The notes: generated by a model from the sequence alone, not told the origin. Counted from the stretch's first letter, positions 1 to 64,000 are shown. The stretch is 64,000 bases of DNA from Verrucomicrobiales bacterium (GCA_038145765.1 JAYQQG010000002.1:8449-72448), one strand, 5' to 3'. Numbers and translations are program-made.

Positions 1-1450
1 AGGCGGCGAGTTCCTCGGGTTTCTTGGCGTTGAGGGCAAACAGGCCCAGCTTGCCGGTTTCGCCGAGTACGATCAATTTGCCGTCGGCCTGAATGAACGA
101 ACCGCGGCCGTACTTGTTGGAGGGTGGCCCGTATTTTTGCCAGGCCTCATCCTGACTCCAGAGCAATTTGCCGGTGGCAAATTGCACACAGCGGAAACTG
201 GCATCGGGCTCGTCGCGTCCGCTAAAGGCATACAGGCTGCCCTCATGCACGATGGGGGTCATCCAGTGCAGGCCGAGTACTTCTTCCAAGCGGGGGTTGT
301 CGGCCTTGAGTTTTCTCTGGTGATCGCTCCAGACTTCGGTGAAACCGCTGAGGTCTTTCTTGATCTTGAGCAAGAAAGAGCCGTTCCCGTAATAGGCGGT
401 GGAGCAAAACACCTGATCACCGATGACCACGGGATTGGAGGCGTTTACCGATTCATTGACGCGCGCCCGGAACCAGCGCTTGAAATACTCCTTGCCGGTT
501 TTGGGATCGAGGACCACGAGGCCTTGGCGCATCAGGCAAAAGGCCACCCGTTTACCGTGGACGGTGGCAACGACAGGCGAGGCGTAGCTGGCCATCTTTT
601 CTTGGCCGCGCCAAATCATGGGCGGTTCGCCGGGCCAGCCGATTTTGGTCACGCCATTCCAGGTTTTCTTGCCCGTGGCGGTCCAAATGGTTTTGCCGGT
701 TTTGGCGTCAAACGCCACCATGCCGCTGTCGGGCTGACCGCCAACCATCGTGAGTAATAGATTGTCCTCCAGCACGGGAGTGCTGCCTACGCCAAAGAAG
801 TTGGGAATGACGGTGAAATCTTTGTGGGTGTCGCGTCGCCAAATTGGTTTGCCGGTGGCGAAATCCAGACAAAGCAGCACGCCTTCCGCGCCATAAGTGT
901 AAACGCGGTCTTTGGTGAGGATGGGGGCGCAACGGGGTCCGTTGTTGTAGCCGTAGGGATCCTCATAACCGGTGGGATAGGCGTGACGCCAAATGAGTTT
1001 GCCGGTCTTCGCATCGAGACAATCGATGACCTCCACATCCAAATGTTTGGCCACGGCTTCGGGGAGAGGGATGTAGCCGCGCGGCACGCGGCGTGTGGTG
1101 TTCTTCAGGGATTCCTGCAGACCGGCGACCGTGAGGCGATCCTTGGCCTTGAGCGCCGCCAACTCGTCGTTCACGTATGCGACTACCTTTTCAAAATTAT
1201 CGCCTTCCTCAACCTTGAACAATTTGCTGGCACGATGAAACACCACCACCTTGCCATCGCGAATCGAGGGCGCGGCGTAGCCGGTGCCGATCCGCTTGGA
1301 AAATACCGGCTGCGGGCCGGTTTTGGGAAATCGGTCGATCAGGCCGGTTTCGGTGGAGACATTGTCGCCGGTGGGTCCGAGAAATTTGGGCCAGTCGGCG
1401 GCCACAGCCGTACAGGTCGTGGCAAGGAGGATCAGGTAAATCTTTTTCAT
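1..1450 (-). CDS. PQQ-like beta-propeller repeat protein (BamB-like fold), secreted. Its 3' end runs off the window.
   Basis: It is absent from the ORF track because no stop lies inside the window. My reverse-complement reading from the ATG (complement of 1448-1450) gives MKKIYLILLATTCTAVAADWPKFLGPTGDNVS...GTGYAAPSIRDGKVVVFHR, and the frame is still open where I re-translated it at base 2 (...GKLGLFALNAKKPEELAA). The middle of the gene I did not translate by hand. The N-terminus is a clear paralog of the 2585..3796 protein. The plus-strand ORFs 137..757 and 824..1456 are its shadows. Confidence 0.8.
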   Translation of the reverse strand, partial: MKKIYLILLATTCTAVAADWPKFLGPTGDNVSTETGLIDRFPKTGPQPVFSKRIGTGYAAPSIRDGKVVVFHRASKLFKVEEGDNFEKVVAYVNDELAALKAKDRLTVAGLQESLKNTTRRVPRGYIPLPEAVAKHLDVEVIDCLDAKTGKLIWRHAYPTGYEDPYGYNNGPRCAPILTKDRVYTYGAEGVLLCLDFATGKPIWRRDTHKDFTVIPNFFGVGSTPVLEDNLLLTMVGGQPDSGMVAFDAKTGKTIWTATGKKTWNGVTKIGWPGEPPMIWRGQEKMASYASPVVATVHGKRVAFCLMRQGLVVLDPKTGKEYFKRWFRARVNESVNASNPVVIGDQVFCSTAYYGNGSFLLKIKKDLSGFTEVWSDHQRKLKADNPRLEEVLGLHWMTPIVHEGSLYAFSGRDEPDASFRCVQFATGKLLWSQDEAWQKYGPPSNKYGRGSFIQADGKLIVLGETGKLGLFALNAKKPEELAA

Positions 1451-1452
1451 GG

Positions 1453-2538
1453 CTAAAATCCCGCGCCCTTGGTGAGTGTGCGGATACGGCAGAGAAACAT
1501 GTCGGCCGTCAGATACAACGTGCGTCCATCATCGCCCCAGCCGACATTGGCAATGCGCGTGCCGGTGGAAAGGGTGCCGAGATGTTCACCTTTGGGCGAA
1601 AGTACCAAAACGCCGCCGGGGCCCGTGGCAAACAGGTTGCCTTGGATGTCCACCTTGAGCCCATCGCAACCGCCCTTTTTGCCGGCGGCCTTGAGCGGGG
1701 TGGGATCAAAAAAGATGCGGCCTTCATCCACGGTGCCGTCGTCTTTCACGTTGAAGGCATAAATCTTGGTGTTGGGTCCGCTTTCAGCGACGTACAGGGT
1801 TTTTTCGTCCGGCGAGAGTGCGATGCCATTGGGAAAGGCTATCTTGTTCGTGAGCAGCTTGAGTTCGCCGCCTTGAGTGTAGAGGTAGACGCCCTGAAAG
1901 CTCAGCTCCTTTTTGGGATCCTGCATCCGTTTCTCGAGACCATACGGCGGGTCAGTGAAATACAGATCTCCGTTGCGAGCGAAACAGGCGTCGTTGGGAC
2001 TGTTGAATTTCTTGCCCTGATAGTTGTCGACGATGGTCTGATACCGGGGTTGAGCGGCCGAGAGCGGTGTGGTCAGCCGGGCAATACGGCGGTCTCCATG
2101 CTGGCATAATAAAAGTCGGCCTTGGGCGTCAAGCAATAACCCGTTGGAGCCGGGCTCGCCGGTGCGGGGGATATCGCCGGTATAACCACTGGGTTGCAGG
2201 TAATTCTCCAGCCCGGTCGTTTCGCTCCATTTATAAATTTTGTTGGGCGGGATATCAGAAAACAGGACAAACCCTTCACCTTGTGCCGGTTGCACCCATA
2301 CCGGGCCTTCGGCCCAGTCAAACCCATCGGCGAGTTGCTCAATGATGGCGTCGGGAGCGATGAGTGAATTAAGGGCCGGATTCAGCCGTTCGATTTCGCC
2401 CAGTGCCGGATGATCCGCCGGGGTAAAGTTTCCGGTGGGCAGAGTGGGCATGGGCGGCCCGGTTGGCGCCGGTGTTTCGCAGCCGAGGAACAGCGCTAAT
2501 GCCGGTGCGAATAAAAATGCAGTGGTTCGATGAATCAT
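1453..2538 (-). CDS. SMP-30/gluconolactonase/LRE family protein, probable lipoprotein
   Basis: The 374-aa ORF is trimmed to the internal Met at 2538, which gives MIHRTTAFLFAPALALFLGC (a lipobox-like LGC). The body shows SMP-30/gluconolactonase-type strings: FDWAEGPVWV, FSDIPPNKIYKW, SNGLLLDAQGRLLLCQHGDRR, FNSPNDACFARNGDLYFTDPPYG, PNGIALSPDEKTLYV. Confidence 0.85.
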   Translation of the reverse strand: MIHRTTAFLFAPALALFLGCETPAPTGPPMPTLPTGNFTPADHPALGEIERLNPALNSLIAPDAIIEQLADGFDWAEGPVWVQPAQGEGFVLFSDIPPNKIYKWSETTGLENYLQPSGYTGDIPRTGEPGSNGLLLDAQGRLLLCQHGDRRIARLTTPLSAAQPRYQTIVDNYQGKKFNSPNDACFARNGDLYFTDPPYGLEKRMQDPKKELSFQGVYLYTQGGELKLLTNKIAFPNGIALSPDEKTLYVAESGPNTKIYAFNVKDDGTVDEGRIFFDPTPLKAAGKKGGCDGLKVDIQGNLFATGPGGVLVLSPKGEHLGTLSTGTRIANVGWGDDGRTLYLTADMFLCRIRTLTKGAGF

Positions 2539-2584
2539 GTGCAAGGCGCACGATACTGTGCGTGTACCACTGCGCAAGCCAAAC

Positions 2585-3796
2585 TCACGGCAGGTTCAAC
2601 TGCACGCACCGAAGGGTATCGCCGTCTCGAAAATAGAATCGGCCGTGGGCCAATGCCGGATAGGCGCGGACTTCGCCGCGGGTAACCCGGGCACGTTGGT
2701 TGACCTGAAAGGCATTGGGCTTGGCTGCAGCTCGAATGAGTTCGCCGCGCTCAGTAAGTACAAGGAGTTCCTCGCCGGCGAGGGTGACTGTTCCGGAACG
2801 GAGCCCCGGTTGACTCCAGCGCACTCGGCCGGTTTTGAAATCCACACAGCGCAAATCGGCCCCGGCCTCTTGACGGCCATGAAATCCGAACAGGAATCCA
2901 TTGTTGATCACGCAACTGGCGTAATGGCTGCTGAGCGACGTGTCATTGGCCCAAACGGTTTCCAGATCGTTTTCCTGAACCGCAAGGACGGTGGCTCCTT
3001 TGCCATAGCTGGTGGAGGCAAACACCAAATTGCCGAGGACTACAGGGGTGCAGGCGTTGACGCTAGCGTTCATAGCCGGGCGCCAGAGATGTCGGAAGTG
3101 AACCTTGCCGGTGGCGGGATGAACCGAAACCAATCCTTCCCGCGTAAAAAATACAGCGTGCGCTTGGTTGTTGATGAGGCTCAATACGGGTGAGGCGTAG
3201 CTGGCTGCTTCCTGGGTGGCGCGCCAGCGCAGTTTGCCACTGGCGGTGTCCAGCCCGATGATGCCGGCTTGTGGACCGCCGATGTTTAACAAAACCGTAT
3301 TGCCGCTGACCAATGGTGAACAGGCAAACCCAAAGAAGCCTTTGGGCGCCTTGAATTGTATGCGGGCATCCAGCTTCCAAAGAGCTTTGCCGGTGTTCAA
3401 ATCCCACGCATGCACAACGCCGTGGGCGCCATGAGTGTAAACGCGCCCGTCGACAATGGCGGGCACCGCGCGCGGCCCGTTATCGAAACGAAAATCATCG
3501 ACGTAATCCGCAGCGTAACGCGCGCGCCAAATCGGTTGGCCGGTGGTGGCGTTGAGGCAGTCGACGATTTCTTCCTGGTCGATCCGATGAAAGAGGATCA
3601 ATTTGCCGCCGGCAATGGCCGGGCCGGCGTAACCGGAGCCGATGTTTTTTTTCCAAAGTTGCTTCGGGCCATCCGCCGGCCAATCAGGAAGGGGCTTGCC
3701 CTGATAAGAGCCATCCCGGCGTGGCCCAAGGAATTGCGGCCAGTCTTCGGCTGAGAGGAAACATCCCCCGATCAACAGCGTTAGCAATATTCGCAT
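2585..3796 (-). CDS. PQQ-like beta-propeller repeat protein, secreted
   Basis: The ORF 2585..3892 is trimmed to the Met at 3796 (MRILLTLLIGGCFLSAEDWPQFLGP, a signal peptide). It shows repeated propeller-blade patterns (GGKLILFHR, DGRVYTHGAHGVVHAWD, GNTVLLNIGG, GKLRWR). It is a paralog of the gene at 1..1450. Confidence 0.8.
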   Translation of the reverse strand: MRILLTLLIGGCFLSAEDWPQFLGPRRDGSYQGKPLPDWPADGPKQLWKKNIGSGYAGPAIAGGKLILFHRIDQEEIVDCLNATTGQPIWRARYAADYVDDFRFDNGPRAVPAIVDGRVYTHGAHGVVHAWDLNTGKALWKLDARIQFKAPKGFFGFACSPLVSGNTVLLNIGGPQAGIIGLDTASGKLRWRATQEAASYASPVLSLINNQAHAVFFTREGLVSVHPATGKVHFRHLWRPAMNASVNACTPVVLGNLVFASTSYGKGATVLAVQENDLETVWANDTSLSSHYASCVINNGFLFGFHGRQEAGADLRCVDFKTGRVRWSQPGLRSGTVTLAGEELLVLTERGELIRAAAKPNAFQVNQRARVTRGEVRAYPALAHGRFYFRDGDTLRCVQLNLP

Positions 3797-3837
3797 GCCG
3801 CAGGTTAACGGGCGGGAGTGAAATTTGAAATGGGGAA

Positions 3838-4116
3838 TTAAAGCCACATGAACAGCAGCGCGGCAATCAACCCTAGTCCAATCAGCCACCAAAACCAGTG
3901 CAAGCCGTGAGGGACTACTTTTTTTTCGGGGCCTTCACCAAACTCGCGTTCCACGAATTCGTCGTAATCGAATTCATCGTCATCGAGTCCTAAATCGGGG
4001 GTGTAATCGTCCTCCCAACCGGTGGTTTCGTCCGCGCCACATTCGGGGCAGGCATGGGCGTTGGGGGAGATGTCGGCACCGCAGAGGGCGCAGGTGTCGG
4101 GCGGTTCAGCCGGCAT
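3838..4116 (-). CDS. Small zinc-ribbon protein with an acidic linker and a C-terminal transmembrane helix
   Basis: An internal Met of ORF 3838..4413 gives a 92-aa product, MPAEPPDTCALCGADISPNAHACPECGADETTGW...HGLHWFWWLIGLGLIAALLFMWL. It carries a CxxC(x10)CxxC zinc-ribbon pattern, a DDDEFDYDEF acidic tract and a terminal hydrophobic helix. Its ATG (4114-4116) overlaps the TGA of the upstream GNAT gene as ATGA. Confidence 0.6.
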   Translation of the reverse strand: MPAEPPDTCALCGADISPNAHACPECGADETTGWEDDYTPDLGLDDDEFDYDEFVEREFGEGPEKKVVPHGLHWFWWLIGLGLIAALLFMWL

Positions 4117-4697
4117 CAGCCCATGCCAGCGTATTCCTCGTCGGTCTTCAGGTCCATACCCATGAGCACGTAGTCGTGGTGGATGGCCTGCATATCCTGC
4201 ACGTAATCCTCCAATCGCATGATGTGGGTGAAGCCGAGCAGGGCGAAGAGTTTCTGGCCGCCTTCCTGTTTGTCGATGAATTCGGCCTCCACCTTTTGCA
4301 GGCCGGCCATGCGGGCGACATCGACGAGTTCCTGGACCAGTTTGCCGGCGATCCCTTTCTGACGGTACTTGGGCAGGATGCTCTGGCTGATGCGGCCGAT
4401 GTGGCGTTTCCATCCGCCATTGTTTTGCAGCAGGGACGCCACGGCGATCACCTTGCCCTCGTGCAGCGCGAGGAGCGGCAGGCGGGCGTAGAGATCAATA
4501 TTCTCACACCATTGCTTAATCACCTCGGGGTCGCGTACGCGGCGTTTGAAAAACATGACCTCCGGCTCGGGTAAATTTTTGAAGAAGCCCAGCAGCGCTT
4601 TTTCGTCAGTGGATTCCAAGGGCCGAATTTGAATTTCCACACCGTCGTCTGCGGTGAAGGAGGTGTCGATATCTTTAAGAGCCAATTCGAATGACAT
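4116..4697 (-). CDS. GNAT family N-acetyltransferase
   Basis: 193 aa. The acetyl-CoA binding motif reads RQKGIAGKLVQELVDVARMAGLQKVEAEF (a Q/RxxGxG/A type). The strand/helix pattern is GNAT-like. Confidence 0.8.
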   Translation of the reverse strand: MSFELALKDIDTSFTADDGVEIQIRPLESTDEKALLGFFKNLPEPEVMFFKRRVRDPEVIKQWCENIDLYARLPLLALHEGKVIAVASLLQNNGGWKRHIGRISQSILPKYRQKGIAGKLVQELVDVARMAGLQKVEAEFIDKQEGGQKLFALLGFTHIMRLEDYVQDMQAIHHDYVLMGMDLKTDEEYAGMG

Positions 4698-4728
4698 ATC
4701 TCAATTCAGGTTGGGCGTCAGACGCCGG

Positions 4729-5559
4729 TTAATCGGTTTCGGAGGCAGCCGGGAATAATTCACCCGTGATGCCGGCACTCTTGGCAAACACCTCCGGTTT
4801 GAGTGCGGCCGGGTTCAGGCTCCAGCGCGCGGCCAAGTGGGAGAGGTTCGCTGTGTTTCGGTTCAGTTGACTGACTTGTTGGAAATCCAATTCCTCCACG
4901 GTTACTCCGTAGTCGTGGCAGTCCATGCCCAACACGGATTCTTCCGGTGTGGCTTTGCCTTGATTCCAAAGTGTTTCGCCACACCACGCGTAGGCCCGCT
5001 CGATGCGGCCGGTATGCGCGCGCACCCAGCAATGATGGCTGAGGGCGCTGTTGAGGCTGAAGAATTGCACGTGGCCGAGCCGTTTGCTGATGTGGCTGAG
5101 GAAATGGAAACAGAAATCCACATCCTCCTCGGGGGCGGGCAGGGCGGGGCCGACCACAAAGATCCAGCCGTTCACCGGAGGGGAAATGAACAGACGCTCC
5201 ACGCCGGAGATGGCGAAACCATCTTTCCAAGTGCAACGCCGCGGGTTGGAGAGGCCCAATGTCTCCTGCACGGCAGCCACATTGCCGCTCCGGATGGCCA
5301 GCCATTGCTCGGGCAGGTCCAGGCTGTTGGGAATTAAATCCTCAAGGGGCGGCCGGCTTAGGGCCTTCTCCCTTTTTAGGGCGAGGATATGTTTGCGGGT
5401 CATCAGATAAAACCCGCCGGACACCAACAGGATGCCCAGAAACAATCCGAGCATCAAAACGGCCACCCAATCAACTGTGCTTTGGCTGGGGTCCGGCGAC
5501 AATGCACCTAGGACGCCCAGTGGGGCGTGGGGGAAAAAGGTCACGCGTGGAGAATACAA
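4729..5559 (-). CDS. Hypothetical protein with an N-terminal membrane anchor; no family recognised
   Basis: 276-aa ORF. It has one hydrophobic helix (VDWVAVLMLGLFLGILLVSGGFYLM) followed by a roughly 200-aa soluble domain. The start codon is uncertain: the ORF opens at TTG 5559, and a GTG lies a few codons downstream. It is 31 nt upstream of the GNAT gene on the same strand. Confidence 0.5.
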   Translation of the reverse strand: MYSPRVTFFPHAPLGVLGALSPDPSQSTVDWVAVLMLGLFLGILLVSGGFYLMTRKHILALKREKALSRPPLEDLIPNSLDLPEQWLAIRSGNVAAVQETLGLSNPRRCTWKDGFAISGVERLFISPPVNGWIFVVGPALPAPEEDVDFCFHFLSHISKRLGHVQFFSLNSALSHHCWVRAHTGRIERAYAWCGETLWNQGKATPEESVLGMDCHDYGVTVEELDFQQVSQLNRNTANLSHLAARWSLNPAALKPEVFAKSAGITGELFPAASETD

Positions 5560-5667
5560 AAAACACCGGATTGTTCAATCTTAAACGCCATGAGAATGCT
5601 TCATGAGGTCGCCAAACAGCTTGCATGCTCGGGCCAATCGGGTTTTGATCTCCGCACGATTTTTGCC

Positions 5668-6315
5668 ATGAAACATGCCATTTTTTGCATTTTCCTCGTG
5701 GCCGGCACCTTATCCAGCCGGGCGGATTCGGTGACTCGAATTGCCTGTGTGGGCGATAGCATTACCTATGGGGCCGCGATTCGGGACCGGGCCAACCACT
5801 GTTATCCCAAGGTACTGGCCGATCTGTTGGGCAAAGGGTATACGGTCCGCAATTATGGGGTGAACGGCGCCACGATGCTGAAAAACGGTGACCGGCCCTA
5901 CTGGAAATTGGGTGCCTTCAAACAAGCGACTGAATTCGGCCCCAACGTGGTGATCATCAAGCTGGGCACCAATGACACCAAGCCGCAAAACTGGGGCAAG
6001 GTGGGGGCCGAGTATGAGGCTGACCTGCGCGCTATGGTGGCCCATTTCAAAAAACTCCCGAGCAAGCCCACCCTCTATCTTTGCTTGCCCGTGCCGGTTT
6101 ACCAGACACGTTGGGGCATCAATGAAAAGACCGTGAAGGACGGCGTCATTCCCGTGATCCGCAAGGTGGCCAAGGATGAAGGGCTCACGGTGATCGATCT
6201 TCATTCAGCGTTGTCCGGCAAACCGGCCTTGTTTCCGGACAAGATTCATCCCAATGCCGATGGCGCCAAATTGATGGCGCAAACCATTCACACGATCCTC
6301 AAGAAAAAGCACTAA
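5668..6315 (+). CDS. SGNH/GDSL family hydrolase (esterase/lipase-like), secreted
   Basis: ORF 5527..6315 is trimmed to MKHAIFCIFLVAGTLSSRADS (a signal peptide). Block I is canonical (IACVGDSITYG), as are block III (GTND) and block V (DKIHPNADG). Confidence 0.85.
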   Translation: MKHAIFCIFLVAGTLSSRADSVTRIACVGDSITYGAAIRDRANHCYPKVLADLLGKGYTVRNYGVNGATMLKNGDRPYWKLGAFKQATEFGPNVVIIKLGTNDTKPQNWGKVGAEYEADLRAMVAHFKKLPSKPTLYLCLPVPVYQTRWGINEKTVKDGVIPVIRKVAKDEGLTVIDLHSALSGKPALFPDKIHPNADGAKLMAQTIHTILKKKH

Positions 6316-6318
6316 CCC

Positions 6319-9300
6319 ATGCGTACTCTATACAGTCTCCTCATCGTTCTCACGGCCCTTACCAGTATGGCCCGTGAGCAGGCCTTTGAACTCAAGGACG
6401 GCGACCGGGTGGCATTCCTGGGCGATACTTTCATCGAACGCATGCAGGTGCATAACTATCTGGAATTGCGCCTTACCACCGCGTGGCCGAACCGCAATAT
6501 CACTTTCCGCAACCTGGGCTGGAGCGGGGATACCCCGCGGGGTGTGTCACGGGCCGGCCTCAGCCTGCAACAGGCGGGTCGCGAGCCCGCCGATGAGGGC
6601 TGGAAGCAGTTACAGAAACAAATTGAGCTGGTGAAACCCACTGTGGTTTTTCTCGGTTACGGCATGGCTAGTTCATTTGAGAATCAGCCTGAGCAATTCG
6701 GCAAAGACATGCGCGTGCTCAAGGAGGCCGTCCTCAAGGCCGCCGGAGGAGCCGTGCGATTTGTGGTGCTGTCACCCCTGCGTCATGAACATTTGGGGGG
6801 CGGTTTGCCGGATCCTGCCGCGCACAACCGGCAACTGGCTGCTTATACCAAGGAACTTCAGAGGATGGCTGCAGCCGATGGAGATGTGTTTGTTTCGCTT
6901 TTCAACGCGGCCTCGCTGCAGAACGGCAACGCGTCAGTCACGGAAAACGGTATTCATCCGGTTGCCCGCGGATATGACCGCGTGGCCCGGGAAATTTGCG
7001 GCCAACTGGGCGTGCCGACTCATCCCCGGTTGAACACACTGGCGGCCACGACGTTGCGCACGGTGATGGCCCGCAAGAATCAACTCTTCTTCGATCGCTC
7101 CCGCCCGCAAAACATGGCTTACATTTTCGGTTTTCGAAAACACGAGCAGGGCAACAACGCCGTGGAAATTCCGGCTTTCGATCCATTGGTGACTGAACAG
7201 GAGAAACTCATTGCCGCCCGGCGTGATCTGAAGCCGTTGCCACCCGTGCCGCCTGCGAAGCCTGAAGCCCCGATTCGTAACCCGCAACCCATGCCGAAGT
7301 TTGACACCGCTGAAGGGGTGGAGATTTCCCTGTTTGCCGAGAACCCCTCGCTCGCCAAGCCGATCCAGATGAACTTCGATCCACAGGGTCGCTTATGGGT
7401 CGCCACGTCCGAGGTCTATCCTCAGGTGAAACCCGGTCAGGTGGCCAATGATAAGATTGTGGTGTTGCAGGATACAACGGGTGATGGGCGCGCGGACAAA
7501 ACGGAAGTGTTCGCCGAGGGGCTGTTCATTCCCACGGCCGTAGAGCCCGGGGATGGCGGATGTTATGTCGGGCAAAGCACCGAGCTGCTGCATTTCAAGG
7601 ACACCAATGGCGACGGCAAGGCGGATGAAAAACGCATCGTGCTGTCCGGCTTTGGTACCGAGGATACGCATCACACGCTGCACACGCTGCGCTGGGGGCA
7701 CGATGGTCGATTGTATTTCAACCAATCCATTTACATCCGCAGCCATCTCGAGACACCCCATGGCGTCGTGCGCCTGAAGAGTGGCGGCATCATGTGGTTG
7801 CGTCCGGATACGCAGGAGGCCGGTGTCCAGTATCGTGGATGGTGCAACCCGTGGGGACACCACTTTAACCGGCACGGACAATCGTTTGTCACCGATGGCG
7901 CGGGTTTTCAGGGCATCAGTTACGCCATACCGGGTGCGATGTATTTCACCTATGCCGGAGGCCGCCGCATTATGGAAAGCGTGAGTCCGGGGAATTTTCC
8001 AAAATTTGCAGGATTGGAAATCGTCAGTGGCCCGCAGCTCCCCAAGGATTACCAGGGCCAGGCCATCACCTGTGATTTTCGGGCGCATCGCATTGTACGG
8101 TTTAATCTCACTGAGAACGGGGCCGGGTACGCAGCGGAACATTTGGGCGATTTCATTCGCAGCAGCAGCGCCAGCTTCCGGCCCATCGATGTGAAACAGG
8201 GGCCGGACGGCGCGCTCTACATTGCTGATTGGGCAAACCCGATCATTCAGCACGGCGAGGTGGATTTTCGGGATCCGCGGCGCGACAAGGTTCACGGCCG
8301 CATCTGGCGCGTTACCTTCAAAGGGCAGCCGGCGAAAAAGCCGCGTGATTTTACCAAGGATAATAACGCCGCCTTGCTGGACACATTGCTGACCGAGAAC
8401 GCCTACGATCAGGCCAAAGCCCGGCGCGTGCTCCACGAACGCGGCAAGGGTATCCTGCCTGACCTCAAGCAATGGCTCTCGCGCCATGGCGAAAATGAAA
8501 CCGCGCAGATGGAAGCCCTGTGGCTGCACGAAGCCGTGGATGTCGTCAACGCGTCCCTGCTGATGCTCACGCTTGAAGCCAACGACGCCCGCGTCCGGGC
8601 GGCGGCCATGCGCGTGTTAGCCCACTGGCATGATCGGTTGACCACGACCCAGCTCCACGCCGCGGCCGGCATCCGCGATAAGCATCCGCGCGTGCGTCTC
8701 GAAGCCATGCGTGTCTATGCCGAAATGAAGGATTCCACCACTGCCCATCAATATGCCCAGTTTGCACTGCAGGCATTGGATCAGCCGATGGATAAGTTCC
8801 TTGATTACGGTCTGTGGTTGACGATGAATGAACTTGCCGAACCGTTTGTCCGCGGTATGCAAAACGGCGCGCTCAATTTCAAAGGCAAGACGCATCATGC
8901 GGAGTTTGCCTTGAGCGCGCTGCAACCCGGACAATCCGGTGCCTTGATCAGTCAACTGGTGCGTCAACGTCCGTTATCCGCCGATGGTGCCGGGCCGATG
9001 ATTGAATTGGTGGGCGCGGCCGGTGGTCCCGGTGAATTGGCGATCCTTTACAAACAATTGCGCGAAGGCGGCTTCGAATCCGCCACCCAACCGCGCGTAT
9101 TGGCGGCCTTGGCTCGGGCGGCTTCCTTCCGCAATGTCCGGCCCAACGGCGATCTGAGCGGCGTGGAGAAATTTCTCAACACCGAGGACGACGCCACACG
9201 CAATTTTGCCGTGCAACTGGCCGGAGCCTGGAAACGGGCCGAACTGGTGAAACCGTTGTTGGTGATGGCCGCCGAAGGCAGTGGGGTGGCGTTCGACAGC

Positions 9301-10611
9301 CTCGTGCAAATCCGCGGGCCCGAAGCCTTGGCCGGACTCAAACAGCTGGCTGCAGCGGACCAACCCGCTGCCACCCGACAGGCGGCGGCCCGTGCCCTGG
9401 GCCGGATGAATTTGAAAGGTTCGCTCAACGAAATCTTCGCTGTGCTGCGTGATACCAAGAACGACAACGCCGCGCTGGAACTCTGGCGCAGCCTGCTCAG
9501 CACGCGTGACGCCGGCGGTGTATTGGCCGGCGGCGTGGCTGGGGCGCAGTTGCCCAAGCCCGTGGCCAATGCCGGCCTACGGGCGGCTCGTGAAGGCGGT
9601 CGCAATGAAAAGGGATTGGTCGAAGCCTTGGCGCGGTCACAAAATATTTCGTTGCTTACCCAGCAAATGAACGCCACCGAACTCAAAGCACTGGCCGCGC
9701 GCGCCATGAAAGAGGGGGATCCGTTTGCCGGTGAAAAAGTTTATCGTCGTCAGGCACTGGCCTGCACGGTGTGTCACGCCATCGGCGGGGCCGGCGGCAA
9801 GGTGGGGCCGGACTTCACCTCGATTGGGGCCAGTGCGCAGCCCGATTATCTGATCGAATCCATCCTGTACCCGAACCGCAAGATCAAGGAAGGCTACCAC
9901 TCGGTGGTGGTGGAAACCAAGGATGACCGTTCATTGGTGGGAGTGCAGGTGAGCGAAACCGGCTCGGAGATTGTGCTACGCGATGCCGCCGACAAGCTGG
10001 TGTCCATTCCACGCAATCAGGTGCGCCGTAAAATTAACGGCCAATCACTCATGCCGCCGGCCTTGATTTTGAGCCTGACCGAACAGGAGCAGCTGGACCT
10101 CTATCGGTTCCTGGCCGAGCTGGGCAAGGCGGGGCCGTTTGATGCCACCCATACCGGGGTGGCGCGGACCTGGCGGCTCTTGCCGGGCACGCATCGGGTG
10201 GAGCAATACGGCATTGAGAAGATTGTGCAGGAAGGCTTTGAGAAAAAATGGTCCAACCATGTGCTCGGTGCCGGCAACAACGCCGGTTGGAAAGTTCTCT
10301 CCTCCCGTGTGAACGGCGACTTGCCGGCTGAAGACATTACCGAACTCACGGCCGTTGGCCGCCACGTTGGGTTGGTGCATGTGTTTGCCGGAACCTATTT
10401 TGAGAAACAAAAGGCCGGGAAAGTATCCTTCAAACTGCCCGCCTCAGTGAAGGCGGATGCGTGGATCGACGGGCGGTCGCTCGGGCGTGCCAATGAATTC
10501 ACGGCTCAAGTGGCCGCCGGCAAACATCGAATTGTGCTGCGTCTGGATGCCAAAGCACTGCCCAAAATCCTGAGGCTGGAATCAGGCGACGTAGTGTTCC
10601 TTAATGAATAG
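6319..10611 (+). CDS. PVC-type heme-binding CxxCH protein: N-terminal SGNH-like domain, dehydrogenase-like beta-propeller, HEAT-like repeats and a cytochrome c domain
   Basis: 1430 aa with a signal peptide. The N-terminal domain is SGNH-like (VAFLGDTFIE ... NGIHP). A propeller region follows (PIQMNFDPQGRLWVATS, GKADEKRIVLSGFG, HTLHTLRWGHDGRLYF, PDGALYIADW), then a long helical-repeat region. A single CxxCH (CTVCH) lies at nt 9763-9777, followed by GPDFTSIG...MP. Confidence 0.85.
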   Translation: MRTLYSLLIVLTALTSMAREQAFELKDGDRVAFLGDTFIERMQVHNYLELRLTTAWPNRNITFRNLGWSGDTPRGVSRAGLSLQQAGREPADEGWKQLQKQIELVKPTVVFLGYGMASSFENQPEQFGKDMRVLKEAVLKAAGGAVRFVVLSPLRHEHLGGGLPDPAAHNRQLAAYTKELQRMAAADGDVFVSLFNAASLQNGNASVTENGIHPVARGYDRVAREICGQLGVPTHPRLNTLAATTLRTVMARKNQLFFDRSRPQNMAYIFGFRKHEQGNNAVEIPAFDPLVTEQEKLIAARRDLKPLPPVPPAKPEAPIRNPQPMPKFDTAEGVEISLFAENPSLAKPIQMNFDPQGRLWVATSEVYPQVKPGQVANDKIVVLQDTTGDGRADKTEVFAEGLFIPTAVEPGDGGCYVGQSTELLHFKDTNGDGKADEKRIVLSGFGTEDTHHTLHTLRWGHDGRLYFNQSIYIRSHLETPHGVVRLKSGGIMWLRPDTQEAGVQYRGWCNPWGHHFNRHGQSFVTDGAGFQGISYAIPGAMYFTYAGGRRIMESVSPGNFPKFAGLEIVSGPQLPKDYQGQAITCDFRAHRIVRFNLTENGAGYAAEHLGDFIRSSSASFRPIDVKQGPDGALYIADWANPIIQHGEVDFRDPRRDKVHGRIWRVTFKGQPAKKPRDFTKDNNAALLDTLLTENAYDQAKARRVLHERGKGILPDLKQWLSRHGENETAQMEALWLHEAVDVVNASLLMLTLEANDARVRAAAMRVLAHWHDRLTTTQLHAAAGIRDKHPRVRLEAMRVYAEMKDSTTAHQYAQFALQALDQPMDKFLDYGLWLTMNELAEPFVRGMQNGALNFKGKTHHAEFALSALQPGQSGALISQLVRQRPLSADGAGPMIELVGAAGGPGELAILYKQLREGGFESATQPRVLAALARAASFRNVRPNGDLSGVEKFLNTEDDATRNFAVQLAGAWKRAELVKPLLVMAAEGSGVAFDSLVQIRGPEALAGLKQLAAADQPAATRQAAARALGRMNLKGSLNEIFAVLRDTKNDNAALELWRSLLSTRDAGGVLAGGVAGAQLPKPVANAGLRAAREGGRNEKGLVEALARSQNISLLTQQMNATELKALAARAMKEGDPFAGEKVYRRQALACTVCHAIGGAGGKVGPDFTSIGASAQPDYLIESILYPNRKIKEGYHSVVVETKDDRSLVGVQVSETGSEIVLRDAADKLVSIPRNQVRRKINGQSLMPPALILSLTEQEQLDLYRFLAELGKAGPFDATHTGVARTWRLLPGTHRVEQYGIEKIVQEGFEKKWSNHVLGAGNNAGWKVLSSRVNGDLPAEDITELTAVGRHVGLVHVFAGTYFEKQKAGKVSFKLPASVKADAWIDGRSLGRANEFTAQVAAGKHRIVLRLDAKALPKILRLESGDVVFLNE

Positions 10612-11806
10612 CGCAAACCGGCGCCGACGACAGATGTTTTTCCTCTTTGTCTTCGTCATTCTCAGCATCACCTACACGTGGGTGGGCTGGCGACTGATCC
10701 GGCCGATGGAGGCCGGTTCGAGCTGGCGTTGGGTGGTCATTGGCTCGTTGGCGGCGCATTTTGTTTCCGTCTTTGTCAGCTTTGCCATCCTCCGAAGTCT
10801 GGGACCAGGAGGCTGGGCGGGTCCGTTGTATTGGATGGCGTATGGCGGCATGGGATTGTTCTCATTAATCTTCACCGGCATGGTGGCAATGGAGTTAGGC
10901 GTTTGGGGTGCGGGCACGTTGGGGCAATGGCGGAAAACAGAAACTATTCCGACAGATTCGGAGCGGCGCCGGTTCTTTCATCAGACCGCCAATCTCGGGG
11001 TTTTGGGGGCGTCGGCCTTGGCGGGGGTTTTTGGCGTGTGGCGCGCGCGGCGGCATCCGGCCGTTGTGGAGGTGAAAGTGCCCATCGAGAATCTTCCTGA
11101 TGAATTGGATGGCTATCGGATTGCGCAAATTTCGGATCTGCATCTGGGCCCCACCTTGTCCGCGAAGTTCATGCGCCGCGTGGTGCATTCGGTGAACGGC
11201 CTTAAGCCGGACATGGTGGCGGTAACCGGGGATTTGGTCGATGGATCAACCACCCACCTGGCCGGGCACGTGGCGCCGCTCAAGGAAATCATCAGCCGGG
11301 ATGGCACCTTCTTTGTGACGGGTAATCACGAGTATTATTCCGGCGCGGAGCCTTGGTGTCGGACCTTGTCTGAGCTGGGGCTTAATGTGTTGAATAATGC
11401 CCACTCCATCGTTCAGCGCGGCGCGGCCAAGCTACTGGTGGCGGGGGTAAACGATTACCGCGCACACAAGATTTTGCCGTCACACCGGTCGGACCCGGCC
11501 GCTGCTGTAGCCGGTGCACCGGAGTGCGATGCACGCGTGTTACTCGCGCATCAACCCGGCTCGTGCCTTGACGCGAAGGAGCAGGCGTTTGACCTCCAGC
11601 TTTCCGGCCATACGCATGGCGGTCAGTTTTTTCCGTGGAACTTTGTCGTGGGCAGTTTTCATCCCTTTCACCGAGGACTCAATGCTTGGCAAAAAGGATG
11701 GGTGTACGTGAGCCGCGGCACCGGATACTGGGGGCCGCCGATGCGGATTGGCACGGAATCGGAAATCACCCTTCTCACGCTCACGCGAAAAGTTGGCAAA
11801 AGCTGA
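10604..11806 (+). CDS. Membrane-anchored metallophosphoesterase (YkuE/YaeI-like)
   Basis: 400 aa. N-terminal hydrophobic helices are followed by calcineurin-like phosphoesterase motifs: SDLHLG, TGDLVDG, GNHEY, LAHQP, SGHTHGGQ. It overlaps the upstream stop by 8 nt. Confidence 0.85.
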   Translation: MNSANRRRRQMFFLFVFVILSITYTWVGWRLIRPMEAGSSWRWVVIGSLAAHFVSVFVSFAILRSLGPGGWAGPLYWMAYGGMGLFSLIFTGMVAMELGVWGAGTLGQWRKTETIPTDSERRRFFHQTANLGVLGASALAGVFGVWRARRHPAVVEVKVPIENLPDELDGYRIAQISDLHLGPTLSAKFMRRVVHSVNGLKPDMVAVTGDLVDGSTTHLAGHVAPLKEIISRDGTFFVTGNHEYYSGAEPWCRTLSELGLNVLNNAHSIVQRGAAKLLVAGVNDYRAHKILPSHRSDPAAAVAGAPECDARVLLAHQPGSCLDAKEQAFDLQLSGHTHGGQFFPWNFVVGSFHPFHRGLNAWQKGWVYVSRGTGYWGPPMRIGTESEITLLTLTRKVGKS

Positions 11807-11833
11807 ATCGCTCGCGTAATCTTTCAACCCGTC

Positions 11834-14800
11834 ATGAGACTCCCCGCGCTCATTTTGGTTTGCGCTGCCGGCACCCTTGCTTCCGCCCAGCCGTTGCCCG
11901 AGGTCATTGAGTTCAATCGCGATATCCGGCCGATTCTGGCGGACACCTGTTTCCAATGTCACGGCCCAGATGCGGGGCAGCGGAAGGCCAAGCTGCGGTT
12001 GGATCAGGAGGCGGGGGCGTTCGCGGAGAAGGGTGGGGTGGCGCCGTTTGTGCCGCGGAAGCCGATGGAGAGCGAGGCTTATCAGCGGATCATTTCGGAT
12101 ATCCCCGATGAACAAATGCCGCCGCCGAATTCACAGCGGCAATTGTCCGCACGCCAGAAGGAATTGATCCGCCGCTGGATTGAGCAGGGGGCGGATTGGC
12201 AGCAGCATTGGGCGTTCATTCCGCCGAAACGCCCGGCTTTACCCGAGGTGAAGGACGGGCGTTGGCCGGCCAATGGCATCGATCATTTCATCCTCGCTCG
12301 ATTGGAGGCGGAAGAGTTGAAACCGTCGGCACCGGCGGAGATGAGCACCTTGCTTCGACGGGTGGCATTGGATCTCACCGGCTTGCCACCGACCCCGGCG
12401 GAAGTGGCGGCGGTTCTCGAGGATAAATCACCACGGGCCTACGAGCAGTTTGTCGATCGGTTGCTGGCTTCACCGCGGTACGGCGAGCGCATGGCGTTTC
12501 GGTGGCTGGATGCCGCGCGTTACGCGGATACCAGCGGGTATCAATCCGACGGGCCGCGTACGATGTGGCGCTGGCGCGATTGGGTGATTGAAGCCTACAA
12601 CCGCAACCTGCCGTTTGATCAATTCACCATTGAGCAATTGGCCGGTGACCTGTTGCCCAACGCCACGCTCGAGCAGCGCATCGCCACCGGTTTCAACCGA
12701 AATCATCGCGGCAACGCCGAGGGCGGGAGTATTCCGGAGGAGTTTCAGGTGGAGTACGTGGTGGATCGCGTGGACACCACGGCCACGGTTTGGATGGGGC
12801 TCACGCTCGGTTGCGCGCGCTGCCATGATCACAAGTACGATCCGTTTTCGCAGAAGGAATTCTATCAGCTGTACGCTTTCTTCAATAACATCCCGGAGTT
12901 TGGCCGCGCACTGAAGTACGGCAACTCGCCGCCCTTCATCAAGAGCCCCACGCGTGCCCAGCAGAAAACCTTGGCCGGACTGGACGCCAAGGTGCACCAG
13001 GCGCAGATCCAGCTCGCGGTGATGGAGAAACAACACGCCCCCACCGAACGCGCTTGGCGATCCGGCCTGAAAAACAAGCGGGTGGCCGGTTGGGTGCCGG
13101 ACGAAGGGTTGATGGCGCATTATCCACTGGGGCGTGATCCGTACGATGCGCTTGCCCAGCAGCGCACCTCAAAAGTGTCCCTTGGCAAGCTGCGCCATCG
13201 GTACGGTGCGATTGGGCTCGGGGCGGAATTCAACGGGCGCCAACACATCGATGCCGGTGACCGGGGCGGGTTCAACTATTTCGATCGATTCAGCTTTAGC
13301 GTTTGGGTGAAAGGCGCGCGCAATGGCGCGGTGCTGACCCGCACGCGGCCCGGCAGCAAGGAAAGCGGCTGGGGCTTGTGGCTCGTGGACGGCAAGGTGC
13401 AGGTGAATTTTGTGGAACGCTGGCTGGACGATGCTTTGCGGCTGGAAACGGAGCAGACAATCGATGCGGGCGAATGGACGCATATCGCGGTGACGTACGA
13501 TGGCCGGCCAGTGCCGGAGCGCGTGCGGATATATGTGAACGGCCGCCCGCAGAAACTTCGGGTGAATCTCGATCTGTTGAATCAGGATTTTTATGAGGAG
13601 AAACAGCCGCTGCGCATCGGCGGCGTGGGCGGGCCGATTGCGACCTTTCGCGGGATGATCGATGAGGTGCGGTTATACGATCGCGTGTTGCGGCCGGCTG
13701 AAGCGCAGGCACTGAGCGTGCGTGCCTCAATTCAGCAATTGGCGGCGGCAGCGGAATTGACCGGGGCGATGGAAGCCAAGTTGCGTTTGGCATTTCGTCA
13801 GCAACATGGACCGGCGGGTTTGCAGGCAGCCTATGGGGATCTGTTGAAGGCAAACCGTGCGCGGGCGCAATTTGTGGAATCGTTGCCCACAACGATGGTC
13901 ATGGCTGAGATGTCCGATCAACGGCCCACGCATGTGCTCAACCGGGGCGCGTACGATCAACCGGGTGATCGCGTGCAGGCGGCGGTGCCGGCGGTATTGC
14001 CGGCGTGGGGCAAGGAACAGAAACGCGATCGGTTGGGCTTGGCGAAATGGCTGACACAGCCGGAGCATCCGCTGACCGCGCGCGTGGCGGTGAACCAGCT
14101 TTGGCAGCAGTGCTTCGGGCGGGGATTGGTGCGGACAGCCGAAGATTTCGGCGCGCAAGGCGAATGGCCAAGCCACCCGGCGCTACTCGATTGGTTGGCC
14201 ACTGAATACACGCGCCTTGGCTGGGATACCAAGGCGATGTTGAAACGGATCGTGATGAGCCGCACCTATCGCCAAAGTTCGCGATGGACGCCGGCGGCCG
14301 AAAAGGACCCCCAAAATGTGTTGCTGGTCCGCGGCCCCCGGCTGAGGCTGAGCGCGGAGATGATCCGGGATCAGGCGTTGATGGTCAGCGGGTTGCTGCA
14401 TGAACAACTGGGCGGACCTTCAGTGAAACCGTATCAGCCGGAAGGATTGTGGAAAGAGATCGCGTCCACCAAAGATTACGAGCAATCCAAGGGAACCGAT
14501 TTGTACCGGCGCAGCCTGTACACTTACATCAAGCGCACGGTGACCCCGCCGTTGATGGCAACCTTTGACGCGTCGCCCCGCGAGGCCTGCCTCGTGCGGC
14601 AGGCACGCACCAGCACCCCGCTGCAGGCATTGGCCCTGATGAATGATGTGACCTTTGTGGAAGCCGCCCGCGTGTTTGCCCAACAAGCCTTGAGTCAGGC
14701 GACGACCGCGGAGGGGCGTCTGCGTTTTTTGTTTGAGCGAGCTACTTTGCGAAAGCCGGCCCCGAGTGAAATGCGCATTTTAAAAGCCGGATTGGATCGA

Positions 14801-14959
14801 CATCGAAAAGCCTACGAAGCGGATGTCGGAGCGGCAGCGGCCTTGATTGCCGTGGGTGAAACGCCGGTGCCCGCCAAAACCGATGCAACCGAACTGGCAG
14901 CCTTCACGGTGGTGGCCAAGATGATTTTGAATCTCGACGAGGTGATTACAAAGCAATGA
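11834..14959 (+). CDS. PSCyt/PSD1 (DUF1549/DUF1553-type) planctomycete cytochrome-c-domain protein with an internal LamG-like insert
   Basis: 1041 aa with a signal peptide. CFQCH lies at nt 11948-11962. Characteristic strings are IDHFILARLE, RRVALDLTGLPPT, YGERMAFRWLDAARYADTSGY, CARCHDHKYDPFSQKEFY and, near the C-terminus, PSD1-like PLQALALMND. The central GxWTHIAVTYDG...RIYVNG...IDEVRLYDR pattern looks like a concanavalin/LamG domain. Confidence 0.85.
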   Translation: MRLPALILVCAAGTLASAQPLPEVIEFNRDIRPILADTCFQCHGPDAGQRKAKLRLDQEAGAFAEKGGVAPFVPRKPMESEAYQRIISDIPDEQMPPPNSQRQLSARQKELIRRWIEQGADWQQHWAFIPPKRPALPEVKDGRWPANGIDHFILARLEAEELKPSAPAEMSTLLRRVALDLTGLPPTPAEVAAVLEDKSPRAYEQFVDRLLASPRYGERMAFRWLDAARYADTSGYQSDGPRTMWRWRDWVIEAYNRNLPFDQFTIEQLAGDLLPNATLEQRIATGFNRNHRGNAEGGSIPEEFQVEYVVDRVDTTATVWMGLTLGCARCHDHKYDPFSQKEFYQLYAFFNNIPEFGRALKYGNSPPFIKSPTRAQQKTLAGLDAKVHQAQIQLAVMEKQHAPTERAWRSGLKNKRVAGWVPDEGLMAHYPLGRDPYDALAQQRTSKVSLGKLRHRYGAIGLGAEFNGRQHIDAGDRGGFNYFDRFSFSVWVKGARNGAVLTRTRPGSKESGWGLWLVDGKVQVNFVERWLDDALRLETEQTIDAGEWTHIAVTYDGRPVPERVRIYVNGRPQKLRVNLDLLNQDFYEEKQPLRIGGVGGPIATFRGMIDEVRLYDRVLRPAEAQALSVRASIQQLAAAAELTGAMEAKLRLAFRQQHGPAGLQAAYGDLLKANRARAQFVESLPTTMVMAEMSDQRPTHVLNRGAYDQPGDRVQAAVPAVLPAWGKEQKRDRLGLAKWLTQPEHPLTARVAVNQLWQQCFGRGLVRTAEDFGAQGEWPSHPALLDWLATEYTRLGWDTKAMLKRIVMSRTYRQSSRWTPAAEKDPQNVLLVRGPRLRLSAEMIRDQALMVSGLLHEQLGGPSVKPYQPEGLWKEIASTKDYEQSKGTDLYRRSLYTYIKRTVTPPLMATFDASPREACLVRQARTSTPLQALALMNDVTFVEAARVFAQQALSQATTAEGRLRFLFERATLRKPAPSEMRILKAGLDRHRKAYEADVGAAAALIAVGETPVPAKTDATELAAFTVVAKMILNLDEVITKQ

Positions 14960-14966
14960 CTAATTT

Positions 14967-14985
14967 GTAATGACGAATGCCCAAT
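14967..14985. repeat. Left arm of the inverted repeat bracketing the four-helix-bundle ORF (GTAATGAC-GAATGCCCAAT), embedded in a run of AATGAC motifs
   Basis: The reverse complement of 15406-15429 is CGTAATGACTAGTGAATGCCCAAT. This matches 14967-14985 apart from a 5-nt indel. Further AATGAC copies lie at 14955-60, 14969-74, 14987-92 and 15001-06. Confidence 0.75.
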
Positions 14986-15001
14986 GAATGACTAGGCTCC
15001 A

Positions 15002-15403
15002 ATGACTATGGAATCGGAACATGCTGAGGCGAGACCGTCAGCCAAGTTTGACTTGGAGGAGCGGACGGCTTTATTTGGTGAGGCGGTTATTCGTTTTGCT
15101 AAGACGATTCCCAGGGACACCGTAACAACTACATTAATTTCGCAGATCGTGCGGTCAGGCACCAGTGTGGGGGCGAATTATTGCGAAGCAGACGACGGCG
15201 TTTCAAAGAAGGATTTTTTGAACAAGATCGGCATCTGCAATAAGGAAGCGCGCGAAACCGAGCATTGGCTTCGCATGCTGGCGACTGCGGACGAAGCCAA
15301 GCGCGACCAATGCCACGAACTCTGGCAGGAAGCTAAGGAGCTTCACCTCATTTTTGCCGCCATCATCCGCAAGGGAAAGCAATCCACTCAATCTCGTCAT
15401 TAG
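15002..15403 (+). CDS. Four-helix-bundle protein (23S rRNA intervening-sequence protein family)
   Basis: 133 aa. The family-typical pattern is FAKTIPRDTVTTTLISQIVRSGTSVGANYCEADDGVSKKDFLNKIGICNKEARETEHWLRML. Confidence 0.85.
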   Translation: MTMESEHAEARPSAKFDLEERTALFGEAVIRFAKTIPRDTVTTTLISQIVRSGTSVGANYCEADDGVSKKDFLNKIGICNKEARETEHWLRMLATADEAKRDQCHELWQEAKELHLIFAAIIRKGKQSTQSRH

Positions 15404-15405
15404 AA

Positions 15406-15429
15406 ATTGGGCATTCACTAGTCATTACG
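15406..15429. repeat. Right arm of the inverted repeat bracketing the four-helix-bundle ORF (ATTGGGCATTCACTAGTCATTACG)
   Basis: See the left arm for the alignment. More CATTA/TCATT motifs follow up to the DUF1501 start codon (15430-15451). Confidence 0.75.
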
Positions 15430-15451
15430 CATTACTCATTAGACATTCACC

Positions 15452-16867
15452 ATGAACCAATTTGTCGACCATCAGCTAAACACAAACCGCCGCTTTTTCT
15501 TTGGCCGTTTGGGGCTGGGGACGGCGGCGTTGGCGATGCTGGGGAGGCAGGAGGGGCTGGGGGCGCCCGCGACGGGGCTGCATTTTGCGCCCAAAGTGAA
15601 GCGGGTGATTTACCTATTCCAATCGGGTGCCCCGTCTCAGATGGATTTATTCGATCCCAAGCCGAAGATGGCGCGGATGTTTGGGGATGATTTGCCGGAT
15701 TCGATCCGCAAGGGCCAACGGCTCACGGGGATGACGGCGACGCAGGGCCGGTTTCCGGTGGCGCCTTCCCGATACCGTTTCAAGGCGCACGGTCAATCGG
15801 GCACAGAACTCAGCGAACTGCTGCCGCACACGGCGAAGCACGCGGATGACTTGTGCGTGATCCGTTCGATGCATACGGAGGCCATTAATCATGATCCGGC
15901 GATCACCTTTTTTCAGACGGGTGCGCAGTTGTCCGGCCGACCGAGCATCGGCTCTTGGTTGAGCTACGGGTTGGGCAGTCTCAACGAGAATCTGCCGGCG
16001 ATTGTGGCGCTGGTCTCCGGCGAAGGCGGTCAGCCGCTTTATGACCGCCTCTGGGGCAGCGGTTTTTTGCCGTCGAAATATCAGGGCGTGAAGTTCCGTT
16101 CGGTGGGCGATCCGGTCTTGTTTTTGTCCGACCCCAAAGGCATTGGACGGGAAACGCGGCGGCGGATGCTCGATGATTTATCGGTTTTAAACGAGCTCAA
16201 CCGTGAGCGCTTTGGCGATCCGGAAATTGCCACGCGCATTGCGCAGTACGAGATGGCCTATCGCATGCAGACGAGTGTGCCGGAGCTGCTCGATACCTCC
16301 AAGGAACCCGAGCACATCACCAAGACTTACGGTCCGGATGTGGCCAAACGCGGGACGTATGCCGCCAATTGTCTTTTGGCGCGCCGTCTGTGCGAGCGCG
16401 GGGTGCGGTTCGTGCAGCTCTTTCATCGCGGCTGGGATCATCACACGGATCTGCCGGAGAAAATTACCGACCTGACCCGCGCCACCGACCAGCCGACCGC
16501 CGCATTGTTGGCGGATCTCAAGCAACGCGGTTTATTGAAGGATACACTGGTGGTATGGGGCGGTGAATTTGGCCGGACGATTTATTGCCAGGGCAAACTG
16601 ACCCGCGAGAATTATGGTCGCGACCATCACCCGCGCTGTTTCTCCCTGTGGCTGGCCGGTGCCGGCGTTCGCGGTGGCATGGTGCATGGAGAGACGGATG
16701 ATTTTTCGTATAACATTACGCGTGACCCGGTGCATGTGCACGATCTGCACGCCACGATGTTGCACCTGATGGGCGTCGATCACGAACGGCTGACCTTCAA
16801 GTATCAGGGCCGCCACCATCGGTTGACGGATGTGCACGGGAAACTGGTGAAACCGATTATGGCCTAG
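15452..16867 (+). CDS. DUF1501 domain protein (sulfatase-like fold) with a Tat-type signal
   Basis: 471 aa. It has an N-terminal twin-arginine-like signal, [18 protein letters not shown]. Typical DUF1501 strings are [40 protein letters not shown] and GRDHHP. It is the usual partner of the PSD1/DUF1553 gene. Confidence 0.9.
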
Positions 16868-17982
16868 AGCGTCACCACGCTTTTCTCGGCGTGCGATTGC
16901 AGGGCTGCCTGCCAAAGTTCATGGCTGGCGACGGCTTCCTCCACGGTGGCGCAGCCGAAACGATCACCTAAAGCACCGGCGCGTTCGGCTGCAAAAGCCG
17001 CCCACATTTGCAAATTGTAATCCGGAAAACCGGCTTCGAATATGCCGCCGGTGATGACGGGGAAGGTCATCGAATGCCCGAGATCCTGCCGGTTCCAACG
17101 CTGGCCGTTTTGGTTGTCGAAAATGAAAATTGAGTTGGCGTCGGTCGTGCTGTAGCGCACACCGCCCTCCGTTCCCAGCGCCTCGAAATACCAAGAGTTC
17201 GTCTGGCCGGGTGCTAGGCGTTTTTGTTCCAGGCGCATCGGCGCTACTTCTCCGCCGATTTCGACATCGCAATTCAACGTGGCATTGTCCCAGGTATCGC
17301 AGGGCGTCATGCCGCCCTGTCCATCGGGGCGTTCGGGGTAACCCTTTTGCAGTTGGGCAAACACGCGCTGCGGTTTCCAGCCGAGCCGGAAGGGGATGTG
17401 CACGGTGTGCATGCCCAGATCGCCCATTACGCCGATCTCGCCGCAGGTGGCCGACTGGCGTTTCCAATTGGCGGCTTTGGCTGGATCGAGATCGCTGCTA
17501 TGGAGAAAACCGGCTCGCACCTCCAGCACCCGCCCGAGCGCACCGGATTGGGCGTACTGAATCGCCCGCTGCGCGCCGGGCGCAAAGGGAAATTCTGAAC
17601 TGCACCGCACAAACCGGTCGCTGGCCTTCACGGCGTCAGCAATCCGCCGGGCGGCAGCGAGGTCGATACCGAAAGGCTTTTCGGCCAGCAGATCTTTGCC
17701 GGCAGCCAGCACGTCGCAGTAGATCGACTCGTGCAGATGATGCGGCACGGCGACGTAAACGGCATCGACATCATCGCGCGCAAGCAGTTCGCGGTGGTCG
17801 GTGGTGCGCAGTTGCACAGTGGGCACTTGGGTGAACCACTCGAGCAGATCCTCGCGCAGGTCACACACGGCGACCAGCTCGGCGCGCACGGACACGTCGG
17901 TGAGCGCAAACCACCGCCCGAAACAGGAAGCCGCCTCGCGCCCCATGAGGCCGCCGCCAATGATGCCGATACGCAGTGTCAT
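16864..17982 (-). CDS. Gfo/Idh/MocA family oxidoreductase
   Basis: 372 aa. It has an N-terminal Rossmann motif ([14 protein letters not shown]) and EKPF in [11 protein letters not shown]. Its stop shares the tetranucleotide CTAG with the stop of the DUF1501 gene. Confidence 0.85.
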
Positions 17983-18380
17983 GGAGTGCTCTTGGGTTGC
18001 CCGAAGAATCGAATGGAAAATGGATAGGCATAAAGCCGACCTTGGGCCGATTCATAGGCACCGCGCAGGATGAAGAAAACATTCAGGTACGCCCAAATAC
18101 GCAGCAGTAAGCCCGCCGGTGCGGCAAGGGCATCCACTTTGCCGAGCAGAAACAGCACGACAAAATAAAGGGTCATTGCGAGTTGAAAATTGAGCACGGC
18201 GCGGCCGTGTTGATCGGTGGACGGGGAGCTATTCTTCCGAATCAGCCAGACGATTATCGGGCCGAACACATTCGCCACGGGAATCTTCACCAGCAACGCC
18301 AACGGGGCCAAATGGCAGCCTGTTTCCCATGCCCGATCTGTTTCAGCCACGGCGCAGGGTAGGCCGCGGCGGGGAAGCAA
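17979..18380 (-). CDS. DUF4870-like small membrane protein
   Basis: 133 aa. The pattern is HLAPLALL...GPIIVWLIRKNSSPSTDQHGRAVLNFQLAMTLYFVVLFLL ... GRLYAYPFSIRF. It forms an ATGA overlap with the downstream oxidoreductase start. The start codon is uncertain. Confidence 0.6.
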   Translation of the reverse strand: MLPRRGLPCAVAETDRAWETGCHLAPLALLVKIPVANVFGPIIVWLIRKNSSPSTDQHGRAVLNFQLAMTLYFVVLFLLGKVDALAAPAGLLLRIWAYLNVFFILRGAYESAQGRLYAYPFSIRFFGQPKSTP

Positions 18381-18448
18381 GTCAACTGTGGGTAAGTGGA
18401 GGTTGACGCAAAAGACACTCCAAGGTTTGCTTAGCGCAGGAGCTAAGG

Positions 18449-18748
18449 ATGGATAAAATCAGACACAAAATGGTGGTTGTGCTGGCGCTCACATTATTGT
18501 TCGCCGGAGAAGTAAACGCAAACCCGGCGGGTTCAGGTAAAGACGCGCCAGCAATTATTGCCGATGTGTTTATTTGTCGGCCTTTGGGGCTGATGGCGCT
18601 GACCGGCGGCAGTGCCCTGTACGTTTTAACGTTGCCATTCACTGTGCCTGCCAAGGGCAAGGAGGCTGCCAAGCGCACATTGGTGTTATTCCCGTATCAC
18701 TACACGTTTACCAGACAGTTGGGTGAGTTTCATGACGATGATCTTTAG
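18449..18748 (+). CDS. Hypothetical small secreted or membrane protein
   Basis: 99 aa. It has a signal-peptide-like N-terminus (MVVVLALTLLFAGEVNA) and one further hydrophobic segment. It overlaps the start region of the next gene. Confidence 0.4.
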   Translation: MDKIRHKMVVVLALTLLFAGEVNANPAGSGKDAPAIIADVFICRPLGLMALTGGSALYVLTLPFTVPAKGKEAAKRTLVLFPYHYTFTRQLGEFHDDDL

Positions 18749-28198: not shown

Positions 28199-28426
28199 TC
28201 AGACCTCCGTGGATGTGTCGGCGCCGGCATCGTCCCGGCGCTCGAGTTTGATGGTACGTTTCTTGATGATCTCGAGCTGTTTAGTCAGCTCGTAGCTGGC
28301 CTCAAAGAGAGCTTCGCGGGTCTCCTGATCGTCCAGCCGCGCGATGGCCGGATTGAGATCCATTAATTCCAGCGCAATGATTTTGCAGCCGTCCTTGATG
28401 AGCTTGGTGTCGGGCGTTTCAGGCAT
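28199..28426 (-). CDS. Hypothetical 75-aa soluble protein
   Basis: It sits 2 nt downstream of the SDR stop and directly upstream of the disrupted membrane gene. It is charged, predicted helical and has no recognisable motif. Confidence 0.4.
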   Translation of the reverse strand: MPETPDTKLIKDGCKIIALELMDLNPAIARLDDQETREALFEASYELTKQLEIIKKRTIKLERRDDAGADTSTEV

Positions 28427-28428
28427 GG

Positions 28429-29181
28429 CTAGTACGTGGCGCGGCCGCCGGAAAGGTCAAACACGCCGCCGGTGGTGAACGAGCAATCTTCACTGGCCAG
28501 CCACGCCACCAACGCGCCGGCTTCCTCCACCTCGCCAAAGCGGCCCATGGGAATTTTGCTCAGCATATAATCAATGTGCTGCTGGGTGATTTGCTTGAGG
28601 ATATCGGTCTGGATCACGGCGGGCGTGAAGCAGTTCACGCAAATGCCGTCCTGCGCCAGCTCTTTGCCGAGGCTTTTGGTAAGACCGATTACGCCGGCCT
28701 TGGCGGCGCTATAGGCGCTGGCGTTGGGGTTGCCCTCCTTGCCGGCGATGGAGGCGGTGTTGATGATGCGGCCGTACCCGCGCTCGCGCATGTGCGGCAC
28801 CACGGCTCGGCAGCAGATAAACACCGCGTTCAGGTCCACATCAATCACCCGGCGAAATTCCTCCACCGGGTATTCCCACGTCTTGTAATTGCCGCCCGCA
28901 ATGCCGGCGTTGTTGCAGAGAATATCAATGGAGCCGAGCGCGCCGATGGTTGCCTCCGTCGCCGCCGCCACCGCGTCGGCATCGGTCAACTCCACCGTTT
29001 GGGTGTCGACCGTGCCGTGTGCGGAGAGGCTCGCCTTGGCCTCGGCAGCCGCCTCGGGATCCACATCCCATACGCTAACGCTGGCGCCGGACTGCAGCAA
29101 CCGCTGCGCGATCGCGTAACCGATCCCGCGCGCGCCCCCGGTCACCACCGCGTTCCGTCCTGAAAGATCAATCTGGTTCAT
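28429..29181 (-). CDS. SDR family oxidoreductase (FabG-like)
   Basis: Trimmed to MNQIDLSGRNAVVTGGARGIGYAI (the TGxxxGIG motif). It has NNAG and the catalytic YSAAK. The longer track ORF would read through the AATGACC repeat. Confidence 0.88.
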   Translation of the reverse strand: MNQIDLSGRNAVVTGGARGIGYAIAQRLLQSGASVSVWDVDPEAAAEAKASLSAHGTVDTQTVELTDADAVAAATEATIGALGSIDILCNNAGIAGGNYKTWEYPVEEFRRVIDVDLNAVFICCRAVVPHMRERGYGRIINTASIAGKEGNPNASAYSAAKAGVIGLTKSLGKELAQDGICVNCFTPAVIQTDILKQITQQHIDYMLSKIPMGRFGEVEEAGALVAWLASEDCSFTTGGVFDLSGGRATY

Positions 29182-29200
29182 GGGCGGGAGAGTAAGGGGT

Positions 29201-29254
29201 GAATGACCAATGACCAATGACCAATTTTCTTGGACATTGGGCTTTGGTCATTGG
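29201..29254. repeat. AATGACC x3 tandem repeat that forms an imperfect hairpin with a downstream TTGGTCATTGG
   Basis: The sequence is GAATGACCAATGACCAATGACCAATTTTCTTGGACATTGGGCTTTGGTCATTGG. CCAATGACCAA and TTGGTCATTGG (29244-54) form a perfect 11-bp inverted repeat. An inner CCAAT/ATTGG pair is also present. It lies in the divergent SDR/cutA intergenic region and uses the same motif vocabulary as the repeats flanking 15002..15403. Confidence 0.75.
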
Positions 29255-29264
29255 AGGTTAGCGA

Positions 29265-29585
29265 ATGCATCACATTGTCTTTGTCACCGCGCCCAGTCTG
29301 GAGGTAGCCCGTGAACTGGCCGCCGGCATCCTCGAGCGCCGCCTGGCCGCCTGCGCCAATCTCGTGCCCGGCGTGGAATCACACTACTGGTGGGAGGGCA
29401 AACTCTGCCACGAAGCGGAGGTGCTGATGATCCTCAAAACCACCGAAACCCGCCTGGCAGAGTTGGAAACCCATGTGCTGGAGGCGCATCCGTATGACAC
29501 CCCGGAATTCGTCGCCTGGCCCATTTCTGCCGGGAGTCAGCGCTACCTTGATTGGGTCACCGCCAACACTGCCGCTGGTGAATGA
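29265..29585 (+). CDS. cutA: Divalent-cation tolerance protein CutA
   Basis: 106 aa. Strings are RLAACANLVPGVESHYWWEGK and HPYDTPEF. Confidence 0.85.
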   Translation: MHHIVFVTAPSLEVARELAAGILERRLAACANLVPGVESHYWWEGKLCHEAEVLMILKTTETRLAELETHVLEAHPYDTPEFVAWPISAGSQRYLDWVTANTAAGE

Positions 29586-29628
29586 GCCACCCTTGACATC
29601 CGTCTCACCCCCACTAGATTCGCGGCGT

Positions 29629-30543
29629 ATGAGAGGGACCTTGTTCATGTTGGGCGGCATCTTGTTGGGACCCGTATTATGGGCGCAACCCACGACAGCC
29701 AACGCCATCCGAGCCGTGGTGGGCGGCCAGATTATTATCACCCAATGGGACGTGAACCGCGAAGCGCGCTTGTTGCGGTTGGACCCGGCCTTGGCTCAAA
29801 AGAAACTCGAGCAGGACGCCTTGTTGGTCATGAACATCAAGAGCCAGAAAAATTACGTGGAACCGGCGGGCTTAGGTGAGTTGCTGTTGCGCAATGAAAT
29901 CAAGAATCGATATGACAATAATCGCAATCAAATGATAGCCGATCTGAGGGTTCAGGGTAAAACCGTACAGCAGCGCGAATCTGAGCTGGTGGATGATTGG
30001 ATTCTGCGTCAGGCCGAAAGCACTGTGCGCGAAGCGGTGCAGGTGTCGCCGGCGGCCATCAAAAAATACTATGCCGAAAACCCGAACCTTAACAACAAGG
30101 GGCTGACTGTCGACCTCTATGCCATCCGGATTCCGCGCACGGAAGAGGGGGTGACGCTTGCCAAGGTTCAGGGGTTGAAAAACGGAATCCAATCTTTAGT
30201 CGATTTCAAGAAGCTGGCGTCCGAACGCAACGTGCCGCGCCAAGGGCATCGAGGGCTCGTACACAAGGATGATCAACGCGAATTCAGTGATGAAATCGCC
30301 GCCGAGGTTTTTTTGATGGTGGAAAAGGAAACCGCCCTAGCCTTTGACGAAGATGCCTATTACCTGCTGCATGTGGCCCAACAATGGGAGAAATATGAGA
30401 TCCCGATTGAGGAGGTGCACGAGCTTATTAAAGCTCGTTTGGCACAGGAAATATTTGAGCATCAAATGGAGCGCAAACTCAACCGGCTGCGCCGCGAGAT
30501 TCACGTCTACTACCCGCGTAGTACGTTATTGATTCAAAACTAA
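29629..30543 (+). CDS. SurA/PpiD-like periplasmic chaperone (SurA-N-like region plus a degenerate parvulin-like domain)
   Basis: ORF 29473..30543 is trimmed to MRGTLFMLGGILLGPVLWAQP (a signal peptide). The pattern is IRAVVGGQIIITQWDV ... VSPAAIKKYYAENP ... VDLYAIRIPR ... DFKKLASE ... GLV ... AYYLLHV. This is a family-level call only. Confidence 0.55.
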   Translation: MRGTLFMLGGILLGPVLWAQPTTANAIRAVVGGQIIITQWDVNREARLLRLDPALAQKKLEQDALLVMNIKSQKNYVEPAGLGELLLRNEIKNRYDNNRNQMIADLRVQGKTVQQRESELVDDWILRQAESTVREAVQVSPAAIKKYYAENPNLNNKGLTVDLYAIRIPRTEEGVTLAKVQGLKNGIQSLVDFKKLASERNVPRQGHRGLVHKDDQREFSDEIAAEVFLMVEKETALAFDEDAYYLLHVAQQWEKYEIPIEEVHELIKARLAQEIFEHQMERKLNRLRREIHVYYPRSTLLIQN

Positions 30544-30554
30544 CTTTTCGAGTT

Positions 30555-32732
30555 ATGCATTATTTTCGGCTGCTCGCCTTGTCCCTGTTGTTGCCATTGA
30601 CCCTTCGGGCGGCAGTGGATTATGAGGGTATCCGCAAAAAAGCCGAACAAGGTGATCCCAATGCGGTGTACGAATGGGCCGAGGCGCTCTATTGGGGGCG
30701 CACCGGAAAACACGACCTGGCTCAGGCCGGCGACTTTGCATTGGTGGGGGCTCTCAAGAAAAACCCGCTCGCGCAATATCGTTATGCGGTTCAGCAACTG
30801 TTGGGGCAGGGCGTGGAACAGGATGTGGAGGCCGGTTTCGAGCAGTTGCACGCCTCCGTGCCCGGTTTGCAAAAACTGGCCCAAGATGGAAACGCGGATG
30901 CCTTGTACAAGCTGGGCAAGCTCTACCAGCTCGGGCTCATCAATTCCAATAAGTTCAATCCCGACGAAGCGAAAGCGCTGGCCAATTTCCGGGCAGCGGC
31001 CGACCAAGGCCACGCCAGAGCCGCCCTGCTGTCCGGGCAAATGACCCGGCTCGGCCGGGGCGCCGGCAAGGACATGGTGCGCGCGCGCGAATATTTCAAA
31101 CAATCAGCCGCCAATGGCTCCGTGGAAGCGGCGTTTAACCTGTGGAACCTGCACTATACCGCCGGCAAGGAAGTGGTGTCGGAAACCAACGCGAAGATGT
31201 ACTTAAAACAAGCTGCCGAAGCCGGATTTCGGGAAGCGGAATACCTGTATGGTAACGCCGTTGGTGAAGGGAAACTGGGGTTCAAAGCAAATCGCAAGGC
31301 GGCATTGCCCTGGATTCGCAAGGCAGCGGTCCAAGGGCATGCGCAGGCGCAGTTTTTGTTGGGCCTTGTTTTCGCTACAGGAGGTGAGGATTCAGGGGTG
31401 AAACAGGATCCCAAAGAGGCGTTTTATTGGCTGACCCTTGCCAGTCGCGCGGATGAGACTCAAACCGCCCGAAACGCAGCGGCTCGATTGGAAATCGTAA
31501 AGAAAAAACTTGAGCCACTGGATCAGCTCGACCAGCTCACGCGCGTGGGTGAATTTAAACCCAATCTCAGCCTGATCACCATCAACAACACCTTGGGATT
31601 GGAAAACGCCAGTCCGGCCATCAGTAATTCCCTTCGGCTGGATAACCTCACCTTGGCGGCTGAAGCAGGCGACGCGGAGGCCATGTTTAGCTTGGGCATG
31701 TTTCAGCTCAACCAACGCCAGCCTCAATCCGCCTTGGAATGGCTCAAGAAGGCGGCGGAAAAGAACAATGCAGAGGCGGTGAAGGCCTTGGGGGAGGAAT
31801 ACATTCAAGGCAGCTTTGGTGAGCCCGATTACAAGGAAGGCGCAAAGTGGCTGAAGCAAGCCGCTGAGCAGGGCAGTCTGGAGGCTCAAACCAGTCTCGG
31901 GCGCCTCGCTTTATCCGGCAATTTACCGGGAGCCAAACCTGCGGACTCGATCCGATGGTTCCGGGGCGCTGCAGACAAAGGCCATGCCGAGGCGCAGACG
32001 CGACTCGGCGGATTGCTCTGGGAAGGTGACGTCGTCAAACAAGATCTCAAAAACGGGATGAAGTGGATGCACAAGGCTGCCGAACAACGGTACGCATTCG
32101 CCGAGGCATCACTCGCCACGATGTACGTGCAGGGATTGATCGGCGAAGGACCGAACTATCCAGAGTCGGCCAAATGGGCCCGCCGTGGTGCGATGCAGGG
32201 CGATGCACTGGCCCAACGCACTTTGGGCCTCCTATATCTCGAGGGCAAAGGCGTGCTGGAATCAAAGTTGCCCAAGCGAGTGGATCACAAGCGCCTTGCC
32301 TACAAATGGCTAACCTTGGCCCAAGGCGGCGGCGTGCAGGGATTGGATCCGGCACTCAACGTGTTGCGCAAAGAACTGCAGGCCAGCGACATCAATAATG
32401 CCCTCACCGATGCCCGCCAGTTTGTTCCCGTGGTGTTGTATGATCCGGACAACCAAGGGGTGGTCGCCGCTAAAGATGATCTCAAGGTCACGCAAAAAAA
32501 TGCCGAAGCCGGCCAAGCGCAAGCCCAGCTCAATTTGGCGCGACGGTATTCGGAAGGAGACGGTGTGGATCAAAATCCGGTAGCCGCTTATATGTGGTTT
32601 ACCCTCGCCTTTAATCAAGGCATCGAGGAAGCCCTGAAAGAGCGATCCAAACTCATCAAGGCCCATGGCATGGGGTTGGATGATATCATCGCAGCCAAGA
32701 AACTCGTCCGCGCCTTTAAACCCAAAAAATAA
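30555..32732 (+). CDS. Secreted Sel1-like repeat (SLR/TPR-family) protein
   Basis: 725 aa with a signal peptide (LLALSLLLPLTLRAA). It contains many consecutive Sel1-type units, for example A.YW..KAAEQG.AEAQ..LG.LY..G.GV..D...A.KW. Confidence 0.85.
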   Translation: MHYFRLLALSLLLPLTLRAAVDYEGIRKKAEQGDPNAVYEWAEALYWGRTGKHDLAQAGDFALVGALKKNPLAQYRYAVQQLLGQGVEQDVEAGFEQLHASVPGLQKLAQDGNADALYKLGKLYQLGLINSNKFNPDEAKALANFRAAADQGHARAALLSGQMTRLGRGAGKDMVRAREYFKQSAANGSVEAAFNLWNLHYTAGKEVVSETNAKMYLKQAAEAGFREAEYLYGNAVGEGKLGFKANRKAALPWIRKAAVQGHAQAQFLLGLVFATGGEDSGVKQDPKEAFYWLTLASRADETQTARNAAARLEIVKKKLEPLDQLDQLTRVGEFKPNLSLITINNTLGLENASPAISNSLRLDNLTLAAEAGDAEAMFSLGMFQLNQRQPQSALEWLKKAAEKNNAEAVKALGEEYIQGSFGEPDYKEGAKWLKQAAEQGSLEAQTSLGRLALSGNLPGAKPADSIRWFRGAADKGHAEAQTRLGGLLWEGDVVKQDLKNGMKWMHKAAEQRYAFAEASLATMYVQGLIGEGPNYPESAKWARRGAMQGDALAQRTLGLLYLEGKGVLESKLPKRVDHKRLAYKWLTLAQGGGVQGLDPALNVLRKELQASDINNALTDARQFVPVVLYDPDNQGVVAAKDDLKVTQKNAEAGQAQAQLNLARRYSEGDGVDQNPVAAYMWFTLAFNQGIEEALKERSKLIKAHGMGLDDIIAAKKLVRAFKPKK

Positions 32733-34180
32733 TGGATACTATCCGGTTATCCTTCGGGATATTGCTTGCGGCAGGGACAGCCCTAGGGGCCGATCTCAAA
32801 GCCACTCTCAAACAGGCCGAGGCAGGCGACGCGGCGAGTCAGTATCAGCTCGCCGAGCGCTATGCTGAAGCTGATGGGGTGGATCAGGATTATCAAGCCG
32901 CCCTCAAATGGGCCCGCAAAGCGGCGGATCAAGGAAACGCCAAGGCACAATATCGAATGGCATCCATCCTTTATCTTGGAGTTGCCGGGGAGGCGCGGCA
33001 GCCCGAGGCGCTTCAACTCTTTCGGAAATCGGCTGCTGGTTTGGAAACATTGGCAAAGGCGGGCGATGCGGATGCCCGTGCGAAGTTGGGAATCCTCTGT
33101 GCTCGAGGAATTGGAGTGGATCAAGATGCAGCACGGGCGGCTCAGCTGTTTTCGCAGGCAGCAAAGGCCGGCGTGACCAAGGCGCAGGTTGACTTGGCCG
33201 GGGCGTATTTACTCGGTAACGGCGTGGAGCGTAATCCGACTACGGCGGGTGAATGGTTTACCAAGGCAGCGAAAGCCGGGCACGGGCAGGCGCAGTTGCA
33301 ATTGGGCACGATGTGCATACAGGGCACAGGCCGCGAACAAGACATTAAGCAGGGCATGGATTGGCTGCGTCAGGCCGCAGCCAATCGGAATCCTGATTAC
33401 GCGAAACAGGCCAAGGGGCTGCTGGAACGGTTGACCGCTTCCCCACCCAAACCGGGGCCGGATATGGCCGCCCTGCGTCAACGCGCTCAGTCTGGCGATC
33501 TCAAAACTCAGTTGGAATTGGCCCAGCGCCATGAGATCGGGGCAGGAGTCAAGGTGGATTTGGCGGCTGTACGCCAGTGGTTGAACGCGGCCACTCGGCA
33601 GGGATCCGCGGCCGCAGCCCATCGGCTGGGCGGTATACTCATCCTTGGCCGCGGTGAGAGTAAAAAAGAACCTGAGGTGGCCGTGCGTTACTGGAAACTG
33701 GCCGCCGAGTTGGGCTACGGTGGGGCGCAGGTGGATTATGCCGTTGCTTGTGCCAAAGGGGACGGGTTGGATAAGAACATGCCCGAGGCATATTATTGGG
33801 CGTTGATTGCCCGGCGCACCAACACCTCCGAGAAAGAGGAACGAAATCTTCGTGCCCTGCAAGGGGTGATCACCGGTGGTTTGGAGCCGGATGAAATTCT
33901 GAACGGGCTAACCCAGTCGAGGAAATGGAAGGCACCTGAGGGAGAGCAAGAACGATTGCGTTGGGTGAAGGCGCAGTACGGCGATGGGGCGGCTCAACTG
34001 GCGCTTGGTCAAGCACTCAGTCAAAGCCGTCCGCTGGAGGCCTTGAAGTGGCTGGAATTGGCCGCTGCGGCCAAGGAAAAAGGAGCGGCCGCTGCAGCCA
34101 AGGAATTGGCTGCGGACCTATCCAAAACCGAAGTCGCTCTGGTGATGGCGAGGATAAAGGCATTCAAGCCTTTGAAGTAA
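32732..34180 (+). CDS. Secreted Sel1-like repeat protein (tandem paralog)
   Basis: 482 aa with a signal peptide (FGILLAAGTALGA). It has Sel1 units throughout. Its start overlaps the upstream stop (TAATG). Confidence 0.85.
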   Translation: MDTIRLSFGILLAAGTALGADLKATLKQAEAGDAASQYQLAERYAEADGVDQDYQAALKWARKAADQGNAKAQYRMASILYLGVAGEARQPEALQLFRKSAAGLETLAKAGDADARAKLGILCARGIGVDQDAARAAQLFSQAAKAGVTKAQVDLAGAYLLGNGVERNPTTAGEWFTKAAKAGHGQAQLQLGTMCIQGTGREQDIKQGMDWLRQAAANRNPDYAKQAKGLLERLTASPPKPGPDMAALRQRAQSGDLKTQLELAQRHEIGAGVKVDLAAVRQWLNAATRQGSAAAAHRLGGILILGRGESKKEPEVAVRYWKLAAELGYGGAQVDYAVACAKGDGLDKNMPEAYYWALIARRTNTSEKEERNLRALQGVITGGLEPDEILNGLTQSRKWKAPEGEQERLRWVKAQYGDGAAQLALGQALSQSRPLEALKWLELAAAAKEKGAAAAAKELAADLSKTEVALVMARIKAFKPLK

Positions 34181-34181
34181 T

Positions 34182-36671
34182 CTATTGCCGCCTTTGGGCG
34201 AGGCTGCGCGTGCGCCAAAATTGCGCGGCCGGTTCCAACTTGGTGGGGTCGGCATCATAACGGTAGGAAAGCTTCTTTAACTTCGGCAGGTTCCGAAGGA
34301 AATCAATCTCCCCATGGTCGCGTGGCAATGTAAGTATCTCTAGGTCCGTGCACTTGGCCAGAGGGGTGAGGTCGCGCAAATCAGTGCAGCCGTCCAGGCG
34401 CAACTCGCGCAAAGGTAAACCGGCCAAAGGGGAAAGATCGCGTACCGGGGTGCTGTCCAAGTGCAGGGTTTGCAGCGGCATTTTTTGGAGTGGAGCCAAA
34501 TTGCTTGCGCGCGTACCGCTCAAGTGCAGATGCACGAGGGGGGCCCCTTGAAGCGGTTGAAGGTTTTCCACCGGGGAAAAGGCTATGGTGAGCGATTGTA
34601 GTGGCCGTCCCTGCAGGGGGGCCAAATCGGTGACGGACGTGTAGGCTAAGGATAACTGGCGCAGCGGCATCATGCGCAACGCGTTCAGGTCCTTGACTTG
34701 GGTTTGCCAGAGATTCATTGAGTAAACCGGTAACCGGGTAAAGGGCGTGAGATCCCGAACTTTGGAGCTGCCCAGATTGAGCTTCAGATAGCCATGCGCA
34801 TCGCGGCTGGCGCGTCCGGGTAATCCGAGTTGGCGCAAGGCGGTTTGGGCGGTGTTCCAGGAATTCGTTTTCTCGGAAGCAATGCGGCTGAGGGTGTAAC
34901 GGGCATCCATCTCCATCCCTCGACGATGTTGCCAGTGATACACCGACCCCAAGGCATGCAGAGGCAGTGTGCCGGGGCCGTAGGCTTCAGCAAGTTGATC
35001 ACAGAATGGACCGGCCTGCGCAGTGAACCGGCTGGAGTCATCCAGCTTCGCGGCCTGTCGAATGGATTGAGCTGCGGCATCGGGTCGATGCAAGGCCAAC
35101 TGCACGCGGGCCAAGCGTTGCCAGTGTTTGGGTTGAGCCGGGTCGAGTTCGGTCGCTAATTGAGCCGGGGCCAGAGCATCGGGGAACAGGCCGCGCGCCA
35201 TTAGCTTGCCGGCTAAAGCATGGCTGCCGGGTGCGGCGGATTGAAACTGGGCGAGTGTTTGTTCCTGCGTCTTGCGTGCATGATGCGTGTGGATGGCGAA
35301 GCCAAGGGTTAATATAATGATGACACTCCAAGCCGCCGCCAAGGTGGCGTGCCGGCGGAGGGAAAGGCGCATTTGACGGAGGAAGCCGGCATGCTCGGCC
35401 ACGGGTGCATAGCCGGCTGTGTAGGCGGCGACATCGCGCTGCAGGGAATGGACATCCGGATAGCGACGGGCGGGTTCCTTGGATAACGCCTGCATGGCTA
35501 CCGCCGACAAGGCCTCGGGCACCTGATGATCGGGGCAATGAAGCAGGATGGAAGCGTCGCGGGGATCCTTGGCGCGTTCAAGGGGCGGGACAATTTGGCC
35601 GGACTTGATCCGTTCCATCAACTCTGGATCCGAGCTGCTGCCGGTAATGGGGGGGCACAAGGTTAAAATATTGTATAAAATGGATCCAAGTGAATAGATG
35701 TCGGTGCGTTCATTGATGGCGTCCAGCCGGCCCTCGGCTTGTTCCGGAGCCATGAAGCTGGGGGTGCCCATGATGGTGCCGTAGCGGGTGCCTTCGGATG
35801 TGGGGGGGGCTGGATCGGTTTCGGGGATGTGCTCGGGTTGATTCAGGATTTTGGCGATGCCCCAGTCCATGACGAGCACTTCGCCAAATTCGCCAAGCAT
35901 GATGTTGGCCGGCTTAAGGTCGCGATGGATGATTCCCTTGGAATGAGCGTAGGCGACGGCGTCACAGGTTTTGCCAAAGATATCGAGCAGCCGTGCGAGT
36001 GGATAACGTTCCACGGTGGAGGCTTGGCCCTGGCGCAAACCGTGCAGCACTTCCTTGAGGGTGGTGCCGCGCACAAATTTCATCGCGTAATAGTTGCGGC
36101 CTTGATCATCCACGCCGAGATCGTGAATGGGCACAATGTGCGGGTGATCGAGCCGGCCCAAGACAAGCGCTTCCTGCGTGAAGCGGCTGGACAGGTCGGC
36201 GTTGGCCTCGATTTCAGGTGTCATCACCTTGAGGGCGACGTGCCGTTGGAGTTGGTGGTCGAGCGCGAGGTAGACTTCCCCCATGCCGCCTTTGGCGAGT
36301 TGGCGGGAGATTTGGTATCGTTGGGAAGGGAGGGCGGCTGGTTGTTCGCTGGGAGATGAGTCAGGGGCTTTCAGCTCGGTGAGTTCCAGAGTGGTGCGTC
36401 CGAGGGTGATGGTTTGCCCGGCAGTTAGACGGACTTTGCCCGTGATTTGCCGGTTCTCCACGAGGGTTCCGTAACGGCCGCCAATATCCTGGATGCCACA
36501 CCCTTCGGGCGAAATGGTGAGTAAGGCATGTTTCCGGGAGACGTCCGGGCTGGCGAGGTGGATCGAACACGCGGGATCGCGGCCGATTATGTAATCGCCC
36601 GGAATCAGGTCAAAAGTAGCTAATGTTTGGCCGCCGCTGGACGCGGTCAACTGAACGACAGGCGTCGCCAT
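34182..36671 (-). CDS. Multidomain Ser/Thr protein kinase: FHA, kinase, transmembrane helix, TPR-like region and leucine-rich repeats
   Basis: 829 aa.
- FHA: IIGRDPACSIHLASPDVSRKHALL...GTLVENRQI.
- Hanks kinase: GGMGEVYLA, VALKV, HRDLKPANIML, DWGIAK, GTPSFMAPEQ.
- Transmembrane helix: LAAAWSVIIILTLGFAI.
- C-terminal repeated L..L.L..T.V.DL.PL units. Confidence 0.9.
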   Translation of the reverse strand: MATPVVQLTASSGGQTLATFDLIPGDYIIGRDPACSIHLASPDVSRKHALLTISPEGCGIQDIGGRYGTLVENRQITGKVRLTAGQTITLGRTTLELTELKAPDSSPSEQPAALPSQRYQISRQLAKGGMGEVYLALDHQLQRHVALKVMTPEIEANADLSSRFTQEALVLGRLDHPHIVPIHDLGVDDQGRNYYAMKFVRGTTLKEVLHGLRQGQASTVERYPLARLLDIFGKTCDAVAYAHSKGIIHRDLKPANIMLGEFGEVLVMDWGIAKILNQPEHIPETDPAPPTSEGTRYGTIMGTPSFMAPEQAEGRLDAINERTDIYSLGSILYNILTLCPPITGSSSDPELMERIKSGQIVPPLERAKDPRDASILLHCPDHQVPEALSAVAMQALSKEPARRYPDVHSLQRDVAAYTAGYAPVAEHAGFLRQMRLSLRRHATLAAAWSVIIILTLGFAIHTHHARKTQEQTLAQFQSAAPGSHALAGKLMARGLFPDALAPAQLATELDPAQPKHWQRLARVQLALHRPDAAAQSIRQAAKLDDSSRFTAQAGPFCDQLAEAYGPGTLPLHALGSVYHWQHRRGMEMDARYTLSRIASEKTNSWNTAQTALRQLGLPGRASRDAHGYLKLNLGSSKVRDLTPFTRLPVYSMNLWQTQVKDLNALRMMPLRQLSLAYTSVTDLAPLQGRPLQSLTIAFSPVENLQPLQGAPLVHLHLSGTRASNLAPLQKMPLQTLHLDSTPVRDLSPLAGLPLRELRLDGCTDLRDLTPLAKCTDLEILTLPRDHGEIDFLRNLPKLKKLSYRYDADPTKLEPAAQFWRTRSLAQRRQ

Positions 36672-36824
36672 AGGAACCTCCTTGCCGCGTCGTGCCCACC
36701 ACGCGGAAAAGGGAGGCTATCCTGAATTCAACTGAATGTCGAGTCGTAAGCCGGGGTAGGATGCGGGTTTGGAATTGCCTTGAACCCAAATCTCAGTATG
36801 CTGTGCGGCCCCATTTAGCACCCC

Positions 36825-38552
36825 ATGCGGCAAATCCCAACCATTGCCCTAAACGCTTTTATGGAACTCGTGCGTCAGCCGGTGTTCCTGTTGTTGTTTA
36901 CGGTTTCGCCTCTGATCATGATTGTTCTGGCGGCCGTGCCCTATTTCGGTTTTGGCGGCACGGACATGGGGCCGGTCAACTTTGACATTAAGATGGTCAA
37001 GGACGGGGCGTTGACCGTGATGTTTGTCTCCGGGCTGTTCGCCGCAGTGATTTGTGCGTCGTCGTCGCTCAGTCGAGAGGTCTCCACCGGCACAGCATTG
37101 GCGGTGCTGGCCAAGCCGGTGGGGCGCATGCACTTCATTATCGGGAAATATATCGGGATTGCCTCGGGGCTCACGGCGGGCACGTACCTGAACCTGATCG
37201 TGCTCTTGCTGGCCAGTCGGCAGGCGTATGATGCCTATGGCAACCCGGACATTGTGGGGGTGGTTACCTTTGGCCTCTTCGTGGTGCTGGCGTTTATCGG
37301 TGCGGGTTTACTGAACTATTTCCTCCACAAACCGTTTGTTCCCTGGGCCATGGGGCTGTTGGCGGTGGCGATGACGCTGGGGTTTCTGACGGTTTGCTCG
37401 CAGGACAAAGAACGAGCTTGGTGGTTTGTGGATTCGGGTGCGGGAATTTCGGCGGAGTTTTCGGACATATGGATCTTCACTGAAGGCGCGGGAATCGATG
37501 CGGATGGGAACCCGATTCCTTCCGAGGAAAAGGCGGGATTTGCGGATGATGTCGATTGGTCCATCTTGCGCTTGGCATTATTGTTGCTCTTTGCCCTGTG
37601 GATTTTGGCGGCTATAGCGCTGATGTGTTCGACGCGTTTAAGCTGGATGCCCACCATGATGATCTGTACGGGATTGTTTATCCTCGGGCTCATGTCGGAC
37701 TACCTTCTGGGCAATGCCTCCCAAGGGGGCGGTTTGTTAAGGGCAGGGGAAACCATGACTTGGAATCCGCCCGGCAATCAGGCGGGCGAGTATCTGGCGT
37801 TTCGAATGAAACCGCGCGGAGTGCCGCGTTTGGCGGATCAGGAATACAGGGTGCGGGTGGATGTCACTGGGCAGGAGCCGGATCTCAACGACTTCGATCG
37901 TGAGTCTGGCGTGGTGAACCTGGGCAGTCCGAAGGAATCGGTGGTGACCATTGAATATGATCGCCTGAAGCAGTTGTTGGATTACGAACTGAAGGAGCGG
38001 TGGAATTTGCCGCTGGAGACGGAAATGATTCGTGTGGGGCGACGCTTGTTGCCGGATCAGTTTCCCGGTGAATCGGTGGAACGATCCTTGTTGCCGGAGA
38101 TTATTGATGCGGTGAATGAACAGGAACCGAGTTTGGAACGCGATGAAGCCGTGCAGGACACCTTGATCGAATTTCGCCGCTTAGAGGATCAAATCAAGAC
38201 CCCCGTCGTGCCCGGGCATGTGGCTTTTTGGGTTGAGTTGGAAGAAGGGCGGCTGAACAAATGGGATTCATCCACCGAACGTGAAGTTCGCATCACACAA
38301 GGCTCGGTTTGGGCAAAATTCCTTTACGTTTTGGTGCCTAACTGGCAGCTTTTCTGGCTCTCTGATTCCATGACCGTGCAGGCCGAGGAATTGGGAGAGA
38401 GCCGGTTTAAGACGCAATACACTGAGGGCAAGGTGCCCACACGCTATTTGGCTACCGCAGCGATGTACGTGGTCCTGTATGTAGTGATGGCCTTGGCCTT
38501 GGCCATCTGGATGTTTGAGAGCCGGGAATTAAGCGGAGACGGCAATGGATAA
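36825..38552 (+). CDS. ABC-2-type permease-like membrane protein with a soluble insert of roughly 230 aa before the last TM helix
   Basis: 575 aa. It has multiple TM helices. The ABC-2-family-like signature is SREVSTGTALAVLAKPVGRMHFIIGKYIG. A charged, non-hydrophobic region spans about residues 300-535, followed by a final helix (AAMYVVLYVVMALALAIWMF). Confidence 0.6.
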   Translation: MRQIPTIALNAFMELVRQPVFLLLFTVSPLIMIVLAAVPYFGFGGTDMGPVNFDIKMVKDGALTVMFVSGLFAAVICASSSLSREVSTGTALAVLAKPVGRMHFIIGKYIGIASGLTAGTYLNLIVLLLASRQAYDAYGNPDIVGVVTFGLFVVLAFIGAGLLNYFLHKPFVPWAMGLLAVAMTLGFLTVCSQDKERAWWFVDSGAGISAEFSDIWIFTEGAGIDADGNPIPSEEKAGFADDVDWSILRLALLLLFALWILAAIALMCSTRLSWMPTMMICTGLFILGLMSDYLLGNASQGGGLLRAGETMTWNPPGNQAGEYLAFRMKPRGVPRLADQEYRVRVDVTGQEPDLNDFDRESGVVNLGSPKESVVTIEYDRLKQLLDYELKERWNLPLETEMIRVGRRLLPDQFPGESVERSLLPEIIDAVNEQEPSLERDEAVQDTLIEFRRLEDQIKTPVVPGHVAFWVELEEGRLNKWDSSTEREVRITQGSVWAKFLYVLVPNWQLFWLSDSMTVQAEELGESRFKTQYTEGKVPTRYLATAAMYVVLYVVMALALAIWMFESRELSGDGNG

Positions 38553-40545
38553 TATCGATAAGCGCGGAGGGTTTTGGAACCTGCTGATTACGCTGCTGGC
38601 GGCAACGGGGTCGATTGTATTGGCCGTGGTTACCCATTCGGTGACGAGCTATGGCATTGCGGCCTTCATGGTGCTGGGTTTTGTGGTGGCCCTTGTGAGC
38701 CTTATCCACATGGCCCTGCGCGAGCGCGAGCAACTGGAGGCCCGTGAACTGGAGGAGATTCAGTCGGGCGCCACCAACGAGGCTCTGTTTGAAGAGGGGG
38801 AAGTGCTGCCGGCCAAGCGGTCCCGGGAGCAGTTTGAAAAATGGGGGATGCCGGTCGTGTCGATTGTGATGTTGGTTTTGGCTGTGCTCGGGATTTATTA
38901 CATCACCACCAACCGGCTGAATGTGGCCTATGATACGCTCGATAGTTGGATGGTGCAGGGGAAATACATCGCGTTGTTTGGCGCAGCATTGATGGGGCTG
39001 GTGCTGTTCCTGCGGGGGCAATTCGCCTCCAACCTGTCGCGGATGGAGAAGCAGCGTTTTCTGCAGGCGGGTTCGGATTATGTGTTGTTCGGGGCGTACC
39101 TCAATTTTCTTTATGCCGCTGTCGTCGCCATTGCTTTTAAGGATGCCTCGGTGGATGTCTACGTGGGGACAGGTTTGGTCATTCTGCTCGGCATCGCCGC
39201 AGTGGAAAATCTGCTGAGCATGATTTTTGAAATCTACCGGCCGCGCGTGGCTGGTCGGCAATCGCGATTGTTGTACCAAAGCCGCCTGATCGGCTTGATT
39301 GCCAAGCCAGAAAACCTCTTTACCACGGCCGGCCAAATTCTGGACTACCAGTTTGGCTTCAAGGTTTCTGAGACGTGGGGGTACCAGTTCCTGCGCGAAC
39401 GCCTGGGGGTGGTGGTGGGCTTGCAGATTATCCTTCTTTGGCTGTCGACCACCGTGGTGGTGATCGAGCCGTCGGTGCGGGGAAAATTATTGGATGGTGG
39501 GAAAGAACCCAAATTGTTGGACCCGGGGATTCATGTCAAACTTCCGTGGCCTTTTGCCTCGGTGGAACGATTTGATCCGGATCGGATTCATACGTTTTAT
39601 GTGGGGCTGGAACCACTGGTGGAAGGCGTGCGCCCGGCTCGACCCAAGACTTGGCTCGAGCCGACGGGTAAAGACTATGATTCCAAGAAGAAAACCGGTG
39701 AATTGTTTTTTCTGACCGGCAGCGGGGATGCCACCGTTGAGGCCAACTTAATGGTGGTGAGTGTGCCGGTGCAGTATCGGATCCGAAGCAGTTCGAAGGA
39801 CGGCCAACAGAAGTCGTTGAAAGACGGTTGGATGACGTTCAGTGGAAAAGAGCTAAAAGATAGCCAAGGGAAGGCGATGGGGATTACGCATGCCGAGCAG
39901 TTGCTCCGTAACATTGCCCACCGTGAAGTGACTGAATATCTGCTGACGCATGATTTTAAAACGCTCATGCTTGAGGGGAGAGAACAGGCGCAGGCTGATT
40001 TGCGCGCTAAAATCCAAAAACGAGCTGAGGGCTTGGGGGTGGATATTTTGTTCGTGGGATTGGCCGATCTGCGGCCGCCTGCCGAATCCCCGGAGAATAT
40101 TCGCGAACGGGAAGATCCCGGCCCCGGAGGGGATCAGGGGCCCAAATTGAATGCGATGCCGGTTGCGGCAGCATTTGAAAATGAATTGCTGGCGATTGCC
40201 AGTGGGCGGTTGGATAAATTTAGCGCCCTCGAAGAGAGCAAACGCTTGGCTGCGGAACAAAAGAGTGCCGAAGTCGTGCTGGAATATGGTGCCAACGCGA
40301 AGGCGAGTTTGCAGGTTGAGCAGGCGAAGGCCCGTGCCGGAAGGATTCACGGAGCTGAACAGCCGTTTCATCAAGCCCCCAAGGTGTATCCGCTTTGGCT
40401 GTATCTGACGACGTTTGAACGGGCCGTGGAACATGCCCGTAAATTTGTGGTGGCCACAGAACATCACGAACTGGAAGTGGACCTGGATCTGCATGAGGCG
40501 ATCCGGCGTGGCATGACTGATATCAAAGTGCCGCCCAAGAAATAA
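38545..40545 (+). CDS. Polytopic membrane protein fused to a C-terminal SPFH/Band-7 (HflK/C-like) domain
   Basis: 666 aa. The first roughly 300 aa contain several hydrophobic helices. The SPFH entry motif follows (VVVIEPSVRGKLL...LDPGIHVKLPWPFASVERFDPDRIHTFYVG), then a long coiled/charged C-terminal part. It overlaps the upstream gene by 8 nt. Confidence 0.65.
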   Translation: MDNIDKRGGFWNLLITLLAATGSIVLAVVTHSVTSYGIAAFMVLGFVVALVSLIHMALREREQLEARELEEIQSGATNEALFEEGEVLPAKRSREQFEKWGMPVVSIVMLVLAVLGIYYITTNRLNVAYDTLDSWMVQGKYIALFGAALMGLVLFLRGQFASNLSRMEKQRFLQAGSDYVLFGAYLNFLYAAVVAIAFKDASVDVYVGTGLVILLGIAAVENLLSMIFEIYRPRVAGRQSRLLYQSRLIGLIAKPENLFTTAGQILDYQFGFKVSETWGYQFLRERLGVVVGLQIILLWLSTTVVVIEPSVRGKLLDGGKEPKLLDPGIHVKLPWPFASVERFDPDRIHTFYVGLEPLVEGVRPARPKTWLEPTGKDYDSKKKTGELFFLTGSGDATVEANLMVVSVPVQYRIRSSSKDGQQKSLKDGWMTFSGKELKDSQGKAMGITHAEQLLRNIAHREVTEYLLTHDFKTLMLEGREQAQADLRAKIQKRAEGLGVDILFVGLADLRPPAESPENIREREDPGPGGDQGPKLNAMPVAAAFENELLAIASGRLDKFSALEESKRLAAEQKSAEVVLEYGANAKASLQVEQAKARAGRIHGAEQPFHQAPKVYPLWLYLTTFERAVEHARKFVVATEHHELEVDLDLHEAIRRGMTDIKVPPKK

Positions 40546-40563
40546 CCTGATCGATTTACTACC

Positions 40564-41559
40564 ATGAAAAAAGCCGTCAACATTATCATCTTCGGACTGT
40601 TGCTGCTCATCTTTGGCTCCTACATGTTCACCTATCAGGTGCGGCAGGATGAGATTGCGTTCGTGAACACCTTGGGCAAGGACAGTGAGCCCATTGAAGA
40701 ACCGGGCTTGCGCTTCAAGTGGCCGTGGCCCATCCAGAGCGTTTATAAATTCGATGATCGCGTTCACGTGAAAACCACCGGGTACGCGCAGGTCATGACG
40801 GGTACGCCGGAAAACGAGGGGCTGGCCAGCGTGATGGTTCAGCTCTATTTCGGTTGGAAGATTGCAGATCCCAGCTTGTTTATGTCGGGGGCGAAGGGGG
40901 TGGATTCCGAGGCCCGCGTGAAATACGCCGAAGCCAAATTGCTGGATATTGTGAACGCGGAAAAGACTGAGCAAATCAGCAAAAAGAAAATCGATTTTCG
41001 CGTGCTGGTGGATGACGAGACGAGTGCTGAGGATGCCGGTGAAGCGGGAGGATTTTTTGATGATCTGGAATCCAATATTTTGCAAGCCGCCCGAGAGGAA
41101 GCGAAGGCGTTGGGCGTATCCATCGAATTTGTGGGGATCAGCCGTTTGGGAGTTCCGCAAAGCAATTTGGATTTATTGCTCAACGCGATGGTGACCCAGT
41201 GGACGAATTCTGCGGGAACCACGGTTTCCGAGGCGCAACAGGATGCAAAAACGATTCGGGAAAAGGCGAAGAGTGACAAGGAGAACGCCCTGCAACGGGC
41301 GCAGTTAAAGGCCGATGCCGCGTTGGCCAAGGCCCAAGCCGATGCGTTGCAGCAATTCAAGACCTTGGAGCAGGATCCGGAATTGGCGGCGTTCCTCATG
41401 CAACTGGAAGCCTTGGAGAAATCCGTCAAAAAACAAACTACCTTGATTTTGGATGATACGATGGGTCCGTTCGGGTTGCTGCGCGGGATCAAAGTACCCA
41501 CGGTGAAGCCTAATGGAGACGGGGCGCAAGCAGAAGACGGCGGCGAGGAAACTGAATAA
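40564..41559 (+). CDS. SPFH/Band-7 family protein (HflC-like)
   Basis: 331 aa. The N-terminal anchor is AVNIIIFGLLLLIFGSYMF. It is followed by YQVRQDEIAFVNTLGK...EPGLRFKWPWPIQSVYKFDDRVHV, and the C-terminal half is coiled-coil-like. Confidence 0.7.
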   Translation: MKKAVNIIIFGLLLLIFGSYMFTYQVRQDEIAFVNTLGKDSEPIEEPGLRFKWPWPIQSVYKFDDRVHVKTTGYAQVMTGTPENEGLASVMVQLYFGWKIADPSLFMSGAKGVDSEARVKYAEAKLLDIVNAEKTEQISKKKIDFRVLVDDETSAEDAGEAGGFFDDLESNILQAAREEAKALGVSIEFVGISRLGVPQSNLDLLLNAMVTQWTNSAGTTVSEAQQDAKTIREKAKSDKENALQRAQLKADAALAKAQADALQQFKTLEQDPELAAFLMQLEALEKSVKKQTTLILDDTMGPFGLLRGIKVPTVKPNGDGAQAEDGGEETE

Positions 41560-41580
41560 CCTGAGTGGTCCGAATACGTC

Positions 41581-42672
41581 ATGAGTGAAATACCCATTCA
41601 ACCCAAGGACACGCCGGAAGTGGATCTGGGAAATGAGGCCGGCTCGCGCGCCATGGAACAGGCGTTGCGGAGCAGCTTTACCATATTGAAGTTGGTGATC
41701 GCCGTCCTGGCCGTTTACCTCGTTTTCTCCAATACATTTACGGTCAAACAGGATGCAGAAGGGGCTGTCATTCTGAGATTTGGCCAAGCACAAACGGTGG
41801 ATCGAGCAAAAGTTTTTGAACCGGGGATTCGGTTTGCCTGGCCCTTCCCCATTGACGAAAAAGTGGAGATCGCCCGCGAGAAGCCGGTGAAAAGCGATAG
41901 CGCATGGTACGCCGCCATGGGGGCGGTGCAAATCGGGGATAACCCGAATCAGCGCCGGGTGGATGCTTCTCGGGATGGCTATGCGCTGACCTCGGATTGG
42001 AAGATCGTTCATCTGCAAGCAACGATGACATATGGGGTGGTGGACCCCAGCCTATTTGCCTTTGGCCACGCGGACGCCGTATCGGTCCTCCAGATGGTTT
42101 TGGATAGCAGTGTCTCCGCGGTGGCAGGCCAAATGAAGTTGGCCAGTATTAAGGGAAATCCGGCTCCCTTCGCCAAACGGGTTGAAGCACGCGCTCAATC
42201 GTTAGTGGATCAATATAATCTTGGAGTGGAAATAACCGGGCTCATTGTAAATAGCGATGATGTCGAGTTGCCTTTCCTTACTCGGGATGCTTTCGATACC
42301 TTTTCCAATGCCAGCTCACAGGCGGCGGAAGCCCGCAAAGCGGCCGAAGGATTCGCTAAGAGCATTAAGGCGGAATCCGGGGCCGTGGCGGCGATTGAAA
42401 ATCAGGCCAATAATCAGGCAGCCGCGTTGGCCGCTTCGGTGGATTCCCTAGCTCAACGGTTTGACGATATTCTGGAAAAATATCCCACGCCGATCGGTCG
42501 CCGTCGGTATATGGAGCAAATGTACTACGAAGCCATGGAGCGGATTGCGGAGAATGATGCCATCAAAATTTACCTCGTCTCCAAGGGCGGCAAACTCAAT
42601 CCTGCGAAGTTGCGCCTGTTGATCAACCAACCACCTCCTGAGGTTGAAGAGGACAAGGAGGAAGGAAACTAG
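41581..42672 (+). CDS. SPFH/Band-7 family protein (HflK-like)
   Basis: 363 aa. The anchor is LKLVIAVLAVYLVF. It is followed by FTVKQDAEGAVILRFGQ...EPGIRFAWPFPIDEKVEI, and the C-terminus is helical. Confidence 0.7.
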   Translation: MSEIPIQPKDTPEVDLGNEAGSRAMEQALRSSFTILKLVIAVLAVYLVFSNTFTVKQDAEGAVILRFGQAQTVDRAKVFEPGIRFAWPFPIDEKVEIAREKPVKSDSAWYAAMGAVQIGDNPNQRRVDASRDGYALTSDWKIVHLQATMTYGVVDPSLFAFGHADAVSVLQMVLDSSVSAVAGQMKLASIKGNPAPFAKRVEARAQSLVDQYNLGVEITGLIVNSDDVELPFLTRDAFDTFSNASSQAAEARKAAEGFAKSIKAESGAVAAIENQANNQAAALAASVDSLAQRFDDILEKYPTPIGRRRYMEQMYYEAMERIAENDAIKIYLVSKGGKLNPAKLRLLINQPPPEVEEDKEEGN

Positions 42673-42675
42673 GCC

Positions 42676-44655
42676 ATGCAGGAAGAAAACGCATCAACCC
42701 AGTCCGCGCCCGAAGAAAATCAGGATGCGGCCACCACGGTGAAATTCATCTTTGCCGGTATTGTCTTTATCATCAACGGGTTCCTCGCGGACTGGATCCT
42801 GGGTGCCGAATCGCGCGTGGGCGATTTCAGTGCGATGATCGGCGCGATCATTCTTGGTATCCGGATTTTTCGCACGACGGTTCGTGATTTGCAGCAGGGT
42901 TTGTTGACCACCAACGAGCTGGTGTCGATCGCGGTCTTGGCCACCTTTGCCCATGGCGATTATCACGCAGCGGGTCTGGTAGCGTTCTTCATGTTGCTGG
43001 CAGAAATGATCGAATCCCGCACCGCGTCGGGCGCTCAGGAGGCAATTCGCCGGCTGCTGGAACGTGCCCCGACCAAGGCCAGCCGGCTCTTGGAGGATGG
43101 CAAGGAAGAAGAGGTGCCGGCCAATGATCTGCAAGTAGGCGACCGCATCCGTGTGCGGCCCGGGGACAATGTGCCGGCGGATGGGGACATCCTTACTGGA
43201 AGCGGCTCGATCAATCAGGCAAATATCACCGGTGAATCCCTGCCGGTGGATAAGAAACCCGGCGATGCGGTGTTCCAGGGGACCATCAACATTGATGGCG
43301 TGTTGGAGGTCAAAGTCACCAAAGTGGGTGTGGAAACGGAATTCGGCCGGGTGCGCGAGTTGATCCTACAAGCGGCGCAATCGAAGACCCGTTTCGAGAA
43401 GATTGTCGATCAATACATGGGTTTTTATACGCCACTTGTGCTGGTGATCGGGGCGTTGGTCTGGGCGTTTACTCAGGATTTGAACCGGGTGATCTCGGTG
43501 TTCATTGTCTCCAGCCCGGTAGCCTTTATCTTGGCGACCCCCACCGCGATGGTGGCTGCGGTGGCTACGGCATCGCGTTTGGGGATCATGATCAAGCAGG
43601 TCAGCGATATCGAGCTGGCGGCGCGTATCAATGCATTCATTTTTGATAAAACCGGCACCATTACGACCGGCACTTTGAAGGTCAGCCGGTTGGCACCGGT
43701 GGAGGGCGTGAAGCCGGCGGAGCTGCTATTATTGGCGGCTTCAGCTGAACAATACAGCAATCACCCCACCGCCAAGGCAATTTTGGCCTTGGCCCGGGAA
43801 GCAGGCGTGGGTTTAGCTGAACCTCAGGATTTTGGCGAAACGGCTGGGAAAGGGGTGACCGCGCATGTCGATGGGGCCAAGGTCCTGGTTGGCCGGCAGG
43901 TGTGGTTGGAGGAAAATGAGGTGTCCGGCGACATTGCCGGTTCCATTGATCTGGATGAAGCACAGGGATACAGCCTGGTGCATGTGTCACGGGACGGGCA
44001 GTTCATTGGTTGGGTGGGCATGACTGATGAGATTCGCAGTGAAGCATCGGAATCCCTGAGTGAATTGCGGATCGAAGGGGTCAAGCGGCTGGCCATCGTC
44101 TCGGGAGATCGGGCGCCGGTGGCCGAACGTGTGGCGGCCGAGGTAGGCTGTGAAAATGTGCAGGCCGATTGTTTCCCGGCAGAGAAGGTGAAGTACGTTG
44201 AAGATCTGCGGGCACGCGGTTACAAGGTGGCGTTTGTCGGGGATGGCGTGAATGACGCGCCGGCATTAAAGGCCGGGGATATTGGTATTGCCATGGGCGC
44301 CGCCGGCAGTGATGTGGCGATTCAAAGTGCGACCATTGCCCTGATGAATAGCGACCTGCGCCGGCTGCCATTCCTGATGCATCTCTCGCGCATGACGCGT
44401 TCGGTGATCAACCAGAATTTTATTTTTGGAGTGCTCTTTGTGATCGTGGGCCTCGTGCTCGCAGCCTTAAACATTATTACCCCCGTGTTGGCCGCCATGT
44501 TAAACGTCTTGGGTTCGCTCTTTGTGGTGTTCAATAGCGCGCGTCTCGTGCGGGAAGGCGAAGAATTCGAGGCATTTGATGATTCGGCGGACGAAACCGC
44601 AGGGTCGGATTCGGCAGCCGAAGAAACGACCGAGGTAGTGACCGCGGCCGCCTAG
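42676..44655 (+). CDS. P-type ATPase of P1B-like architecture with no N-terminal metal-binding domain and no CPx motif; substrate unknown
   Basis: 659 aa. Motifs present are TGES (ITGESLP), DKTGT (nt 43645-59), the HP dipeptide (SNHPTAKA) and GDGVNDAPAL. The helix upstream of DKTGT reads VFIVSSPVAFILATPTA, so SPV occupies the position where P1B pumps carry CPC, SPC or CPH. Confidence 0.9.
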   Translation: MQEENASTQSAPEENQDAATTVKFIFAGIVFIINGFLADWILGAESRVGDFSAMIGAIILGIRIFRTTVRDLQQGLLTTNELVSIAVLATFAHGDYHAAGLVAFFMLLAEMIESRTASGAQEAIRRLLERAPTKASRLLEDGKEEEVPANDLQVGDRIRVRPGDNVPADGDILTGSGSINQANITGESLPVDKKPGDAVFQGTINIDGVLEVKVTKVGVETEFGRVRELILQAAQSKTRFEKIVDQYMGFYTPLVLVIGALVWAFTQDLNRVISVFIVSSPVAFILATPTAMVAAVATASRLGIMIKQVSDIELAARINAFIFDKTGTITTGTLKVSRLAPVEGVKPAELLLLAASAEQYSNHPTAKAILALAREAGVGLAEPQDFGETAGKGVTAHVDGAKVLVGRQVWLEENEVSGDIAGSIDLDEAQGYSLVHVSRDGQFIGWVGMTDEIRSEASESLSELRIEGVKRLAIVSGDRAPVAERVAAEVGCENVQADCFPAEKVKYVEDLRARGYKVAFVGDGVNDAPALKAGDIGIAMGAAGSDVAIQSATIALMNSDLRRLPFLMHLSRMTRSVINQNFIFGVLFVIVGLVLAALNIITPVLAAMLNVLGSLFVVFNSARLVREGEEFEAFDDSADETAGSDSAAEETTEVVTAAA

Positions 44656-44665
44656 AAAGGAAGGT

Positions 44666-45886
44666 TTGATGGAAACAACGAAGCAAGCTCCCGAACAAAC
44701 ACAAGCCGGCGTGACACAGGCGGACGATGTGGTGGTTGTGCGGTCGTTGGAAAAAGTATTCCGCGATTTTTGGGGACGCCCCAAGGCCAAGGCGATCAAT
44801 GATGTCAGCTTTGAAGTGCGCAAAGGCGAGGTGTTTGGGTTGCTGGGCCCGAACGGTTCCGGTAAATCAACCACCATCAAGGTGCTGTTGGGCCTGCTGA
44901 ACCCCTCACGCGGGGTGGCCCGTATCTTTGGCCGGTCGCCGCGCGATGTGAAAACCAAGGAACGCATCGGATATCTACCGGAAGAATCCTACTTGTATCG
45001 CTATTTGAACTCGGCGGAGACATTGGATTTTTTTGGGGGATTGTTCGCGCTGGATGGTGAGGAGAAAAAGCGTCGGTCCGAGCAGTTATTGGAAATGGTG
45101 GGTTTAAAGGGCGTGCAAATGCGCACGGTCGGCGAATTTTCCAAGGGCATGCAGCGCCGGATCGGTTTGGCGCAGGCGCTGATCAATGACCCGGACCTCG
45201 TGATTTTGGACGAACCCACTGCCGGCATGGACCCGGTGGGTTGCCGGGAGATCAAGGATTTGATTCTCAACCTCAAAGGCCGTGGCAAAACGGTGATCCT
45301 TTCCAGCCATCTGTTGGCGGATGTGGAGGATGTTTGCGATCGAGCGGTGATCTACTACGGCGGTAAGGTGCAGCAATACGGCACATTGGAAGAACTGCTT
45401 ACCGAACGGGATTCGGTCCAGTTCACCGTGCCCGCTTTGAGCGAAGCAGCGCAACAGGAGGTGTTGGAGGTCATGGAGCGGCATGTGGGCAAGGATTCCA
45501 TTCGGGTAGATAATCCCACACAAAACTTGGAAAGCCTCTTTCTCAACGTGGTGGAAAGAGCGCGCGCTTCGGATGATACATCCGGCGCGACTTCCGGCAG
45601 TGAAGTGGCGGAGTTCTTGCGGGCCGATGAACCGGTTCCGACGCAGGCGGAGAAGATGCTGGAGCGGTTGGCGGACAAGGATGCCCCACAAAAACCAGCG
45701 GCTCTGGAGAAAGCGCAGCCGGAAGCAACCCAGCCTGAACGGCCCAAAATGGATGAGGCCAAGCTGGATACTTTATCCGAAGCCAAACCGGAACCGAAAG
45801 CCAACGAGCCCGAGCCAAAGGCTGAAACTCAGAAAAAAAACCTCGATGAGGTGGATGACAAACTCTCCGGTTTGTTGGGCGACTAA
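44666..45886 (+). CDS. ABC transporter ATP-binding protein (ABC-2 subfamily-like) with a low-complexity Lys/Glu/Pro-rich C-terminal tail
   Basis: 406 aa. It has Walker A (GPNGSGKST), a signature motif (FSKGMQRRIG) and Walker B (LVILDEPTAGMD). The last roughly 100 aa are PEP/KAE-rich. Confidence 0.9.
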   Translation: MMETTKQAPEQTQAGVTQADDVVVVRSLEKVFRDFWGRPKAKAINDVSFEVRKGEVFGLLGPNGSGKSTTIKVLLGLLNPSRGVARIFGRSPRDVKTKERIGYLPEESYLYRYLNSAETLDFFGGLFALDGEEKKRRSEQLLEMVGLKGVQMRTVGEFSKGMQRRIGLAQALINDPDLVILDEPTAGMDPVGCREIKDLILNLKGRGKTVILSSHLLADVEDVCDRAVIYYGGKVQQYGTLEELLTERDSVQFTVPALSEAAQQEVLEVMERHVGKDSIRVDNPTQNLESLFLNVVERARASDDTSGATSGSEVAEFLRADEPVPTQAEKMLERLADKDAPQKPAALEKAQPEATQPERPKMDEAKLDTLSEAKPEPKANEPEPKAETQKKNLDEVDDKLSGLLGD

Positions 45887-45904
45887 CGGAGGAGGATTTC
45901 GGGC

Positions 45905-47653
45905 ATGAGCCGCAGCAAACTATTGGCCATTGTCTTTCTCACATGGAAGGCGGCGCTGCGCTACCGTTTTTTTTGGGTGATGTTGGCGCTGCTGGCCTTG
46001 GCCGTGGGCGGCATTCCCTTGCTGGTTAAAGATGACGGTTCGGCTGAGGGGATGACTCAAATCCTCATCACTTACACCTTGTCCATGATCACGGCGATCC
46101 TCGGGGCCGCGACCCTCTGGATTTCAGCCGGGGCCTTAGCCACGGAGATAGAGAATTTCCAATTGCAAATGGTGGTGACCAAGCCCATTCCACGCTGGCA
46201 AATTTGGTTGGGCAAATGGCTGGGAGTGATGAGCATGAATTTTATTCTACTCCTTTTTGCCGGTGGGGTGGTGTATGGCATGGTGGAATACCGTGCCCGT
46301 ACCCTGACTAGCGATGCGATGGAGCGTTTGGAAGATCGCCAGGATGACGAGATTTACAGAATGGCTGCCATGTCGCAGATCGTGCCGTTCGAGATCGATC
46401 CGGAAACCAACCGGCCCAAGTTGGATGACAACGATCAGCCGATCATGCGGGATATTCAGGAAGTACGCCGGGATGTGGCAGGGATTGAGGAAAAACGCCT
46501 GCGCGATACCGTATTAATTGCCCGGGCGAGTATCCCGATCAGCGATCAAATTCGGGTGGGGAACGATGAGGCGCTGGAGGACTGGATTCAAAGTCTGAAG
46601 AAACAATATTTGCCCGTTAGGTTGAGGCAGGTATTGCGCGTCAAAAACGAGGCGGAACAGCAACGGGGTGTGGGTCCTGATCAAATGTCCCAGGAACTGG
46701 ACAGCTATGAAGTGAGGCAGGCTGAAATCCAGATCGAAGAAGAGATTCGGAATTATTCTCAAGTCATCATCCCGGATGGACGGGTGCAGTTGTTTTTCCA
46801 GAAACCGAAAGGCTGGAAGCCCGGCACGGAGGAAAAAATGATTTTGCGTGTTTATTTCGAGGACCCCAAGGTGAGTTTTAAAAACGATAACCGTTACGGA
46901 TTACAGTTGTTTTGTGGGCCGAAAGACCAGCCGGATTTGGTGCGGACTCCCGACGGATTAACACTGGATGCCCGGACGAAACATGAATTTCAAATACCGA
47001 CCTCATTAGAGTCCAACATCAAGGATGGCGGTCGGCGAAGTATCTTTGATGAAGATGGATTGGTTTCGGTGGCCCTAATGAATCGCGATCAAGGCGGTCC
47101 TAAACACAACTACCGGGCACAGCTTAAAGTGCCGTTTCTGGATCATCGCGGGCGAGTTGGGGGTGAAGGGGTGGAGCTGATGTATCATGAAGGCGGGTTT
47201 GGAAAAAACTACCTGCGCGCTCTGGGGATCGTCTTTGCGTGGTTGGGAGCCTTGGCGGCATTGGGATTATTTGCGGCCAGCTTTATGTCATTTGCCATGT
47301 CTGCCTTCGCCTGCTTGGGCGTGTTGATCATCTCTTTCTGTGTTGGTTTGATGCAGGATGTGGTGGAGGATGGCACGGTGATGCAAACCTACACAGAAGG
47401 CCAGCGTGATTCGTCGATTGTCGATACCTATGCCGTCTGGTCCTTCAAGGCGATGATCGCTGCGATCAAGCCGGTGAAGGATTATTCGCCGATCGAAAAA
47501 CTCACTGAAGGGCGAAGTATAACCTGGGGTGAACTTTTGCGTGCTTACGGATATATTTGGGGATTGTCCGGTCTGACACTCGGTGTGCTGGGTAGTTGCA
47601 TCTTGTCCAGGCGGCAGTTAGCCATCACGAGTACCAATGGAGGCGGATCATGA
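45905..47653 (+). CDS. ABC-2-type permease-like membrane protein with a large soluble insert
   Basis: 582 aa. It has N-terminal helices and an ABC-2-like signature, ATEIENFQLQMVVTKPIPRWQIWLGKWLG. A charged insert of roughly 270 aa follows, then C-terminal helices (GIVFAWLGALAALGLFAASFMSFAMSAFACLGVLII). Confidence 0.6.
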   Translation: MSRSKLLAIVFLTWKAALRYRFFWVMLALLALAVGGIPLLVKDDGSAEGMTQILITYTLSMITAILGAATLWISAGALATEIENFQLQMVVTKPIPRWQIWLGKWLGVMSMNFILLLFAGGVVYGMVEYRARTLTSDAMERLEDRQDDEIYRMAAMSQIVPFEIDPETNRPKLDDNDQPIMRDIQEVRRDVAGIEEKRLRDTVLIARASIPISDQIRVGNDEALEDWIQSLKKQYLPVRLRQVLRVKNEAEQQRGVGPDQMSQELDSYEVRQAEIQIEEEIRNYSQVIIPDGRVQLFFQKPKGWKPGTEEKMILRVYFEDPKVSFKNDNRYGLQLFCGPKDQPDLVRTPDGLTLDARTKHEFQIPTSLESNIKDGGRRSIFDEDGLVSVALMNRDQGGPKHNYRAQLKVPFLDHRGRVGGEGVELMYHEGGFGKNYLRALGIVFAWLGALAALGLFAASFMSFAMSAFACLGVLIISFCVGLMQDVVEDGTVMQTYTEGQRDSSIVDTYAVWSFKAMIAAIKPVKDYSPIEKLTEGRSITWGELLRAYGYIWGLSGLTLGVLGSCILSRRQLAITSTNGGGS

Positions 47654-49260
47654 GCGAAGTGCGTGCCAATACGATGGATACCCCGCCGAAGGTCGTGCTG
47701 ATTGCCGTGATTGTGGCTAGTTTAGTTGGGCTATTCATGACTCAGGGGAACCTGAATGAACAGCGTGGTGAACTGAGCCCGACGTATTTGGAGCCACTTC
47801 AGGATGCTCCTCCGATGCTGGCGTTGACAACGCAGGCATTGGGCGGGTTTCGAGGGTTGATTTCCTCCTATCTCTGGTTGCGGGCCAATGAGATGCAGCT
47901 GCAGAAAAAATATCAGGAACAAATGCAGCTGTCCGAGTGGGTGGCCCAATTGCAGCCCCATGTATCCACTGTTTGGAGAAACCGGGCGTGGAACATGGCC
48001 TACAATATTTCGGTCACCTACCCGGATGCGGAAACACGATGGAAATACGTCTCGGAAGGGGTGTCACTGCTGCGGGATCATGGCATCAAATATAACCCGC
48101 ATGAACCGTTGATTTATCACGAGCTGGCCTGGACATATCAACACAAGATCGGACACAACATGGATGATCATCATCGCTTTTATAAATTGCGCTGGCTGCA
48201 GGCGATGTCCAACGTGCTTTGGCAAAATGAACTGGCCGCTAATAACGCGCGTGGAGTGCCCAACTTTGATGAATTGATTAATCCGCCAAACCCGGAAGTA
48301 GCCGCCCGCGCCCAGCGACTCCGTGAAGAGTACAAACTAGATCCGCGCGAGATGAAGGCGATTAACGAAAAATATGGCCGCGTCGAAAAGGAGGATGGCG
48401 AAGTGGTGTACGCGTTGGATTGGCGCAAGCCAGAGACGCACGCGATCTATTGGGCGGTGGTTGGGCTGAAACGGTGCCGACACAATCCATCCAAGGAAAA
48501 TGACCTGCGCAAATTGGAGCGCATTGTATATCAATCCATGATGTACAGCTTTGATCGCGGTAAATTGAACACGCCTTCAGGTCGCGAGATTCCGCCAGAC
48601 CAATATTTTAACAATCGACTGACTGTTGTGCCGAATCTGGAATTAACCCAGAAAACCCACGAAGCCTATATGGAAATGACCGAGTTGGCGCAAAAAGAAC
48701 GCGATGCCAACACCAGCGGCACCTATGAGATGGCTCACCTGAATTTCATCCGTCGAGTGGTGGAGTGGAACTACTATTATAATCGTGAAGCAGAATCCAT
48801 AAAATGGTTGAAGGTCGCCTTGGAGATGTACCCGGAGAAGATGAAATTTTTCACGGGATACAATCATGAGACCAATACGTATGATTTGGATAAGTTCGTG
48901 CTATTCCGGCTCGAGGATGGCGCCAAGCGGGGGGGGATCGACAAGACCTTGGCGATTCTCATCGGCCTGATGATCCGCCACTACACGCATTTGGCAATGG
49001 GGGAAGAAGACGATGCGGTAAAATACTTTGAGATGGCGGAGCAATTGCACAAACGGTTTACCGATCGGTTTGCAACGGCCGCAGAAAACCGTGTAAGCCT
49101 GCCCTCCTTTGAGGCCGTGCGTCATAGTCGATTGCGGGCATTTTTGTTGGAAGAGGATCCTGTGTTGGTGGCCCGATTGCGCACCGCGTTGGGGTTGAAG
49201 GAAGGCGAACTGCCCGAAGAGCCCACGGTGGAAGGTCCCCAGCCGAACCCCAACGAATAA
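47650..49260 (+). CDS. Membrane-anchored hypothetical protein that appears all-alpha; no family recognised
   Basis: Trimmed to MSEVRANTMDTPPKVVLIAVIVASLVGLFM, giving an ATGA overlap with the upstream stop. It has a single N-terminal helix. The body is Trp/Tyr-rich and helical-looking (GGFRGLISSYLWLRANEMQ..., WRNRAWNMAYNISVTYPD, LIYHELAWTYQHKIG). Confidence 0.55.
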   Translation: MSEVRANTMDTPPKVVLIAVIVASLVGLFMTQGNLNEQRGELSPTYLEPLQDAPPMLALTTQALGGFRGLISSYLWLRANEMQLQKKYQEQMQLSEWVAQLQPHVSTVWRNRAWNMAYNISVTYPDAETRWKYVSEGVSLLRDHGIKYNPHEPLIYHELAWTYQHKIGHNMDDHHRFYKLRWLQAMSNVLWQNELAANNARGVPNFDELINPPNPEVAARAQRLREEYKLDPREMKAINEKYGRVEKEDGEVVYALDWRKPETHAIYWAVVGLKRCRHNPSKENDLRKLERIVYQSMMYSFDRGKLNTPSGREIPPDQYFNNRLTVVPNLELTQKTHEAYMEMTELAQKERDANTSGTYEMAHLNFIRRVVEWNYYYNREAESIKWLKVALEMYPEKMKFFTGYNHETNTYDLDKFVLFRLEDGAKRGGIDKTLAILIGLMIRHYTHLAMGEEDDAVKYFEMAEQLHKRFTDRFATAAENRVSLPSFEAVRHSRLRAFLLEEDPVLVARLRTALGLKEGELPEEPTVEGPQPNPNE

Positions 49261-49301
49261 ATTCCCCTTGCCGATTCCGGCTTGAACCGTAGGTTCTACC
49301 C

Positions 49302-51116
49302 GTGCGTCTGATCCCCTTGAGTTTAACACTGGTCGTGGTGTTGGGCTGTGGCCGTCCCGCTTCCAACGTGGAGCAGGGAGCCAAGGAGCAGATTCTTCAC
49401 CTCGGCAATGGTGCCGAACCGCAGTCACTGGATCCGCACCTCGCCACCAGTGTCAGTGCCCATCACATCATGTCGTCGCTGCTGGAAGGCCTGATGGCGG
49501 AACATCCCCAGACCCTGGAGCCGGTGCCGGGTGTGGCCGAAAGTTGGGTGATCTCGGAGGATCGCAAAACCTACACCTTCACCCTGCGCAAGGACGCCAA
49601 GTGGTCCAATGGCGACGACGTCAAGGCGAGCGATTTCGTTTACAGCTACCGCCGCATTCTCAACCAGGAACTCGGCGCGCAATACGGATACATGGTGCAG
49701 GCGCTTAAGAATGGCAAACTTTTCAACGCCGGCAAAAAATGTCCCGAAGGTCTCTGGCTCTTCACCAAGGACGGACCGCCCAAGGTGATCGCACATCCGG
49801 AGGAGTGGGCGGCGTTGGATGATGCAGGTCGCCAAGAAGCCCTCGCTGAATTGAAGCCGGAGGATAAAGAAGCCACCGGCAAATGCACGTTTTGTGAAAA
49901 TCATCCCAAGCTGCAATCCTTGGATTGGGAAGACTGGGATCGATGCCAAGTGGGAGCCCGGGCAATTGATGGCCGGACGCTGGAGCTGACACTCGAGAAC
50001 CCCACACCATATTTTCTGGAGTTGCTGAATCATTACACCTTTTGGCCGGTGCATCCGCCCACGATTGAAAAATTTGGGGCGCGGATCACACGCGGCACAG
50101 GCTGGGCACTGCCGGGCAAGTATGTGGGAAACGGCCCGTTTGTTCTGGATGAATGGCGGATCAACGCCCGCATGGTGGTGAAGAAGAGTCCGACCTATTG
50201 GGATCGCGACACGGTGAAGCTCAGTGAGATCCGTTTTTATCCGCTCGAAAGTGTGGACACCGAGGAACGCGCCTTCCGCTCGAAATTTCTTCATCACACT
50301 AATACCGTGCCGCCTCATCGCATCGATTGGCACAAACAACACAATCCTGGCCTGCTGCATTTGGATACGTATTTGGCCGTATATTTTTATCGATTCAACA
50401 CCACGAAAAAACCGCTGGACGATGTGCGCGTGCGCCGGGCACTGGCATTGGCGATCGACCGCGAAGCGCTCGTGAAACACGTGATGCGCGCGGGCCAGCA
50501 GCCGGCCTATAGTTTTACGCCACCCGGCACGGGCGGATTCACCGCCGGGCCGCAGTTTCAATCCGACTTGCCGGAAGCCAAACGGTTGATCGCCGAATAC
50601 CTCAAGGAGACCGGCCAATCCTCCCTGCCAAAAATTGAGCTGCGATACAACACGAGCGAGAGTCACAAAAAAGTGGCGGAGGCCATTCAGGCGATGTGGA
50701 AGCAGGAGCTGGGCATTGATGTAGTCTTGGATAATCAGGAATGGAAAGTCTTTCTGAAGGCTGTGGAGAAAATGGATTTCACCATCACACGGGCCGGTTG
50801 GACCGGCGATTACAACGATCCCAATACCTTCATGGATATGTGGGTGACCGATGGGGGGCACAACAACACGGGCTGGTCCAACGCGCGCTATGATGAGCTT
50901 ATCGAAATGGCCGCCAAGGAAGGCGACAAGGAAAAGCGCAAGGAATACTTCCGTGAGGCCGAAAAGATTTTGGCGGAAGAGATGCCCATGTTGCCGATTT
51001 ATTTTTACGTGCGGGCCAGCCTGCGAGACCAGAGCGTGAAGGGCTGGTGGCCAAACGTGCTCGATCACCATCCCTACAAGCACGTGTATCTTGAGGACGT
51101 GCCCCGGAAGGATTGA
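49302..51116 (+). CDS. Peptide/nickel ABC transporter substrate-binding lipoprotein (family 5, OppA/DppA-like)
   Basis: 604 aa with a GTG start. The lipobox is VVLGCG. Family-5 SBP strings are GVAESW, TFTLRKDAKWSNGDDVKASDF, GNGPFVL and GWTGDYNDP. Confidence 0.88.
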   Translation: MRLIPLSLTLVVVLGCGRPASNVEQGAKEQILHLGNGAEPQSLDPHLATSVSAHHIMSSLLEGLMAEHPQTLEPVPGVAESWVISEDRKTYTFTLRKDAKWSNGDDVKASDFVYSYRRILNQELGAQYGYMVQALKNGKLFNAGKKCPEGLWLFTKDGPPKVIAHPEEWAALDDAGRQEALAELKPEDKEATGKCTFCENHPKLQSLDWEDWDRCQVGARAIDGRTLELTLENPTPYFLELLNHYTFWPVHPPTIEKFGARITRGTGWALPGKYVGNGPFVLDEWRINARMVVKKSPTYWDRDTVKLSEIRFYPLESVDTEERAFRSKFLHHTNTVPPHRIDWHKQHNPGLLHLDTYLAVYFYRFNTTKKPLDDVRVRRALALAIDREALVKHVMRAGQQPAYSFTPPGTGGFTAGPQFQSDLPEAKRLIAEYLKETGQSSLPKIELRYNTSESHKKVAEAIQAMWKQELGIDVVLDNQEWKVFLKAVEKMDFTITRAGWTGDYNDPNTFMDMWVTDGGHNNTGWSNARYDELIEMAAKEGDKEKRKEYFREAEKILAEEMPMLPIYFYVRASLRDQSVKGWWPNVLDHHPYKHVYLEDVPRKD

Positions 51117-51122
51117 CGCCGA

Positions 51123-52265
51123 ATGCTTCGTTTCATCCTCACGCGCTTGCTGCAGTCCATCCCGGTGTTATTCATCATCGCCACGCTCACCTTCTTCATG
51201 GTGCGCTTTGCGCCGGGCGATCCGTTCACTGATGAGAAAACTGTTCCCGTCGAAATTCGCAAAAAACTTGAGGAACACTATGGCCTGGACCGGCCGCTCT
51301 GGGAGCAGTACCTGCTGTATTTTGGGTTTATTTCCAAAGAAGTGGATAAGCAGCAAATGGTTTTTGCCGACGGGAACGAAACGGCTGTGTATTCCCCGGA
51401 GAACAATCAATTCACAGCGACCGTGACGCGCAAGGGGAAGCTGGTCGTCACCGACCAATCGCCCAGTAAATGGTACATCCGAGCCGTGCCCGAGGCCGAT
51501 CGCACGTCCGAAAATCACTTGTGGGAGATTTATCGGCGCGAGCGATCCGGGTTGATCACTGGGGACCTTGGCCCGTCGTTTAAATACGTCGACCGGTCGG
51601 TTACGGAGCTGATCAGCAAATCATTCCCCGTCTCCATGCAGCTCGGTTTGTGCGCGCTGGCGATTGCGCTGTGTCTTGGGTTGCCGGCGGGTGTCATTGC
51701 CGCGCTCAAGAAAAACTCGTTGCTCGATTACGTGCCCATGTCCACCGCGATGATCGGCATTTGCCTGCCCACCTTTGTGATGGGGCCGCTCTTGATCATG
51801 ATCTTCTCCTCCGGTTTGGGCTGGTTCAGCCCCATTGGCTGGTACACGTGGGGCGACATGGTGCTGCCCTCGCTTACGCTCGGCCTGTACTACGCGGCCT
51901 ACGTGGCGCGCCTTACGCGCGGCGGCATGCTCGAGGTGCTCAATCAGGACTTTATCAAGACCGCCCGGGCGAAAGGCGCCAGCGAATCACGCGTGATCCT
52001 CAAGCATAGCCTGCGCGGCGGCTTGTTGCCGGTGGTGTCCTTCCTCGGGCCGGCATTTGCGGGATTGATCAGCGGCTCGTTTGTCATCGAAACGATTTTC
52101 TCCATCCCCGGCCTCGGTAAATTTTTCGTCACCGCCGCCTTCAACCGCGACTACACGATGGTCCTCGGTACGGTCCTCTTTTACGCCTCGCTGATCATCG
52201 TCATGAACCTGCTGGTCGACATCGTCCAGGCCTGGTTGAACCCCCGCACGCGTGTTGAGTCATGA
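51123..52265 (+). CDS. ABC transporter permease (OppB/DppB-like) with an extended first periplasmic loop
   Basis: 380 aa. It opens MLRFILTRLLQSIPVLFIIATLTFFMVRFAPGDP and carries an EAA-type loop, FIKTARAKGASESRVILKHSLR. It has about 70 extra residues between YLLYFG and GDLGPSF relative to the usual OppB layout. Confidence 0.88.
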   Translation: MLRFILTRLLQSIPVLFIIATLTFFMVRFAPGDPFTDEKTVPVEIRKKLEEHYGLDRPLWEQYLLYFGFISKEVDKQQMVFADGNETAVYSPENNQFTATVTRKGKLVVTDQSPSKWYIRAVPEADRTSENHLWEIYRRERSGLITGDLGPSFKYVDRSVTELISKSFPVSMQLGLCALAIALCLGLPAGVIAALKKNSLLDYVPMSTAMIGICLPTFVMGPLLIMIFSSGLGWFSPIGWYTWGDMVLPSLTLGLYYAAYVARLTRGGMLEVLNQDFIKTARAKGASESRVILKHSLRGGLLPVVSFLGPAFAGLISGSFVIETIFSIPGLGKFFVTAAFNRDYTMVLGTVLFYASLIIVMNLLVDIVQAWLNPRTRVES

Positions 52266-53146
52266 GCACGGCCGAGACCAATTTGCAAAATGAGGAAGGG
52301 GCCTCGCTCTGGACCGATGCTTGGCGGCGGCTTGCGCAAAACCGCATGGCCGTGGTTGCCACGGTGATATTTGGGCTGATCATTCTCCTATGCCTGATTG
52401 GGCCGCTGCTTTTTGGACAGCACTCCGGTGAGACGAACAACCTTGAAAACGCCTTTCAAAAGCCAAGTGGTAGTCATTGGTTTGGGACGGACGATCTAGG
52501 CCGCGATGTGTTTGTGCGCACGCTCGAAGGCGGCCGCATCTCGCTGGCTGTGGGCTTTCTGGCCACGGCGGTTAGTCTGGTGATCGGTGTGGTGTACGGG
52601 TCCTTTGCCGGCTATGTGGGCGGGCGCACGGATGCCTTTTTGATGCGCATCGTCGACATTCTCTATTCGCTGCCGTTTACCATTTTCGTGATCCTGCTCA
52701 TGGTGATGTTCGGGCGAAATTTCATTTTGCTGTTCGTAGCCATCGGTTTTGTGGAATGGCTGACCATGGCGCGAATTGTGCGCGCGCAGATTATGGCGCT
52801 GAAGGATACCGAGTTCGTCGAGGCCGCACGGGCGTTGGGTTATGGCAATCTACGCATTATCTTCGGTCATCTGTTGCCCAACATCCTCGGGCCGGTGATC
52901 ATTTATGCGAGCCTCACGGTGCCGGCGGTGATGTTGCTTGAGGCGGTACTGAGTTTCCTCGGCTTGGGTGTTCAGCCGCCGATGAGTTCGTGGGGGTTGC
53001 TGATCAAGGATGGTGCGGAGAAGATTGATGTGTATCCGTGGCTACTCATCTTTCCCGCCCTGTTTTTCTCTGCCACATTGTTCAGCCTGAACTTCATTGG
53101 GGATGGACTGCGCGATGCGCTTGACCCGAAATCTTCCAAGGATTGA
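52262..53146 (+). CDS. ABC transporter permease (OppC/DppC-like)
   Basis: 294 aa. Strings are HWFGTDDLGRDVF and EFVEAARALGYGNLRIIFGHLLPN. The gene junction is ATGA-type. Confidence 0.9.
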   Translation: MSTAETNLQNEEGASLWTDAWRRLAQNRMAVVATVIFGLIILLCLIGPLLFGQHSGETNNLENAFQKPSGSHWFGTDDLGRDVFVRTLEGGRISLAVGFLATAVSLVIGVVYGSFAGYVGGRTDAFLMRIVDILYSLPFTIFVILLMVMFGRNFILLFVAIGFVEWLTMARIVRAQIMALKDTEFVEAARALGYGNLRIIFGHLLPNILGPVIIYASLTVPAVMLLEAVLSFLGLGVQPPMSSWGLLIKDGAEKIDVYPWLLIFPALFFSATLFSLNFIGDGLRDALDPKSSKD

Positions 53147-53147
53147 T

Positions 53148-54890
<1,743 letters not shown>

Positions 54891-54892
54891 GG

Positions 54893-55345
54893 TTATTCGC
54901 CCTCTTTCTTTTCAGTATTTTCCGGTGTTTCGGGTGCTTCAGGAACGGCGTTGGTGGATGTTTCGGGCGCCGTGTTGGTGGAAGTCGAAGTCTCCGGGGT
55001 TCCTATTGGTGGGATCTCTGGGGCCGGGGCCGGCGCGGGTGGTGCCGGGGTATTGGTGACGGATGTGGGATTGCCGCCTTGCCCCAACTGATCGCTCAGA
55101 GCGGTCGGGCGCATAAATGGCAACGACAGGAACAGGCAGAGCACGAGGAACAACACGGCGTTCCACTTGGTCAGCTTGGTTAGCACATTGCCGGCGCCGG
55201 CACCAAAGAGAGCATCGGTTGTGCCCCCGCCAAAAGCGGTGCCGAGTCCGGCCTCTTTCTTGGGCAATTGCACCAGCACCAGCAGGATGAGGAACAGGCA
55301 GTTGAGAAAGAGGACGACGGTAAGAAATTTGCTCAGGATATCCAT
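54893..55345 (-). CDS. secG: Preprotein translocase subunit SecG with a Pro/Thr/Glu-rich C-terminal extension
   Basis: 150 aa. The SecG core is LVLVQLPKKEAGLGTAFGGGTTDALFGAGAGNVLTKLT plus a second TM helix. A low-complexity tail of roughly 70 aa follows (PAPPAPAPAPEIPP...TSTSTNTAPETS). It is downstream of tpiA, as in many bacteria. Confidence 0.85.
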   Translation of the reverse strand: MDILSKFLTVVLFLNCLFLILLVLVQLPKKEAGLGTAFGGGTTDALFGAGAGNVLTKLTKWNAVLFLVLCLFLSLPFMRPTALSDQLGQGGNPTSVTNTPAPPAPAPAPEIPPIGTPETSTSTNTAPETSTNAVPEAPETPENTEKKEGE

Positions 55346-55354
55346 GTTGTTTTC

Positions 55355-56122
55355 CTAGTTACGCGTGTTGTTGATGATATCAGAAAAGCTGCGGGCTTCA
55401 AGGCTGGCGCCGCCGACGAGGGCACCGTCGACATCGGGCTGGCCGAGCAGTTCCTTGGCGTTGGCGGGTTTGACGCTGCCGCCATACTGAATACGGACAG
55501 CTTTGGCAACCTCGTCCCCGTGGCTCTGGGCGATTTCGCCCCGGATAAATGCGTGCACTTCCTGTGCCTGTTCAGAGGTGGCGGTTTTGCCTGTGCCGAT
55601 GGCCCAGACCGGTTCGTAGGCGATGACGGTGTCCTTCATCTGCTCCGCATCGAGGCCGGCGAGGCTGCCGGCGATTTGTTCGCCCACGACCGTTTCGGTC
55701 TCGTTTGCTTCACGTTGAGCGAGGGTTTCGCCTATGCAAACGATCGGTTTGAGGCCGGCGGCAAAGGCCGCCTTGGTCTTGGCGTTAATCAGGGCGTCAC
55801 TTTCCTTTTGGTATTCGCGTCGCTCGGAATGGCCGAGGATCACATAATGCACGCGTAAATCGCGCAGCATGCCGGCGTTGATTTCGCCGGTGAACGCGCC
55901 GTAATCATTCTCGCTCATGTTTTGGGCCCCCACTTTGATGAGGCTGTTCTTGAGCTTGGCGGACACGGCATCCAGCGCTGTGAACGGCGGGCACACCACC
56001 ACGTCCACATTGGTTTGTGTGCCGAGATCGCGATCAAGGGCTTCCACCAGATCCGTGGCTTCAGCCACGGTTTTATTCATCTTCCAGTTGCCGGCGATGA
56101 TCAGTTTGCGTTCTTTGTTCAT
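55355..56122 (-). CDS. tpiA: Triosephosphate isomerase
   Basis: 255 aa. Strings are [25 protein letters not shown] and YGGSVKP. Confidence 0.97.
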
Positions 56123-56139
56123 GCGAAAATTGTTGAATC

Positions 56140-57372
56140 CTATTTATCGGACAAGGCGGCCACGCCGGGGAGTTCTTTGCCTTCGAGAAACTCGAGGCTC
56201 GCGCCGCCACCGGTGCTCATGAAGGTGACCTGATCTCCGAGACCCGCCTTGTTCAGCGCCTTCACGCTGTCGCCGCCGCCGATGATACTTTTGCCTCCGG
56301 TCGCGGTGGCTTCACAAACGGCGCGCGCGACGGCAAAGGTGCCGCCGGAAAAGCGGTCGTCCTCGAAAATGCCCATTGGGCCGTTCCACAAGATCGTCTT
56401 GGCGCCCCGGATCACTTCGCTGAAGGTATCGGCGGATTTGGGGCCGATGTCCACGCCCTCAACATCGTCGGGGATGTTTTCATTGTCATTCACGCGGTGA
56501 TCACCGAAAGCGAACTTGCCGTCGATCTCGGTCGGTTCGGCCACCACGTTGTCGGTCGGAATAAGAAACTGCACGTTTCGTTCGGTGGCCTTGTCGAGGG
56601 CGGCCTGGGCGACGTCCACCTTGTCGCGTTCCACTAGCGATTTACCCACGGTGAGGCCTTTGGCCAGCTTGAAGGTGTAGGCCATGGCGCCGCCGATCAG
56701 GATGGTGTCGGCCTTTTCCAGCAGACGATCGATCACCTTGATCTTGTCGGAAACCTTCGCCCCGCCAAGGATCACCACAAACGGTTCTACGGGCGCGTCC
56801 AGTTCATCGCCAAGAAATTGCAGTTCCCGCTCCATCAGCAGGCCGGCAGCACATTGGCCGCCTTTAGCGGTGATGACGGTGGCGACGCCGGCAGTGGAGG
56901 CGTGGGCGCGGTGGGCGGCTCCGAAAGCATCATTCACGTACACATCCGCATTGGCGGCGAGTTGCTCGGCGAACGCCGCGTCGTTGGCTTCCTCTTCGGC
57001 ATGGTATCGGACGTTTTCCAGCAGGAGCAAACCGCCATCGTCCAACTGACTCACCGCCTCGGTCATCGAATCGCCGACGCATTGATCACAAAAGGCTACC
57101 TGTTGGCCGATGAGTTCGGCGAGTTTGTCGGCCACGGGCTGGAGGCTCATGGAGGGCACGCGCTCTCCCTTGGGACGGCCGAGGTGAGCGGTGAGGATCA
57201 CCTTGGCGCCCTTATCGATCATCGCCCGGAGCGTGGGCAGGGTGGCGCGGATGCGGGTGTCGTCATTGATCACCATGGCACCGTCCTGTTCGGCCATCGG
57301 CACGTTATAGTCCACGCGCGTTAACACGCGTTTACCCTGTAAATCCAAATCGTTAACGGTGAGTTTCGCCAT
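56140..57372 (-). CDS. pgk: Phosphoglycerate kinase
   Basis: 410 aa. Strings are RVDYNVP, SHLGRPKG-like [24 protein letters not shown] and [18 protein letters not shown]. Confidence 0.97.
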
Positions 57373-57443
57373 AAAACGGGCCGCGGAGGATAGCGCAGGG
57401 GTTGGGACGGTGGAAGCAGAAAAACGGCTTAATAGGGCCTTTT

Positions 57444-58382
57444 TTAGCGGTTCTTCAGAAAGTTCACCGCATCGACAAAATCGTCCGGTGAGGGGGCATT
57501 TACCTGCAACGGCTCTCCAGAAAGCGGGTGGGTGAAGCCGAGCTCGGCGGCATGGAGCATCTGGCGAGGCGCTTCGTAGCCGGTGGCTTGGGCGAATAAA
57601 CGGGCTGGGCGACCGCCGTAAACGGGGTCGCCCACCAGCGGGCAGCCTAAATGCTGCAGGTGAACGCGAATCTGATGAGTGCGTCCGGTGTGCAGTGTCG
57701 CCTCCACCAAGGTGGATTCGCGCAGGGCTTCCAACGTGCGGAAATCCGTGTGTGAAGCGCGTCCGCTTTCCACAATCGCCATTTTTTTGCGCTGCACGGG
57801 ATGGCGGGCGATGGGGGCCTTGACGGTGAGTCGTTCCTTGCGCGGGTGACCGCAGACGAGCGCGTGATAAATCTTGGTGGTCTTGCGGTCAGCAAATTGG
57901 GCCGACAATGCATGATGCGCCGAGTCATCCTTGGCCACCACCAAACACCCGCTCGTGTCCTTATCCAGCCGATGCACGATGCCCGGCCTCGCCACACCGC
58001 CCACGCCGCTGAGTTGGCCGGCGCAGTGATGGAGCAGGGCATTGACCAGTGTGCCCCGCGCATGCCCGGCGGCCGGATGCACGACGAGCCCGGCGGGTTT
58101 GTTGATCACCAGCAACCGATCATCCTCGTACAGCACATCGAGCGGGATGTTTTCCGGCTGCGCCTCGGCCGGCTCGGGCTCGGGCCAAGTGATCATGATT
58201 TCCTCGCCGGCCCGGGGATGATGGGTGGCCTTGACCGGTTTGCCATTCACCAACACATGGCCGTCCTGAATGAATCGCTGTAAGGCACCGCGGGAGGTGT
58301 CGGGGAATTTTTTTTGCAGAAACTTGTCCAACCGCGCTTTGGGTTGGGAAATCTCCACCCGCAGTGTCTCGCGACGGCTCAT
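57444..58382 (-). CDS. rluD: RluA-family 23S rRNA pseudouridine synthase (RluD-like, with an N-terminal S4 domain)
   Basis: 312 aa. It has an S4-like N-terminus (RLDKFL...SRGALQRFIQDGHVLVNGK) and the catalytic HRLDKDTSG. GRTHQIRVH is also present. Confidence 0.85.
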   Translation of the reverse strand: MSRRETLRVEISQPKARLDKFLQKKFPDTSRGALQRFIQDGHVLVNGKPVKATHHPRAGEEIMITWPEPEPAEAQPENIPLDVLYEDDRLLVINKPAGLVVHPAAGHARGTLVNALLHHCAGQLSGVGGVARPGIVHRLDKDTSGCLVVAKDDSAHHALSAQFADRKTTKIYHALVCGHPRKERLTVKAPIARHPVQRKKMAIVESGRASHTDFRTLEALRESTLVEATLHTGRTHQIRVHLQHLGCPLVGDPVYGGRPARLFAQATGYEAPRQMLHAAELGFTHPLSGEPLQVNAPSPDDFVDAVNFLKNR

Positions 58383-59155
58383 GAGGCGTCTTCGGTGGGC
58401 TCCGGCTCAATTTTTTCGCGGGAGGAAAGCAAATACCACATGGCACAGCCGGCAATTAGCAACACAATGCTGATGCCTTGCCCTGAGGTGATACTACCAA
58501 ACCACAGGCTGCCGCGACCATCAGCCCGGAACGATTCCACGCCAAACCGCATCACGGCATAAGCCAGCAGGTATGCGGCAAACACTTGCCCGTTGAATTG
58601 CCGGTTGCGGAACAGCCATGCCAAGGTTCCATAAAGCACGAGGTTGAGCAGGCTCTCATAGATTTGCGTGGGATGCACATGGGCCGGATGCGTGCTATGG
58701 CTGTCAGGGAATTGAACGGCCCATGGCAGGTCGCAGGGTTTGCCGTAACAACAACCGGTCATAAAACATCCGATCCGCCCAAAGGCATGGCCGAGGGCGA
58801 AGCTGGGAGCCAGCGTGTCGAAGGTTGCCCAGAGCGGCATTTTGGTTTTCTTTGTAAACAACCAAACGGCCAGAGTCGTGCCGATCAGCGCGCCGTGAAA
58901 CACCATGCCCGACCGTTGGAGGAACAGGTTTTTGAACGTGTCATCACCCCAATGGTTGATCACATACAGCACCTTCGCACCACCAATGCCCCCGATGAAC
59001 ATCCAGAGCATGAGGTTAGAGATATCCTCCGCGTTGAGGCCAATGCGCAGGCCACGGCGTCCGGCGGTCCACAGGCCGATCATGAATCCCGCGGCCAGCA
59101 TGATGCCGTACCAATGGATTTTGACGCCGCTCAAATCGAACGCTACCGGATGCAT
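58379..59155 (-). CDS. lgt: Prolipoprotein diacylglyceryl transferase
   Basis: 258 aa. Strings are IHWYGIMLAAGF, GRIGCFMTGCCYG and HPTQIYES. Confidence 0.93.
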   Translation of the reverse strand: MHPVAFDLSGVKIHWYGIMLAAGFMIGLWTAGRRGLRIGLNAEDISNLMLWMFIGGIGGAKVLYVINHWGDDTFKNLFLQRSGMVFHGALIGTTLAVWLFTKKTKMPLWATFDTLAPSFALGHAFGRIGCFMTGCCYGKPCDLPWAVQFPDSHSTHPAHVHPTQIYESLLNLVLYGTLAWLFRNRQFNGQVFAAYLLAYAVMRFGVESFRADGRGSLWFGSITSGQGISIVLLIAGCAMWYLLSSREKIEPEPTEDAS

Positions 59156-59241
59156 GTCCGCACGGTAGGGGCGGGACAGGGTGGAGGCAAGTCCGGCTTA
59201 TTTGGCTTTTGATGAGCGCAGTTTTGCGGTAACCACGCGCG

Positions 59242-62007
59242 GTGGCATCGTTGGTTGAGTCAGTCCGGGCGCGTGCAGCAGAGCAATTGGCTTTGCCGGA
59301 TGGGATCGTGCCCTCCCAGGAACTGCCGGGCTTCAAACGATTTCTCAAGGACGAATCGGCGCGCCTGAAAAAACTCCATCGCGGTGGCGGTTTGGGGCGT
59401 GAAGTGTGCCAAACCCGGGCGGCGGTGATCGATGCCATCATCTCGCATCTGTTCGATTCGGCCGAAAAACTGGCGCCGCTGGGGGATTTGAAATCCCGGC
59501 CAGCCATGGCCGTGGTGGCGATCGGGGGTTATGGGCGAAACGAACTGAATCCACAAAGCGACATCGATATCCAGTTCTTGTGTGAGGACCAGTTGTGGAA
59601 CGGGGCCAAACCCCATGAGTATCTGCAAAATGTAACCGATACGGTGCTCTACATGCTTTGGGATTTGGGTCTAAAGATCGGTCATTCGGTGCGCCGAGTG
59701 CGTGATTGTGTGGAGGAAGCCAATAAGGACATGCAATCCAAAACGGCCTTGATCGAGTCGCGCCTGGTGGTGGGAGATGGGGGTTTGTTCGGGCACATGG
59801 AAATGCAGGTGCACGAGAAATGTGTGAAGCCATTCGTAGCCGAATACACGGCACAACGCATCCAGGATCAATCGGCGCGCCGCAATAAATATGGTGGGGC
59901 GGTTACGATGCAGGAGCCGAACATCAAAAACGGGTGCGGCGGTCTGCGCGATTACCAAAATCTCCGCTGGATGATGCACTTCAAGCGCGGGGTGCGTTTG
60001 GTGGAGGATCTGGAGACCGAAAAGGAAATAAGCAAGGCCGACGCGGAGAAACTGGAGGCGGCCTATTCATTTTTGCTGCGTGCCCGCAACGAACTGCATT
60101 ATCAACTGGAACGGCCAGTGGATGCCCTGACCAAGGCAGTGCAGCCCAAAATCGCCTGGCAACTTGGCTATACGAACCGGTCGCCCGCCAAACGGCTGGA
60201 GGCCTTCATGGGGGATTATTATCGGCACGCGCGTAATATTGATTTGATCGTGCGCGCCATTGAACGGCGGTTGGCCATCGTGGAACGGCCGGGCTGGCAG
60301 CAGGCCATTGGCCGCTGGATGAGCGGCAGCAAGGAACAGGAGATCGACGGGTTTCGCATTTATGACGGTGAAATCACGTTTGTGAAACGCACGGTCTTCA
60401 AGGATCAACCGCGCAAACTCATGCGCGTGTTTCTTTTATTGCAACGGCACAGTGTGCGGTTGCATCCGGATTTATCCCAGCTCATCCGAGACAACGCCTG
60501 GCGTATGGATCGCAAACTGCGCGTGGATCCCCATGTGCATGAGACATTTCTGGAAATTCTTAATCAACCCGGTGCGGTGGGGCACGTACTGCGGCGGATG
60601 CATGAACTGGATCTTTTGGGTCGGTTCCTGCCTGAATTTGGCCGGTTAACCTGTCTGGTGCAGCACGAGTTTTTTCATCAATATACGGTGGACGAGCATA
60701 CACTGGTTTGCCTTGAGAAACTCGACGGCCTCTGGGAAGGACGCTGGGAGGCGTACGAGAAATACCGCGATGTGTTTGAGGAGATTGACCGACCTTCCAC
60801 GCTGTATTTGGCATTGCTGTTGCATGATGCGGGCAAAGGGATCGAGACCGATCGTCACGAGCGCGAAGGCGAACGGGTGGCCGACCATGTGGCCGACCGT
60901 CTGGGGCTCGATGAAGCTGCCACCGATAGCCTGCGTTTAATCATCCGTCATCACCTTCTGATGGTGCAAGTGGCCCAACGGCGCGACCTGGAGGATCCTC
61001 AGGTGGTGCGGCAATTTGCTGAAACCTTGGAGACGGAGGAAAACCTCAACATGCTCATGCTCCATACGCTGGCTGATTCGATGGGAACGGCGGACAATTT
61101 GTGGAACGGCTTCAAGGATATCACCCAGTGGACGCTCTACTGGAAAAGCCATGCGTTTTATCGGGAAGATCCCGAAGCGGCCCGAGCTGAAGAGGAGTAC
61201 CGAGATGATATTGAGGCGGAGACACTGAAACACACCGAGGGACACCTGCCGGATGAGGAGGTCGAGGCACACTTTGAAAACCTGCCGGCGCGCTATTTCC
61301 GAACCGTGCCGGCCGATGAAATCGTGGAGGACATCGAATTGGTTCACGGTTTCTTCAAGCAACAGGTCCTGTTCGATGACCGGATGTTGGAGCCGGCTGT
61401 GGCCTGGAAACGGGATCCCGACCGCGGTTGTTCCAATGTCGGAATCTGCACTTGGGACCGGCCGGGCCTGTTCAGTCGAGTCACCGGCGTGTTGGCGGAA
61501 TGTGGCTTCAACATTTTGAGCGCGCAGATCTTTACCCGCGATGATTCCATCGTGATCGACCGGTTTTTCCTGACTGACGGCCGCACGGGTGGCTTGCCCG
61601 ATACCGAGCAACGGGAGAAATTTGAGACCCGTCTTAAGGAGGCCCTGAAATCCTTCGAGGATCTGGACTTGGATTTCGCCCAATTGCCTGAATCGGGCGT
61701 GGAATACACCTCCCTCAGCGGAGAGCGTATTCCCACGCGCATCTTTTTTGATAACCACGCCAGTGAAGAATTCACCGTGCTCGATCTGGAGGCGGAGGAT
61801 CACATCGGCCTGCTTTACGCCGTGACGCACACGCTCACCACGCTGGGTCTCTCCATCGAGCTGGCTCGCATCAACACCGCGAAGGGCGGTGCCAACGACA
61901 GTTTTTATGTGGTGGACGAAAACGGGGCCAAGCTGGAGGACACCGCGCGGCAACAGTTTGTGGAAAGCATGCTGCGGCACGTGATCGCCGCGCTGCATGA
62001 GGCGTAG
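59242..62007 (+). CDS. glnD: [Protein-PII] uridylyltransferase / uridylyl-removing enzyme
   Basis: 921 aa with a GTG start. The nucleotidyltransferase motif is AIGGYGRNELNPQSDIDI. The HD domain shows LLHDAGKG and HH..M. Two C-terminal ACT-like domains are present (CTWDRPGLFSRVTGVLAECGFNILSAQIF; LEAEDHIGLLYAVTHTL). Confidence 0.9.
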   Translation: MASLVESVRARAAEQLALPDGIVPSQELPGFKRFLKDESARLKKLHRGGGLGREVCQTRAAVIDAIISHLFDSAEKLAPLGDLKSRPAMAVVAIGGYGRNELNPQSDIDIQFLCEDQLWNGAKPHEYLQNVTDTVLYMLWDLGLKIGHSVRRVRDCVEEANKDMQSKTALIESRLVVGDGGLFGHMEMQVHEKCVKPFVAEYTAQRIQDQSARRNKYGGAVTMQEPNIKNGCGGLRDYQNLRWMMHFKRGVRLVEDLETEKEISKADAEKLEAAYSFLLRARNELHYQLERPVDALTKAVQPKIAWQLGYTNRSPAKRLEAFMGDYYRHARNIDLIVRAIERRLAIVERPGWQQAIGRWMSGSKEQEIDGFRIYDGEITFVKRTVFKDQPRKLMRVFLLLQRHSVRLHPDLSQLIRDNAWRMDRKLRVDPHVHETFLEILNQPGAVGHVLRRMHELDLLGRFLPEFGRLTCLVQHEFFHQYTVDEHTLVCLEKLDGLWEGRWEAYEKYRDVFEEIDRPSTLYLALLLHDAGKGIETDRHEREGERVADHVADRLGLDEAATDSLRLIIRHHLLMVQVAQRRDLEDPQVVRQFAETLETEENLNMLMLHTLADSMGTADNLWNGFKDITQWTLYWKSHAFYREDPEAARAEEEYRDDIEAETLKHTEGHLPDEEVEAHFENLPARYFRTVPADEIVEDIELVHGFFKQQVLFDDRMLEPAVAWKRDPDRGCSNVGICTWDRPGLFSRVTGVLAECGFNILSAQIFTRDDSIVIDRFFLTDGRTGGLPDTEQREKFETRLKEALKSFEDLDLDFAQLPESGVEYTSLSGERIPTRIFFDNHASEEFTVLDLEAEDHIGLLYAVTHTLTTLGLSIELARINTAKGGANDSFYVVDENGAKLEDTARQQFVESMLRHVIAALHEA

Positions 62008-62385
62008 TTAACCCTCGAGCACGGCCATTGCGGCCGCTTGCCCGTCACTGTGACTCAGGCTGATGTGCACCGCTTTGCCACCCAACTCCATCAGGAGCAC
62101 CTTCGCCTTGCCATGCAGCCGAACCATTGGGCGTCCGCGTTCGTGATGGACGATCTCCAAGTCATGCCAGTTCAGCTTTTTGCCGATACCCGTGCCGAAG
62201 GCTTTGCTGACCGCTTCTTTGCCGGCAAAACGCGCGGCGATGCTAGGTGAAGGATCGGGTTGTTCCAGACAATAATCGATCTCATCCTGCCGAAGAAACT
62301 TGCGCAGAAATGTGTTGCCCCATCGTTCATGAACCCGGCCGATCCGGGCAATGTCGATGATGTCGATGCCGGTGCCGAAGATCAT
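62008..62385 (-). CDS. acpS: Holo-[acyl-carrier-protein] synthase
   Basis: 125 aa. Strings are MIFGTGIDIIDIARI, RFAGKEAVSKAFGTG and ISLSH. Confidence 0.92.
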   Translation of the reverse strand: MIFGTGIDIIDIARIGRVHERWGNTFLRKFLRQDEIDYCLEQPDPSPSIAARFAGKEAVSKAFGTGIGKKLNWHDLEIVHHERGRPMVRLHGKAKVLLMELGGKAVHISLSHSDGQAAAMAVLEG

Positions 62386-63125
62386 CCGCCGCGATAACCT
62401 TTCATGAGCTGGAGCATTTCTTTGACCGCCTTGTTCAGGCCCACCTCCACGGACCGGCTGATAATGCTGTGACCGATGTTCAACTCCTCCAGACGCGGGA
62501 CGGCATGAAGGGTTTGGAGGTTTTCGTAATTCAAACCGTGACCGGCATTCACGCGTAGTCCCAATGAATGGGCATGTGTTGCGGCGGCGATCAGGCGGTT
62601 GAGTTCGCGGCGGCGATTGCGGGCATTGCCAAAATGTTCAGCAAACTGGCCGGTGTGCAATTCGATGAACTGGGCGCCGGCTGCCGCCGCCGCATCCACC
62701 TGTTGGGCATCGGGATTGATGAACAGACTCACTTCAATGTTCGCCTTGCGCAGGCGGTTGCAGACGCGCTTGATCGCGGGTAATTGTCGGGCTACTTCCA
62801 GACCGCCTTCGGTGGTGACCTCCTCACGTTTCTCAGGAACGAGGCAAACAATGTCCGGCTTTAGCTTCAGGGCGAACCGGACAATCTCCGGGGCAACGGC
62901 CATCTCGAGATTCAGCCGGGTGCCAATTCGGCGGCGTAAAGCGCGCACATCGGCGTCCTGAATGTGCCGGCGGTCCTCACGCAAATGAGCGGTGATGCCA
63001 TGGGCTCCGGCAGCCTCACAGATTAGGGCCGCGGCTACCGGGCACGGTTCCCCATTGGATTGTCCGCGATAGCGCGCCTCCCTTAACGTGGCCACGTGGT
63101 CGATGTTGACACCCAGCTTGAGCAC
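62382..63125 (-). CDS. pdxJ: Pyridoxine 5'-phosphate synthase
   Basis: 247 aa with a GTG start. Strings are LGVNIDHVATLREAR, HLREDRRHI, IELHTG, NAGHGLNY and ELNIGHSII. Confidence 0.95.
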   Translation of the reverse strand: MLKLGVNIDHVATLREARYRGQSNGEPCPVAAALICEAAGAHGITAHLREDRRHIQDADVRALRRRIGTRLNLEMAVAPEIVRFALKLKPDIVCLVPEKREEVTTEGGLEVARQLPAIKRVCNRLRKANIEVSLFINPDAQQVDAAAAAGAQFIELHTGQFAEHFGNARNRRRELNRLIAAATHAHSLGLRVNAGHGLNYENLQTLHAVPRLEELNIGHSIISRSVEVGLNKAVKEMLQLMKGYRGG

Positions 63126-63187
63126 GGGCGCACGCTACGAAAAATCAACCTGCTTGCCAACTTCATCCTTAATGTTAGAATTAAATA

Positions 63188-64000
63188 GTGAACCATCCGG
63201 TACTCATTTTTGCGGGATTATGGGTGGTTGGGATCGGGCTGGGAGACGCGATCCCTTTGGCTCGTATGGATTTATGGCTGGCGGCATTGATACTGGCGGG
63301 GGTGGTTCTGGCATCACATGGAATGGTGTGTTGTTGCGCCTTAATGCCCGGAACTGCTTCGTTTCCCGTGAATCCCATCGCTTTATTGCACGGGGTGATG
63401 GTTTGGAGCCAATGGATTTCGGGCGGTTTATTGGTGGTGGCTTTGGGGGGGGGTGGTTTGAATGAGCGAACTAGGGTCCAGGGAGCTCATGATCTGCGTG
63501 TGCTGGTGGAAGCCGAGGGCGCTTTGGCTCGCGTGAGCGGACACATCGTATCATCCCCCAAGGTGGTTCGGGTTGGGTTTGAAGAACGGCGGCAATTTCT
63601 TGTTAAGACCGAAGCGATCCAATTGAACTCCATCGAGCATTGGCAACCGGCCGTGGGGAAAGTATGGGTGGCGGTAACTAACCGATTAGAGGTGGGATGG
63701 TACACGGGGGTGAATGTGGAATTGGATGGGGTGTTAAGGCGGCCCTCACCGGCGGCGTATCCGGGAGGTTTTGATCGGAGACATCAACTGGCCCGGCGTG
63801 GCGTGTATCACGAGTTGAGGACGGACGATCTTTCGAGCTTCAAACTTCTGTCCCAATCACAGGCACAGCCGTGGGGAGCCCGCTTTCGCCAATGGGGCCG
63901 GGAATGTTTGGCACGTGGGCTGCCCAAGGATGAGGCAGTGGAATTGTTATGGGCCATGAGTCTGGGTTGGCGAACCGGGTTGACCGCTGAAGTGGCCGGG
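63188..64000 (+). CDS. comEC: ComEC/Rec2 family competence protein, N-terminal part; the gene continues beyond the window
   Basis: It is not in the ORF track because it has no stop in the window. My translation from GTG 63188, which follows an in-frame TAA at 63182-84, is VNHPVLIFAGLWVVGIGLG...LRVLVEAEGALARVSGHIVSSPK...GKVWVAVTNRLEVGWYTGVNVELDGVLRRPSPAAYPGGFDRRHQLARRGVYHEL...LLWAMSLGWRTGL. This matches the ComEC N-terminal (DUF4131-type) layout. The start codon is uncertain. Confidence 0.65.
   Translation, partial: MNHPVLIFAGLWVVGIGLGDAIPLARMDLWLAALILAGVVLASHGMVCCCALMPGTASFPVNPIALLHGVMVWSQWISGGLLVVALGGGGLNERTRVQGAHDLRVLVEAEGALARVSGHIVSSPKVVRVGFEERRQFLVKTEAIQLNSIEHWQPAVGKVWVAVTNRLEVGWYTGVNVELDGVLRRPSPAAYPGGFDRRHQLARRGVYHELRTDDLSSFKLLSQSQAQPWGARFRQWGRECLARGLPKDEAVELLWAMSLGWRTGLTAEVAG

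What the first reader, a model, noticed from the sequence alone, without database searches (positions are those of the whole stretch)
36825..49260. Eight-gene cluster combining ABC-2-like permeases, three SPFH paralogs, a cysteine-less P1B-like ATPase and an unknown anchor protein
**Seen in the sequence.** Eight co-directional ORFs are packed with operon-like spacing.
- 36825-38552 and 38545-40545 overlap by 8 nt.
- The following gaps are 18, 21, 3, 10 and 18 nt.
- The last junction, 47650/47653, is an ATGA overlap.
- A 153-nt divergent intergenic region lies upstream.

**Gene order.** ABC-2-like permease with a soluble insert; polytopic-membrane-SPFH fusion; HflC-like SPFH; HflK-like SPFH; P-type ATPase; ABC ATPase; second ABC-2-like permease with a soluble insert; TM-anchored helical protein.

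**Established knowledge.** SPFH proteins build oligomeric membrane scaffolds or cages (HflK/C around FtsH, flotillins, and stomatin with NfeD). ABC-2 systems with one ATPase are usually exporters.

**Inference.** I know of no described system that places a triple-SPFH scaffold between the components of an ABC-2 transporter together with a P-type pump. One possible reading is an SPFH-caged multi-transporter assembly for envelope or ion homeostasis in a PVC bacterium. This is the best candidate for an undescribed system in the window.
Basis: partly seen in the sequence, partly recalled or inferred. Interest (0 to 1): 0.75.

Follow-up and report, generated by a model that had tools for sequence, protein, structure and literature searches.

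The report
Conserved SPFH, ABC-2, P-type pump cluster
Eight tightly packed membrane-protein genes (three scaffold proteins of the SPFH family, a two-permease ABC-2 transporter with its ATPase and a helical partner, and a metal-type P-type pump) form a gene set that is kept together in hundreds of Verrucomicrobiota and also in Planctomycetota, has no described function, and may show which membrane machines bacterial SPFH scaffolds serve.

Summary

**Conservation.** g1-g5 are co-linear in every assessable Verrucomicrobiota locus among the 80 fetched (75/75, 76/76, 70/71, 64/64). g6-g7 follow in 50/56 and 49/55.
- The g2 fusion (6-TM bundle plus SPFH) forms about 820 clusters at 50% identity and extends into Planctomycetota.
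- In Phycisphaerae the same eight genes recur in a different order: pump, reversed g1, then g2 g3 g4 g6 g7 g8.
- Two Planctomycetota loci lack the pump. The constant core is therefore the SPFH trio plus the ABC-2 system plus g8, with the pump as a usual partner.

**The pump.** "Cysteine-less" is a local derived state. 52 of 56 orthologues have CPC in TM4 and almost all keep a TM6 His. The window's clade has SPV and Asn, yet is under strong purifying selection.

**Annotation.** g8 is a membrane-anchored TPR-like solenoid with no Pfam match and no specific structural match. No literature or database function was found.

**Best reading (inferred).** An HflK/C-like periplasm-facing scaffold organises a dedicated ABC-2 machine and a P1B pump. 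This is a new variant of SPFH-client systems.

The parts
36775..36802 (+). Candidate promoter of the cluster: TTGCCT, 16 nt, TATGCT, ending 22 nt before the g1 ATG.
   Evidence: The block is conserved in an alignment of the window with L001-L003, L005 and L006; the TATG.T core is invariant. It occurs once in the window. It scores 8 of 12, below the threshold of the consensus scan, so support is weak and rests on conservation only.
36825..38552 (+). g1: ABC-2 family permease A (575 aa). Carries two clade-specific inserts in loops predicted to face the periplasm.
   Evidence: Pfam ABC2_membrane_2 scores 27.1 bits. 27 and 24 of 32 orthologues match ABC2_membrane_4 and ABC2_membrane_2. Orthologues are about 320 aa outside the window's clade. 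Present next to g2 in 75/75 assessable loci. Forms a minimal pair with g2 in L087.
38545..40545 (+). g2: fusion of a six-helix TM bundle, a conserved cytoplasmic amphipathic segment, a seventh TM helix, and an HflK-like SPFH domain with a long coiled coil (666 aa).
   Evidence: Band_7 E 1e-8. AF2 model pLDDT 80.8. The best Foldseek match is HflK, 7vhq, E 7e-11. Loop K+R counts of 2/0/7/1/4/1/7 fit an N-in, SPFH-out topology. The N-terminal domain family has 822 clusters at 50% identity, almost all 610-870 aa.
40564..41559 (+). g3: HflC-like SPFH protein with a single N-terminal TM helix (331 aa).
   Evidence: Band_7 E 9e-11. TIGR01932 scores 73 bits, below the 134-bit cut-off. Aligns to E. coli HflC over residues 3-297, E 1e-9. 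Present in 76/76 loci.
41581..42672 (+). g4: HflK-like SPFH protein with a single TM helix (363 aa).
   Evidence: Band_7 E 2e-11. TIGR01933 scores 87 bits, below the 159-bit cut-off. Aligns to E. coli HflK, E 5e-9. Present in 70/71 loci.
42676..44655 (+). g5: P1B-type ATPase (659 aa) without an N-terminal metal-binding domain. TM4 reads SPV instead of CPC, and TM6 has Asn instead of His.
   Evidence: TIGR01525 scores 536 bits and TIGR01512 scores 461 bits. The alignment to CopA places SPV on CPC. DKTGT, TGES and GDGVNDAP are present. The orthologue motif table is. dN/dS is 0.019 against L001. Present in 64/64 loci.
44666..45886 (+). g6: ABC ATPase (DrrA/GldA-like) with a charged C-terminal tail of about 100 aa. 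The probable start is ATG 44669.
   Evidence: ABC_tran E 1e-31. TIGR01188 scores 206 bits, below its cut-off. The start context is shown. Identity is 56-68% across Verrucomicrobiota and 46-56% to Planctomycetota.
45905..47653 (+). g7: ABC-2-like permease B (582 aa) with a large extramembrane domain between TM3 and TM4, predicted to be periplasmic.
   Evidence: Weak hits to ABC2_membrane_3 and ABC2_membrane_2. Orthologues are flagged PF12679. The insert is present in all orthologues.
47650..49260 (+). g8: membrane-anchored all-alpha TPR-like solenoid (536 aa), translationally coupled to g7 through an ATGA overlap.
   Evidence: No Pfam, NCBIfam or PDB sequence match. 768 homologues, none with a functional name and none carrying a Pfam match except stray extra domains on three listed hits. 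AF2 pLDDT is 84.7 and pTM 0.81. Foldseek returns only generic TPR hits with TM-scores of at most 0.33. The N-terminal ~180 residues are 36-41% identical to the Planctomycetota counterparts.

Best explanation
The eight genes encode one inner-membrane module that is conserved across PVC bacteria.

**Shown.**
- The gene set {ABC-2 permease A, 6TM-SPFH fusion, HflC-like, HflK-like, P1B pump, ABC ATPase, ABC-2 permease B with a large extramembrane domain, anchored alpha-solenoid} stays together across two phyla, even though the gene order is rearranged.
- All eight genes are under purifying selection.

**Inferred.**
- The three SPFH paralogues assemble, like HflK/C, into a periplasm-facing ring or cage anchored in the inner membrane.
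- g2's polytopic bundle and its conserved cytoplasmic segment tether the ABC-2 transporter (g1+g7 with two copies of g6) and its partner g8.
- The P1B pump is a co-client of the same microdomain.
- The module works as a scaffolded export or hand-over station. The pump releases a soft-metal ion (ancestral CPC/His site) at the periplasmic face. The ABC-2 machine, through g7's periplasmic domain and g8, uses ATP to pass on or expel the cargo.
- In the window's marine Verrucomicrobiales clade the pump's three soft ligands were replaced (Cys-Pro-Cys to Ser-Pro-Val, His to Asn). Its ion specificity has therefore changed while the assembly is retained.
For: - **Synteny in Verrucomicrobiota.** g1 75/75, g3 76/76, g4 70/71, g5 64/64, g6 50/56 and g7 49/55 assessable loci, in the same order and on the same strand. 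Flanking genes are not conserved, so the boundaries are g1 and g8.
- **Same genes, different order in Planctomycetota.** L083 and L086 (all eight confirmed by tblastn) and L089-L091 (by called-gene Pfam domains and sizes) show pump(+), g1(-), then g2 g3 g4 g6 g7 g8. L084 and L085 show the pump directly upstream of g1/g2. Uabimicrobium has g2-g3-g4-pump-g6.
- **One pump subfamily.** All linked pumps share the tail FNSAR(L/M)VRxGE and a TM6 His.
- **Translational coupling.** g1/g2 overlap by 8 nt and g7/g8 share ATGA. The g1-g2 pair alone persists in L087.
- **SPFH trio resembles HflK/C.** Sequence and fold evidence are. The topology places SPFH and the permease inserts on the same, periplasmic, side.
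- **Strong constraint.** dN/dS is 0.02-0.10 against L001.
- **Metal theme.** CPC/His is ancestral. The Uabimicrobium locus is flanked by an ABC-3 (Znu/Mnt-type) permease and an RND/HlyD pair. The only non-SPFH structural neighbours of g2 are CDF zinc transporters.
Against: - No physical interaction has been tested. Linkage shows a shared function, not a shared complex.
- The g5/g6 junction carries gaps over 300 nt in 13 of 52 loci, several holding unrelated ORFs, and six loci lack g6-g8 within 10 kb.
- Two Planctomycetota loci (L082, and L088 from strain RAS1) lack the pump, so the core machine can work without an adjacent pump.
- The CDF resemblance is weak: TM-score 0.46-0.55 on the target, and 0.23-0.25 normalised to the query. 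Canonical CDF metal-site residues and a Pfam Cation_efflux hit are both absent.
- The window's own pump lacks every canonical soft-metal ligand.
- The cargo of the ABC-2 transporter is unknown.
- The side of the membrane on which the g8 solenoid lies could not be decided.
Confidence: 0.45

Rival explanations
1. The SPFH/ABC-2/solenoid core exports or extracts a non-metal envelope component, such as a lipid, glycolipid, lipoprotein or polymer. In this reading the P1B pump is a frequently co-located but mechanistically separate ion pump.
For: - The core without the pump exists in L082 and in strain RAS1.
- g7 has the layout TM1-3, periplasmic domain, TM4-6, as in extractor-type ABC permeases.
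- g8 is an anchored solenoid of the adaptor type.
- The window's pump has lost its metal ligands, yet the core is unchanged.
Against: - The same pump subfamily is re-linked to the core in two different gene orders in two phyla, which is hard to explain without a functional tie.
- In Verrucomicrobiota the pump sits between the transporter's own components in 64/64 loci.
Confidence: 0.25
2. g3/g4 (with g2) are simply this lineage's HflK/HflC and act on FtsH. The neighbouring transporters are either FtsH quality-control substrates or merely co-regulated envelope genes, not residents of the scaffold.
For: - g3 and g4 align to E. coli HflC and HflK, and public annotation calls them HflK/HflC.
- HflK/C-FtsH is the best structural match of g2's SPFH part.
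Against: - Scores are far below the equivalog cut-offs: 73 against 134 bits, and 87 against 159 bits.
- The gene order is HflC-like then HflK-like, with a third paralogue fused to a 6-TM bundle.
- No ftsH or hflX was seen among the window ORFs scanned or in the loci with called-gene tables.
- Linkage is to ABC-2 genes, with overlapping start and stop codons.
Confidence: 0.2
3. Two independent operons (g1-g5 and g6-g8) that merely lie side by side.
For: - Insertions at the g5/g6 junction, including Doc/Fic-like and small Cys-rich ORFs.
- Six loci have g1-g5 but no g6-g8 within 10 kb.
Against: - g1 is a permease with no ATPase of its own in g1-g5; the only ABC ATPase is g6.
- In Planctomycetota g6-g8 directly follow g4, and g1 remains adjacent.
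- In the window the gap is 10-13 nt.
Confidence: 0.08

Closest known systems
HflK/HflC-FtsH complex (E. coli; PDB 7vhp/7vhq, 7wi3, 9cz2)
   Same: - Paralogous SPFH proteins with an N-terminal TM anchor, a periplasmic SPFH domain and a long coiled coil.
- g3 aligns to HflC, g4 to HflK, and g2's SPFH part is the best Foldseek match to HflK.
- The concept is shared: a hetero-oligomeric SPFH cage delimiting a membrane patch for a client.
   Different: - Three paralogues rather than two, one of them fused to a 6-TM bundle.
- Scores fall below the equivalog cut-offs.
- The gene order is reversed.
- The linked genes are an ABC-2 transporter and a P1B pump, not ftsH or hflX.
PacL-CtpC/CtpG/CtpV 'effluxosomes' of Mycobacterium tuberculosis (PMC13460109)
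   Same: P1B-type pumps are co-encoded with dedicated membrane scaffold proteins and are thought to work in membrane platforms.
   Different: PacL proteins are small proteins that the review terms scaffolds; the review never mentions SPFH or flotillin. No ABC-2 component is involved. The P1B-6 hallmark spacing N-X18-H-N-X-(S/T) is not met here on reading the alignment.
NosDFY(L) copper-delivery ABC machine
   Same: - An ABC-2 permease of the PF12679 family with a DrrA-like ATPase, working with a periplasmic partner in metal trafficking.
- The only ABC-family PDB hit of the g7 profile is NosY, but it is not significant: E 3.5, and it ranks below an unrelated light-harvesting protein hit at E 0.3.
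   Different: No NosD beta-helix or NosL homologue is present. The permeases here are heterodimeric, and SPFH genes and a P-type pump are present.
Flotillin (FloA) microdomains supporting ABC-dependent heme uptake in Staphylococcus aureus (PMC10147376)
   Same: An SPFH scaffold is needed for the function of an ABC ATPase or transporter (abstract listed).
   Different: That system uses a flotillin-type SPFH protein. It also serves importers, and the partners are not described there as co-encoded (the last point is my own knowledge, not checked here).
LptB2FGC (own knowledge, not tested here)
   Same: The permease carries a periplasmic domain between TM3 and TM4, and there is a single-TM partner protein. 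This matches the layout of g7 and g8.
   Different: There is no LptF/LptG Pfam match. LptB scores below its cut-off: 146 against 240 bits. g8 is an alpha-solenoid, not a beta-jellyroll.

Membership tests
SPFH / Band 7 superfamily | SPFH domain detected above the Pfam gathering score | tested here: met
   g2 scores 35.8, g3 42.5 and g4 44.6 bits against a cut-off of 23.6. The g2 model superposes on HflK, prohibitin, stomatin and erlin.
HflK/HflC (FtsH modulators) | Score at or above the NCBIfam equivalog cut-offs TIGR01932 and TIGR01933 | tested here: not met
   g3 scores 73.3 against 134.4, g4 scores 86.6 against 159.4, and g2 scores 38.4 against 159.4.
HflK/HflC (FtsH modulators) | Type II topology: N-terminal TM helix, periplasmic SPFH domain, C-terminal coiled coil | tested here: met
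   g3 and g4 each have a single N-terminal TM helix with K/R on the N-terminal side. g3 aligns nearly full length to HflC (3-297) and g4 to HflK over residues 130-345. g2 has the same C-terminal part but seven TM helices.
HflK/HflC (FtsH modulators) | Functional and physical association with FtsH | not testable with these tools
   No ftsH or hflX was seen among the window ORFs scanned or in the loci with called-gene tables. Whole genomes could not be scanned.
P-type ATPase, subclass P1B | Catalytic motifs DKTGT, TGES and GDGxNDxP, and a score above the TIGR01525 cut-off | tested here: met
   All motifs are present in the translation. TIGR01525 scores 536.5 against 346.25, and TIGR01512 scores 460.6 against 313.5.
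P-type ATPase, subclass P1B | Cysteine-containing TM4 motif of a described subtype (CPC, CPH, SPC, PCP, SCA or CSC) | tested here: not met
   The window has SPV aligned on the CPC of CopA. The subtype motifs are taken from PMC13460109. 52 of 56 cluster orthologues do have CPC. L051 has CPV, L029 has CPS, and Uabimicrobium has CPS.
P-type ATPase, subclass P1B | Transition-metal transport | not testable with these tools
   This needs a biochemical assay. Loss of Cys, Cys and His in the window's clade argues for altered specificity.
ABC-2 (type V) transporter | Permease matching the Pfam ABC-2 membrane families | tested here: inconclusive
   g1 scores 27.1 against 27.2 bits, and 27 of 32 orthologues match ABC2_membrane_4 with a best E of 3e-10 for ABC2_membrane_2. 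g7 scores 22 bits, below the cut-offs, but its orthologues carry PF12679 hits with E at or below 1e-5.
ABC-2 (type V) transporter | Cognate ABC ATPase of the DrrA/NatA/GldA type | tested here: met
   ABC_tran scores 110.5 bits. The best NCBIfam hits are DrrA and GldA, both below their equivalog or subfamily cut-offs. Walker A (GPNGSGKST) and Walker B (ILDEPT) are present.
NosDFY copper-delivery system | NosD periplasmic beta-helix protein and NosL chaperone | tested here: not met
   No such Pfam or NCBIfam hit in any of the eight products.
Cation diffusion facilitator (for the g2 N-terminal bundle) | Cation_efflux profile match and the TM2/TM5 Asp/His metal site | tested here: not met
   There is no Pfam hit. 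The conserved polar TM residues are N12, S52, Q113, E221 and N222, not DxxxD or HxxxD. Only a weak fold resemblance is seen: E 8e-4 to 1e-2, and TM-score 0.46-0.55 on the target.
Anti-phage defence systems | Match to PADLOC models beyond a generic ABC ATPase | tested here: not met
   Seven of the eight products have no hit, and g6 gives only generic ATPase hits. Together with the conserved synteny and correlated sequence divergence across genes, this argues against a defence island.

The most novel reading that the evidence does not exclude
This is a previously unrecognised class of bacterial SPFH nanocompartment whose clients are hard-wired in the genome and are transporters rather than a protease.

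In this reading a three-paralogue HflK/C-like cage, docked through a 6-TM fusion subunit, encloses an ABC-2 machine, its solenoid partner and a P1B pump. Together they create a confined periplasmic hand-over chamber specific to PVC bacteria. The clade that lost the CPC/His ligands would then be a natural experiment in re-tuning the pump.
Probability: 0.3. Interest if true: 0.85.

Novelty: new variant of a known kind. Interest (0 to 1): 0.68.

Why it matters
Cryo-EM has recently shown that SPFH proteins (HflK/C, prohibitin, stomatin, flotillin, erlin) build cages on membranes. For most bacterial SPFH proteins, however, the enclosed client is unknown (own knowledge of the field).

- **A genetically defined client set.** This locus links a specific ABC-2 transporter, a solenoid partner and a specific P1B pump subfamily to an SPFH trio.
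- **A directly testable question.** Co-purification, cryo-EM and genetics in a cultured carrier can ask what a bacterial SPFH scaffold organises. One such carrier is Phycisphaerae strain RAS1, although its locus lacks the adjacent pump.
- **New families and a new pump variant.** The locus defines two unannotated protein families: g8, and the 6-TM domain of g2. It also shows a P1B pump lineage that replaced all three soft-metal ligands yet stays under very strong constraint. That is of interest for P-type ATPase ion selectivity.

Tried and rejected
- **Defence system.** PADLOC gave nothing beyond generic ATPase hits.
- **RNA elements.** No Rfam family and no tRNA was found in the window.
- **Internal promoters or terminators.** None lies in a junction, and the counts do not clearly exceed shuffled expectation.
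- **PDB sequence searches.**
  - g8 gave nothing significant.
  - The g1 profile gave nothing.
  - The g7 profile gave only a non-significant NosY hit.
- **Foldseek of g8.** Only generic TPR solenoids came back, with TM-scores of at most 0.33, so no enzyme or known adaptor fold can be assigned.
- **CDF-transporter reading of g2's 6-TM bundle.** Kept as a weak lead only, because the site residues and a Pfam match are absent.
- **P1B-6 membership.** The N-X18-H-N-X-(S/T) spacing does not fit, on reading the alignment.
- **Extension of the cluster.** Upstream and downstream genes are not conserved beyond the window's own clade. The downstream Opp operon and the upstream FHA-kinase are clade-level neighbours only.
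- **Literature.** The 2009 SPFH operon survey mentions no ABC or ATPase partner.
  - Whole-genome scans for ftsH or canonical hflKC.
  - A second genome-contig scan.

Full report
**1. Observation.**
- g1/g2 overlap by 8 nt.
- The following gaps are 18, 21, 3, 10 and 18 nt.
- The g7/g8 junction is an ATGA overlap with a GGAGG 7 nt upstream.
- A 153-nt divergent spacer lies before g1.
- g6 probably starts at ATG 44669, three bases after the TTG, because AAGGAAGG lies just upstream.
- None of the consensus promoter-like or terminator-like sites falls in a junction. Their numbers do not clearly exceed shuffled expectation.
- A block TTGCCT-16-TATGCT at 36775-36802 is conserved in the five closest related loci fetched. 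It is a weak candidate promoter.

**2. Identities.**

| Gene | Assignment | Key scores |
|---|---|---|
| g1 | ABC-2 permease | 27.1 bits against a cut-off of 27.2; 27 of 32 orthologues match ABC-2 families |
| g2, g3, g4 | Band_7 (SPFH) | g3 aligns to E. coli HflC nearly end to end; g4 aligns to HflK over residues 130-345; both far below the equivalog cut-offs |
| g5 | P1B-type ATPase | TIGR01525 536 bits; DKTGT, TGES and GDGVNDAP present; no N-terminal metal-binding domain |
| g6 | DrrA/GldA-like ABC ATPase | ABC_tran E 1e-31 |
| g7 | Weak ABC-2 match | below the cut-offs in the window |
| g8 | No match | none in Pfam, NCBIfam or PDB sequences |

PADLOC gives nothing specific. There is no Rfam family and no tRNA in the window.

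The surroundings are ordinary chromosomal genes:
- enolase, pgk and tpiA;
- aspartokinase;
- an Opp importer;
- PSCyt/PSD1/DUF1501 genes, which are typical of PVC bacteria.

**3. Conservation in Verrucomicrobiota.**
A genome scan with g2 found more than 575 relatives. The best 80 loci are nearly all labelled Verrucomicrobiota MAGs (Verrucomicrobiales, Limisphaerales/Pedosphaera), apart from a few odd MAG labels.

Counts in the same order and on the same strand, among loci long enough to judge:

| Gene | Present / assessable |
|---|---|
| g1 | 75/75 |
| g3 | 76/76 |
| g4 | 70/71 |
| g5 | 64/64 |
| g6 | 50/56 |
| g7 | 49/55 |

g8 follows g7 in 48 loci.

Identity to the window falls to about 30-35% for the SPFH proteins. 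It stays at 57-67% for the pump and 56-68% for the ABC ATPase.

Flanking genes are not conserved, so the unit runs from g1 to g8. The FHA-kinase upstream and the Opp operon downstream are neighbours only in the window's own order-level clade.

**4. Beyond the phylum.**
An exhaustive search with the 300-aa N-terminal bundle of g2 found 822 clusters at 50% identity. Nearly all full-length members are 610-870 aa, with the domain at the N-terminus. The 6TM-SPFH fusion is therefore the family norm.

Distant members come from Planctomycetota: Phycisphaerae, including the cultured strain RAS1, and Ca. Uabimicrobium.

| Loci | Arrangement |
|---|---|
| L083, L086, L089, L090, L091 | pump(+), g1(-), then g2 g3 g4 g6 g7 g8 |
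| L084, L085 | pump next to g1/g2 |
| Uabimicrobium (L081) | g2 g3 g4 pump g6 |
| L082, RAS1 (L088) | the seven-gene core without the pump |
| L087 | only g1-g2 |

For L083 and L086 all eight genes were confirmed by tblastn. For L089-L091 the arrangement rests on the called genes' Pfam domains and sizes; in L091 the ABC ATPase was not called, leaving a gap where it should lie.

The same genes staying together after rearrangement in a second phylum is the strongest evidence for a functional unit. It also shows that the SPFH trio plus the ABC-2 system plus g8 is the constant core, with the pump as a usual partner.

**5. The pump.**
In the alignment to CopA, the window's SPV sits on CPC.
- Among cluster orthologues 52 of 56 have CPC, and almost all have a His in TM6.
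- The window, L001, L003 and L005 have SPV and Asn.
- L051 has CPV, and L029 has CPS.
- The Planctomycetota pumps have CPC or CPS with His, and they share the C-terminal signature FNSAR(L/M)VRxGE.

All described P1B subtypes keep at least one Cys in this motif (PMC13460109).

The cysteine-less state is therefore a derived feature of one marine clade, and it removed three soft ligands at once. The gene is not decaying: dN/dS against L001 is 0.019, the lowest in the cluster. dS is near saturation, so these ratios are approximate.

**6. The SPFH trio.**
The AF2 model of g2 (pLDDT 80.8) shows these elements in order:
- six long TM helices;
- a low-confidence but highly conserved amphipathic segment (residues 229-283, containing most of the invariant residues);
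- a seventh TM helix;
- an SPFH domain;
- a 70-residue coiled-coil helix.

Foldseek ranks HflK/HflC first (E 7e-11), then prohibitin, stomatin, erlin, QmcA and flotillin. The only other hits in the top 50 are CDF zinc transporters. They are weak, and neither the site residues nor a Pfam match supports them.

Loop K+R counts of 2/0/7/1/4/1/7 put the N-terminus and the conserved segment in the cytoplasm and the SPFH domain in the periplasm, as in HflK/C.

**7. The ABC-2 part and g8.**
- g1 is about 320 aa in most species. The two inserts of the window's version are clade-specific and fall in loops predicted to face the periplasm.
- g7 always has a large domain between TM3 and TM4, also predicted to be periplasmic.
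- g8 models confidently (pLDDT 84.7, pTM 0.81) as one TM helix plus an alpha-solenoid. Only generic TPR neighbours were found.
- g8's N-terminal ~180 residues are 36-41% identical between phyla.

**8. Soft spot.**
The g5/g6 junction exceeds 300 nt in 13 of 52 loci. Several of these gaps hold Doc/Fic-like genes or a small Cys-rich membrane ORF. Six loci have g1-g5 without g6-g8 nearby.

The module may therefore be transcribed as two units in some species. In the window the gap is 10-13 nt.

**9. Interpretation.**
What is shown is a conserved, selected gene set. What is inferred is that an HflK/C-like periplasm-facing scaffold organises a dedicated ABC-2 machine with its solenoid partner, and usually a P1B pump. 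The ancestral theme would be soft-metal handling.

The rivals are:
- a non-metal envelope exporter with an incidental pump;
- ordinary HflK/C acting on FtsH;
- two unrelated operons lying side by side.

The last is the weakest. g1 has no ATPase other than g6, and in Planctomycetota g6-g8 directly follow g4.

**10. Comparison with what is known.**
Searches found no description of this arrangement. The 2009 survey of prokaryotic SPFH operons mentions no ABC or ATPase partner. Public annotations say only 'HflK/HflC', 'SPFH domain protein' or 'hypothetical'.

The nearest concepts are:
- HflK/C-FtsH;
- the PacL-CtpC effluxosomes of M. tuberculosis;
- NosDFY;
- flotillin-dependent ABC function in S. 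aureus.

I rate the finding a new variant of a known kind: an SPFH scaffold with genetically fixed clients, here transporters, plus two unannotated protein families.

Noticed in passing
window 34182-36671 (-): An FHA, Ser/Thr kinase and LRR protein (829 aa) is transcribed divergently from g1. The same gene sits upstream of the cluster in 12 of the fetched loci (L001-L003, L005-L007, L016, L018, L021, L036, L051), all Verrucomicrobiales-type, and not in Limisphaerales. It may be a clade-specific regulator.
   Followed up: partly
window 49302-54890 (+): An Opp-type peptide importer starts 41 nt after g8: OppA-like SBP_bac_5, two BPD_transp_1 permeases, and a fused double ABC ATPase of 597 aa. 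An OppA homologue also follows g8 in L001, L003, L005, L021, L024 and L051 only.
   Followed up: partly
L018:14037-14393, L027:10004-10366, L036:8300-8656: In three loci a small ORF of about 118 aa lies between the pump and the ABC ATPase. It has a Cys/His-rich N-terminus (CxxHPxxxxxGxCxxCGxGLCxxC) and hydrophobic stretches that look like two TM helices. Other loci carry Doc/Fic-like genes at the same junction.
   Followed up: partly
L081 (Ca. Uabimicrobium helgolandensis, CP165719.1) 3575-8676 and 17583-19165: The Uabimicrobium version of the cluster is flanked by an RND pump with a HlyD/CzcB-like adaptor (divergent) and by an ABC ATPase plus ABC-3 (Znu/Mnt-type) permease pair. This is a metal-transport neighbourhood.
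   Followed up: no
L013, L021, L025, L051, L075 (start of the g7 orthologue): Some g7 orthologues carry an extra N-terminal extension of about 130-190 aa, with hydrophobic stretches, that is absent from the window's g7.
   Followed up: no
window 30555-34180 (+): Two consecutive Sel1-repeat proteins (725 and 482 aa) lie upstream of the kinase. Homologues recur upstream in 8 related loci.
   Followed up: no
window 6319-16867 (+): The region holds a 1430-aa GDSL-lipase/DUF7133/HEAT protein and a calcineurin-like phosphoesterase. It also holds a PSCyt1/PSCyt2/PSD1 protein with a Laminin_G_3 domain, followed by DUF1501, which is the gene pair typical of Planctomycetes and Verrucomicrobia.
   Followed up: no
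window 26653-27711 (+): A deoxyhypusine-synthase-family gene (PF01916, E 2e-40) lies directly after aspartokinase and a PALP enzyme.
   Followed up: no
window 38545-40545, residues 229-283 of g2: The most conserved stretch of g2 (RPR...LDYQFGFKVSETW) is predicted to be cytoplasmic, and AF2 models it with low confidence. It may fold only against a partner.
   Followed up: partly
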